A program made the position numbers and the translations under genes. A DNA stretch of 64,000 nt from assembly GCA_051294375.1 (NCBI GenBank), contig CM119267.1:177409-241408 (forward strand), in the 5' to 3' direction. Position 1 is the stretch's first letter. Each line of letters starts with the position of its first letter. Positions 1 through 64,000 of this stretch are shown here, piece after piece. The notes beneath the pieces are model-generated. The model had not been told where the DNA came from. It was given only the letters and a program-made list of their open reading frames with translations, and did not search any database. This DNA comes from Paraspadella gotoi. Lineage: Eukaryota > Animalia > Chaetognatha.

Positions 1-948
1 GGTGGGTCCGGAGAAGAGCGGGAGTTTAACCTGGAGGAGTTCATCTTTATACATGAGTCTCAGTTTCTCAGTGTAGGCGATTGGTGGGTCCGGAGAAGAG
101 CGGGAGTTTAACCTGGAGGTCTCTCTATACAAGCTTTCTCAGTGTAGGCGATTGGTGGGTCCGGAGAAGAGCGGGAGTTTAACCTGGAGGTCTCTCTATA
201 CAAGCTTTCTCAGTGTAGGCGATTGGTGGGTCCGGAGAAGAGCGGGAGTTTAACCTGGAGGTCTCTCTATACAAGCTTTCTCAGTGTAGGCGATTGGTGG
301 GTCCGGAGAAGAGCGGGAGTTTAACCTGGAGGTCTCTCTATACAAGCTTTCTCAGTGTAGGCGATTGGTGGGTCCGGAGAAGAGCGGGAGTTTAACCTGG
401 AGGTCTCTCTATACAAGCTTTCTCAGTGTAGGCGATTGGTGGGTCCGGAGAAGAGCGGGAGTTTAACCTGGAGGTCTCTCTATACAAGCTTTCTCAGTGT
501 AGGCGATTGGTGGGTCCGGAGAAGAGCGGGAGTTTAACCTGGAGGTCTCTCTATACAAGCTTTCTCAGTGTAGGCGATTGGTGGGTCCGGAGAAGAGCGG
601 GAGTTTAACCTGAGGTCTCTCTATACAAGCTTTCTCAGGTGTAGGCGATTGGTGGGTCCGGAGGAAGAGCGGGAGTTTAACCTGGAGGTCTCTCTATACA
701 AGCTTTCTCAGTGTAGGCGATTGGTGGGTCCGCGAGAAGAGGCGGGAGTTTAACCTGGAGGTCTCTCTATACAAGCTTTCTCAAGTGTAGGCGATTGGTG
801 GGTCCGGAGAAGAGCGGGAGTTTAACCTGGAGGTCTCTCTATACAAGCTTTCTCAGTGTAGGCGATTGGTGGGTCGCGGAGAAGAGGTCGCTAGTAGAGT
901 GTGTAAGAGACCTTAACCTGGAGGTCTCTCTATACAAGCTTTCTCAGT
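1..948. repeat. 71-bp tandem repeat, about 13 copies, running off the window start
   Basis: Unit GGTGGGTCCGGAGAAGAGCGGGAGTTTAACCTGGAGGTCTCTCTATACAAGCTTTCTCAGTGTAGGCGATT; unit starts at 154 and 225 are 71 bp apart; near-identical copies with sporadic indels. Confidence 0.95.
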
Positions 949-1198
949 GCGCCAGCGCCGCAGCTTTCACTGCAGCCTCTCGACTTTCCTCTGTGGACGT
1001 CACGGGGTTTTTCACCGACAGTGACGAGATCTGATTGGCTGATCAGGCTCCCTCACTCTCCCCATTGGTCGACAACAGGATAGAAAGATCTTCCCGACGT
1101 TTTTAATTGGTCGAGACAATTCGCGAGCGACGTCGTCCACCAAAAAAATAAAATCTATTCGTGGATTCCCGGCTTTTTCGACGTCAATGAACGTGATT
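918..1198 (-). CDS. possible coding exon of an unidentified gene (frameshifted)
   Basis: GC-rich island with acceptor TTTTCTGTTTAG and donor CCAG|GTTAAG on the - strand; partial frames ITFIDVEKAGNPRIDFIFLVDDVAREL... and ...NQISSLSVKNPVTSTEESREAAVKAAA; no family recognised and a frameshift is needed. Confidence 0.25.
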
Positions 1199-2074
1199 CT
1201 AAACAGAAAAACGGAAAGTCAGGGTGACTCGGAAAATTTTGGAAATATATAAAAGGAGGAAGTTCAATACTGGAATGGATTTGTCCATTTTATTAATTGT
1301 CACGAATCACGAATGTCTTTTACGCTAAAAAAATCATTTTTAAATAAAAAGCATCAAAAAATAAGGTAAGAAAATAATATTTTACAATTTAAAAAGACTG
1401 TAACTCTGTATGTGACAGTTTTTTGTGACACGATGCAAGTTAACGTTGCGAAGCTTACCCATGCAAATTTTTATCATATTTTTTAATATGCGAGCCAAAC
1501 TTGAACCTTTAAATTAATAATACTGCATGCGCTTGGTTCTACCAGACTACCTTTACTTTTACCATAACCCTCACTTATCTACAAAAAAGGAAAATTAGTA
1601 AAAAGGCAGTAAGAAGCAGACTCGTGGTGGCAAAAATCTATGACAAAATTTGGTACTTCTTGATTTGTCAGTGAAACTATATAGCCAAAAAATATTAAAA
1701 ATGATTATAATTATACACTAAAAAAAAAGATCTTACTCTCTGATCCTTTATTTCATAATTTTGAATTTAGAAAATAAGTTTTAAATCAATCAATTTGAAA
1801 ACTAAAATGACAAATTTTTTTCCCACTTTTTCAAGATTTGACTTTCTTTTTTTACTGTATTCCTCCGGTGTTGAGGCAAAGAATAAGGAAGACATTTTGA
1901 GTTAAGTCATGTTATTGCAATCATATATGTATATTTTGAAACATACATAAGCATACACTATGTCACTCTCTCTCTCTCACATTTCTGATTTTATAAAAAA
2001 AATGTCACTCACGATGACTAATAGCAGTAAAAACTTTTTTCATTTAAAAAAAAATTGTCAACTTTTTTTCAGTG

Positions 2075-3692
2075 ATGATGGCTGATTCGTCATCGGCCTC
2101 ATTACGATGTGACGTGTCCAACGTCACGGACGGCGCAACGAACGCGGCACCGGCGTCAAAAACTTCGCGTTCGACTTCGAGGACGTCAAGAACAGCGTCC
2201 CACGTTGCTCCTGACGACGCGTTTCGCGGACCGTCACCCTCGGACAGCGATTGTGATTTTGAGCGAATTCCGTCGCCTAGCGACGAAAGCGCCTATGGCG
2301 GCGGCGCTGTCGGCGTCGTCGGCGTTCATCCCGTAATCTCCAGCCTCATTCCCAGCGCTTTTTCTGCCATCACTACTTCTTCCATCCCTTCTAGCATCGA
2401 TGGACTTTCCACTGCATCAACACAGTCTACTTCAGCATCACTGTCTACTCCATCACAACAGTCTACTCCAGCATCTCAGTGTACTCCATCACCACAGTTT
2501 ACTACAGCACCACAGTCTACTCTAGCAGCTCAGACTACTCCAGCATCACAAGGCCTTTTTCAACTTCCCTTAATCACTTCGTCAATGATTTCCTCTCCGG
2601 ATTTAGATGGCGCCTTTCCCCCGCCCAATCATATGACTCCGCAATCTTTCAGTCCCGTTCGTCCATCTGTCATGACCACTCAGGTTCAGTGCACCTCGGG
2701 ACCACATAATCTTGGCGCCATCAGCCCATCAGTCTTGGCACCGCAGCACTTCAACCCCACTGTCCGCCCTAAAAAGACTCCTCAGCCTCCCGGCGTAGAC
2801 GGCACTTCAAACCTGGCGCCGCAAAATTTCGTAAATGCAAGTCATTTCTCGATGTCAGAAGCTTCTGTCATTGTTGGCCCTTTGATTCCATCCCCGCAAC
2901 CTCTCTTCCAACAGCCAAACCTCCCTCCCACCGCTCAGTATCAAATGGCAGCGCCTCCGCCTTATTCTCCGGGCCCGCATATTTTTGATGGGAGGATAAC
3001 CCCTGCCTCCATTTCTCCCAGCGCTGCAATTCCTGCCACGACATTGATAAGTTCAGGTGGCCATATATATCCACCAAACTTGGCGCCGCAAAACTTTCAT
3101 TCCAACAACCCCGGCGCCCTCCCACCCGTCTTCCAGGGCGCCTTTCCCGGTTTCCCTCCTACTTCAATTCCTGGCGCATTTCCTGGTCCTGCAATGACTC
3201 AGACTCCCGGCCAACCACCGATCCAATGGATTTATCATCCACAATATGGCGCCTATGTTCCATTCATTTTACCTGAGAAATCTCCAATCGCCGCGGCTAC
3301 CCACTCTCCCCTGTCGGCGGCGCTGTCTGCAGGGCTGCCAGACGCGTCCTTCAAGGGGCCGCCACCGAATTCCAGTGTCAGCGACGCCATCGTCATGGCA
3401 TCCAAGTTCAAGGATAGTCTTCCATGCGGCGGTGTGATAGAAAGAGTCGCTCCGGACGAGGAAGTGGAAGAGGAAGATGAGGAGGAAGAAGTGAGAGAAG
3501 GAGGCATAGATGGATGCAGGGAGGAAGGAAGGGAAGAAGATGGAGAAGGAAGAGGTGGAGGATCGGCTGGAGGAGCATCTCCTCTTCCGATTCCATATGC
3601 TGTCGAATACCAGGACAGCGACCATCAAGACGACAATTTTAAAAACCAGCAAAGAGTGGAGCAAGGAAGTAACAATGTCCATGATGCAGGAG
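2075..3692 (+). CDS. first coding exon, Pro/Ser/Thr-rich low-complexity region (probable N-terminus of the FN3-GTPase gene)
   Basis: 551-aa ORF; acceptor TTTTTTTCAG ending 2072 just before ATG at 2075; donor GAG|GTGAGC at 3693 (phase 1); possible UTR-exon donor AAG|GTAAG at 1366. Contains QSTPAS-like hexapeptide repeats, LAPQ[NH]F x3, PPPY and an acidic tract. Confidence 0.8.
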
Positions 3693-6607
3693 GTGAGCGA
3701 GAGTCAATTCTGCATTTGATTGATTGATTGATTGTTTAAAAGGTATATGTGAAATATTCTTTGATTTTATGCCCGCAAATCTAGCGCTCAAAGCGTTGCC
3801 CGTTCCGTGTAAATTTGAAGAGGGCAGAAGAGGAATTAAGATGCAGAGACAGATCACGTTTAATTTCATGTGCACGAAAAAAAATTTATCAGTCATTGAA
3901 TTTACTACGTCTGACCATTTGTACTAACAAGCCATCCCTTCCTGACAGTTATGCTGGACAAATACATGCAAAATATGATACGGCCCAGTATGATACAGTA
4001 AAATACAGAGTAAAAGTTGAAATTTGGACAAAAAGAGAGAGATACAAAACATTTTTTTCGAAATTGAATTATTCTATCTTCTTCAATAATTAAAAATTAA
4101 TTAAGCATATTATTCTTGCATATTAAGCAGCCAAATTTATCATGCATATTGGCAAAAGATTGCTCTTTTTAAAACTCTTTTTGAAAATCTTTGCTGTTGA
4201 TGATGATGGTCTTTACAATGAACAAGTTCAAATAGAAGAAAAAAAAAATTCTTTTGTAATTTTAGTATCATAATTCATTTGAATATTTTGTACTATTCCC
4301 AGATAAAATATTATTTACTAATGGGTCTGAAATTTTGCTCTTTTTCTGTAGATAATGAATATCTATTGGTAAAGCTCATTATGTACATTCGTAAGGCTCT
4401 AACATAACGCTACTACAATTTTTGTAACATTTTTCTGGACTTTTTATCAGATTTCTTCTTTTCCTGACCCTATTCCTTCTTGTGGGCGGTTGGCACTCAT
4501 GGAGACAGTACCTTAGGTCTTCGAGTACCAAACAACAACTATAGCTAAAAGATTATGAATCAAATATGGCGACGAGTGAAGTAAAAATGATCATAAGTAG
4601 GTTGGGAAGCAAATTAAGCGTGATGTGTCTCTGCGTCTTAAACGCGAGTTAAAATAAGTATCAAACACTTTATTATAGCGTTAATTTGCCAATTATATAC
4701 CCATAAAACTCTAGTTAAGGACTGTTTAAACGATTTTAAAATATTCANNNNNNNNNNNNNNNNNNNNNNNNNTAGATACTTTGTTTCTCTGAATTCTTAA
4801 ACCATAAGCCATAACGAGTAAGACAATGGGTACAACTGAAAGTGATATGTCTCTAGATGATAAAAAATTTTTCTTTAGTTTTATTTTGAAATTTAGGTAT
4901 TATACAAATAGGATAAATTGAGATACTCCTGCTTTGCTAAAATTTTTATTTAACAAGATTTGTACTGCGTAGTTCAAATCCTTAGTTCTCCATGATAAAA
5001 AAAGTTATTTTTTTGCATAACTTTTGATAGAAAAGAGATAGGATGGTGGGCAAGGTATGAAATTAAAGCCCTAATCATGGGACCCCTTTCTGAAATAGTT
5101 TCTATAAATTTTATCCAAAAATGTTAAGACAGGATTTGTTTAAAACCTAGTTAAAAGTATAACAGTTTTCGGAGTTAAAAATTTTAATGAAGGCATATGA
5201 ATTTTTTTTGTTTTTTTTTCGGATTTGGAAAAAGGAAAGACTGAATTACATTTTGATTACCAATAAAGGTTTTTTACTCCATAAATATTATCAATTTGAG
5301 CAAAGCTTTACTTCTTTAAAGATTTGGAAAAAAATATTCGACTTGACCAATGGTCATTCAGAATTTTAGTTTTGCATAAAAAATAAAGATATCAAAAAAA
5401 ACGAAAAACATCAGATTGTTCCAAAATCAAATGCCTTGAATCTGATATTTTTCAAAATGCAAAATTTTGGTTCATAGTCTAGATCTAAAATTCTGAAACA
5501 AAAACATTTTTTTCGAAAATTGAATTATTCTATCTTCTTCAATAATTAAAAATTAATTAAGCATATTATTCTTGCATATTAAGCAGCCAAATTTATCATG
5601 CATATTGGCAAAAGATTGCTCTTTTTAAAACTCTTTTTGAAAATCTTTGCTGTTGATGATGATGGTCTTTACAATGAACAAGTTCAAATAGAGATAAAAA
5701 GAAAAAATTCTTTTGTAATTTTAGTATCATAATTCATTTGAATATTTTGTACTATTCCCAGATAAAATATTATTTACTAATGGTCTGAAATTTTGCTCTT
5801 TTCTGTAGATAATGAATATCTATTGGTAAAGCTCATTATGTACATTCGTAAGGCTCTAACATAAGCTACTACAATTTTTTGTAACCATTTTTCTGGACTT
5901 TTTATCAGATTTCTTCTTTTCCTGACCCTATTGCCCTTCTTTGTGGCGGTTGGCACTCATGGAGACAGTACCTTAGGTCTTCGAGTACCAAACAACAACT
6001 ATAGCTAAAAGATTATGAATCAAATATGGCGACGAGTGAAGTAAAAATGATCATAAGTAGGTTGGGAAGCAAATTAAGCGTGATGTGTCTCTGCGTCTTA
6101 AACGCGAGTTAAAATAAGTATCAAACACTTTATTATAGCGTTAATTTGCCAATTATATACCCATAAAACTCTAGTTAAGGACTGTTTAAACGATTTTAAA
6201 ATATCAAAAAAACGAACTAAATTATTATCCTGAGTCTCACCAAATTATGGCTCAGAGACAAAAGACTGTGAAACTTATTGGCCAGACTTTGAGGACAAAA
6301 AAACGGACGGTAAAAAAATTAAGATTTAGGAGAAGCGAGTTGAACGAGAAAGAATTTGAGGAGAGACTGGCTTAAACGAGGCATAATATTTAGCAGTATA
6401 TGAATTAAAACATCTATTACAAATGATAGCTCAGTTGTTTAAATGTTAAATTATTTAACTGATAAAGTGATTAATCATTGATTAAATCATTGGTTGGTTT
6501 GTTGGCTCATTGCTTGACTAAAGAATTTATTATCCAAAACTAAATCTACTTATGATTATATAATTTTTGCTATTGAAATTTCTCCTGTTCTTCAATTGTG
6601 TTTTCAG

Positions 6608-6905
6608 TGAACTTGTCAGAGATAGACGTGGATTGGGCGACGGAAGCGATTGAAGCAGACGCCGATTCGGAAGCATTGATTCCCATGGTGAAAGCATCTT
6701 CAGCATCCCTTCAATCGGATCGCAGTCACTTAAGTCCAGATGTAACTCAGCTGAGTTCCGAGCCAAGTCAATCAGCGGCCATTTCTGAGCCCGCATCAGA
6801 GACTGAAGTTCTCAAAGTCCACGACAATTTTCCAACTGCTCAGGCGCACTTTCAACTTCTGTCACCCATCTTCCGCAGAGTGACATTCACAGCAATACAA
6901 TCCCG
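6608..6905 (+). pseudogene. frameshifted duplicate of exon 7870-8169
   Basis: Same sequence as 7870-8169 but 298 bp (2 bp lost); same splice sites. Confidence 0.7.
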
Positions 6906-6995
6906 GTAAATAATTTTTTTTTCAGTCTTTATTCAGCATAAACTTGAAGTCATTTTATTATGGTGTTATGGTGGACTAAAATCCATCAACCGTTC

Positions 6996-7150
6996 ATCAG
7001 CGGCCAATGATGCCGGAGGCAAGTCATTCGCCTCCCAACCCAAAGGTCGGGGTTCTAGCCGGTGGTCGCCTAGCAGTTAAGAGGACGGGGCACTTAACCC
7101 GCCTGTAACATGGTGTTACAGCCTGATCCGAAGCTCAGGGACTGCTTATA
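6996..7150 (+). mobile_element. possible tRNA-derived SINE-like intronic insert (inverted copy ~9222-9380)
   Basis: GC-rich insert; ATTCGCCTCCCAACCCAAAGGTCGGGGTTCTAGCC resembles a tRNA anticodon arm plus B-box; downstream hairpins TGTAACA-tgg-TGTTACA and CCTGA...TCAGG. Confidence 0.3.
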
Positions 7151-7869
7151 TTTAATGGTTCTGTCATTAACACATATCAATAATTACTGTCTCTTCAGTG
7201 TCTTCTTTTTGATTCTATTACAGGCCAAGCGATTAATCCATGGGCTGATCATGGTGTCATTAGCTGCATGCCTCCAATCGGTCATTTAATGGTAAGCATT
7301 ATTTTTCACCAGGAATTTCTGTTTTTATCAAATGTTTAAAAAAAAGGTTTGAACAAGGGAATGAAGTGTAAAACCAATCTAAGTATGTCAACAATAGAAT
7401 AAGCTGAGCCAAAGAATGATTTCCATTAATTAACCATCCTTTTTTTTTACTTCAGAAAATATCAAAAAACGAACTAAATTATTATCCTGAGTCTCACCAA
7501 ATTATGGCTCAGAGACAAAAGACTGTGAAACTTATTGGCCAGACTTTTGAGGACAAAAAAACGGACGGTAAAAAAATTAAGAATTAGGAGAAGCGAGTTG
7601 AACGAGAAAGAATTTGAGGAGAGACTGGCTTAAACGAGGCATAATATTTAGCAGTATATGAATTAAAACATCTATTAACAAATTGATAGCTCAGTTGTTT
7701 AAATGTTAAATTATTTAACTGATAAAGTGATTAATCATTGATTAAATCATTGGTTGGTTTGTTGGCTCATTGCTTGACTAAAGAATTTATTATCCAAAAC
7801 TAAATCTACTTATGATTATATAATTTTTTGCTATTGAAATTTTCTCCTGTTCTTCAATTGTGTTTTCAG

Positions 7870-8169
7870 TGAACTTGTCAGAGATAGACGTGGATTGGGC
7901 GACGGAAGCGATTGAAGCAGACGCCGATTCGGAAGCATTGATTCCCATGGTGAAAGCATCTTCAGCATCCCTTCAATCGGATCGCAGTCACTTAAGTCCA
8001 GATGTAACTCAGCTGAGTTCCGAGCCAAGTCAATCAGCGGCCATTTCTGAGCCCGCATCAGAGACTGAAGTTCTCAAAGTCCACGACAATTTTCCAACTG
8101 CTCAGGCGCACTTTCAACTTCCTGTCACCCATCTTCCGCAGAGTGACATTCAACAGCAATACAATCCCG
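7870..8169 (+). CDS. internal exon (VNLSEIDVDWATEAIE...QQQYNP), phase 1-1
   Basis: TGTTTTCAG acceptor, G|GTAAAT donor, 300 bp open; joins in frame to the exon ending 3692. Confidence 0.75.
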
Positions 8170-9466
8170 GTAAATAATTTTTTTTCAGTCTTTATTTCAG
8201 CATAAACTTGAAGTCATTTTATTATGGTGTTATGGTGGACTAANNNNNNNNNNAAATCCTTAGTTCTCCAATGATAAAAAAAGTTATTTTTTTGCATAAC
8301 TTTTGATAGAAAAGAGATAGGATGGTGGGCAAGGTATGAAATTAAAGCCCTAATCATGGGACCCCTTTCTGAAATAGTTTCTATAAATTTTATCCAAAAA
8401 TGTTAAGACAGGATTTGTTTAAAACCTAGTTAAAAGTATAACAGTTTTCGGAGTTAAAAATTTTAATGAAGGCATATGAATTTTTTTTGTTTTTTTTTCG
8501 GATTTGGAAAAAGGAAAGACTGAATTACATTTTGATTACCAATAAAGGTTTTTTACTCCATAATATTATCAATTTGAGCAAAGCTTTACTTCTTTAAAGA
8601 TTTGGAAAAAAATATTCGACTTGACCAATGGTCATTCAGAATTTTAGTTTTGCATAAAAAATAAAGATATCAAAAAAAACGAAAAACATCAGATTGTTCC
8701 AAAATCAAATGCCTTGAATCTGATATTTTTCAAAATGCAAAATTTTGGTTCATAGTCTAGATCTAAAATTCTGAAAACAAAAACATTTTTTTCGAAAATT
8801 GAATTATTCTATCTTCTTCAATAATTAAAAATTAATTAAGCATATTATTCTTGCATATTAAGCAGCCAAATTTATCATGCATATTGGCAAAAGATTGCTC
8901 TTTTTAAAACTCTTTTTGAAAATCTTTGCTGTTGATGATGATGGTCTTTTACAATGAACAAGTTCAAATAGAGATAAAAAGAAAAAATTCTTTTGTAATT
9001 TTAGTATCATAATTCATTTGAATATTTTGTACTATTCCCAGATAAAATATTATTTACTAATGGGTCTGAAATTTTGCTCTTTTTCTGTAGATAATGAATA
9101 TCTATTGGTAAAGCTCATTATGTACATTCGTAAGGCTCTTAACATAACGCTACTACAATTTTTGTAACCATTTTTCTGGACTTTTTATCAGATTTCTTCT
9201 TTTCCTGAGAACCATTAAATATAAGCAGTCCCTGAGCTTCGGATCAGGCTGTAACACCATGTTACAGGCGGGTTAAGTGCCCCGTCCCTCTTAACTGCTA
9301 GGCGACCACCGGGCTAGAACCCCGGACCTTTGGGTTGGGAGGCGAATGACTTGCCTCCGGCATCATTGGCCGCTGATGAACGGTTGATGGATTTTAGTCC
9401 ACCATACACCATAATAAAATGACTTCAAGTTTATGCTGAAATAAAGACTGAAAAAAAATTATTTAC

Positions 9467-9766
9467 CGGGATTGTATTGCTGTTGAATGTCACTCTGCGG
9501 AAGATGGGTGACAGGAAGTTGAAAGTGCGCCTGAGCAGTTGGAAAATTGTCGTGGACTTTGAGAACTTCAGTCTCTGATGCGGGCTCAGAAATGGCCGCT
9601 GATTGACTTGGCTCGGAACTCAGCTGAGTTACATCTGGACTTAAGTGACTGCGATCGATTGAAGGGATGCTGAAGATGCTTTCACCATGGGAATCAATGG
9701 CTTCCGAATCGGCGTCTGCTTCAATCGCTTCCGTCGCCCAATCCACGTCTATCTCTGACAAGTTCA
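9467..9766 (-). pseudogene. inverted duplicate of exon 7870-8169
   Basis: Reverse complement of the same exon with compensating indels, inside the 9209-11300 inversion. Confidence 0.7.
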
Positions 9767-11411
9767 CTGAAAACACAATTGAAGAACAGGAGAAAATTTC
9801 AATAGCAAAAATTATATATCATAAGTAGATTTAGTTTGGATAATAAATTCTTTAGTCAAGCAATGAGCCAACAAACCAAACCAATGATTTAATCAATGAT
9901 TAATCACTTTATCAGTTAAATAATTTAACATTTAAACAAACTGAGCTATCAATTTGTTAATAGATGTTTTAATTCATATACTGCTAAATATTATGCCTCG
10001 TTTAAGCCAGTCTCTCCTCAAATTCTTTCTCGTTCAACTCGCTTCTCCTAATTCTTAATTTTTTTACCGTCCGTTTTTTTTGTCCTCAAAGTCTGGCCAA
10101 TAAGTTTCACAGTCTTTTGTCTCTGAGCCATAATTTGGTGAGACTCAGGATATAATTTAGTTCGTTTTTTGATATTTTAAAATCGTTTAAACAGTCCTTA
10201 ACTAGAGTTTTATGGGTATATAATTGGCAAATTAACGCTATAAATAAAGTGTTTGATACTTATTTTAACTCGCGTTTAAGACGCAGAGACACATCACGCT
10301 TAATTTGCTTCCCAACCTACTTATGATCATTTTTACTTCACTCGTCGCCATATTTGATTCATAATCTTTTAGCTATAGTTGTTGTTTGGTACTCGAAGAC
10401 CTAAGGTACTGTCTCCATGAGTGCCAACCGCCCACAAGAAGGGCAATAGGGTCAGGAAAAGAAGAAATCTGATAAAAAGTCCAGAAAAATGGTTACAAAA
10501 ATTGTAGTAGCGTTATGTTAAGAGCCTTACGAATGTACATAATGAGCTTTACCAATAGATATTCATTATCTACAGAAAAAGAGCAAAATTTCAGACCCAT
10601 TAGTAAATAATATTTTATCTGGGAATAGTACAAAATATTCAAATGAATTATGATACTAAAATTACAAAGAATTTTTTCTTTTATCTCTATTTGAACTTTG
10701 TTCATTGTAAAAGACCATCATCATCAACAGCAAAGATTTTATAAAAGAGTTTTAAAAAGAGCAATCTTTTGCCAATATGCATGATAAATTTGGCTGCTTA
10801 ATATCAAGAATAATGCTTAATTAATTTTTAATTATTGAAGAAGATAGAATAATTCAATTTTTCGAAAAAAATGTTTTTTGTTTTCAGAATTTAGATCTAG
10901 ACTATGAACAAATTTTGCATTTTGAAAAAATCAGATTCAAGGCATTTGATTTTGGAACAATCTGATGTTTTTCGTTTTTTTTGATATCTTTATTTTTTAT
11001 GCAAAACTAAAATTCTGAATGACCATTGGTCAAGTCGAATATTTTTTTCCAAATCTTTAAAGAAGTAAAGCTTTGCTCAAATTGATAATATTATGGAGTA
11101 AAAAACCTTTATTGGTAATCAAAATGTAATTCAGTCTTTCCTTTTTTCCAAATCCGAAAAAAAAACAAAAAAAAATCATATGCCTTCATTAAAATTTTTA
11201 ACTCCGAAAACTGTTATACTTTTAACTAGGTTTAAACAAATCCTGTCTTAACATTTTTGGATAAAATTTTTAGAAACTATTTCAGAAAGGGTCCCATGAT
11301 TTAGTGGCTATCTTCGTCTCTTTTNNNNNNNNNNNNNNNNNNNNNNNNNTGTCATTAACACATATCAATAATTACTGTCTCTTCAGTGTCTTCTTTTTGA
11401 TTCTATTACAG

Positions 11412-11479
11412 GCCAAGCGATTAATCCATGGGCTGATCATGGTGTCATTAGCTGCATGCCTCCAATCGGTCATTTAATG
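11412..11479 (+). CDS. internal exon (GQAINPWADHGVISCMPPIGHLM), phase 1-0; duplicate at 7224-7291
   Basis: TTCTATTACAG acceptor, ATG|GTAAGC donor; in frame with the preceding exon. Confidence 0.7.
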
Positions 11480-11645
11480 GTAAGCATTATTTTTCACCAG
11501 GAATTTCTGTTTTTATCAAATGTTTAAAAAAAAGGTTTTGAACAAGGGAATGAAGTGTAAAACCAATCTAAGTATGTCAACAATAGAATAAGCCTGAGCC
11601 AAAGAATGATTTCCATTAATTAACCATCCTTTTTTTTTACTTCAG

Positions 11646-11720
11646 TTGCCACATATGTCTGGAACTTCAATGATGCAAGGATTTCCCTCTCGAGAAATGT
11701 TACACATCTCAATGATTCCG
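11646..11720 (+). CDS. internal exon (LPHMSGTSMMQGFPSREMLHISMIP), phase 0-0
   Basis: TTTTTTACTTCAG acceptor, CCG|GTAATT donor, 75 bp open. Confidence 0.65.
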
Positions 11721-12025
11721 GTAATTATGTAATTTACTTTTGTTCAAAGTTATTTCCTGTTTAAATAAATGAGGATGTTCATTAACTATTTCTTCATGCT
11801 AAGTCCTTTTATTTCTATGCTTAAGGTTAGCCTTAAAACTATGATTTTAATATTTTTTATTTTAATAATTTTATTTAATTTAATAAAATTAAACATCTTT
11901 TTTGTATTTTTAAATTTGTTGACAATATTTATTTTTTGCTAAGAATTTGCTGTTTTATTGTAAATCGCTTTAGCAAAAAAACAGTCCTATTAAATCTTCT
12001 TTGTATTTTCACCCTATTCTACTAG

Positions 12026-12052
12026 AGGGCTTTACAAAACAGGAGGCCTTTT
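12026..12052 (+). CDS. candidate 27-bp microexon (RALQNRRPF); frame stays open to ~12130, so the exon may be longer
   Basis: CTATTCTACTAG acceptor, TTT|GTAAGA donor, phase 0-0. Confidence 0.4.
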
Positions 12053-12494
12053 GTAAGACTAAGGAACATTCCAAAAATTTTATCTGCACCCACTAGATCT
12101 TCACTTGCACCTGCTCTTCAACAAAATAGCAAGTGTTTTTTTCGATTTTTTTATCGTAAATATTTTTTAAAATAATTTTTTTTTATATTTTTGCAAAATA
12201 TGAAAATATGCAAAATTACCTGTTTTACTATTTTCTTGTTGCTTGCATTGTGCCTTCTTTCGCCTCATGGAACATAATCTTAAAAATATAATGATCTCGC
12301 CAAACCTTACTATCAAAAAAATTAATAAAAAGTATATAATCTAATTTGCATATTGCAGTAAATTATGATTAAATGTAAATTCAATCAAAAAATATTTGAA
12401 TCAATATGAAATAAAGAAAGTGGACACACATTTTAACTTCCTCACAACCTCACTAATGAAACTTGATAACTAGAGAGTTGAAAGTTTAAAAAAT

Positions 12495-12890
12495 GCTGCA
12501 AGTTGAAAAAATTATGCAAGTTGAAAAAATTATGCAAGTTGAAAAAATTATGCAAGTAGAAAAAATTATGCAAGTTGAAAAAATTATGCAAGTTGAAAAA
12601 ATTATGCAAGTTGAAAAAATTATGCAAGTTGAAAAAATTATACAAATTAAAAAAATTATACAAGTTGAAAAAATTATGCATGTTGAAAAAATTATACAAG
12701 TTGAAAAAATTATACAAGTTGAAAAAATTATACAAGTTGAAAAAATTATGCAAGTTGAAAAAATTATGCAAGTTAAAAAAATGATACAAGTTGAAAAAAT
12801 GAAACAAGTTAAAAAAATGATAAACTCTAAAAAAATAATGCAAGCTAAAAAATTGATACAAGCTGAAAAATAATACAAGTTGAAAAAATA
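12495..12890. repeat. 18-bp minisatellite (TGCAAGTTGAAAAAATTA), about 22 copies
   Basis: Directly visible; produces the (MQVEKI)n and (FFNLHN)n ORFs on both strands. Confidence 0.95.
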
Positions 12891-12999
12891 AAAAAGTTAA
12901 AAAATATTATTATTGCTGCAGTAACAGTTCAGTTTAAGCCTTTGAAAGCAATTTACATGTATTGGCGCAGCCACTGGTTCATTATTTATTTAAATTTCA

Positions 13000-13183
13000 T
13001 ATGAAATTGGTACAACCAATATAAAAATTATCCATTCATTTAATAAATAAGTTATCTTGCCCCTGACTTGGGACAGGCTTTGGTGGTTTAAGCCCTCCAT
13101 CACTCTTACAAGATAATGACATAGCAGGTCCCCACAAGCTTTCAATCAAAACTCTCTCACAGTCTCGTTTATTCACTCCCAGA
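13000..13183. mobile_element. ~185-bp dispersed repeat, also at 38559-38741 and ~45055-45237
   Basis: Shared ...AAAAATTATCCATTCATTTAATAAATAAG...GGACAGGCTTTGGTGGTTTAAG...CCATCACTCTTACAAGATAATGACATAGC...GTCTCGTTTATTCACTCCCAGA; the 13-kb and 38-kb copies differ by substitutions and have unrelated flanks. Confidence 0.75.
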
Positions 13184-13497
13184 TAACCTGGCTTCCCTAT
13201 CCATATTTAATTTACAACTTTTATACATTAAAGAATATTATAATTATCAAAATGCTCAAATTTCCTAATAGTATAATCTCTTTTCTTCATTTTTTTCGTC
13301 CAAATTTTTAGTTTTTAACAATTTAACAATTTTTAACGCTGGTTGTAAAGTTATCTGTTATACAGGGTAGTGAATCAAAACTTAGAAAATCTGTATCACT
13401 TCATCTTTTTTTTATTCTGTGACGTAACGGGTACATTTAAATAAAAATTTAGAGAATTGACAAAGTTTTTTGTTTGCAACGAATTTTATTTTGATTT

Positions 13498-13541
13498 AAC
13501 AGACATGTTTCGACTTGTTTTTACAAGCCTTCATCAGCGTT
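13498..13541 (-). ncRNA. minimal type I hammerhead ribozyme motif
   Basis: - strand: AACG-CTGATGA-A-GGCTTGT-AAAA-ACAAGTC-GAAA-CATGTC-TGTT; conserved core, 7-bp stem II, palindromic short stem III, 4-bp stem I. Confidence 0.75.
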
Positions 13542-14152
13542 TTGACAGTTAGTTTGAAATTTGTGCATAAGAAGGGAGGAGAGAGAGGGAGAGAGAGAGA
13601 GTAGGTTCAAAGTTTTCCAACAAAGTGGTGAGACAGAATAGTGGTCAGATGAGAGGACAGGTCAAGGTGAGGACAGATTGAATAAGTTGTGAAAAGAAGT
13701 AAAACTTAGAGAGAGAGAGAGAGGGAGAGAAAGAGAGAGACAACTCCTTAAATTTCACTTTATAATCACTTACCTAACACTTAAAAAATTCTCACATTTT
13801 ATTTTCTAAAAATTTCATTTCATTTTTCACTTTCTATCCCTTAGTTAACTATTTATCCATTAGATAATTGTTAAATTTCACTAATTTTAGTTTTTCAAAG
13901 TATTTATCGTTGTTTTACATTGCACAATGTATCATTTATTATTTATTTATCCCTGTTGTCTCTCTCTCTTTCCCTCTCTCTCTCTCTCTCTAAGTTTCAC
14001 TACTTTTCACAACTTATTCAATCTGTCCTCACCTTGACCTGTCCTCTCACTGACCACTATTCTGTCTCACCACTTTGTTGGAAAACTTTCAACCTACTCT
14101 CTCTCTCTCTCTCTCCTCCCTTCTTATGCACAAATTTCAAACTAACTGTCAA

Positions 14153-14196
14153 AACGCTGATGAAGGCTTGTAAAAACAAGTCGAAACATGTCTGTT
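14153..14196 (+). ncRNA. minimal type I hammerhead ribozyme motif
   Basis: CTGATGA at 14157-14163, stem II GGCTTGT/ACAAGTC, GAAA at 14183-14186, GTC triplet ending 14192, stem I AACG/TGTT. Confidence 0.75.
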
Positions 14197-14339
14197 AAAT
14201 CAAAATAAAATTCGTTGCAAACAAAAAACTTTGTCAATTCTCTAATCACTACTAACAACGAAAAAGAAAGGATTACTTCAATAGATACTATAAGGAAAAA
14301 GTTTAAATTGTGATTCAGCAACGAATTTATTTAATAGTA

Positions 14340-14382
14340 AATGGACATGTTTCGGTTCGGTTTACGAACCTTCATCAGCGCA
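14340..14382 (-). ncRNA. minimal type I hammerhead motif in a diverged repeat copy (~14308-14592)
   Basis: - strand GCG-CTGATGA-A-GGTTCG-TAAAC-CGAACC-GAAA-CATGTC; perfect 6-bp stem II of different sequence; stem I weak. Confidence 0.6.
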
Positions 14383-14762
14383 GTTTAAGACAGTTGTGAA
14401 ATATTTAATTATTTGGTGCATAAAGAAGGGAGAGAGAGAGGAAGAGAGAGATAGAGAGCGCAAAGTTTTCCAAAACAGAGTTGAGAAAGGACAGTGGTCA
14501 AATGTGTGAGGACAGGTTAAGTTAAGGACAGAGATGTTGAATTTTTGTGAAGGTAAAGTGAAATGGTGAAAGAGAGAGAGAGAGAGAGAGATATAATACA
14601 TTAAGGCGTAGTGAAAGTTACATACGAAAATTCTAAAAGTCAATTATGAACATCATATATCAGTGAACATTAATTTGTAAAAAAAATTAATTTTATGTTT
14701 TTTAATTTTCGTAGTAGGCTATATTTATATATAGTTATAAAATATAAAAATAAAATATAAAT

Positions 14763-15066
14763 ATTAACAAAGTTTGATTTTATTTTGCAACGAATTTTAT
14801 TTTAAAAGAGCAGACATGTTTCGGCTCACAATACGAGCCTTCATCAGCGCACATGAGTTATGAACTTGATACAAGTTTTTAGTTAAAGTAAAAGAGAGAG
14901 AGAGAGAGAGAGAGAGGGTTAAAGAATTGAGTAAGGACAGTGATCAGTAGTGAGGACAGATTTTTTGAGCCGAAACATGTCTGCTCTTTTAAAATAAAAT
15001 TCGTTGCAAAATAAAATCAAACTTTGTTAATCTCTCAAACAACGAAAAAGAAAGGATAATTACCAT
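14763..15066. mobile_element. Penelope-like inverted pseudo-LTR insertion with a candidate 10-bp target-site duplication
   Basis: - strand piece 14763-14960 plus + strand piece ~14966-15066; AAATATAAAT flanks both sides (14753-14762 and 15067-15076). Confidence 0.65.
14810..14850 (-). ncRNA. minimal type I hammerhead ribozyme motif
   Basis: - strand GCG-CTGATGA-A-GGCTCG-TATTG-TGAGCC-GAAA-CATGTC-TGC; stem I GCG/TGC; truncated + strand copy at 14966-14984. Confidence 0.7.
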
Positions 15067-15802
15067 AAATATAAATTCGAAAAATTTCAAAATAAGCTTT
15101 TCTTAATTTTGATTGCAGATTTGAATTCCTCATCAAAAGTTAAAAGAAAATATAAATCATTTTTAAAAATTCTTTCATTAAGTGGGTTAATAATTAAAAA
15201 AATTATATTTAATATATAAGTTTATTTTCAGCTTAAAATATAGCTTTTTCCAAATTTTTACCCACTTAATGAAGGAATTTTTTAAAAAGAGTTATATTTC
15301 TTTTTATCAACTTTTTATGACGAATCCAAATCTGCAAAAAAATCTGAGAAAAAAACTGTTTTGAAATTTTAACATTTATTGGTTAAGTACTAGTATAAAT
15401 ATGGCCTACTGCGTAAATTGTAAAATTTATTATAATTTTTTTTATTACATAAATGTTCATTAATATAATGATGTTCGTTCCTCACTTTTAGAATTTTAAT
15501 TAAAGTTAAATTTAGAAATTTTACTACGCCTTAATAATACATTATACAATGTAAAAATAGTGTAGGCTTAAGTAATAACAATTAACTGCTAATAAATTAA
15601 ATTAGGTTAAATTAGTGATTTTGAAATAGTTTTGGTTTAATTAATAAATTAATTAATTACCGCTAATGATCGTGGGCAGATCCGACATTGTTTGCTAAAA
15701 CTTGTTACAATACAAATTTAGAAATAACAAATTCTAGGTCTTATAATAATATTTTTTTTTATTTTCCTTTCATTTCTTTGGTGTAAATTTAAACAAGAGA
15801 AA

Positions 15803-15965
15803 AGATTGAATTTCAAAACGAATTTTTTGTTTTAAATTTGCATACATGTTCTGAATAGTTTTCTATGCATGGTCAGTGAAAAAACATTTTATGAAAGTAG
15901 AATGAAAAGCTATTTGAAAAATGTATGCAAATTAAAAACAAAAAATTTGTTGTAAAGTTCAATCT
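15803..15965. mobile_element. short palindromic MITE-like element
   Basis: AGATTGAATTTCAAAACGAATTTTTTGTTTTAAATTTGCATACAT mirrored by ATGTATGCAAATTAAAAACAAAAAATTTGTTGTAAAGTTCAATCT. Confidence 0.6.
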
Positions 15966-16149
15966 AGAAAATAGAATATAAAATTCGTAAAGCCAATGTT
16001 AAAATTACCTATTAAATCGATATTTGAATCCTTCCAAGGGAAACTCAAAAGCATTGCCGCTTAGTGTACTTTTTAAAGGGTGCCCTTTCTGTAACTTTCT
16101 GCCAAAAATAGACTGCACTTGATAGTCACTTCATGAAGATGACTTTTAG

Positions 16150-16215
16150 GAAGAGGGTGTAGAAGACGAAAATAATAATAATAAAAGTGAGGAGAAGGTG
16201 AAGAATTGTGACGAT
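16150..16215 (+). CDS. candidate 66-bp exon (EEGVEDENNNNKSEEKVKNCDD)
   Basis: TTTTAG acceptor (weak), GAT|GTAAGA donor, phase 0-0, compatible with the exon at 16611. Confidence 0.3.
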
Positions 16216-16610
16216 GTAAGAGAAGTAGAAAAGAAGTGAGACTAGCTCTCTCCTGATCCACTTTTATCATCGCCCGGACCAACTTGACCTTACGGTCGCC
16301 TCGGCCCTATTACTGTGTCCGGTCAATCTAAGGTCATTGCCAAAGCTAGGGCAAACTGACCGTGTGGAATAGACCGGCTCAAAGAAAGAGGAGAGAGGAA
16401 GGGTTTAGAGAGAGAGACCGGTGGTAAGTCGCCTCAAGGGCGTCCTTTTTTTGGAGCAAGCTTCTGGGTTGTTCTTCTTTTTTATGGTTGGGAAAAGTTA
16501 ATGATAATTAAATATCATACTTAATTTAAACCTAGGATATGCTTTAATGTACTTACAATATAATGTTGAATACTTTTATAACTTTATATCTTATTATTTA
16601 TTCACAACAG

Positions 16611-19600
16611 AAAAACCTGAATGGAGAAACGGCCCCCCCATTTAAAAGTAAGGAAAATGAAGAAATTACTAAGTTACGCTCAAAACTTGATGAGCTCCAG
16701 CTGCCAAAGGACTTGCAAAAAGTAATTATAGATGAGGAGGAGTTCAATACCTTGCATTTATTTGCTGAAATTACGCCAGATGACATTGAAGAAATGTTCA
16801 AAAAAATTGGCTTGTCACGGGGTAAAAAGAAAAGACTTGACAATGCCATAGCAGAAGTGAAAAAGTATTTGAACAAAAATGATGAGGTGACTAAAGCATC
16901 GTCTAAAATATTTCCCTCTGACAATCAAGATGATGAAGCTGATGAATATGTAGATGCAAGCAATGAAATTCCTAAAGTAGAAAAAGGCAAAAATACCGAA
17001 CCAATTGATGTGAGTTATCTTAAGTCAAGTTCAGTTGAAAAAGAGGTTCATCTTCAACCTGGAAAGTATTTGGTAAAGAACACCTCTAAAACAAGCATTC
17101 AGTTGAAGTGGAACACAGAAAATTCCAATCATGGTGCAGCGTACTCAGTGGCATGGCAAAAAGAAACATCAAATTTATTAGATTATCTACACCGAGAAAA
17201 AGAGAAAACTAGCATCAATGAATGTGAAACGACCATAGACAATCTAGATACTCTAAGGAAGTATACCTTCACAATCAAGGAAATATATCTAAAAGAAAAG
17301 TCAAACACTATTAAAACACAACCGATTTTAATTGGTACTAAACCTACCTCACTTGAATGGGTCAATGTGGATAATTCAAAGGGTATACGAAATGGCAATA
17401 AAATCAAATTTACATGTAGAGCACCAGTTGACTTTGGAGGATTTGATAGCTTAAAGTATAATGTTGAAATCTGGTATCCAGATAAAAAGGAGAGGGTTTA
17501 TCATGATTGCTATGATTCAAAGTCTCTTTACGGTGTAGAAAGTTTTGAAAACAATTTATCAGATAAGTTTGGAAGGTGTGTTTTGAGAGTAAAGGCAGGA
17601 AACAGTATAGGAGACACCAATTGGCTGTTAAGTGAGATTTTCCTTGCAGGAAGGATTCCAGAGCAGCCTCAGGAGCCATTGTGCGTGAGAGTTGGCCGAA
17701 ATATGTTGAGTGTATCATGGAAAGCACCTTTGGAAAATGGAGGTTACCCTGTTATGAATTATCATGTCTCTATTTTTGAGAATGATACAAAAAGGTTAGA
17801 GACTAAATTTTGTCCAACAACGGCAGTTGAGTTTTTTAATATATCTAGTGGAATTTGGAATGTAGAAATCAGTGCCAATACTGAATTTGGCATGGGTCTT
17901 CCTTTAAGGCTTAAAAAAATATATGTAGGCTCAATTCCTGATAAACCTCAAGATTGTAAGTTGAGCTACACAAGAAATAGTGTAACACTGACTTGGGATG
18001 AGCCGAAAGACAATGGTGGTTTACCATTGATACGCTATGATATTGCTTACAGTATTCTGGATAACAAAGACACAAAAACTTGGCTTTCTGCTGATTCTGT
18101 TGATGCACATTTAAAACGATTCACACTACCTAACATTCCAGAAAGGCAGGAGATTCAACTAAAAATACGAGCCACTAATCCCATTGGTACAAGTGATTGG
18201 TACGAAACCCCAAGCATATTTACATCAGATAAACCACAGGCACCACAGGGACCGCTAAACATATTTTGTGTATCTCCTTCTTTGTTAAGTCTTAGTTGGA
18301 AACCTCCAGTAGATGATGGTGCTGCAGATATTATGCATTACAATGTGAACCTTTTTCTACAAACTGATGAATGCAATTCCAACTGGAAAGAATTGGCAAA
18401 AGAACAAACAGAAAAAGAAGAATTAATGATTGAAGTTCCCCATATACCCAATACAGTCCAACTTCAGTGCACAGTTGCTGCCTGCAACCGAAATGGAGTC
18501 GGAGAAAGACTAAGATCTCATCCACTATACATGGTCTGTCCTCCTTCAGCTCCTCTTGGACCAATACAATTCAGTGACTTAACTAGGAATTCCGTTCTGC
18601 TGCATTGGACCAAGCCCGAGCAAGATGGAGGAGATGATTGTTTAAAATATGAAATACAACATAAAATAGCAGGTGATAAAAAGTGGATTATGTCTGAATT
18701 TAAATTGAATAACTCTGCAGCATTGGTAGAAAATTTGCCAAATGGCAAAGAAATGACATTTGCTGTGACTGCAATAAATCGAAATCTTGGCAAAAGTGAA
18801 AAATTATTGTCAGAGCCTATTATCATTGCTGGTCTACCTGACCCTCCCAGTAAACTAACAGTACAGAAGATGAAAAGTGACATATTCAACTTGTCCTGGA
18901 CCCAAGTAAAAAACGATGGTGGCCTACCAATTATAAAGTATGAAGTTTGGTACAAAGGTGCAAAAACAAATTGGAATTTATTGAGCACTACAAAAGATTT
19001 TAATTTGGATAATATTAAAATGAATCGAGGAGAGACCTGCACCTTTGGAATTAAATCTTGTAATGAGAGAGGGAAAAGCGAATTGGCAACAACGGATCCA
19101 TCTCCAGTTGGAAGTTCCCCTTCTGCAATCAGTCAAGACTCAATCGTAATTAAACCCTCAAGAGACTCATGTGAGATCACTTGGAATTATCCTGCAGATG
19201 ATGGTGGTTTTCCAGTGCAGCTTTACACAGTACAAAGTTTAGTAGAGGATGAAAAAAACTGGCAGTCAATACCAGCATCATTCTCTAATGAAAAAGCTGT
19301 CATAGAAAACCTTATTCCAGGAAAACAATACTTCTTCCGCATTTCAGCTAAAAACATTATTGGTTGTGGTGAATCAACCATTACAAAAGATCCTGTTGCA
19401 ATTGGAGGTCCACCCTCTGAGCCTCTAGGGCCAGTAAAAATCCGTGAGGTTACTCCAGAAAATTTGATTAAACTAGAATGGCAACCACCAAAATACTCTG
19501 GTGGCTTCCAACCAATTTACAAGTTAGCTTTGCTCACAAAAGAAAATATTCAACCAGTGAAAGAGATTGTTGATACAAATTCTTTTGAACTTATGCTGAA

Positions 19601-21545
19601 AAAATATGGTTTGGAGTTTGGAGAAAGATTGCATCTAGAAATTATCGCGATCAATTCATGTGGTGCAAGTGACAAGTTTACTTCCCATGAAATCTTACTT
19701 TCAGGACCACCTGATTCGCCAACTTTCTTCGAGATTCCTGATGATGATTTGACCGATAATTCAGCTACTTTAACCTGGAAATGCCCAGACTTTGACGGGG
19801 GAGCTTCTATTGTAAACTATGTTCTTGAGTCCAGAAAGCGGGGAGAAATTGATTGGAAACTAGTTAAAGATAACATTGATTCGGCAGAAACTTCGACAAC
19901 CGTTCACGGTTTGGAGCTTCGAAGTACTTACGAATTTCGTTTGTGTGCTGAAAACTCGGTGGGGAAGAGCAAATTTGTAAATCACCCAGCGGTGGTGCTG
20001 CCTCACCCTGCACAGAGATTGATGAAAAAATGTGAAAAGATAAACGAAATTCCAGGCCATCCATCTGTTTACTTGTTACCAGTGGATGAAGTTGCTGCTA
20101 AGGGTGAAATGCAGAAATTTCAGATAAATGTTTCTTCAGATGGATCAGGTTCTTCATCCATTTTAAATCCCAAAGAAAAAGTTCTTCTAGTAGTTGGGGA
20201 AACTGGGGGTGGGAAAAGTACTTTTATAAATGGATTAATAAACCATGCTTATGGTGTTCAATTTGACGATTCCTTTAGGTTTAAACTGATAAGAGATTCA
20301 ACAAATCAAACAGTGAGCCAAACAAAAAACATTTCCGCCTACGTTATTCCAAAAGAAAAAGGCAGCATTTTAGATTTTACACTTACAGTGATAGACACTC
20401 CCGGTTTTGGTGATACAAATGGAATTGAAAGAGATAGGGAAATTGAAAATCAATTAAGAGATTTTTTTAAAAACCAAGAAGGGTGTGGCGTTGATCAAGT
20501 CCATGCTATTTGTTTCATTGTACAGGCCTCTCACGCAAGACTTACACCTGCCCAGACTTACATCTTTTCATCCATTCTTGCAATGTTTGGAAAAGATACT
20601 GCAAAAAACTTTTTGATTCTTTTCACGTTTGCTGATGCTATTGAACCACCAGCTTTAGGAGCTGTAAAGGAAGCGAAAATTCCATTCAAAACCACATTTA
20701 AACTTAACAACAGTGCTCTATACTGCAACAATACAAGTAAAGATCATTCTACAAAGTTCAATGAAATGTTCTGGACAATGGGAATGGAAAGTTATAATGA
20801 ACTGTTTAAACAAATGGAAACTATGGAACCAGTTAGTTTATCATTAACACAAGAGGTTATGGAAACTCGTGAATCTTTAGAAAAATTGCTTGAGGAGCTG
20901 ATCAAAAGACAAAAAACTGGATTGGATATTTTAAATGAATGCAAACAAGAGTATGATGTCATTATGAAACATCAGAGGGATATAAATGACAATAAAAGTT
21001 TTGAATACGAAGTTGACAAAACAGAATTTGAAAAAATTAAAACAGACCCCGGAACTTATGATACAAACTGTTTAATTTGTCAAACCACCTGTCATTACCC
21101 ATGTCTCATTCCTAATGATGACCAAAAATTTAATTGTGCTTCAATGGATAGAAAAAGTAATCCAACCAATCCCAGCTGTGTTGTCTGTCCAGGAAAGTGC
21201 AACTGGCAAGAACACAACAATGTGGGTTACAAGATTGTTTCCAAAGTTGTGAAAAAGAAACAAACATATGCTGAAATGCAGCAAAAATACAAATGTGCTT
21301 TGGATGGGAAAGTTACAGCAGAAAAGCTGTTGGAAAAAGTTAAAACTCGTTTTATCGATGCCGAAAAAGAAGTACTGCGTGTGATTAATGATACTAACAA
21401 AACGCTTAAGCATTTGGCAGATATCGCTTTAAGGAAACACGAGCTCACCACCGTGAAACACATTGAGCTTTTGATTTGCTTAAATGTAGATCATGACACC
21501 AATTATCCTGCTCTTTTAACACTTATAATTCAATGTATTAATTAG
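16611..21545 (+). CDS. SAM-like domain + 10 fibronectin type III domains + AIG1/septin-like (TRAFAC) P-loop GTPase + Cys-rich/coiled-coil C-terminus, single large exon; sequence after ~21475 probably artefactual
   Basis: 1660-aa ORF entered at acceptor TTCACAACAG|16611. SAM-like EEEFNTLHLFAEITPDDIEEMFKKIGLSRGKKKRLDNAI (~16670-16870). Ten FN3 repeats with P..P.GP, W..P..DGG..I..Y and A.N..G motifs (~17045-20000). G1 GETGGGKST (20196), G2 SQT, G3 DTPG (20394), G4-like FTFAD. CLICQTTCHYPC...CVVCPGKCNWQEH (~21066-21219). Confidence 0.92.
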   Translation, partial: KNLNGETAPPFKSKENEEITKLRSKLDELQLPKDLQKVIIDEEEFNTLHLFAEITPDDIEEMFKKIGLSRGKKKRLDNAIAEVKKYLNKNDEVTKASSKIFPSDNQDDEADEYVDASNEIPKVEKGKNTEPIDVSYLKSSSVEKEVHLQPGKYLVKNTSKTSIQLKWNTENSNHGAAYSVAWQKETSNLLDYLHREKEKTSINECETTIDNLDTLRKYTFTIKEIYLKEKSNTIKTQPILIGTKPTSLEWVNVDNSKGIRNGNKIKFTCRAPVDFGGFDSLKYNVEIWYPDKKERVYHDCYDSKSLYGVESFENNLSDKFGRCVLRVKAGNSIGDTNWLLSEIFLAGRIPEQPQEPLCVRVGRNMLSVSWKAPLENGGYPVMNYHVSIFENDTKRLETKFCPTTAVEFFNISSGIWNVEISANTEFGMGLPLRLKKIYVGSIPDKPQDCKLSYTRNSVTLTWDEPKDNGGLPLIRYDIAYSILDNKDTKTWLSADSVDAHLKRFTLPNIPERQEIQLKIRATNPIGTSDWYETPSIFTSDKPQAPQGPLNIFCVSPSLLSLSWKPPVDDGAADIMHYNVNLFLQTDECNSNWKELAKEQTEKEELMIEVPHIPNTVQLQCTVAACNRNGVGERLRSHPLYMVCPPSAPLGPIQFSDLTRNSVLLHWTKPEQDGGDDCLKYEIQHKIAGDKKWIMSEFKLNNSAALVENLPNGKEMTFAVTAINRNLGKSEKLLSEPIIIAGLPDPPSKLTVQKMKSDIFNLSWTQVKNDGGLPIIKYEVWYKGAKTNWNLLSTTKDFNLDNIKMNRGETCTFGIKSCNERGKSELATTDPSPVGSSPSAISQDSIVIKPSRDSCEITWNYPADDGGFPVQLYTVQSLVEDEKNWQSIPASFSNEKAVIENLIPGKQYFFRISAKNIIGCGESTITKDPVAIGGPPSEPLGPVKIREVTPENLIKLEWQPPKYSGGFQPIYKLALLTKENIQPVKEIVDTNSFELMLKKYGLEFGERLHLEIIAINSCGASDKFTSHEILLSGPPDSPTFFEIPDDDLTDNSATLTWKCPDFDGGASIVNYVLESRKRGEIDWKLVKDNIDSAETSTTVHGLELRSTYEFRLCAENSVGKSKFVNHPAVVLPHPAQRLMKKCEKINEIPGHPSVYLLPVDEVAAKGEMQKFQINVSSDGSGSSSILNPKEKVLLVVGETGGGKSTFINGLINHAYGVQFDDSFRFKLIRDSTNQTVSQTKNISAYVIPKEKGSILDFTLTVIDTPGFGDTNGIERDREIENQLRDFFKNQEGCGVDQVHAICFIVQASHARLTPAQTYIFSSILAMFGKDTAKNFLILFTFADAIEPPALGAVKEAKIPFKTTFKLNNSALYCNNTSKDHSTKFNEMFWTMGMESYNELFKQMETMEPVSLSLTQEVMETRESLEKLLEELIKRQKTGLDILNECKQEYDVIMKHQRDINDNKSFEYEVDKTEFEKIKTDPGTYDTNCLICQTTCHYPCLIPNDDQKFNCASMDRKSNPTNPSCVVCPGKCNWQEHNNVGYKIVSKVVKKKQTYAEMQQKYKCALDGKVTAEKLLEKVKTRFIDAEKEVLRVINDTNKTLKHLADIALRKHELTTVKHIELLICLNVDHDTNYPALLTLIIQCIN

Positions 21546-24500
21546 TTCATAATTTATAAATAGTTCATTTGGTTGATAAGAAGACTCGAGATCCTTGGAT
21601 CTCAATACAGCCAATTTCCTCTTCGAGGTCATTCACATGCTACGTTATAGTAGAATTGGGAGACCTACATATTATTTTTTATTACAGCTTAAAGCATAAA
21701 GAACCATGGTCCAAATTCAGTTATTGGCAAAACATATAAAACCTTGAGCTTAATTATACTACATATTTCCTAAAATTCTCACTTAGGAAGATATCATTAA
21801 TTATGTGTATAAATAATTCTTGCAATAGGCCTAGTTGTTGTTTGTTGAGTTTACACAATATAAATTATATTAGAAATCTTCTAACATTCTTTAATTTGTT
21901 TTTAAATATCATCCCTCCAAAAAATTAGAGAACATGCTAATGGGTCATAGCAAGGCGTAAATGGACACTTATCACCCGCATCATGTGTGTTTTCCGCACA
22001 AAATGAGGTGTGCCGCAATTTCCAATGGAAATTCACCAAGTCTCAACATATTTCGGACCAACTCTCACATCGCACAATGTGCTCCTGAGGGCTTACTCAT
22101 ATGGAATCACTTTCCTTTTAGCAATTGCCGAGAAATCCGTCACTTAACATTGCCAATTGGTTGTCCGTCCTATAAAGGCAATATAAATTGGACGTAAACT
22201 GGGTGTCTAATTCGTGCCTGGATAGTTGAACTGCCAAACAGCCCTTTTACTGCCCCTTCAAGAACACAAAAATGTAGGGACTCAAACCGTTTAATTCCGC
22301 CTTTCAGATAATATAACGTGCACCTATTGTTTCTGAGTGCTTAAATGCATTGTTAGATTAGCAATCTGATAGTGGGTTATTGTGCATCCAAAGTTTAAGT
22401 AAAGTATACTGAGATGCATCAAGTGTCATAATGAGAGCTTCTTATAGTAGGTAAATCCAATAATTTGTAGCCATAAAATTTTTACACATTAGTTTCTTCC
22501 ATTTGATCATGCCACCATTCTCATGAGATTGTTATAATTCATTCTGTATAATATCGATATATAGTAACTTTCAAACAAAAAACTATTCTAGAGCAAACTT
22601 AAGAAAAATAATTTATTTCAAATACCACAAAGCAGATAACTGTAGCGATACACATGAGGAATTTTTTTAGAGTGATATTAAAAAAAATTTTTTGCATACA
22701 TGTTCTGACAGCTAGTTATATCGTTTCCACTCTAAGGCATGCTCAGGTTTATTAAATTGCAAGGAGACTTTGTGTGAAATTGGACAAATTAAAAGACATA
22801 ACATTCTATTTCATATAAGAGGAGTAGGTAGCTATACTCGCGAAAGTGAAAAGAGACTATGTGTGAAAAAAATCTAGCTATGGCCTAGTCCCACAAACTT
22901 ATGCCAAAGTAACAACGGCAAAATTTTGTTGTAAATGCGTTCTAATCTTTGGAAGAAAAATAGAATAGTTGACTAATGTGATTGTTCGTAAAAGCCACAT
23001 GTTACAACATGTTAGAATCCCGCTTATAATAAATACACGGAAGACGTCCAGGACGCTCTCCTTTTTTATGACACTTCCGATACACACGTTCCAAACAGGG
23101 GCAGAAACTGAACGTCTCGCTATCTAAAAGAGCATGTAAGTGCCGGCATGAGCTTCGAGTGTCGTAATGCAGTGTTATATTAGCAACGGATAGGGTGACC
23201 CATGTCCGCTTTCAAGGTTAGGTAATACGTGTATCAGTGGCAGAAAGAGTAACGTCTCACTGCATTGCGGCGAAATTCTCATATCCTCCATTGAGTGTGC
23301 ATGTACTTCTGGCTGAAGGAATCCGATTTAGCCATATCTCGAAGGTGATAGAAGGAATTGTTATATGGGTATTACTAATCCTTGAACTGCGGTTTAGAGA
23401 AGTTTAGGGAAGACCGTGGGGCTTAGAACGCGACAGAAATATTTATTAGATCAATAACTTAAAAATGAAGCGGGAGATACGGGGACCAGGTGAGCAGAAG
23501 AAGTGGGGTGAAAACTAGTAATTGACCGGAGACGGGGGGGAACGGGGACCGTAGGGCAGTGAAAGGTAGCGACGAAACGCAGAATCGAGCGCAGAAAATC
23601 GTTCTGGGATATTATTCACTAGAGACAAGGCTGAAAGATTGATACATAGAGGTGCAGAAATATGGTTCCGACGTCTGACGGAATCTTGTGGAAGGCAAAT
23701 GCGGTCCCTCGCCGATGCGCAACCCTTTAACTTGGCAGGTTGATGTGGTCTTCACGACTGTTAAAATATATACAATCATTGATAACATCTTACTCTATAT
23801 CGCGAACGTTTTTATGTTAAGGCTCATTTTAGAAATACCTACCCGGCGGATTTTTAATTTTCTCTTATCGGGTGATGTTAGGTTGTCAATATTGCAAAGC
23901 GAGATAGACGGTGCACATGGATTCAATAAGGTGCATAAATACATGCACGGACGCGCAACAAGGGATGAGCCATTGATCTCGTGGAGATTCTGTCACGTGG
24001 CGCCAATACCGAACCCCGTGTCGCCATTCTCAACGTTGTTCTCTAGCCCTCAGTGATTCGCCCTCCCCCTACCCCTGTCGAGAGAACGAAGGACAGAGTC
24101 AGAAGAAGTCCGAGGGGGGCTCTGTGTAAGAGAGCAGACCACATGCACCCCTCATTCACAAGCCAGACTCTGTGGTGCAAAACCTTGTACTCACGCCCAC
24201 ATCGCTTCACTTCAGTCGCCTCTGCTTCATAAGGTGGCGCTCGGAAAGGAGTTCCGATGTTTTTTTCTTTTCATAACGTTGCAAAATTTGCCCTTTAACA
24301 TTCGACCCGCTTCTTATTCCTTTTTGGTTAAACGTTTAGCATGATTTATATAAATCCTGCTTCTGTGTTGCTTTCCTGTCTTTTTTATTAAATACCTGCT
24401 ATCAATTTTTCCAGTTCCTCTATAAGTTCATCTAATAACAACCTTTTATCTCACACCGTCACTTATTATCCATTAATGCGTAAAGTGTTTTTATTGGCGC

Positions 24501-25300
24501 CATTGATGCCACAAATCTACCATAACTTTGAACAACAGATTATTTTGATTATTATTCCCCACTTCATTAAATTTTATCTAACAGATCCTTTCACGTTTCC
24601 CATTAAACCTACTGGATGTAACTCGGCCTTTCCAAATATTATGATATGTACTTATTATACAACACTACCAGAGTAGTTGAAATACTTTTTCATCATCAGA
24701 TCTCGTTCATACCTCTAGCTGTCTGGTCTGGATATTCCGCATATTTAATAGTTTTATCACCACTCACCCTTCAGTAAAACCACAAAAATGACTCTGATGA
24801 ACTCCGCGTATGAAACCGAATGAACACTTTCCCATTCTGCTCTTTCGATCACAAAGGCTACCTCCTTTAACATTTGATCTGGACGTTTGAAAAAAGGGCG
24901 AAATGTAATTTATAATTGGCTTCCTCAACACTTCCTCTGTCGCAGTCTTCTTGCAACCACCCTTCTTATTTTTTGATTCTCCTGTGAGACTTCTTTGCAG
25001 CTTCCTCTCTTAAGGATGGCTGTGTCTTAGCTACAATGACTGAGGTTGTTGTGAAAGTGAATTCTAATGGCTGTGTTGCCCTCATACCAATTTTGGCCCA
25101 TCGTTTTTTACATTTCCAGAAAAGAGGCACATATGGCGTAAAAACCCAGAAGACATGTCGTTTCGCTGTTTTTAATTGTTTTAGATTGTGTGCGCACGTT
25201 AAGATAATTCGTAACTCTCCTCGAAGCATTTTGGTGGTTTTACTGTTTCCTTGATCTCTATTACATTGTTCTCTGCAATTTTATAAATTATACTAAATTT
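21476..25300 (-). other. insertion-riddled reverse-complement copy of ~16650-18050 (probable low-quality long read)
   Basis: 22040-22175 TCTCAACATATTTCGGACCAACTCTCAC...GCTCCTGAGG...CACTTAACA...CCAATTGG matches the reverse complement of ~17605-17712; 21600-21730 matches the reverse complement of ~17870-17970. The 22.6-24.9 kb part is too noisy to align by eye. Confidence 0.75.
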
Positions 25301-25349
25301 CCTGGCTCGGCGTCGCGTCCTTGGTGTATTACGTTACTTGCTTTCGAGG

Positions 25350-28300
25350 ATGGTGTGCGTAAAGATGAAGACATAAGTAGTTCAATGTAAAAGAAGTAAG
25401 TGAGATAGTTAACAATTTTAGGGTGTATACGATATTGCTTGTTCGTAGTTACGCGTGCGTCTCAGATAATAACTAGGCACTCATTGTACTTTGCGCGTTC
25501 AGAAAAATTTTTTATCCTGGCACACTCCAATCTATTCACAGCCTTGCCAAAGGATTGCAAAAGAGCTTAATATATAGATGAGGGGGGAGGAGTTTTTCAA
25601 CCGTTACCTATGTAATTGTGGTGAGCACAAAAAAACATGTTTTCAATTTTTGAGAGGACATACTCGGATATGATTTGTGGTACTTTGTTATGACTAATGG
25701 AGATGTACTCTCTTTACGAAATCGATTACAGCTTATTTACTTGCACCTGTCCATAGGTCGTTGAGCCCGAGACTACCAGATATTTTGGTGGTTTTTGTGA
25801 TTATGATCCACGTCAGATGGAGGACATTTATGTTTGTTGAGTGTATTGGATACATGTGAATCATAAAACTGAAATAATTATGGATACCTGTGGTCACGGC
25901 TTGTATGAGCGGCATTTAGTTCTTAAATTGAATATTTACAACTATTTTGTGATAAAAATTTATTGTAGTGGAGAGGAAGTTAACAATAGACAAAAGAGAA
26001 CTCGGGCTGTGGTAGCACGCAACTGCCATAGATATGACGCCTAGGGTGTAGAGTGAAAACGGTCCAGTGTTAAGCAGCAAAAAATGATGAGAAGATGATG
26101 ACTAATAGTCAATACTCGTGTTGTAACAAATTTATTTTTTCATCTCCCCTTCGTGATTATAGTCTTTACTATTTTCTATATGAGAGAATATGATTGTGAA
26201 ATAGACTGATGAATATGTTAGAGTATTTTGATAATAGCGTCATGAAATGATCCTAAACGTAGTAAATAGGCGCAAAAAATCACGAAACACCAATTGTATA
26301 GGTGTAAGATTTGCAAGGAGATACGTGGTGTCAAAGTCTCAATGTTTTGAAAAAGAGGTTCATTTTGCCTTTCAATGGTTTTTTCTTTGTGTGAATAAGT
26401 AAGAGATATTGTGGGTATAATATATGTTATACGGAGCGGTGAATATCAAAGACATAGAGCGGAGGTATAGGGATCGAGTGTTTTGTAATGTGGTGTGTAG
26501 GAACTACAAGAAATTCAAAGTCTTATATGGTGGCTAATATGCGTCACTCAGCCAATTAAGGCTCATGGCAATATAAGAAACATCATAATAAATATAAATC
26601 CAATCCATTGAAGCAATTATCCTACTACCCGAGAAAAAGAGAAAACTAGCATCAATGAATGTGAAACGACCATAGACAATACTAGTACTCTCTAAGGAAG
26701 TATACCTTCACAATCAAAAGGAATATCTCAAAAAGAAAGTCAAACACTATTAAAACACATATCGATTTAATTGGACTAAACCTACCTCACTTGATAGGGT
26801 CAATGTGGGATAATTCAAGGGTATACGAAATGGCAATAAAATCAAATTTACATGGAGAGCACCAGTTGACTTTGGAGGAATTTGATAGCTTAAAGTAAAT
26901 GTTGAAATCTGGTATCCAGATAAAAAAGAGAGGTTTTATCATGATTGCTATGATTCAAAGTCTCTTTACGGTGTAGAAAGTTTTGAAAACATACATATTA
27001 TAAATTCTAGTTTTATATATAATGGTTATAGGTACATGTTGATGTTATTGGAAGAAGCTAAAAAGACAAGAGATATTGGGAGATATTAGGAGCACACCAG
27101 AGTTTGGTCTGTTTAGACGTAAGAGATGTATATCGGTCTGTGTAGACACAGGAAGGACTGTACCAGTCAGCATCAGGAAGTCCATTGTGTGCGAGGGGGA
27201 GCATATTGGAGTTAAGAGCCGAGGCAATTAGATGTATAAAGATAAGTGCATCATGCATAGTGACAGGCACAGCCTTTTGTGATGTGAAACTCTGGAGGTT
27301 TGATGACATGGGGGCAGTAAACGTGAATTTAACTTAGAAAAATTTATTCATACATAGTCTATTTAAACGATTAGGTTTTCTGAAGAAATGTAAGATCCAC
27401 AAATAGGTAGAGATCTAAATCCTATTGTGGTCCAACAACGGGCAGCTATTTGGAGTTATCTCTTAGAGTAATAAATACTATGTGTGTGTTATTTTTTGAG
27501 ATATATATGTGAAATCAGTAGGCGAGATTACTGATAAGAATATTTAGTGCAAATATATTCCGTGTTGTTCTAAGTTATAATGGCTTAAAAAAATATATTG
27601 GTGTAGCTCAATTACAATAAGATATTCACCTCCATAGTATGTTTAGAATACTGAGCTATACACCCACAAAAATTAGGTGTAAAACACTCTGCGATATTTT
27701 GGGAGTGAGGCCCCTGATTAGTCAAAATATGTGAGTGTGGTTTATAACCCACTTGATACGCTATGGATTATAAGTCGGTATTACAGAATATTAACTGGAA
27801 ATTATATTTTAATACACCATAACCTCTTAAATAAATGAACTATTGGACCAGTTCCTGCTGTTGTCCAGTCTGTTTTTTGTTTGGCAAGCATTTATAAAAG
27901 ACGATTCGCAGCACACTAACCATTATAAGGCAATTACTGCAGTAAGTGTGGAGATTCAATTTGACAGAGGTAAGAATGTCCGCATGAAAAAACATTACGG
28001 AGGCTCCTATACTATATCTCATTGCAGGTACCATATGTGAAATTAGGTACATGTTTTTGTTTTATCTTTTTTTTAAACTAACCAAGGCATAATTTACTAA
28101 TTAGAGATATACTCACAGGCACAAGGTGTAAACCGCCTAAACATAATGTCTTATGTGTTTTATCTCCTTACTTTCGCTTAAATGTCTTAGTTGGAAAACC
28201 ATTACATCAGTTTTATATGTATTGATCTTGTTGGTGTGTCTCTTGATCTTACGCAGCCAGATAAATCTATGTCAGTTACAATAGATGAACTTTAAATATT

Positions 28301-31300
28301 CACTACAATATCTTTGAAATTGGGAAATTACAATATTACAACTGGATAATTGATAATTGGGCAACAAAAGAAAATTCTAAAGTAGATAGACTCAGATAAG
28401 AAGAATTAATGATTGATAGTTTCGTGTTTCTATCCATTGACCCATTGACTAAATATAAAATCAGTTCACTAACTTACTAGTTCGCATTCCCAGTATAGAT
28501 GTGTGCTCTAATAGCGCAAAAAAACTGTGTATAAATATGCCGATGTCTTGAGAGTAACCTGAGAATATTATGACAATGATCATCCCCACAGCTTAGAGTA
28601 TGCTAAAGAGTTCTGGTTTCTGATGGGTCACTCTTAATTTACTTCAGCTCCTTTCATAGGACATATCATATTCTAGTGTAGACGCAGGTGTCCCATGACT
28701 GGAATTTAACTTAGGAATTGGTCTCGTATCTGCTTTTGCAGTGTAAGGAACCAAGCCCGAGCAACGATGGAAAGGGAAGTATTTGATTGCTTAAATAAAA
28801 TACAATTATGAAATCACACATTGTAACCATAATACAGACGCTGATTCTATATATAAGATGTTGCTTATCGTCATGAATTAGTTATATATTTGAAAATATA
28901 CATGCTCAGCAGCTCTGTGTTATTGATAAATTATGACTTCAAAAGCTGGTACAGCAAGATATATCTGATACTTGTTCAATATGCTAGTTTTGATACGGTC
29001 AAAGGCGGGCAATTACACATTTATTCGATAAGTTTGCGTTTAATCGGCAAAAGTGATAACTATAAAATTTTATTTTGATCAAGAGTTCGGGTAATATAGA
29101 TCTTGCTCTCTGGTTTTTGGATCAGAACTGATCTCCAGCGTCCGCAGTGAAGACATAAAACTAACGAGTACAGGAAGTTATGGAATAAGAGTTTTGCCGA
29201 CAGAATAAGTATTAGCTTGTCCTGGACTCAAGTAAACGAAACGATGGTTGGCCTAGCCAACTATACCAAGGTTATAAGTAAGTTTGGTACAAAAGTGCAA
29301 AAACAAACATTGATAATTAATTCTGAGCACTAACCAAAAGCATTTTTTATTTTGTTGATAATAAATTTTTATTAAAATGAACTTCGTATGTGCACGAGCA
29401 CCCTGACCTTTGGAATTTAAATCTTGTAACTTGAGAGAGGGGAGAAAAGCGAATTGGCACACACCAAGGAGTCTACATACTTCCAGTTATGGGAAGATTC
29501 CCTTGCTCTTGTCGATACAACTGTTCTAATAGATATACACATATTCGGTCTCGAGAAGTCGTAATTAAAGCCTCAAGGAAACTCCATAAGTGAAAGAAAT
29601 ATATTACTAGATACTTAGTGGCGCTGTACAGTGATTGCTCATCCTGGGTGAGGTTATATGTGTCGCTCTCAGTGGAATCGCTTAACGATAAGTTTATACT
29701 CAAATATATAAGTAACATAAGAATAAAAATAGGCATCTAAGAGGTCAGTGAAAAGTAGAAGGCTGATTTTTTTTAGAAATTGCATTCTTTTCTTGTCATA
29801 ATTGGCGTTTTATTGTTTGTAAGCCTGTACAGAAGGTATTTCGAAACTGGCAGTCAAATCCAAGTTCTATTCGATTCCTTATGAAAATAAAGCTGTCAAG
29901 GAAATACCTTATTCGCAGGGAAACAATCACTTCTTTTCCGCATTAATTCAAGCTAAAAACATTATTGGTTTGCTGGTGAATCATAACCATATTACAAAAG
30001 ATTCTGTTCTGCAATGTTGGAGGTCCACTACCTCTGGCCTCGTAGGGCCATGTAAAGAAATCCGTGAGGTTACTCCAGAAAATTTAGTATTAAACTTAGA
30101 ATGTGCAACTCACCAAAAATGACTCTGGTATGGCTTCATCCAACCAATTTACGAGAGTGTGATAACTCTTCTGCTCACATAGAAAGAAAAATATTCAAAC
30201 AAGTGAAAGATGATTGTTGAATTTTTAGATATAAATTTCTTAGAAGACTTTATTAGACATAGTTTAGAGAAAACACATTGTAGGGGCGTGGTGAGTGTGA
30301 GAGTGTGTTGCGCCAGTGAAGAGTTGCAGGGAACTTCATTCTCATGAAAAAGATATTGGAATTTATCTTTGTCCATTTTGAGGGCGTAGATCTTGAAATA
30401 TGGCCTAATTAAAAACAAATGCATTTATCACTATAAAATTGAGGTATGATGGTGGGGTATATTGGCTAGTAGCTTGAGGATCTCCGGTTATATTGGTTTC
30501 GTTAAAATTTTGTTTTAAATAAATATTAAATATTTTTTGGCATTTATAAAAGCAATGGTCGATAAATTTGTAAGCGTTTCAGGCTTAATATTGTTATCCT
30601 TTATTTACCCTATTTTTGAATTAGTTAGTTTTTGTTGAGGGTCATGGGTTATGGTCGATACAGACATTGGTGCCGTAGCTGGGTATACTCGCGGACAGTA
30701 TTACCTACAAGTGTAGGTTTACTTTCCCGATGGTGAAATCCTTACTTGTCAGGACCCTAACTCTGATTCGCCAACTTTCTTCGAGATTCCTGTATGATGA
30801 TTTGACCGATAATTCAGTCTATAATCTTTAACTTGGAAATGTCCTGGGGCTGAAGTTGTGGTAATGTACTTGTAGGGGGAGGGGGTAGGCATTCGTAGAT
30901 AGTAGTAATTCTATGTCCTCAAGTTGAGTCTGTTCACGCTTGAAAGGCGGGTTGTGAGAAATTGATTTTGTGCAATTGGTGTCCTATTTGTGGTATATAT
31001 TAGTATATTACTATTACGATTTTGCGGATCAGAAAACTGTATCGTAATCATATCGGTGTGGCACGGATGGATGATGGTTTGGTTGTATTTTTCGTGTCGT
31101 TTTGATGGTTTTTTTCGAGGATTAGATCATTTTTCTTGATAGTTATCTATAGTTTCATGTCTCGGGATAATTAATCGTTATAGATATTGTGTCCTGCATG
31201 GGATCATATATATATGTTTTATTTTTTATTCATGTACAATCATAACGGAAATGGTAGTGAGAAGACTGGGTATATATAAGGTGGTCTGTAAATCACTCAT

Positions 31301-34300
31301 CTTCTCAGAAGCAGGTTCTTAAAATAAAGAGTAATTAATTCAGTAATACCTTCAATTAGGAAATGTCATGGGCTCTAAATGTGTTTGCTTTTATTTTCAA
31401 TTTTAGTTTAGAAATTATCTTTGTAAAAAAGTAGAATAAGGCCTTCACATCTTTGATGATCATGATGCCGAATTAATAATTTTCTCTCGCGCGCAATTTG
31501 AAGACAAACAAGGAGAAAGTCTGGAGTCCAATCCGGGAGTGCTCACAACATAACTGTTTGGACCCCGTTAAGTGATATTAAAAAAACCATAGAGGAGAAT
31601 AAAGGATTAACTAGTCAAACAGAGATTTTGTTATATTTAAATTTAGAATATATACATAATATTTACTGTGTGTAAAAAAGAATTAAGATTTCATAAGACA
31701 GGGGGTCATGGCCGGCCAGGTCATACTTTAATTGTATTGTTAACTGTATTACTTGTTAACTAAGTGGATGAGTTTGGCTGTCTATAAAGGTTTAGAGTCG
31801 AAATGCAGAAATCTTGAGATGTACACGTTTGTGGTTCTGTTACTCTAGGATGTGATCCTGGTCGAGCGCTTTCTTTTCATTCATGTTGTAATATTTATTT
31901 CATAGTGTTTTAGTAAATTCTCGCTCTCCTATATATTTGAATAAGTTAATTCCTCATAGTATATAGTTTTTGGTTTCGAAAGCATGTGGGGCTTTGGGCG
32001 GGAAATCAGTATTATCTGATTATCATATTATTAATGGGTAATTTAGGGTAGTTAACTCCTTATTTTCCTAGAATCCGGTGCTAAGATATGGGTTCGTAAT
32101 TCATAAAATGTGTTGAAAACGAATATGCCTTTAATGGTTTAGCATAGACTTTATTCAAGGGAAAAGTACGTCAAATCAACAGTCATACTCAAGATTGAGT
32201 TATAGCACCATATCCATGGCTATAGAAGACTTGAGAGACTCAAAACGCCTATTTTTTCTCTTCGTCTTGACGTCGATAAGCAAAAGGCGTCGCGTTCCAG
32301 AACCGGATCGGCTGTGTTACCTTTCGCTATATGGAGACAGAAAAGACGCCGCTAAGCATTTCTGAATCGACGATACTGTACTTGAATTCGCCTCTTATTT
32401 ACGCTCGGACGGTTAGCTAACACTCTCTCGGATTTTTCATTTGTGTTTCATAACCAATATAATTGGACATTGTTCGATAATTTCAGAGGAGTGGAGTTGC
32501 GCGATATATAATATGATAAAATGTAACTTCAATTTAAAGTAGGATTATTTTGTTGGTCTAAACTTATAAACATATCTACTGCACAGAGAGAAGGAGTCGA
32601 TGGCGTGTATTTGGATTCATATGTGTTCCATTCGTAGCTCCACTTGTGGGTGTTTAATACACTTTAGGTACAATGGCCTTTGTTTGTTTCTAATCACTTT
32701 GTTCCTAAACCTTAGACTAATTAAATGCCCACCTCTTGACCTCTTGAACCACAATGATATATGTGATCTATTACATCATCTTTTTTCATATTTATGTACT
32801 AACTGCGCATAGTCCGTATTAGAGTTCTTGATTTTGTTCCAAATATTAAGGACTTATTTTTTGGAAACTGTTAGAAAGAGTATGTCCCGGCTGAGGAGAG
32901 AACTGGGTGCAGATGTCGCTCATCTAGTGAAGTAGTGAATGTGATGACTCTCATTGGTTCTGTAGTTCGGTGGTTTTTCTCTTTCTGACTGCATGTGTCG
33001 CCCAATTGTGGTATTTCTGTACTTCGTGACTATCCCGGCGGTTGGCTTGGCTACCATGTGGTGCTATTCAACCGCAGGGTTCCCATACTCTATATGTGTC
33101 AAAGAAAGGAACGTGTTATGGACACTGCTAAAAGGAGGGTTTGGAAACCCCGAATAAGATACCATAGTCGAGTTTTCGGACGAATAAGACAGTAACATAT
33201 TGGAGAGGAGCTGAAAGAGCTTAGTGTGTATCTCATACAAAGGAGTAGTATAATAATTTATAATACTTAATTACACTGCATTACAACCCTAGTGATGGTA
33301 ACATATTATTGTTTAGAGACTGGAGTCATTCTCGCATAATGTAGAAGTGTCTCGGTAACTAAAATCTATAAGTTCACTATTTATTTGTAAGCCTTTCTAA
33401 GCTGTTTCAATTAGTGTTTCGATTGGGTATAGAGATAATTATTGTATTTACTTTATATTGGTAGGACTCAATCATTGGTAAATTTCGATAGAGCTGGATC
33501 AGATCGAGTTGTAATTTAATAATAGTGGACAAATGTTTAAACAAATGAACGACTAAATTGGTAGGGACAGTTAGTTTTATCATTGCAAAAGCTGAATCGA
33601 AGAGCGCAGCAGCTAGTGGGGTGACCAAGGTTAAATTGATGGACACAGTCCGTAGTGTAAGGTAAATAACTTCGTAGATAGTTTTTAGGATAATAAATGT
33701 CTTATAGTCTTTTGATAGTGAGTCTTTCAGATATTCTTTTATATAATTAATCTCTTTTATGAGCTTTCTCGCTGACTAATAAAAACTACCTTTCAATTTT
33801 CCGGTGCGTTTGTGGTGATTTATATATTTTTTTTATACAATAGTAAGTTGAATGGTGCGGCATTTTTCTACCCTTTAAAAAAATCATGTAGAGTGTTGTT
33901 GATAGTAATTTATTTGGAAAAGGAATCCCAGTGTCAGTATTAATGGACAAAATACTATTTGTTTAATCTTAGAGGGATTAATGTTAAATATAATGTTACA
34001 GAATAAATAGTTGTTTGATAAATATGTCGAAATTCTCGGAAGATATAGATTAACAGACCATATACGCGTGAACTTATGATAAACTGTTTCTTTGTCACCC
34101 CTGTCGATTCAAGAGTGATTACTTGGGTCGCAGCTAGGCTCGCATTCCTATGATTAATGAACATCTATATCTTTTATATTGTGTCGCTGTCAAGATTTGG
34201 TAGTTCACGAAAAGAGTAACTACCACCGTAAAAACGTCCAGGCTATAGGATGTATACTGTATCTGTTCCAGGAATATGTTTTGCTTACTGGTTGTATGAT

Positions 34301-34589
34301 ACACATATCAATGTGGGTTTTTTTATCTAATAGATTGTTTTTTCCAAAGTTGTGTAAATAAGAAACAAACATATGCTGAAATGCAGCATAAATATACAAA
34401 TGTGGCTTTGGATGGGAAAGTTACAGCAGAAAAGCTGTTTGGAAAAAGTTAAAAACATCTGTTTATCGATGCCGGAAAAAGAAGTACTGCGTGTGATTAA
34501 TTGATACTAACAAACGCTTAAGCATTTGGCAGAGTATCGGCTTTAAGGAAACACGAGCTCACCACCGTGAAACACATTGAGCTTTTGAT
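25350..34589 (+). other. insertion-riddled forward copy of ~16650-21475 (probable low-quality long read, or degenerate pseudogene)
   Basis: Colinear anchors: 25545~16703, 26630~17192, 29215~18890, 30060~19440, 30765~19713, 34340-34589~21238-21475; roughly twice the original length because of random insertions. Confidence 0.85.
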
Positions 34590-34802
34590 CGAGGGAGGAG
34601 AGACAAAAAGCAGAATATGGATGGGAAAAACGAGTTCAATAGGTCATTGANNNNNNNNNNNNNNNNNNNNNNNNNGAACATCAAGAAAAAAGCCATTTTG
34701 ATTGAGAAGACCAACAGAGCTGGCTTTGATCCATGGGAACATTGGAGGCAAGGTAAAGACATGGAGGAATTTTGGAAAAGTGTCTTTGCCAGTAGGAAAT
34801 AA
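34590..34802 (+). CDS. probable true C-terminus of the FN3-GTPase (..LLIE-x-EE...W-EKRVQ-[gap]-NIKKKAILIEKTNRAGFDPWEHWRQGKDMEEFWKSVFASRK*)
   Basis: Continues from CACATTGAGCTTTTGAT, the exact point where the 16611 ORF diverges; clean ORF after the 25-N gap ends TAA at 34802, followed by AT-rich UTR-like sequence. Confidence 0.75.
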   Translation, partial: RGRRDKKQNMDGKNEFNRSLXXXXXXXXXNIKKKAILIEKTNRAGFDPWEHWRQGKDMEEFWKSVFASRK

Positions 34803-35503
34803 TGTTTTAGGTGACCATTAAAGCTTTTCACTCAAATTATCTTATTCATTAAATTAAAATTTTCGTTCCTTGATATTTCCAACATATTTTTTTTTTAGCC
34901 AAATCTCAAACGTCAAATATAAATGACAATTTTTAGTATTTGTTTTTAAAAAAGTAAAATAAATGAATAGAACAGAATTTTTCTATTTTGTTGAATACAT
35001 CTCATTGCCTATTAAACAAAATGAGTGTATTTTCTGTCTCGCAGTTTTTTCTTCTTTTTATTAATGTAGTACATACTTATTACTCTAAAAGCATTTTGTT
35101 GAATTCTTGTCCCAAAAAAATATTGTTTTAAGTACAAAATGAAAATGTTTACTATTAGATTTTAATTTTAATACGTAAATGAATTCCATATCATTGTAAA
35201 ACCGACAAACTCTAACTTTGTCGCAGCACAAACTTGAATTATAACCTGGCTTTTTTTAATGGTTTTATGCTATGTATGGAAATGTTAAAATTGATAAAGT
35301 TACCAATATATTGAAAAATGTTCTTTTTTATATTCCGTTTTTTATCTAGTACATGCTATTGTAAATTACGAAAAAATAAATTCCTGGTGCAATTAAATTT
35401 AATGTTCTTACGAGCACGAATAGCGTTTGTTATTACTTTACCAAATTAAAAAAGACAAAACATTCTAGCCGCTAGTTTATTTGATGAGTTTAACTCAACT
35501 CGC

Positions 35504-35815
35504 CTTGCTCCGGTGGGCGCCGCTTTTTGTCATAAGTGCTGAGCAGGGAATCGAGCAACGCCGTGATCTCGCTGAAGTTTTTCACGGCGCCATTTCGAGC
35601 CTCGATTCCGGCGTCATTTCCTATCGATCGATGAGCGCCGGCGCCCGTTCCATCCTCTTCAAGAGCGGCGTCGGTCAGTCGTTTCGCGGCGAGTTTGTCT
35701 CGATGAGCGCCGATTTTTTGAAGAGTGCCGGTTTTTTGAAGAGCGCCACTTCCGGTTTTGTGGCGTCGATTTTCGGAGGAAGGGAGAAAGAGGAGGGGAA
35801 GATCTTGAGGAGAAT
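35504..35815 (-). CDS. Cys-loop ligand-gated ion channel (GABA/glycine/GluCl-like) N-terminal exon
   Basis: Ends ...NFSEITALLDSLLSTYDKKRRPPEQG, the ILD.LL..YD.R.RP helix of Cys-loop receptors; acceptor CTTCGTCTCACAG; non-canonical donor AAG|GCGAGT, phase 1. Confidence 0.7.
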
Positions 35816-36309
35816 CTGTGAGACGAAGAGAAAGTAGGAAAAAGACAAAAGGATCGAATACAGACGAATAGTCTAAGAGGTACACTGAGATGAACGGATA
35901 GGCAAACAGACAGATAGACAGAACGATTGGGCAGATTAACATACAGCGTGTCCCAATGGTACTGTCCGTTAAAGGAAGCAAAGTTTTAAATTCATTGTCA
36001 TGAATAGGTGGACCATTTTATAGGATACTTTAATTTTAACAAGTTTGTGCAAACAATACTGGATCTGCCAACGATCATGAGCGGTAATTAATTAATTTAT
36101 TTATTAATTGATTTGATCCGACATGTTGGTTTTTAGGTCTTTAGGTCAATAATGACGATAACGAATAATTTATTGGCTGACTTGATTGATTGATTGATTG
36201 ATTAATAAATTTACTAATTGATTAATTAACTGATTAATTATTTAATTAATTAATACATCTTGCATTTACATTTAATATAAAAGAAAAATAATCATAATCA
36301 ATTAGTTAA

Positions 36310-36922
36310 ACAGGAGTTTTATTTTTGCCATTTAAACTCATTTCCACTCAAACGATTCCATCGAAACTTGTTTCCGTTCAATCACACACTTTCCTACCCA
36401 CATACAAATTTCAAATCAATCGCCCATCCACTCATGAGTAATTGGCGTTCAAATAGTAAAATGGTTTTTTTTTCCATTTAAACTCATTTCCACTCATACG
36501 ATTCCATCGAAACTTGGTTTCCTGTTCAATCACACACTTCCTACCCACATACAAAATTTCAAATCAATCGCCCATCCACTCATGAGTAATTGGCGTTCAA
36601 ATAGTAAAATGGATTTTTTTCCATTTAAACTCATTTCCACTTATACGATTCCATCGAAACTTGATTTCCAGCTTAATCACACACATTCCTACCCACATAC
36701 AAAATTTCGAGTCAATCGCCTCATATACTGATGATAAATTGGCGATTAAAGCTTGGGGGACGGACAGACGGACGGACGGACATCGTTTTTTTTCATAATT
36801 TATCATAAGTCGACATTCTGAGAGGATGTAAGTGACTCACCGACAAGATTTTGGGGTGGGACCGACGGACCGACAAAGTGAATTATATAGCCGAGATCTG
36901 CTGCAAGCAGATCGTGCTAAAA
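36310..36922. mobile_element. Helitron/Helentron-associated (DINE-1/HINE-like) non-autonomous element with internal 3 x ~146-bp repeat
   Basis: Units start 36328, 36474 and 36621; GGACAGACGGACGGACGGAC microsatellite; terminal hairpin GATCTGC-tgcaa-GCAGATC followed by GTGCTAAAA. Confidence 0.6.
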
Positions 36923-37112
36923 ATTTTACTCAGCTCACTCTTTTAGTAACTACCTAAAGTACTTGGTAAAAATTCTCTTTATCAATTTTTATAGAAAATG
37001 TTTAAATCGTTTTCGTATTATTAATAAAATATTTTTTATTACAAGAGACAGACGGAAAAAACGAGAAATATACAGACAGATTGACAAACAGACAAACTCC
37101 CACATCATTTAC

Positions 37113-37366
37113 CATTTTGTCTTTCCTGTTCTTCCTCTCCACGACTCGTTGCAGCTTCCGACGCCGCTCCCGCCGCCTCAGCCGGCGCTGCTGACGCCCT
37201 CATCCACTTCCGCGCCTCGCCTCCCCCCGGCGCCGCCGGAGCCTCAAGCCAATCCCTCGCCGAAGTCGTCGTCCGCAGATCAGAAGATTCGGTTGAAGTC
37301 GAAATCAAAGTTTTGTCTTTTGTTTCTTTGGACGAAGATGTCGCTTCGTCGGCGGCGAGACAAGTC
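37113..37366 (-). CDS. upstream exon of the Cys-loop channel gene (TCLAADEATSSSKET...EQERQN); noisy duplicate at ~43589-43846
   Basis: Acceptor CCCTTTGTTTCAG, donor G|GTAAAT (phase 1); joins 35815 in frame (G+AT = Asp); TCLA|A resembles a signal-peptide cleavage site. Confidence 0.55.
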
Positions 37367-37769
37367 CTGAAACAAAGGGCAATCGGTCGATAAAGTTTAA
37401 TAAATTACAAAAAAAGGGTAGAAAAAAAAGAAGAATAAAGATGGATGATATATTTAAAAGAGTAATATTATAAAATCTAAAAATATAAGATAGTGAAACA
37501 AGGAACTTTATAATTTTCATGATAAAAATGTGTAGAATCTACTGTAGATTAAATTGATTTAAAAAGTTAAGTTAAGGCGGAACATGATTTTTTAAAATAG
37601 CTAATATCTTACTTCGATGAATCTTTCTCGATCGAATGTTATTAAAGAAAACAAGCGAGTTTTAATAATGAAATTTTTATTGTATATATACATTGAAAAT
37701 TATCTTATTTTTACAAATGTCATGCAATCGATAAGGTTCAAAAATTAATCTTCCTTAGTTCTTTCTCTC

Positions 37770-38188
37770 TCACAACACTTCCTCTTTAATAAATTTTTCC
37801 CTCCCTCCTCCTCTTCCTCCTCCAACCGAATCCACGCTCCTCCTCTTCCTCCTGCCTAACCCCTCCACGGCCCCCAGCCCGGCCGTGGACAGCCCCAACA
37901 GAGCGAGCCCGATCCAGAGGCTGACCCTCGTGCAGAGAACGGGCGAGGTCCCGAACGAGAAAGCGAAACCGAGTTGTTGCCAGAGTCGGTAACAGGCGAA
38001 GGCCATTTCCTGCCTGGCGGGAAAGACCACGCCCACTAAGGAAGAGGTCTGGGTCTGCCAACAGGCGTCGGCCACTCCCCAGAGGCCTGATATCAGGTGG
38101 AGCAACCAGGCCTCGTTTGAGGTGGGTGTCTTGAATTGCATGAGAAGGAGAAGAGCCGCCTGGTTGGAGGAGAGAGAAATGTGAAAGT

Positions 38189-38240
<52 letters not shown>

Positions 38241-38461
38241 TGCACAACAACCCCAACTCCGATGACTCCCGCTTGGCCAGCGACCTTCGCCGCTCGGCCG
38301 GCGACGAGCGACGCCACAGCATCGCAGACTCCGAAGGTCAACATCACGAGTCCCACGGATTGGATGCCGAAGCGACAAGTGACGAAGGCTTTGGTGAAGT
38401 CGCCCGCCAGGATAGCCTGTTCGTATCCCGTGTAAAAGAAGAGAGGGGTAAGGAGGAGGGC
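37770..38461 (-). CDS. UNC93A: UNC93A-like MFS protein, last two exons (38240-38461 and 37770-38159), clean copy
   Basis: ALLLTPLFFYTGYEQAILAGDFTKAFVTCRFGIQSVGLVMLTFGVCDAVAS... and ...LWGVADACWQTQ...AFACYRLWQQLGFAFSF are UNC-93 family signatures; canonical GT-AG intron containing a (GA)n tract. Confidence 0.88.
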
Positions 38462-39199
38462 CTGGGAGGAGTAAAGGGGTAAGGAAGGGGTCAAAAGGGT
38501 GAAGAGAGGAAAGGGTATGTTTAAAGTCAGTATTTAATTTACCAAACTTAATTATAATATGAAATTGATACAACCATTATAAAAATTATCCATTCATTTA
38601 ATAAATAAGCTCTCTTGCCCCCGACTTTGGACAGGCTTTGGTGGTTTAAGGCTTCCATCACTCTTACAAGATAATGACATAGCGGGTCCCTGCAAGCTTT
38701 CAATCAAGACTCTCTCATAGTCTCGTTTATTCACTCCCAGAGCATATATATGTAAGTTAAATTTCTGACTTGATGAAATATAGATGAATTATTACATTAC
38801 ACATAACACTCATAGTTAATGCACTCGAAAAGCTTTACAATGATTTTTTTTTATTTAGTTTTATTCTTCTTATCTCTGATTCGATTAGTTTGTACCTTTA
38901 ATATTTTTTTTAGTTTACAGATTCGTTTAATTTTAACCTCGATTTGTTTACTTTTTCGTTTAGATTTTCTTTTGCTTTTTTTCCATTTAATATTGGTTTA
39001 TTTACATATTTTTGCGTTGATTAACTATTTTTCGTTTCCTTTACGTTGATCATTTGATTTTCATTTTTTTACAAAATTGTGCCACCTGTGGCAGCAACCA
39101 CACGTGAACTTCTGTAACCAAACGAAACTCTCAAAAACTGAAACTTTACCTCGCTTTCGCTCCAAAAGAATAAGAGAGAGATAATGGTATGGAAATAAG

Positions 39200-40795
39200 T
39201 ATGAAATAATATCATTTTATTTTGAATAAATAATTACACAAAAATTCCTACAAAATAAATATTGTCTTATAATAGGTTATAACTACCAATACTAGCTAAA
39301 AGCTATAAAAAGAGAAAACATCATTGATTAATTTTGATTTACAATAAAACAAATTTTATTATTATATGCCCATAGAAAATTGGAAATCTAATATATAGTC
39401 ATTTTAAAATTTTGATGTCCTCATTCCTGTATTTACAATATGTACAAATAAATAACCAACAAAATTACCTCCAATCCAATAATAATCTAATCAATCTTCA
39501 AAAAAAACTACTTATCAACTGACCGAGCCAAAAAACCTCTCTAAAAGAGTCGCCTCCTGAAATCTCTTTCCCCCCTCCGCTTCAGGAACGTGTGGACATC
39601 GCAAGGAAAATCAGTGACAAAATTCGCGGAGGTATTTGGCGTCGATGAAAAATTCCAGCGTCGACGCAGTCGTCAGCCTTTTTAATGGAGTCTTTTTTCT
39701 GTTGCTTATCAGTCCGCGCAAATTTTGGGAAATACAATCAGCACCTTCATATCTTAAAGTGGGCCTGAGGGGGGGAGAGTTGTTTGTTTTATTTTAATCT
39801 CATTTGGCATATTGTAATGAAATATTTAAAGGAATTTATTCTAATTCAACATTTTCTAAAAAGATTTTTTAAAATTTTTTCTCACCAATTTTAACCATCG
39901 TGTTTAAATGAGACAGAGAGATAAGTTGGGTCTTAATAAATTTCCACAGAATTACGATTGATTTACAAAATGTTAATTGAATGCATATTGAAAACGATAA
40001 TACGTTTCCACTTCAGACAAAAGCCAACTCCAATTTCTCCTTTGGATCTTCATGGCGGCGCCGATTACTGTCCAGTCCTCCACCGAGGAAGTTAACGTCA
40101 CTGCAACGCCTCTACGTCCGCTTGCACAGTTCCGACTGCCGAGGTTAAAGAGAGAATGCAGAATAAACTGACAGACAGATGGACAGATTATAAGTGTCAA
40201 TGAATGGACGGATGCATGGACTCTCTACTCTTGTTTTTTTGCTTTCTCTTTTTGTTTTATGCTTATCTCTCTCTTTTGCTTTTCTTCTATTCTCTTTCTT
40301 TTTCTTTCTCTTTCTTTTTTTTTTCTCTTTTCTTCTTTTTATTCTTTTTCTTTTCTTTTATTTCTTTTTCTTTTTCTCTTTTTTTTATTCTCTTTTCTCT
40401 CTCTTTCTGTTCCGCTTCTCTTCTCTCCTCTCTTCAGTCGGTTTGTTCAAACAGACACATCAGAAAGATTCCCAGTTTCGGCCACGCCCCGCTACTTACT
40501 TCTGCACCTGTCACCGCGACGCTCCTTACCCTCCAGGTGCAAACGGTGTTCGGCATCATCATCGGTTTCGTCTCCTGGTCTTCCGTCTTCTCTCTTCTTC
40601 TCCTAATCTCTCAACGTCTGACGAAGGAAGGAGAGAGAAGGGACGGATTTGCAAGAAAGTGGCGACATCAATGGTTGGAGGATTGGTCTTTACTCTGCAA
40701 GATTGGAAGGTGAGTGAACAAGTGGTGAAAGTCGATGTGATACGTGAAGACTTAAAAGGGGAAAGATGGGGATGATTAATGAACTGGATTAGATA
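39200..40795 (+). pseudogene. inverted, frameshifted copy of UNC93A-like exons 4-6 (reverse complement of ~45590-47160); probable artefact
   Basis: Near-identical reverse complement with indel errors, shortly upstream of 25-N gaps. Confidence 0.8.
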
Positions 40796-40854
40796 AAATG
40801 AGGGTTGTGTGGGGCAGGCAACCAACACGTGACCTTCTGTAACCAAAAACAAAA

Positions 40855-40890
<36 letters not shown>

Positions 40891-40906
40891 CTTCTCTCTC
40901 CTCTCG

Positions 40907-40942
<36 letters not shown>

Positions 40943-43469
40943 GCTCAACATACGATTTGACCAAGTTGCTCTCGTTGTCCTTACTAGTTCTGTATTGTCT
41001 GCATTGTTTAGACTTAGGTCTCAAATTGTTACTGTTATTANNNNNNNNNNNNNNNNNNNNNNNNNATAGTTAATGCACTCGAAAAGCTTTACAATGATTT
41101 TTTTTATTTAGTTTTATTCTTCATATCTTTGATTCGATTAGTTTGTACCTTTAATATTTGTTTTGTTTACAGATTCGTTTAATTTTAACCTCGATTTGTT
41201 NNNNNNNNNNNNNNNNNNNNNNNNNGGCTTCCGGTCTTGTGGTCCTCTTGTGGCCCTTTCGCCCGCAAGTTCTCTGGTTGTGGTGTACTTTGTGGGGCTC
41301 GTGGCTTTACCACGAACTACTCTAGGAAAAATGTTGTTTAGACTTGGCGATCACTGCTCCGTAAAGGCTCTTTGGGAACGGGTCGATTTCTGAATCTGAA
41401 AACTGTTGTGACTTAGAAAAGTTTGTATAGGAAACATGGTACATGTTTAAGGCAAAGGAAAGCAGAACGAAAAATACAAAAGGTCAAAATGAAACAAGTG
41501 AACAACGGATATCTCATTCAGCTGCAGTGACTTTTCTTTTTACGTGTATTTCCCTGGATCACATGACTTACATAATATAGGATATTTATGGTATAACAAA
41601 CATCTTATTGTGGATCACTACTCTGCAAGTTTCTTTCGAAACAAGCAGACATTACATTACATATTGCTCTGTTGCTATATTGGCGTTTTTTTTCAATATT
41701 GACGTATCACTGATTCCTACTATAACTCACCCTCTTCGTCCCACCTCCGTTATTGAAACCACATCATTATCCTGATAAAATTCCCACCCTTTCTTCATTT
41801 TTTTTAAAGATGAGAGAATGAAGAAAAGAAAGGGAGACGGTAACAAAAAGAAGAAAGAAAACAAAGATATAAAAACAAATACAAGAAAACCGAGGCTCAA
41901 CCTCATGTAATAAATGAATTACCTGAATTTTTCTTAGACGATCGTTCTCGATATTTAATCTGTTAAATTAGGTTAAAAAAATTATTACTATCATCTCGGA
42001 TTTTTTTCAGCAATAAAATACTACCAATTCTAATATACCTTACCAAAATGAGGTTGAAAATTCGCGTTATTGCAGTTTTTTAGAATAGGCTTTAAAAAAA
42101 TAGGTATTTTTTAACCATTTTTAGGGCGTTTTGGGGGCTGATTATTTGTTAATGGGGTTATTCCAAATTTAAAATTTTTATATATTTGTATCAGTTAACA
42201 TTTCACCAATGTTTGGCATAAATTTTTTTTTAAAAAATATTATTTTATAAAAAAAATCATATTTGTCAGTATATATTTAAAAATAACTATTTAGTTAATA
42301 ATAAAATAATTATAATTTCGATTACAGGATAAAATTGCCTATCAATTCAACTATTATTTCTTAATAAAAAGTTTGAACTAATAAATAAAAAATAAATAAT
42401 AGCTAATTATTATAATTGCATAACTATGCATAATATTAATAAATTAATTTTTTTTTTATTCAGTCTAACACTTTTACCATTAACCAAGAATTAATGTTAG
42501 ATTAATTTTTTACTGAGGAAAAAAATTATATCGTTCAAGTATTTTTGAGCACAGTATTGCAAATTAAATTTTTTTTAAATAAATGATGCTCAATAACAAA
42601 AACTTCAAATTTTTTTTTTTGAAATAATAGAGATGGGTGAATTAGGCATACGAGTTCCATCCCACACATTGCATATCAAGTCATTCCTTCATTATTTTAT
42701 AGAAGATATAGCTTCCCTGGACTTTATGAAGGAAGCAAGACCGGTACTGGTATGATGTCAATTTTTTTTCGCATAATGGTTCTTCACGTTTAAAAAAATT
42801 GCTAATATTGATTAAATACAAAAAATATAGTATATGATGATCGTCTAGGGTGAAGAAGTAAAAGACGAGGAAAGTGTCTAGTGAGGGAACTCCTTCGACT
42901 TGTGCTTGAGCACTGACAAGTTTTTGATGCCTTCAGGAAAAAGGTTGCTTCCAAACTTGCAGGTGGAAGTGAAAATTTTGCGTCTTGAGGACTCACATTC
43001 TAGAGGATAAAAGTGTGAGGTTAAAAATATTCTGGAGTGAAAGTAACTCTGGAATAGTGAAAATTAATTTGAAAACATTCAAGAGGCTTGGATGTACATG
43101 AGTTGAGAGGACCATATTGAGAGGAAGAGGAAACGTCTTCTATGCTCAGAAGAGATGACGATGATGTTGTTCGTCAAAAACAAATCAAATATTAAAGTTT
43201 GTGGACAGGTTTAACCTTTTCAACTTTACTAAATGAAGTAAAAGTAAGAGAAAGCATGAGAAGACAGTGGCAGTGATCATTAGACTTTTATCTCATTTTT
43301 GATGCCCAGTAATGAAAGTTCTGAGACTAGAGAAGTAAAAGAGTTGAGAATCCGAGTTGCTTAGCAACAAAGTTTATGAGTGTAAAAAGTCAAAGAATAC
43401 ACTCTATTTTACCGAACGAACTTTATGTCAAGAAAAACGACCGTGCAACAACAACGATGGAAAAACTTT

Positions 43470-44673
43470 TCAAAAAAAAAAAAAATTTTTTTTACATTTG
43501 AGTAGGATAAAAAAAACCAAGAGACAGACGGAAAAAACGAAAATATACAGAACAGATTGACAAACAGACAAACTCCCACATCATTTACCATTTTGTCTTT
43601 CCTGTTCTTCTCTCCACGACTCGTTGCAGCTTCCGCGCCGCTCCCGCCGCCTCAGCCGGCGCTGACTGACGACCCTCATCCACTTCCGCGCCTCGCCCTC
43701 CCCCCGGCGCCGCCGGAGCCTCAAGCCAATCCCTCGCCGAAGTCGTCGTCCGCAGTATCAGAAGACTTCGGTTGAAGTCGAAATCAAAGTTTTGTCTTTT
43801 GTTTCTTTGGACGAAGATGTCGCTTCGTCGGCGAGCGAGACAAGTCCTGAAACAAAGGGCCAATCGGTCGATAAAGTTTAATAAATTACAAAAAAAGGGT
43901 TAGAAAAAAATGAAGAATAAAGATGGATATATATTTTAAAAGAGTAATATTATAAAATTCTAAAAATATAAGATAGTGAAACAGAACTTTATAATTTTCA
44001 TAGATAAAATGTGTAGAATCTAGTAATTAAATGATTTAAAAAGTTAAGTTAAGGCGAACATGATTTTTTTAAAATAGCTAATATCTTACTTTCGATGAAT
44101 CTTTCTCGATCGAATGTTATTAAAAAGAAAACAAGCGAGTTTTAATAATGAAATTTTAATGTTATATTACATTGAAAATTATCTTATTTTTACAAATGTC
44201 ATGCAATCGATAGGTTCAAAAATTAATCTTCCTTAGTTCTTTCTCTCTCACAACACTTCCTCTTTATAAATTTTTCTCCTCCCTCTCCTCTCTTCCTCCT
44301 CCACCGAATCCACGCTCCTCCTCTTCTCCTGCCTTAACCCCTCCACGGCCCCCAGCCCGGCCGTGGACAGCCCCAACAGAGCGAGCCCGATCCAGAGGCT
44401 GACCCTCGTGCAGAGAACGGGCGAGGAGGTCCCCGAACGAGGAAACGAAACCGAGTTGTTGCCAGAGTCTGTAACAGGCGAAGGCCATTTCCTGCCTGGC
44501 GGGAAAGACCACGCCCACTAAGGAAGAGGTCTGGGTCTGCCAACAGGCGTCGGCCACTCCCCAGAGGCCTGATATCAGGTGGAGCAACCAGGCCTCGTTT
44601 GAGGTGGGTGTCTTGAATTGCATGAGAAGGAGAAGAGCCGCCTGGTTGGAGGAGAGAGAAATGTGAAAGTTTA

Positions 44674-44742
<69 letters not shown>

Positions 44743-45583
44743 TGCACAACAACCCAACTCCGATGACTCCCGCTTGGCCAGCGACCTTCGCCGCTCGGCG
44801 GCGACGAGCGACGCCACAGCATCGCAGACTCCGAAGGTCAACATCACGAGTCCCACGGATTGGATGCCGAAGCGACAAGTGACGAAGGCTTTGGTGAAGT
44901 CGCCCGCCAGGATAGCCTGTTCGTATCCGTGTAAAAGAAGAGAGGGTAAGGAGGAGGGCCTGGGAGGAGTAAAGGGTTAAGGAAGGGGTCAAAAGGTGAG
45001 AAGAGAGGAAAGGGTATGTTTAAAGTCAGTATTAATTTACCAAACTTAATTATAATATGAAAATGATACAACCATTATAAAAATTATCCATTCATTTAAT
45101 AAATAAGCTCTCTTGCCCCGACTTTGGACAGGCTTTGGTGGTTTAAGGCTTCCATCACTCTTACAAGATAATGACATAGCGGGTCCCTGCAAGCTTTCAA
45201 TCAAGACTCTCTCATAGTCTCGTTTATTCACTTCCAGAGCATATATATGTAAGTTAAATTTCTGACTTGATGAAATATAGATGAATTATTACATTACACA
45301 ATAACACTCATAGTTAATGCACTCGAAAGCTTTACAATGATTTTTTTTTATTTTAGTTTTATTCTTCTTATTCTTATTCGATTAGTTTGTACCTTTAATA
45401 TTTTTTTTAGTTTACAGATTCGTTTAATTTTAACCTCGATTTGTTTACTTTTTCGTTTAGATTTTCTTTTGCTTTTTTCCATTTAATATTGGTTTATTTA
45501 CATATTTTTGCGTTGATTAACTATTTTTCGTTTCCTTTACTTTGATCATTTGATTTTCATTTTTTTACAAAATTGTGCCACCC
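43470..45583. repeat. direct duplicate of ~37000-39085 (ion-channel exon plus UNC93 3' exons), indel-rich
   Basis: Colinear near-identity over about 2.1 kb; differences are mostly single-base indels. Confidence 0.85.
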
Positions 45584-48026
45584 CATCATTTAATCTAATC
45601 CAGTTCATTAATCATCCCCATCTTTCTCCCTTTTAAGTCTCACGTATCACATCGACTTTCACCACTTGCTCACTCACCTTCCAATCTTGCAGAGTAAAGA
45701 CCAATCCTCCAACCATTGATGTCGCCACTTTCTTGCAATCCGTCCCTTCTCTCTCTTCCTTCGTCAGACGTGAGAGATTAGGGAGAAGGAAGAGGAAGAG
45801 GAGAAGACCGAGGGAGACGAAACCGATGAAGATGCCGAACACCGTTTGCACCTGGAGGGTAAGGAGCGTCGGTGTGACAGGTGCAGGTAAGTAGCCGGGG
45901 CGTGGCGAAACTGGGAATCTTTCTGATGTGTCTGTTTGAACAACCGACTGAGAGGAGAGAAGAGAAGGGAAGAGAAGAGAAGAGAAGAAAAGAGAATAAA
46001 ATAAAAGAGAAAAGAATAAAAGAAAAGAAAAGAATAAAAGAGAAGAAAAGAGAATAAAAAAGAGAAGAGAATAAAAGAAAAGAGAAGAGAATAAAAGAAA
46101 AGAAAAGAGAAGAGAAGATAAAACAAAAAAGAAAAGACAAAAAAAAGAGTAGAGAGTCCATGCATCCGTCCATTCATTGACACTTATAATCTGTCCATCT
46201 GTCTGTCAGTTTATTCTGCATTTCTCTCTTTAACCTCGGCGGTCGGAACTGTGCAAGCGGACGTAGAGGCGTTGGCAGTGACGTTAACTTCCTCGTTGGA
46301 GACTGGACAGTAATCGGCGCCGCATGAAGATCCGAAGGAGAAATTGGAGTTGGCGTTTGTCTGAAGTGGAAACGTATTATCGTTTTCAAATGATTCAATT
46401 AACATTTTGTAAATCAATCGTAATTCTGTGGAAATTTATTAAGACCCAACTTATCTCTGTCTCATTAAACACGATGGTTAAAATTGGGGAGAACAAATTT
46501 TAAAAAATCTTTTTAGAAAACTGTGAATTAAGAATAAATTCCTTTAAATATTTCATTACAATATGCAAATGAGATTAAAATAAACAAACAACTCTCCCCC
46601 CCTCAAGGCCCACTTTAAGAATGAAGGTGCTGATTGTATTTCCCCAAATTTGCGCGGACATGAAGCAACAGAAAAAGACTCCATTAAAAAGGCTGACGAC
46701 TGCGTCGACGCTGGAATTTTTCATCGACGCCAAATCCTCCGCGAATTTTGTCACTGATTTTCCTTGCGATGTCCACACGATTCCTGAAGCGGAGGGGGGG
46801 GAAAGAGAATTTCAGGGGGCGACTCTTTTAGAGAGGTTTTTTGGTCGGTCAGTTGATAAGTAGTTTTTTGAAGATTGATTAGATATTATTGGATTGGGTA
46901 ATAAGTTGGTTATTATTTGTACATATTGTAAATACAGGAATGAGAATCAAAATTTTAAAAATGACTATATATTAGATTTCCTATTTTCCATGGCATATAA
47001 TAATAAAAATTTGTTTTATTGTAAATCAAAATAATCAATGATGTTTTCTCTTTTATAGCTTTTAGCTAGTATTGGTAGTTATAACCTATTATAAGACAAT
47101 ATTTATTTGTAGGAATTTCTTGTAATTTATTTATTCAATAAAAAATAATTTTCATACTTCTCTTATTTATAATTGATTTTATTTATCAGCATTTGTCAAT
47201 AGTTAAACTTATTTTTCAGTCTCTTCGTGTTCATTTTTTCACCTGTAGCGAATCCCAACAGCGCCGCGGCCGGGAAAAGCGTGAAGTAAGACGAACAAAA
47301 GTGAGCGGTTGTGAATATCGCGTGGCTGATGGCGCCGAAGACGAGGCACCATTTCGTACCCACGACCTAAAAATAGAAGAAAACATTTTTAAAATAGTGA
47401 TGACAACGAAGACGACGACAACGAAAAACCTGAAGGACGAATGGAGAAACTGTGCAACCGATTGTCGCGCATGCGTAGAGGATAGCGATCGTCGTCGATC
47501 CGATTCCGGGATCCGAATGTTCGCTGCGAGAAAGATTCAGTTTTGTAATTCGATTTATAAAGAAATTAATTTAAATATAAACAAGACGAACTAACGATTT
47601 AATTTTCTTTATGACTTTGTCTAGCGATTAGTTAACTGAAGAGTTAACAGATGAGTTAACTGAACAGTGGACAGATTATGTAACTGAACAGAGTCAAAAA
47701 AGGAACCGAGGAAGTTATTATGGTCGTCGACCTAGCACCTGCGAGAACCTGGGAGAACAATGTTAGGCTAACACAAAACCCGCCAGTTTTTGTTCAACTA
47801 AAATCAATAACTATGAATTGTTTATCATTAACACAAATATCACAAGTGTTCATTTATTAAAATTTAAAAAAAAACCAAAGATTATTTTTTTTTATTTGAC
47901 TCACAGAAAGAGAGAGCTTTCAAGATTCTGCAATGCGCTAAAGTTGGTGAAGATGAACATAAATCCCAAACCGAGAGCGAAAACGCGGACCCAAGGCTGC
48001 CACGCGGAATTTGGCGGCAATGTCAT
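44248..48026 (-). CDS. UNC93A: UNC93A-like MFS membrane protein, 8 exons: 47905-48026, 47430-47523, 47243-47366, 46614-46783, 46235-46360, 45678-45851, 44742-44959, 44248-44641 (last two frameshifted in this copy)
   Basis: Manual splicing gives a phase-consistent MTLPPNSAWQPWVRVFALGLGFMFIFTNFSALQNLESSL...GIGSTTIAILY...GTKW...IVWTSQG...FNGVFFCCFMSAQIWGNTIST...CGADYCP...; all introns GT-AG; motifs match the UNC-93 family. Confidence 0.9.
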
Positions 48027-49528
48027 CGTGATGACAATGAGGACGACGAAAAAGTCAAACCTTATCACCAGGGCGAAAATGTAGACAATAACTTTAAGAT
48101 CTTCTCGTGGCGACCGAAAAAATCTTGAGATAAAAAATTAATATCGATCAAAAATGACAAACTTCGAAAATTTTTGGTGCAAAAAAAAAAATTTGTTTAG
48201 ATTTAGTTAAAAAAGAAGAAATTAAGANNNNNNNNNNNNNNNNNNNNNNNNNNNNNNNNNNNNNNNNNNNNNNNNNNNNNNNNNNNNNNNNNNNNNNNNN
48301 NNNNNNNNNNNNNNNNNNNNNNNNNNNNNNNNNNNNNNNNNNNNNNNNNNNNNNNNNNNNNNNNNNNNNNNNNNNNNNNNNNNNNNNNNNNNNNNNNNNN
48401 NNNNNNNNNNNNNNNNNNNNNNNNNNNNNNNNNNNNNNNNNNNNNNNNNNNNNNNNNNNNNNNNNNNNNNNNNNNNNNNNNNNNNNNNNNNNNNNNNNNN
48501 NNNNNNNNNNNNNNNNNNNNNNNNNNNNNNNNNNNNNNNNNNNNNNNNNNNNNNNNNNNNNNNNNNNNNNNNNNNNNNNNNNNNNNNNNNNNNNNNNNNN
48601 NNNNNNNNNNNNNNNNNNNNNNNNNNNNNNNNNNNNNNNNNNNNNNNNNNNNNNNNNNNNNNNNNNNNNNNNNNNNNNNNNNNNNNNNNNNNNNNNNNNN
48701 NNNNNNNNNNNNNNNNNNNNNNNNNNNNNNNNNNNNNNNNNNNNNNNNNNNNNNNNNNNNNNNNNNNNNNNNNNNNNNNNNNNNNNNNNNNNNNNNNNNN
48801 NNNNNNNNNNNNNNNNNNNNNNNNNNNNNNNNNNNNNNNNNNNNNNNNNNNNNNNNNNNNNNNNNNNNNNNNNNNNNNNNNNNNNNNNNNNNNNNNNNNN
48901 NNNNNNNNNNNNNNNNNNNNNNNNNNNNNNNNNNNNNNNNNNNNNNNNNNNNNNNNNNNNNNNNNATTGTATATTCTGAAATGTCTTTAAACATCAAAGA
49001 ATATTCGCTAAATAATTGATAAAAAAACTTACCTTTGCCGATTTAGTAGTAAGNNNNNNNNNNNNNNNNNNNNNNNNNNNNNNNNNNNNNNNNNNNNNNN
49101 NNNNNNNNNNNNNNNNNNNNNNNNNNNNNNNNNNNNNNNNNNNNNNNNNNNNNNNNNNNNNNNNNNNNNNNNNNNNNNNNNNNNNNNNNNNNNNNNNNNN
49201 NNNNNNNNNNNNNNNNNNNNNNNNNNNNNNNNNNNNNNNNNNNNNNNNNNNNNNNNNNNNNNNNNNNNNNNNNNNNNNNNNNNNNNNNNNNNNNNNNNNN
49301 NNNNNNNNNNNNNNNNNNNNNNNNNNNNNNNNNNNNNNNNATTGGATTACATGACCCTCAATTCACAATCGAGGCTGATCACGTGATTATTTCTCTAAGT
49401 GAACTGCTACTACAAAGTAGATTTTCTTTTTAAATGCACAAAATTTGTTATTTATATTATGAATGTACTCTTAAACTTATTAGATTGTTTTAAAATGAGA
49501 AACCACTTTCCATTCTCTCTCTTTCCAT

Positions 49529-49574
<46 letters not shown>

Positions 49575-50064
49575 TGTTCCTCCCCAGGAATTACGAGGCC
49601 TGAATCTTCCATTACGTGAGAGAAGGAGGAAACTCAAAGGTGAAATGAAACTAGATTGGATGAAGTGAAATAAGGAAAAATGAAATGAGATCGGATAGAA
49701 TTTTATGAAATGAGGTGAGAAAAGCTTAAATGAAGTAAAATTTTGTCATAATAAGCTTAAATAAAGTGATATTGTCTAATTTTATAATTGTCTATTAAAA
49801 GTATTTCTAAAATAGTAAAACAAGACTTATGTTAGCACTGTATCAATAGATATGAAAAATAATCTAAGCTGCTTCAATATGTAAATTAGATAAAAGTTGC
49901 TACAAATGAAACAGAAAAAAAACAAATTAAAAAAAAATGCAGTAAAATAAATTTTAATAGAGAAAAATATCTTATTCAAAAATATTAGAGGAATTATAAT
50001 ATTAAAACTAGAATAAAATGCAAAAATTAAATTATTGAACAAAGTTGAAAAGGTTGGAATGAGA

Positions 50065-50250
50065 AAAGTTAAAAGAAAATGAAGCAAAAAAATGAAGTGA
50101 GATCGAATGAGATAAATGAATGAAAATTAAGCAAAGAAATGAAGTGAGATCGAATGAGATAAGTTGAAAGAAAATGAAGCAAAGAAGTGAAGTGAGATCG
50201 AATGAGATAAATGAAAGAAAAATAAAGTTTTTGGTGAGAAAAGTCGAGGT
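50065..50250. repeat. degenerate short tandem repeat (AAATGAAGTGAGATCGAATGAGATAA core)
   Basis: Core visible three times about 45-50 bp apart, with a related copy at ~49680. Confidence 0.6.
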
Positions 50251-51199
50251 GGAAAGATATAAAAAATGGAGACACAGAAAATAAATGAACTAATAAATAA
50301 ATAAATATTGTATCAAAAAATATTAAAACTGCTTCCCTGCTTTCTGAAAGGAGCACAAGTAAAGATAAATTATTTTTGTGTTTTATCACCCGGAAATTTA
50401 AAAAAACTTAAAAACTTTATCTCTTCCAGAATAGAATATTTTATGAAAGAATTAATATTAAAAAATTGGTTGTGAAATTATTTACGAAAATATTTTGCGA
50501 GGATACTAGTATAGCTTTAAGAGATTTATTAAGTACCATAACTTGAGAATTGTATAATTGCTTGTAGCTACGTATTGTAATAAACTAATTTTATAAAAAT
50601 AATAAAAAGTGCTATAAATTACATATTGACTTTTAAAATCATCATAGATTCCTTTTTTTTAAGAAAAAAATATTTTCCTAATTAAACGTCGCGATGGTAG
50701 AGCTTTTACAGAAAGTGGCAAGGGGCAAGTGGAGTGCGAGCGCCAGGTTGGCATATTCAATCGGTGCATCGGCGACTCTCAACTTCCCGTGCATCTTTGC
50801 TCGTCATTCTTAGCACAGTAACTTTTTCGCTTCAAAGAATTTTTTGGTTACGTAGTTATTATTTGAGGGGAGCAGTGGGGAGATACGCCCTCCTCCTCAC
50901 TTTTCCTCATATTCCTTACCATCCTCCTCATCCTCTCTCTTTCTCCTCCTCTCTTATCTCATCTTTCTCTTTTTTACCTTATTTGTTAATTTTAACCTTT
51001 ATTACCGTTTTCATTTGTTCCCAAAATCTAATCTTTTCTCTCTTCCTCTCCCTCCTCTTTTCTCCTCTCTCCTTCGGTCTTTCTTTCCTCTTCTGCTCCT
51101 CTTCTTTTAGTTACACATTATTTTTATATTTTTCTTCTGCATCTTCTTTCTCCTCCTCCTCCTGCTCTCCGTCTCTCCTCCATCTCTTCTCAGTTTAAT

Positions 51200-52110
51200 T
51201 ATCATTCTCTTTCATTTCCGCCTTCTTTCCTCTCCCTCTCCTTTCTCCTCTTCGCTATCTGTTTCTGCTCTCTCCTCCATCACCTTCTCCTCTCTCCTTC
51301 TCTCCCTCCTCCTTCCCTCATCCTTACTCTCTGCCCTCCCTCTGCCCTACTCTCTCCCTCTCGCTCCCTCCTCCCTCTTCTCATCTTCTAACCCTCCTCT
51401 CGTGCACTCGCCACCTCTTCTCTTCTTCCCTCTCCCTCTCCCTCTCCTCTCTTTCCCGTCTCCTTTTTCCCTCCACTCTCCTCCCACTCCTTCTCTCTTC
51501 CTTCTCTCTCCCTCTCTCCTTCCCTTCTCTCCTCCCCCTTTCCTTCTTTCTCCCCCTCTCCCTCTTTCCTCCTCCTTTCCCTCTCTTCCTCCCCCTTCTC
51601 CTTCCTCTCTCCACCTCTCCACCCCTTCTCCATTTCTCTCCTCTCTCACCTCCCCTCTCTTCTTCCCTCTTCCCCTTCTCCCTTTTTTCCTCTCCTCTCT
51701 CTCCCCCACTCCTTCTCTCCTCCTCCTCTCCCTCTCTCCTCCCCTCTTTCCTCCGCCTTTCCTTCTCTCCTCCCCCTCTCCCTCTCCTCCTCCTCTTCCC
51801 TCTCTCCTCCCCTCTCTCTTTCTCTCTCCACCTCTCCACCCTTCTCCATTTCTCCTCCTCCTCTCACTTTCCCTCTTCCTCCCTCTTCCCTCCTCTCCCT
51901 TTTTTCTCTCCATCTCTCCTCCTCCACTCCTTCTCTCTCTTCCTCCTCTCCTCTCCTCCCCTCCTCTCCTCCCCCTTTCCTTCTCTCCTCCCCCTTCTCC
52001 TCTCTCTCCCCCTTCCTCTCTCTCCCCCTCTCTCCTTCTCTTCTCCCCTCTCTCCTCTCTCCTCCTCCTCTCCCCTCTCTCCTCCTCACTCCTCTCTCCT
52101 CCCACCCGCC
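51200..52110. repeat. polypyrimidine/polypurine (CT-rich) low-complexity tract; 53515-54670 duplicates ~51440-52605
   Basis: Almost only C and T on the + strand; the downstream unique flank is also repeated after the 25-N gap. Confidence 0.9.
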
Positions 52111-52220
52111 GTCTTTTCTCGGCCAAAATTGTTTTCTAAACAAAAAAAGATGCGCAATATTTGACTTTTAAGCCCAAAAACGTCAGGACTTAAAAATGGC
52201 TTCTGATCGGTTTTTGAGGG

Positions 52221-52310
52221 TTTTTTAGTTGCGCCGCGAATAATAGTGGAGCAACTGTTAACCTTAAAGGTCACTTTTCGCGTCGGTCAGTCGTTATGTC
52301 TGTCCATTGG
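52221..52310 (+). mobile_element. HINE/Helentron-like terminus (copy at ~54282)
   Basis: TTTTTTAGTTGC...GCAACT hairpin followed by CACTTTTCGCGTCGGTCAGTCG; same architecture as the reverse complement of 36860-36925. Confidence 0.35.
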
Positions 52311-54674
52311 TTTGGCCCGCTTATATTAGTTGTGGATGTTGAGTTGTTAAAACAGGAATACAAATCTAACAATCTACGGAATCAATGTACTACTTTTTGT
52401 TTTCAAAGAAATCTTTAAATTATAAAGAATAAAAGACGAGATTCCAATGCAGCGCGTGTCGATTTACAATGAAATATATATTGTTAATTATATTATACAT
52501 GGAAATATATCGGAAAAGCAAGTCACTGCGGCGCAACACGCATTGAATTCCCTTTTCTTTTATTTTAGCTTTTTATTTAATTATAAATATTAATTGTACA
52601 ATACGGGGTTTTATTTTCTTTGGCAAGAGAATTTTATCAAAAACTTAATAGTGTTGTTAAGAAAACATTACATTAAATTACATTAACAGGATTTCAAATA
52701 AGTTGGAGCTTTTACGACCGAAGTTTGAGCAATCTCTTTTTTTTAGCCAACATTGGAATTTCTTTTTGCCAAAGGGGGCATAGTTCATTTTTTTTAATTT
52801 TAATTTTTTTTACTATTACTATTACTATTATTATTACTTTTATCTATTACTATTATTTCATCTTCAATTCGATAATAGATTAGAATAAAATAATAAAGAC
52901 AAAACTATGGCGAACAGAAATGTGGCGCTTTTGAAAATAGAGCCAGTTATATTACTCTTGTATCTCAAGCACCATTGCAGAACAGTAAACATATTCGCGG
53001 AATAATTTACTGTTTTATATTCAGCTTGTTCTCGGAAACGATGTTTGACGCCAACTGTTTCGTCAACAGTTTAGGTTAACAATTTTTTTTTACGACTTTT
53101 TTGTCTCTCCGTTACTGATGTTTTTCCTTTATCTTTACGCGACACAATATGTTGATATAAAAAACGAGAAATAAGAACAAGACAAAAGATCTTGTGGTTC
53201 TCATCTCATCTTTTTTCTCTTATCTTTTTCTTTCTTATTTTCCATTTTTTTCTTTCTTTTTCTTTTTTCTTTCTTTTTCTTTTACTTTTTTTCTTTTCTT
53301 CTTCCTTTTCTTTTCTTTTCCTTTTTCCTTTCTTCTTCCTTGTTCTTTTCTTTCCTTCTTTCCTCTTTCCTTTCTTTTCTTCTTCTTTCTTATTCCACTT
53401 TTTTCTTTTTCTTTTCTTTTCTTTTCTTTTTCTTTGTTCTTTTCTTTTCTTTTCAAACATCCGAACATAATGATCGTCACTACGAAAATNNNNNNNNNNN
53501 NNNNNNNNNNNNNNCCCCTCTCCCTTTTTCCTCTCCATCTCCTCCTCCCCCACTCCTTCTCTCTTCCTCTCTCTCCCTCTCTCCTCCCTTCTCTCCTCCC
53601 CCTTTCTCTTCTCTCCTCCCCTCTCCCTCTTTCCTCCTCCTTTCCCTCTCTCTCCCCCCTCTCTCCTTCTCTCCTCCACCTCTCCACCCCTTCTCCATTT
53701 CTCCTCCTCCTCTCACCTCCCGCTCTTCTTCCCTCTTCCCCTTCTCCCTTTTTTCTCTTCCTCCTCCTCCCCCCTTCTCTCCTCCTCCTCTCCCTCTCTC
53801 CTCCCTCTTTCCTCCGCCTCTTTCCTTCTCTCCTCCCCCTCTCCTCTTCCTCCTCCTTTCCCTCTTTCCTCCCCCTCTCTCTTCTCTCCTCCACCTTCCA
53901 CCCTTCTCCATTTCTCCTCCTCCTCTCACCTTCCCCTCTTCCTCCCTCTTCCTCCTTCTCCCTTTTTTCTCTCATCTCTCCTCCCCACTCCTTCTCTCCT
54001 CCTCCTCTCCCTCTCTCCTCCCCCTCTCTCCTCCCCCTTTCCTTCTCTCCTCCCCCTCTCCCTTCTCCTCCCCTTCTCCTCTCCCTCCCCCTCTCTCCTT
54101 CTCTCCTCCCCTCTCTCCTACTCTCCTCCTCCTCTCCTCTCTCCTCCCTCACTCTCCTCCCCCACCCGCCGTCTTTTCTCGGCCCAAAATTGTTTTCTAA
54201 ACAAAAAAGATGCGCATATTTGACTTTTAAGCCCAAAAAACGTCAGGACTTAAAAATGGCTTCTTGATCGTTTTTCGAGGGTTTTTTAGTTGCGCCGCGA
54301 ATAATAGTGGAGCAACTGTTAAACCTTAAAGTCACTTTTCGGTCGGTCAGTCGTTATGTCTGTCCATTGGTTTGGCCCGCTTACATTAGGTGGATGTTGA
54401 GTTGTTAGAACAGGAATACAAATCTAAACAAATCTAACGGAATGCTAGCTACTTTTTGTTTTCAAAGAAATCTTATAAATTATAAAGAATAAAAGACGAG
54501 ATTCCAATGCAGCGCGTGTCGAATATACAATGAAATATACATATATATTGTTAATTATATTATACATGGAAATATATCGGAAAAGCAAGTCACTGCGGCG
54601 CAACACGCATTGGAATTCCCTTTCTTTTATTTTAGCTTTTATTTAATTATAAATATTAATTGTACAATACGGTG

Positions 54675-56935
54675 TAGGAGAGCTTTAGGCTGCAGAGAAA
54701 GACTTCCCCCTTACCCACGATGTGCCCGTAGGAGTAGTTGAGTTGACGTCAGGGACCAACTACACGACCATGTGGTTTTCGCGCTGTGTTCCGGACCGGA
54801 CGATTGGAGAGCGCAGTCCCGGCGTGGGACCCCGCTCGGCCCCCAGTTGTGTAATCGGACGAGAATGACCATGGGCCCCTGGCGATCCACAACACGGGGA
54901 ATTAGCAAACGACACGACCACCATTGAATCTTTTTCATTCAGAAACAATACGCGGACAACCAAGAGCAGTACTTAGGCTCAGAGAAAGAACTATCCCCTT
55001 ACCCCAGACGTGCCCGTAGAGAGTAGTTGAGTTGATCAAGGGGAACCCAAACTACCAAGGTTCGACGCATGTGTTACCTACGATTGGAAGCGCAGTTCCC
55101 GGCGTGGGCACCGCTCGGACCTCTTGTGTAATCGGACCAGACCCATGGCCTGGCGATTCAAACGAGGGTCCCGCCGACCGCACATTCGAAAAATGGTTTT
55201 CACACGCGGGACAACCAAGAGCAGTACTTAGGCTCAAGAGAAAGGAAACTTCGCCCTTACCGCAGACGTGCCCCATAGAGAGTAGTTGAGGTTGAACTCA
55301 GGGGACCCAAAAACTACCCAATGGTTCGACGCATGTGTTACCCACCGACGATTGGAAGCCGCAGTCCCGGCGGTGGGACACCGCTCCGACTGCGTAATCG
55401 GACCGACTGTGGGCCCCTGGCGATCAACTGAGGGTCCCGCGACCCCATTGAGAAATGTTTTCCACGCGGAACAACCAAGAGCAATACTTAGGCTCAGAGA
55501 AAGAACTTCCCCTTACCCAGACGTGCCCAGTAGAGAAGTAGTTGAGTTGACCAGGGGACCCGAACTACCCAATGGTTCGACGCATGTGTTACCCAACGAT
55601 TGGAAGCCGCAGTCTCGGCGTGGGACCACCGCTCGGCCGTTCTTGTGTAAATCGGACCAGACCATGGGCCTGGCGAATCACGAGGTCCCGCGAACCCCAT
55701 TGAAAAATGTTTTTCACACGGGACAAACCAAGAGCAGTACTCTTAGGCTCAGAGAAAAGAACTTCCCCTTACCCAGACGTGCCCCTAGAGAGTAGTTGAG
55801 TTGACTCAGGGGACGCCAAACTACATGGTTCGACGCATGTTGTTACCGGCGACGATTGGAGAGCCGCAGTCCCGGCGTGGGACACCGCTGCGGCCCTTTG
55901 CGAATGCGGACCAAGACCGTGGGCCTGGCGATCATGAGGGTCCCGGACCACATTGAGAAATGTTTTCACAACGCGGACAACCAAGAGCAATACTTAGGCT
56001 AAGAGAAAGAAGCTTCCCCTTACCCAGACGTGCCCGTAGAGAAGTAGTTGAGTTTGACTCAGGGGACCAAACTATACCCCTAATGGGTTCGACGCATTGT
56101 TTACCGACACCGACGATTAGAAGCCGCAGTCCCGGCGTGCACACCAGCTCGGCCCTTCTTGTGTAATGGGAACAGACATGGGCCTGGCGATCAACGAGGG
56201 TCCCGAGACCTCATTGAGAAATGTTTTCACACGGCGGACAACCAATGAGCAGTAACTTGAGGATCAGAGAAAGAACTTCCCCTTACCCAGACGTGCCCGT
56301 AAAGAGTAGTTGAGTTGACTCAGGGGACGCCAAACTACCGCAAAGTGGTTCGAACGCTGTGTTTACCCGACGAATTGGAAGCCAGCAGTCCCGGCGTGGA
56401 CAGAAACACCGCGCTTCGGCCCCGTTGCGTAATCGACCCAAGACCGTGGGCCTGGCGAATCACGAGGGTTCCGCGCACCACCACATTGAGAAATGTTTTC
56501 AACACGCGGACAACAATGAGCAATACTTAGGCTCAGAGAAAAGAAGCTTCCCCTTACCCAGAACGTGCCCGTGAGAGAGTAGAGTTGACTCAGGGGACCC
56601 GAACTACCCAATGTTCGACCGCATGTGTTTTACCCCGCCCGACGATTAGAAGCCGCAGTCCCGGCAGTGGGAGACACCGCTTGGCCTCTTCCTTGTGTAA
56701 TCGGACCCAGACCATGGGCCTGGCGATCACGAGGGTCCCGCGACCCCTATTGAGAATGTTTTCACACACACAGCCGGACATAACGCAAGAGCAGTACTAG
56801 GTAGAGAAAGAAGCTTCCCCTTACCCAGACGTGGCCCGTTTAGAGAGTAGTTGAGATTGAACTCAGGGACAAACTCCCAATGGTTCGACGCATGTGTTCC
56901 GACGATTGGAAGCCGCCGGGTGGGACACCGCTCGG
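54675..56935. repeat. ~260-bp GC-rich satellite, about 9 units, alternating A/B variants
   Basis: Units begin GAGCA(G/A)TACTTAGGCTCAGAGAAAG at ~54680, 54964, 55219, 55479, 55732, 55985, 56247, 56518 and 56789. Confidence 0.92.
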
Positions 56936-57399
56936 CTTTCTCGGTCAAATACCGCATGCCCTAGAAGCCGCAGTCACACTGTGGGACACGCGCTCGGTTC
57001 TTTTCAATTTACCATCCTTCATTTTAGAACCAACCCCACGGCTGGCCATATACCCGTTTCCGCCTGTTTTCCTGCTAGGCGTGAAACTTGTGTTTTGCTA
57101 TAACTATGCCTAGGAAGCCGCAGTCCACCACGGGACACGCACTCAGCTAATTTCCAATACCAATCTTTCATTCGAGAGCGCAACCCCGTGGCCGGTCTTA
57201 GCTTTTTTATGCTTTGTCCGCGCGTGTTTAAAACTAGCTACAGACCGGGGACGGGCTTTCAACCCTACTTTTTGTTAGCTCCTCACGACATGGAGTTTCT
57301 CAACATTGGAAAATTAAAATACATTTTATTACTACAGCATTAATTGGGCAATGAATGCTTTAGGCGTCAAAAGGGAAGCAGTTCAAAGAGCTACATCCC

Positions 57400-58250
57400 C
57401 GTACCCCTCTCCGACCCCCCCGACCCAGTTGGTAGCAAGTTTACGCGGGCCGTAAAACGTTTTTTTCATGACTTCTCCTGGCCGAATTCCCGCGGGGTAA
57501 CCTAGTCCGTTCAACTTCCATATTCGCGGACTTTTTGTGCATCCGATACGCGAAGGTTAAAACTGACGCTGAATCACTTGCGTGTGACGCCAGCGCCTGG
57601 GCAAGGCGCCTCGCCCTCGTCCCGTTCCGGCGTACCTCAGCGCCCGCCGAGGCCACAGCACGCCGTAGAGTTTGTTATGTTAAAACCATCAATTCCCGGA
57701 CCTAGCGAAGGTCGCGAAGGATAGTCGGCAAAGGCCGAGGCCCAAGAGGCCTGGCCATCAATACTGGCGGAAATAGATACCCTGTGAGGCTGCGACTGTT
57801 TTTGAGAGGAAGGACGTATGTTGCGAATAAAACGTAGCAGAAAAGCCGCCTTTGACAGGGGATCATTTCGACATATGCATCCGGAGCTTTTAATCTTTGT
57901 CGCATTCGGACCTGCACTTACCCAAAGGGCCCGGACTTTCCGCTCACCCCCCGCGCTTTGTAGATGATGAAGGGTAAGGCGGGCAAGGAGTTGGATGACG
58001 CGCTAGTGATGTTGCATTGTTCGGTGTGAGGTAGAAGGGCATTATAGATATGTTACATATGCCGAGATGAAAATTGTATTCAGTCCGTGTTATAGCTCGC
58101 CTTCTTTGCCGACGCGAGAGATATCCAAGAAGCGATGGTCGTTCTCGGTGGGTTCCGAAAGAGGGGATCGTAGTGACTTTAAATCTTGTTCCTAGACCCC
58201 GGTTTTTGTCAGGGTAACCTGGTCTGTCTGACGGCGTTTTTGCTTTGGTG
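57400..58250 (+). mobile_element. possible degenerate non-LTR retrotransposon reverse transcriptase (L1/Tx1-like)
   Basis: Frameshifted motif shadows in the right order: PI..LxTD..LA...RL (~57540-57605), AEK(A)AFDR (~57837-57860), FGP (57905), GVR.QG (~57972), YA(D)D (~58058). Needs many frameshifts. Confidence 0.3.
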
Positions 58251-60689
58251 TCACGCGCCGGATGTCATCCCAGGATGCAACCCTATCTATCTCTGACGGC
58301 TCATATTCCCATGGCGGGCGACGAGGTACATACGGTAGACTTCCGAGCTGGAGACCGCTAACAACTGCGCGTAGTAGGGAACCGTCGATAGGGACAAAAA
58401 CTTTTCAAGTTTTTTTTTGCTTCAAAAGGCGTATCTGCGCTGAAAAGGAATGGCAGAAAAGCCATGAACCGGCAATGTGAAACAGAATAGCAGACACCGT
58501 AGCGCCGAGAGTAGCGATTCGTCGCATCCAAACTACGTAGATCAATCCGGGAGTTTAGGCTTGGGAATCTTAAGCAGGGAAAAAGGTTATTACCACCCGT
58601 GAAAAGGCCCCTTCCCGAAATTTATCCAGCGCATGTACTTACTGTATCCCGTCCCCCTCCCTACGATTAACCGTTAGGAGAAGGAGTAGAACCAACAGGA
58701 GACCGGGACCGAGTTGTGGAAGAAGGATGGGCTGTTGGAAGGGGTTAGAAGAGAATGCATAAGAAGTCTCATAGCCGGTTCGCGCCTCTACCGACCCTCC
58801 ATCTGCTCCAAGGCCGTTGTCGTTATTTTTCTCCGGGCTCGTGGGAAATCTCATTAGCGGGCTGATCAGGGGCATCGGGCCAGTTTTTTCCATCAAGAAT
58901 AGCGCAGCAGTTTTTGGTCTTGCGCGCCTGCGAGGTCTCTCCTCCGTAGTTGAAAGCGTCCGTCATTCGGAACCCGTTGCGTGTTCCAAAAGTGTTTCAC
59001 GATAGTCGGTGCCATAGTTGCGCTGCAAGCGCATTGCATTCTTTCGGGACACGGGTAAGCAGTCCTCCTTTCCCACAGCGAATTTTTACCCCATTTTTCG
59101 TTTAGCGATTTTGCCGCATGTATTCCTTTCGCCGCGGGTTTCTCGTGGGTAATTTTTGTTTAGCATTCGAGGCAAGTAAAATGATCGCCATAGTTAGCAA
59201 TAAAACACATAAATGATTCGATCCCTTTGCTGCGAGATCGCTCAATAGCCTACCGTGAAACTATGGTCATATTACTGCCTGGCTCAATTCGCTTCTCGCA
59301 GGTCACGGTAAGAGAAACGAATTTTTATAAGGTCACCCCGCGTGAAACCTTAGGCTGACTTACCGTCCGTTTTTTTTTCCCTTCCCCGACGATCGAGACG
59401 CGACACCAGAGGGGCCATTTGACATTTTAAATAATATATATTTTTTTTTTACCCCGCGGGAATTCGCCCTGAACGGAAAAGGGGTTCACGGCGATTTCTC
59501 CGGACATTAATACTGCGCTTATTTATATTACAAAAAATTGGCGACGGCGCGGGACCAATTGAAGAAAAGCCTTGGCGAGGGAGCGAAGGAACCCAGGTTC
59601 GCCGATCGCCAAGATTTTTGCCCTTCCGAAAAGCGGCCGCCCTGACGGAGTCACGGCGAGTCACGGGTTTCGATAACCCGCTCAATGCACCAATTTTTTT
59701 TTAAATATATAATTTTTTTTTACCCCGGGATCGCCCTGACGGAGTCACGGCGATTCTCCGGACATTATCTGCGCTTATTTATATACGAATAATTGGCGAC
59801 GGCGCGGCGACAGAGAAAAGGCGTGGGCCCGCGACTTTTCTTCTTTTTACCTACGACATCCCCGTTACCCGTAAATTGAACGAAGCGAATGAAACCGCGG
59901 GTCGAAGTTCACCGTTTCAATGAATTCTCCGCGCCGCGATCGCCCTGTACGGAGTCACGGCGAAATCACGGGATCGAATCCCACGCATAGCACCACCTTT
60001 TTATATTTTTTTAACAGCGCGGTGCGCCCGTCTCGCTTGCCTCGATCAACCGCGGGAATCTCAAATCTGCGGTCGACGAGTCAGCCGGGATCGGCCAAAA
60101 ATCCGTCTATCGTATCGTGACCGTTGCCCGGCCCAGGCTGGGCTCAAGATCAGCGTCGTACGATCGCCGGGTGAACGCCAAAAGAACCAAATCAATGTCT
60201 ATGCGAAAGACCGTGCCCGTCGTTGCCCCCCTCCTACCCGGAATATCCTGGCGGAGGAGGCCGTGTGAACGGTCCAAGGACAATGCCCGTTCTGCCGGGC
60301 GAATCAAAGTGCGACGCAGACAAACGATGGCTCTCAGTCGACAAGCCACGGCTGGCGGCGCCATGGGCCCGCCCTGCCTGCCTCACACATAGGAAATTTC
60401 GATCAAATACGAGTTCCAACGCTAATATGAATACGTTAAAGAGGCTCTCTTATAAGGGTAGGAGAGACACTGTTAAATTTCCAAGAAAAAGTCAGACGCC
60501 ATTCCCACAAGATTTATAAGAATCTCTGTTTAGGGAGAAAAAATTTTTGTCCCGGGAGCCAAAACAAAGGCGTTTAACATGGATCCTAGTTGTGCGTTGG
60601 AACCTCGTACAGTCCGGATTTTAGGCGTGCACAACGGCAGGCAACAAAGAAAGTACTACACGAAATCAAAAAATAGTAATTTTGTACTA

Positions 60690-61400
60690 CGGGTTAGGGT
60701 TGAGCAGTTTTTACACACTGGTAAAAAATACTAAATATTTGAACTACGGGGTTAGGGTTTAGGCAGTTTACTTTGATATTTAAATGAAAATAAATGCAAT
60801 GTATGAGTTCTGGCTAGGGTTAGGGTTGAAGAGTTTACAAAAATATAAAAATAAGGACGTATTGAGTTTTTCGAGTTAGGGTTAAGGGTTAGGGGAGTTT
60901 TACAAACAGCGTTTTTTTAAAGCTATGGGGGGGAGGGTATAGGGTTGAAAGAGTTACAAAATATAAAAATATGGACATATGGAATTTTTTTAGTTAGGGT
61001 TAGGGTTTGGAAAGTTTACAAACGCGTTTTTTAGCTAGGGTTAGGGTTTGAAGAGTTTACAAAATATAAAAATAAGGACGTATTAAAGTTTTTCAAGTAG
61101 GGTTAGGGTTAGGAGTTTTAACAAACAGCGTTTTTTTAGCTAGGGTTAGGGTTGAAGAGTTTACAAAGATATAAAAATAAGGACGTATTAAGTTTTTTCG
61201 AGTTAGGGGTAGGGTTAGGGAGTTTACAAAAACGCGTTTTAGCTAGGGTTAAGGGTTGAAGAGTTTACAAAACATAAAAATAAGGACGTATTGAGTTTTT
61301 TGAGTTAGGGTTAGGGGTTTGAAGAGTTTACAAATGCCATTTTTTAGCTTGAACGTATGAATTCTCGTTTAGGGTTAGGGTTAGGGTTAATATCGTTATC
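60690..61400 (+). repeat. subtelomere-like ~110-120-bp repeat with TTAGGG doublets and AT-rich spacers
   Basis: Repeated TAGGGTTAGGGTTGAAGAGTTTACAAAATATAAAAATAAGGACGTATT...GAGTTAGGGTTAGGG...GAGTTTACAAACGCGTTTTTTAGC. Confidence 0.85.
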
Positions 61401-61800
61401 AAAGCATGGGTTAGGGTTAAGAGAGTTTACAAAATTGGTGTTTTAGGGTTAGGGTTGAGTAAGTTTTAGTAGATAATGTTTGGAATTTTTGAGTTAGGGT
61501 TAGGGTTAGGGGTGAGTAGTGTAGGTTAAGGGTTAGGGTTTAAAGCAAAATGGCGATTTCGGCACTGAACTACATCTTAGCGTTCTAGTTAGGCGATTTC
61601 GCCTAAACTAAACTCAGATTAGGGTTAGGGTTAAGGGTTGAGTTGGTTAGGGTTAGGTTGAAGTTGGTAGTAGTTAGGGTAGGGTTGAGTAGTTTAGGGT
61701 TAGGGTTGATTGGTAGTAGTTAGGGTTAGGTTGAGTAGTTTAGGGTTAGGGTTGGAAGTAGTTTAGGGTTAGGGTAGGGTTGAGTTAAGTTAAGTTTATT
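61400..61800 (+). repeat. degenerate (TTAGGG)n telomeric-type tract
   Basis: Dense TTAGGG units interspersed with TTGAGTAGT variants. Confidence 0.85.
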
Positions 61801-61869
61801 TTAGGCTTATTATTAATGTCAATTTTAAGGGATAGGGGTTAGGGAAGGGTGTTGTTGATGACCAAGAGG

Positions 61870-62560
61870 CCCGCGTTTAGGGTTTAGGCTTAGGGAAGGG
61901 TACTGGCAGAGGGACAATTAGGGTTGAAGCACGGAGATGTACGCGGAGGCCTGGGCCGGTTTAGGGTTAGGGTTGGGAGAGAGGCCCGTGGGTTATATAC
62001 GAAGGCGATTAGGGTTAGGGTTGAGGTAACGCGGAGATGTACGGGAGGCCGGGCCTGGGTTAGGGTTAGGGGAGAGGCATAGGAGTTGAACAGGAAGGCT
62101 TGTTTAGGGTTTAGGGTTGGGGAGGGACCCATGGTTTGATGCATCGAAGGCGGTTAGGGTTAGGGTTGAGGTACCGGAGAATGTACGGGAGGCCGGGCCT
62201 GGGTTAGGGTTAGGGGAGAGGCAAGGAGTTGAACGGGAGGCTTGGTTTGGGTTAGGGTTGGGGAGGGACCCATGGTTGATGCATCGAAGGCGTTAGTTAG
62301 GGTTGAAGGCAGGGAGATGTACGGGGAGGCCGGGCCTCGGTTAGGGTTAGGGGGAGAGGGCAATGGAGTTGAAACGGAAGGCTTGGTTTAGGTTAGGGTT
62401 GGGGGAAGGGGCCCGTGGTTTGATCATCGAAGGGCGGTTTAGGTTTAGGGTTGAAGGCATGGAGACATTGTCGGGGAGGGCGCCAGGCCCGGGTTAGGGT
62501 TAGGGGAGAGGCAAGGAGTTGAACGGGAGGCTTGGTTTAGGGTTAGGGTTTGGGAGAGAG
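61870..62560 (+). repeat. ~135-150-bp higher-order repeat of three TTAGGG doublets with three distinct GC-rich spacers
   Basis: Cycle: doublet-GCACGGAGATGTACGGGAGGCCGGGCCTGG, doublet-GAGAGGCAAGGAGTTGAACGGGAGGCTTGG, doublet-GGGAGGGACCCATGGTTTGATGCATCGAAGGCG; about 4.5 cycles. Confidence 0.85.
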
Positions 62561-62892
62561 CCTGTAAGGTGATGTTCACCCCGTGTTAGCTGCGCTTTTC
62601 ATTATATCGCGTACTTTTATCCCTGCGAGGTCGCCAGTGGGGGGACTGGCGGACATCCGCCAAATGCCCTGGCGATATCGGCCATGGGCGAAGTCGCCAA
62701 CCAACTAGAACCACACCTGCAACTCGTGCGTGAATCGCCGGCGACATCCGCTATTTGAAATGAACTACAACTTAGGATCGAAAAGGGCAATTTGGGGATC
62801 GAAAAGGCCGAAATGCGCGGATAGAAACTTTCGTCATTTGGGAACGAAAATTGTGAAGAATGATGGGAGGAAGTTGAGTTTCATTTTGAAGA

Positions 62893-64000
62893 AATTTTCG
62901 TAGTGACGATCATTATGATGTCGGAGGTTGTGAAAAGAAAAGAAAAGAAAAGAAAAGAAAAAAAAGAAAAGAAAAAGAAAAGAAAAGAATGGAAGATAAG
63001 AGAAGAAAGAAAAGAAAATAGAAAGGAAAGAAAAAGGAAAGGAAAGGAAAGGAAAAGAAAAGAAGAAAAGAAAGAGAAAGGAAATGAAAGGAAGGAAAGG
63101 AAAGGAAAGGAAGGAAAGAAAGGAAAGGAAAGGAAAGAAAAGGAACGGAACGGAGAACGGAACGGACGGAACTGAAAAAAGAAAAATGGAAATATAAGAG
63201 AAGAAAAGAAAAGAAAAGACAAAGAAAAAGAAAAGAAAAGAAAAGAAAGAAGAAAAAATGGAAAATAAAGAATATAAGAAAGAAAGAAAGAAGAAGAAAG
63301 AAAGGAAGAGAGAAAGAAAAGAAAAGAAAAGGAGAAGAAGAACAAAGAAAAAGAAAAGAGAAAGAAGAGAAAATGGAAATAAAAGAAAGAAAGTAACGAA
63401 AAAAAGATGAACGAGAACCACAAATCTTTTGTTTCTTGTTCTTATTTCTCGTTTTTAATATCACAATTTGTGTCGTAAAGATAAAGGAAAAACATCATAA
63501 GGAGAGACAAAAAAAGTCGTAAAAAGAAATTGTGAACGCTAGAACTTGTAGACGAAAACATTGGCGTCAAAACATCGTTTCCGAGAAAAGCTGAATATAA
63601 AACAGTAAATTAATTCGCGGAATATGTTTACTGTTCTGCAATGTGTCGCTGAAGATACAGAGTTAAATAACTGCTCTATTTTTCCAAAAAGCGCCACATT
63701 TCTGTTCGCCATAGTTTTGTCTTTATTATTTTATTCCTAATACTATTATCGAATTGGAAAGATGAAATAATAGTAATAGTAGATAAAGTAATAATTAATA
63801 GTAATAGTAATAGGTAAAAAAAATAATTAAAAAAAAATGAATATGCCCCCTTTGGCAAAAAGAAATTCAAATGTTGCTAAAAAAAAGAGATTGCTCCAAA
63901 CTTCGGTCGTAAAAAGCTCGCAACTTATTGTGAAATCCTGTTTAATGTAATTTAATGTAATGTTTTCTTAACAAACACTATTACAAGTTTTTATAAAATT
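62893..64000 (-). repeat. inverted duplicate of ~52630-53489, including an A/G-rich low-complexity tract
   Basis: ATTTTCGTAGTGACGATCATTATG at ~62894 is the reverse complement of 53466-53489; 63420-64000 mirrors 52630-53195. Confidence 0.85.

Follow-up and report, generated by a model that had tools for sequence, protein, structure and literature searches.

The window, the whole stretch of 64,000 nucleotides of Paraspadella gotoi DNA that was analysed, carries on its forward strand a stop-to-stop open frame of 1,665 codons at 16548–21545. It holds a large coding exon, entered via an AG acceptor ending at 16610, with 1,621 open codons and every catalytic motif intact. The features of the locus are listed below, with the evidence for them in brackets.

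2073–3692, forward strand: candidate first coding exon, Ser/Pro/Ala-rich and of low complexity (AG/GT sites, in-frame stop-free chain)
7001–7045, forward strand: optional candidate exon of 45 nt, phase-neutral, following the 6608 copy of exon 2 (weaker splice sites)
7870–8169, forward strand: candidate exon 2, 300 nt (splice sites, stop-free chain)
11412–11479, forward strand: candidate exon of 68 nt, second copy at 7224–7291 (splice sites, chain)
11646–11720, forward strand: candidate exon of 75 nt, with a phase-0 end ahead of the large exon (splice sites, chain)
16611–21475, forward strand: large coding exon, correctly assembled part (open reading frame, motifs, contigs of public runs)
16656–16880, forward strand: probable SAM domain, residues 16–90 of P0001 (BLAST to P0249, Atlas, structure search)
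17055–20003, forward strand: ten tandem FN3 domains with no Ig between them (Pfam, profile of the protein's own units, class profiles)
20034–20822, forward strand: pre-G beta strands and paraseptin-class GTPase (Pfam, alignment, model, structure searches)
20196, 20316, 20394, 20622 and 20697, forward strand: positions of the G1, G2, G3, G4-like and NNS motifs of the GTPase
20538–20540, forward strand: candidate arginine finger R1310 (position after the fourth G-domain strand)
20841–21425, forward strand: predicted helical hairpin stalk (model, pLDDT 89.6)
20841–20987, forward strand: outgoing stalk helix, of 43 residues (model)
21057–21215, forward strand: Cys8/His2 module at the stalk tip, with a beta strand on each side
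21267–21425, forward strand: returning stalk helix (model)
21476–34650, no strand assigned: assembly artefact, a noisy second copy of about 15.8–21.5 kb, stretched about 1.9-fold
34677–34802, forward strand: end of the gene, 41 codons and the stop, past a gap of 25 N (BLAST to P0017)

The uninterrupted multi-domain reading frame described in the original prediction is confirmed, though the exon extends past 21475. The G1, G2, G3, G4-like and FKLNNSALY motifs and both Cys/His motifs were all found exactly as quoted there. No transmembrane segment or signal peptide had been evident, and the one method applied to this point, a Kyte–Doolittle scan in 19-residue windows, agrees, with maxima of 1.52 in the large exon and 1.61 in candidate exon 1. 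Taking the spacing in the relative P0017 as a guide, we estimate that the exon in full would code for about 1,680 residues. Pfam reports no SAM, Ig, kinase, MACPF or Death family on the large exon, and MACPF, helical and thioredoxin-like domains are absent by Pfam from this exon and the two largest candidate upstream exons.

The stretch is contained in nine of the 11 listed public runs (three studies), and the contigs of four runs were compared. Runs X5 and X6 have identical contigs and were counted once; the contigs of P2 and P3 resemble one data set. Positions 16610–21475 are reproduced by the contigs of the four runs with 0–6 differing letters per contig. A single DNA contig, whose source run is possibly that of the window itself, covers 16411–21475 whole. 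There is one contig depth across the open frame in each DNA run. By this measure, at an identity of at least 90%, the gene looks single-copy, and it is therefore a poor fit to a fast-expanding sensor family in this genome.

Upstream exons and the true 3' end

Contigs of the DNA runs X1 and X2 run into the intron, to 16411. A 4,805-nt contig of X5/X6 matches from 16610 onward and is preceded by 2,127 other letters. X5/X6 hold about 0.45 million records against 4.4–7.0 million in the DNA runs, and their repeat-to-gene depth ratio in the first bin is about 130 against about 8,000. Because of the few records and the low ratio, these runs are likely RNA, though neither is on record as RNA, and the joint at 16610 is likely a splice junction. 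The gene is likely to be transcribed. A second RNA-like contig, at 19281–21475, links FN3 units 9–10 to the GTPase; the two contigs, neither of which covers the exon alone, meet at a variant near 19279.

The four candidate exons at 2073–3692, 7870–8169, 11412–11479 and 11646–11720 are flanked by canonical splice sites and run into the large exon in one stop-free frame; the last base of the fourth, a G, agrees with the contig match that starts at 16610. They add up to 2,063 nt of upstream coding sequence, or 2,108 nt with the optional 45-nt exon. All seven GC-rich open candidates between 3.7 and 16.6 kb are exons of this chain, or their copies or longer forms. Agreement of phase at the four junctions has a chance probability of about 0.012, a value weakened by the choice among exon copies. 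Exon 2 has a 298-nt copy at 6608–6905 and an inverted copy, which we ascribe to assembly duplication. Chains with the 298-nt copy, or with a 109-nt version of exon 3, contain stops and were rejected.

The candidate exons suggest an N-terminus of about 690 (687–702) disordered, Ser/Pro/Ala-rich residues, on which Pfam matched nothing. Candidate exon 1 includes one PPPY motif and three LAPQ[HN]F motifs. Upstream of the large exon, at least four introns are likely. Retroposition had been proposed from the intronless core, but both the contig joint at the acceptor and the stop-free upstream chain speak against it. Long unbroken frames may be a trait of the family, judging by the number of long relatives that come from calls on assembly contigs.

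Beyond 21475 the window is misassembled, and the sequence there is not that of the gene. The contigs of the four runs match to 21475 and then continue with sequence that differs from the window (93, 469, 278 and 278 letters); contig depth is zero or nearly so from about 21634 to 24000. The stretch of about 22.5–34.65 kb is colinear with 15.8–21.5 kb (452 forward 12-mers shared, compared with 14.6 after shuffling). Its last part, 34591–34650, is a frameshifted version of the next coding bases, and the copy is closed by a 25-N gap at 34651–34675. The artefact looks as if it arose by gap filling with an error-rich long read. The genuine C-terminus lies at about 34591–34802: the product of 34677–34802 matches the C-terminus of P0017, the closest relative, with a BLAST E of 5e-8. 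Since clean, matching tail codons follow the gap, the gene is intact. This product ends in a possibly amphipathic helix.

The GTPase, its stalk and the probable SAM domain

Assignment of the GTPase to the AIG1/GIMAP/Toc34/septin class, with a TxxD-type G4, is borne out by its motifs and by a fold nearest to GIMAP7 and Toc34/33. Pfam matches AIG1 at 38.8 bits (cut-off 27, profile positions 3–135 of 212) and Septin at 37 bits (cut-off 26.2, positions 7–125 of 280). Septins are also the closest PDB proteins by sequence (E 2.6e-5), over G1–G3 only, and they share the coiled-coil tail. However, the septin match in Pfam ends at profile position 101–125 of 280, and the G4 here is TFAD, whereas the septin G4 motif is AKAD. 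Given this G4, and a model in which no beta-meander follows the G domain, the protein does not qualify as a septin proper.

A model of the GTPase-stalk was built from an 80-sequence alignment (pLDDT 89.6, pTM 0.84). In it the pre-G strands and the G domain are followed by a helix, a strand, the Cys/His module, a second strand and the returning helices. Foldseek places GIMAP7 first (E 4.5e-10), then Toc33/34 and GIMAP2. A wide structure search has Toc33 at the top (Z 14.6, rmsd 3.7, 198 aligned), followed by EngB and GIMAP7 (12.9); the Chlamydomonas septin reaches Z 12.7 (rmsd 3.8, 210 aligned). With GIMAP/AIG1 proteins (GIMAP7, 3zjc; GIMAP2) the protein shares the best Foldseek match, an AIG1 score above the cut-off, the TxxD-type G4, a conserved Arg, matched by position, after the fourth strand and a helical C-terminal extension. 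It differs from them in a much longer stalk with a beta-hairpin and a Cys/His tip, in the invariant NNS motif, in extra pre-G strands, in its FN3 and SAM head, and in having no transmembrane tail. Toc34/Toc33 and the single algal septin (2j3e, 5irr) resemble it through their high structural Z (14.6 and 12.7). Unlike them, it has no transmembrane anchor, no septin-unique beta-meander in the model, and other cargo.

The Arg after the fourth G-domain strand (166–172 of the model) is present in 78 of the 80 aligned proteins, and in 260 of 274 by motif. R1310, which we equate with the GIMAP/Toc finger by position alone, is a candidate trans arginine finger. According to PMC10996617, arginine fingers drive G-interface dimers in Toc34/159, in GIMAP and in the single Chlamydomonas septin; parallel G–G dimers are common to dynamin- and septin-class GTPases in PMC4774019. 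By analogy, GTP-dependent dimerisation is predicted for this GTPase.

The eight Cys and two His of the stalk tip are invariant in all 80 aligned sequences, which suggests metal binding. The predicted metal-binding tip sits, by analogy, where the PH domain of dynamin and loop L4 of Mx sit. The Atlas places the module near unnamed eukaryotic clusters (0.92–0.94; Chordata, Foraminifera, Basidiomycota), and DUF8206/PF26633, found in 13 per cent of one cluster, is a lead. Further downstream, the best hydrophobic moment of the tail exceeds that of its own shuffles in 224 of 273 family members, and the net charge is positive in 211 of 273; the amphipathicity of this protein's own tail is not significant (p 0.073). 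We infer that the C-terminal helix likely docks the protein on an intracellular membrane; no membrane span is predicted.

The SAM-like helical domain seen in the original prediction stands on three weak lines that agree; it lies below the Pfam cut-off and SAM is not the top fold match. Neither SAM_1 nor SAM_2 is reported by Pfam for this region. BLAST against the Pfam-confirmed SAM of the family member P0249 gives E 4e-5, with 10 identities and 24 positives in 41 ungapped positions. Three SAM families are among the top five rows of the Atlas (0.85–0.87, leads only). In the single-sequence model of the region (pLDDT 65), SAM chains match almost end to end at Z 4.4–5.0, and unrelated helical proteins reach 6.3; the SAM of BICC1 ranks 21st (Z 5.0, rmsd 2.9, 62 of 63 aligned). 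A PDB sequence search with the region returned no SAM, and a two-sequence SAM profile failed to detect the SAM-like head of P0017. An alignment of three SAM sequences was of low quality and left unused. We regard residues 16–90 as probably a SAM domain.

Family relationships and the FN3 array

A search of 1.84 billion sequences with the GTPase-stalk gave 4,351 representatives at E≤0.001; the cut-off of E≤1e-30 leaves 1,211 clusters. The protein has the hallmarks of this unnamed animal family: the G motifs, NNS, RLT, the tip with eight Cys and two His, and 38–48% identity over the entire GTPase-stalk, with all motifs in common. Named relatives include corals, flatworms, molluscs, crustaceans and echinoderms among the invertebrates, and sharks, bony fish, amphibians, turtles, lizards, crocodilians and the ostrich among the vertebrates. 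The uncharacterised relatives that the original prediction placed in fishes and invertebrates do exist, among the 120 matches listed (904–2,877 residues), the named rows of which hold no mammal, insect or nematode.

Databases already list the family under labels that are empty or misleading (uncharacterized, FN3 domain-containing, AIG1-type G domain-containing, neoverrucotoxin-like, STXA), and its GTPase class is known. The full-text literature search, whose scope took in few subscription papers and no supplements, turned up no description of the family. PMC10566576 describes, in its accessible part, a group of four sntx-like genes lying side by side in stonefish, whose second exon is long and extended; that part mentions no GTPase or FN3 for them. 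These genes may be family members. The nSTAND3/AAA labels given by Pfam to relatives were rejected as P-loop cross-matches (on P0083 at E 2e-4, below the cut-off, over G1). None of 601 pattern matches in viral contigs is related. One weak match was found among 652 stretches of prokaryote genomes (one of 64 parts), which neither supports nor opposes transfer.

The family keeps the GTPase-stalk and swaps its N-termini, among them stonustoxin-type MACPF, Death, B-box, kinase, SAM and FN3 arrays. Stonustoxin-type domains are present on at least 83 of the 120 matches listed (hand count). Death is found on P0025, B-box on P0004, P0060, P0121 and P0276, a kinase on P0285 and SAM_1 on P0249; the heads of P0249, P0276 and P0285 come from 39 hand-picked proteins with the best five Pfam families each. 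Most listed members have stonustoxin-type MACPF, helical and thioredoxin heads with one or two family-type FN3, unlike this protein, with its probable SAM and nine titin-type FN3. There are 113 proteins with no FN3 match among 274 carriers of the GTPase, and ten, this one included, with 10–26 units. Long FN3 arrays on the GTPase are thus not unique to this protein, nine others having them. The full combination, in which a SAM-like head and a long array of titin type are joined to the GTPase, was seen in no second protein by the family and sequence searches.

The closest relatives are the unnamed proteins P0017–P0023 (JGI, Logan and merc records; 48% identity), with a head that is SAM-like by eye and two or three FN3 matches. 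A 68-row tree made by a quick method joins them to this protein at SH-aLRT 99, and a 30-row tree under LG+G4, for which the test group was chosen once the quick tree had been seen, does so at 100/99. Between samples this sister clade varies very little (GTPase branch lengths 0.004–0.07). It shares the titin-type FN3 adjoining the GTPase and a matching C-terminal motif, and differs in a small Cys/His N-terminal domain where a low-complexity region is inferred here. A single clade of the ten long-array proteins is rejected (p-AU 6e-5, 30 rows); long FN3 arrays therefore arose at least twice.

Pfam fn3 matches nine stretches of the large exon. A profile built from the protein's own units finds ten FN3 at residues 149–1131, with a mean pairwise identity of 22%; this count is partly circular, because the unit boundaries for the profile were drawn by eye. 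In a test with five profiles, units 2–10 score best as titin/twitchin-type and unit 1 as family-type FN3; in the control, 45 of 48 held-out family FN3 were assigned to the family profile. The ten mutually diverged titin/twitchin-type domains proposed earlier thus hold as to number and, for nine of them, as to class. A smaller, earlier profile set had called seven of 12 units twitchin-like (control 30 of 30).

The nearest solved structures to the array are titin thick-filament chains (E 5e-80 and 5e-75). Its top database matches are titin/twitchin-type Ig/FN3 proteins at 23–27% identity, closely followed by some Ig-free FN3 arrays. It shares with titin, twitchin and projectin the FN3 class with its DGG loop motif, and lacks their Ig domains, super-repeat and kinase. 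Both tested FN3 units of the sister clade also score best on the titin/twitchin profile, and among the 274 GTPase carriers the DGG motif is shared by this protein, the sister clade and a single unit of one further protein. Titin/twitchin-class FN3 on this GTPase are otherwise almost confined to the one sister clade, which has one such unit. The simplest history would be capture of titin-class FN3, from a donor that the matches do not single out, by the ancestor of the clade, followed in this protein by tandem multiplication and divergence.

Possible functions

The reading we favour, at even odds, is that this gene encodes a GTP-dimerising, membrane-anchored scaffold that would work in cell-autonomous defence. 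The biochemical scheme in it, a GTP dimer on a membrane, we consider rather likely. GTP would pair two G domains, with the Arg acting across the interface, and a basic tail of the amphipathic kind common in the family would keep the dimer on an intracellular membrane. The stalk would present the metal-binding tip, probable SAM contacts would join dimers into a lattice or coat, and the titin-type FN3 rod would extend to bind partners or targets. In most listed relatives the GTPase would concentrate a perforin-like N-terminal cargo on the membrane; here the cargo would be a scaffold, not a pore. Such a protein might work like Mx, GBP and IRG, with a G domain, a helical stalk, a tip module and a membrane coat (general background and PMC4774019); unlike theirs, its G domain is nearer to GIMAP/Toc.

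The immune role is suggested by the domains fused to the GTPase across the family, by its patchy distribution and by the known roles of the class; PMC3417536 and PMC7159879 link the AIG/GIMAP clade to immunity. Against it, this gene has by Pfam no MACPF, Death or other effector domain. The single-copy look and the uniform sister clade fit a conserved orthologue better than a rapidly evolving sensor.

These two observations would also suit a scaffold of the same biochemistry with a housekeeping role, such as organelle shaping, trafficking, lipid droplets or cell junctions. Toc34 and the septins are housekeeping members of the class. PPPY motifs can recruit WW-domain ubiquitin ligases, and the one in the candidate N-terminus could do so. 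We nevertheless find this unlikely, as the heads swapped across the family (perforin-like, Death, B-box, kinase) suit a conflict system better, and mammals, insects and nematodes are missing from the named rows of the 120 matches listed. Less probable still is a muscle or cytoskeletal linker, in which titin-type FN3 would bind myosin filaments and the GTPase-stalk would tether them to membranes: nine of the ten units are of titin/twitchin class and the top solved matches are titin thick-filament chains (E 5e-80), but identity to titin-like proteins is only 23–27%, the units are 22% alike, Ig domains and super-repeat are absent, and the sister clade has just two or three FN3 matches. That the gene is dead, or its architecture an assembly chimera, might be read from the heavily misassembled flanks and the false stop codon present in the window; this is scarcely credible and already largely refuted by a frame reproduced in contigs of three studies (P2 and P3 seemingly one data set), by a run of 1,621 codons free of stops in which no catalytic motif is damaged, and by an identical domain order in the sister clade.

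This gene is one architecture among many, and the larger point is a family with a near-invariant GTPase-stalk and swapped heads. Tentatively, the family may be an overlooked class of animal immune GTPases, from corals to birds, that coats membranes and delivers interchangeable heads, the pore-former being replaced here by a SAM polymer and a captured, diversified FN3 rod. The design suggested for it, with a GIMAP/Toc-type G domain, a dynamin-like stalk, a zinc-module tip and a perforin-like pore, Death, B-box or kinase as heads, is conceivable, if somewhat doubtful. If it is a membrane-coating defence GTPase that delivers perforin-like domains, many 'uncharacterized' or 'verrucotoxin-like' genes of fish, reptiles and invertebrates would gain a function, and non-venom relatives of the stonefish toxin would be tied to a targeting mechanism. 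This member, a clean example of a muscle-type FN3 class grafted onto the family GTPase, is toxin-free and so useful for biochemistry.

The FN3 units, perhaps taken from a titin/twitchin-type muscle gene, might serve as a variable binding surface, which we offer with some reserve. The listed allelic changes are 10 non-synonymous to one synonymous in the FN3 array and none to two in the GTPase (Fisher p 0.038). Among the changes listed, the non-synonymous excess in FN3 does not differ from the neutral expectation (p 0.28), and the pattern is suggestive only. Nine of the 11 listed FN3 changes fall in units 7–9.

Other architectures in the family

The proteins that share the GTPase and stalk and differ in their N-terminal heads include two, P0315 and P0320, that carry an N-terminal domain of about 450 residues of no assigned family. 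A Pfam search of these two proteins gave no match outside the GTPase; the domain represents a further head type. Six relatives (P0002, P0003, P0004, P0005, P0007 and P0229) have at least two tandem GTPase modules per chain, an arrangement consistent with G–G pairing, the proposed GTP-dependent dimerization of G domains.

Sequence differences between the window and the runs

At positions 17174–17178, inside the first FN3 unit, the contig shared by the two likely-RNA runs (X5 and X6) has nine additional bases compared with the window and the DNA runs (X1 and X2). The reading frame is kept, and the difference is an allelic length variant. At positions 20885 and 20909, all four runs have a different base from the window; both differences alter a stalk residue, and these positions are probably errors in the window sequence.

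Repeats and assembly around the gene

The following repeats were identified in the window:
1–949: tandem array of a 71-bp unit, 11.5 copies, 98% alike
37042–47159: two duplicated blocks of 1.6–2.1 kb, one direct and one inverted
54685–56936: satellite whose unit is roughly 253 bp long and is repeated 7.6 times, with 80% similarity between copies
60000–63000: 62 TTAGGG hexamers within 46–208-bp repeats

The 71-bp array lies directly 5′ of a possible promoter and a possible untranslated first exon with its donor near 1365. The block of about 2–3 kb carrying the small candidate upstream exons is present in three to four copies, direct and inverted (4046–11645). These are 97–99% identical and placed around N gaps; the repetition is likely an assembly duplication. 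The frames of the duplicated blocks at 37042–47159 are of low complexity only. The TTAGGG-bearing repeats are telomere-like or subtelomeric, and their TTAGGG motif differs from the nematode motif and from most arthropod motifs.
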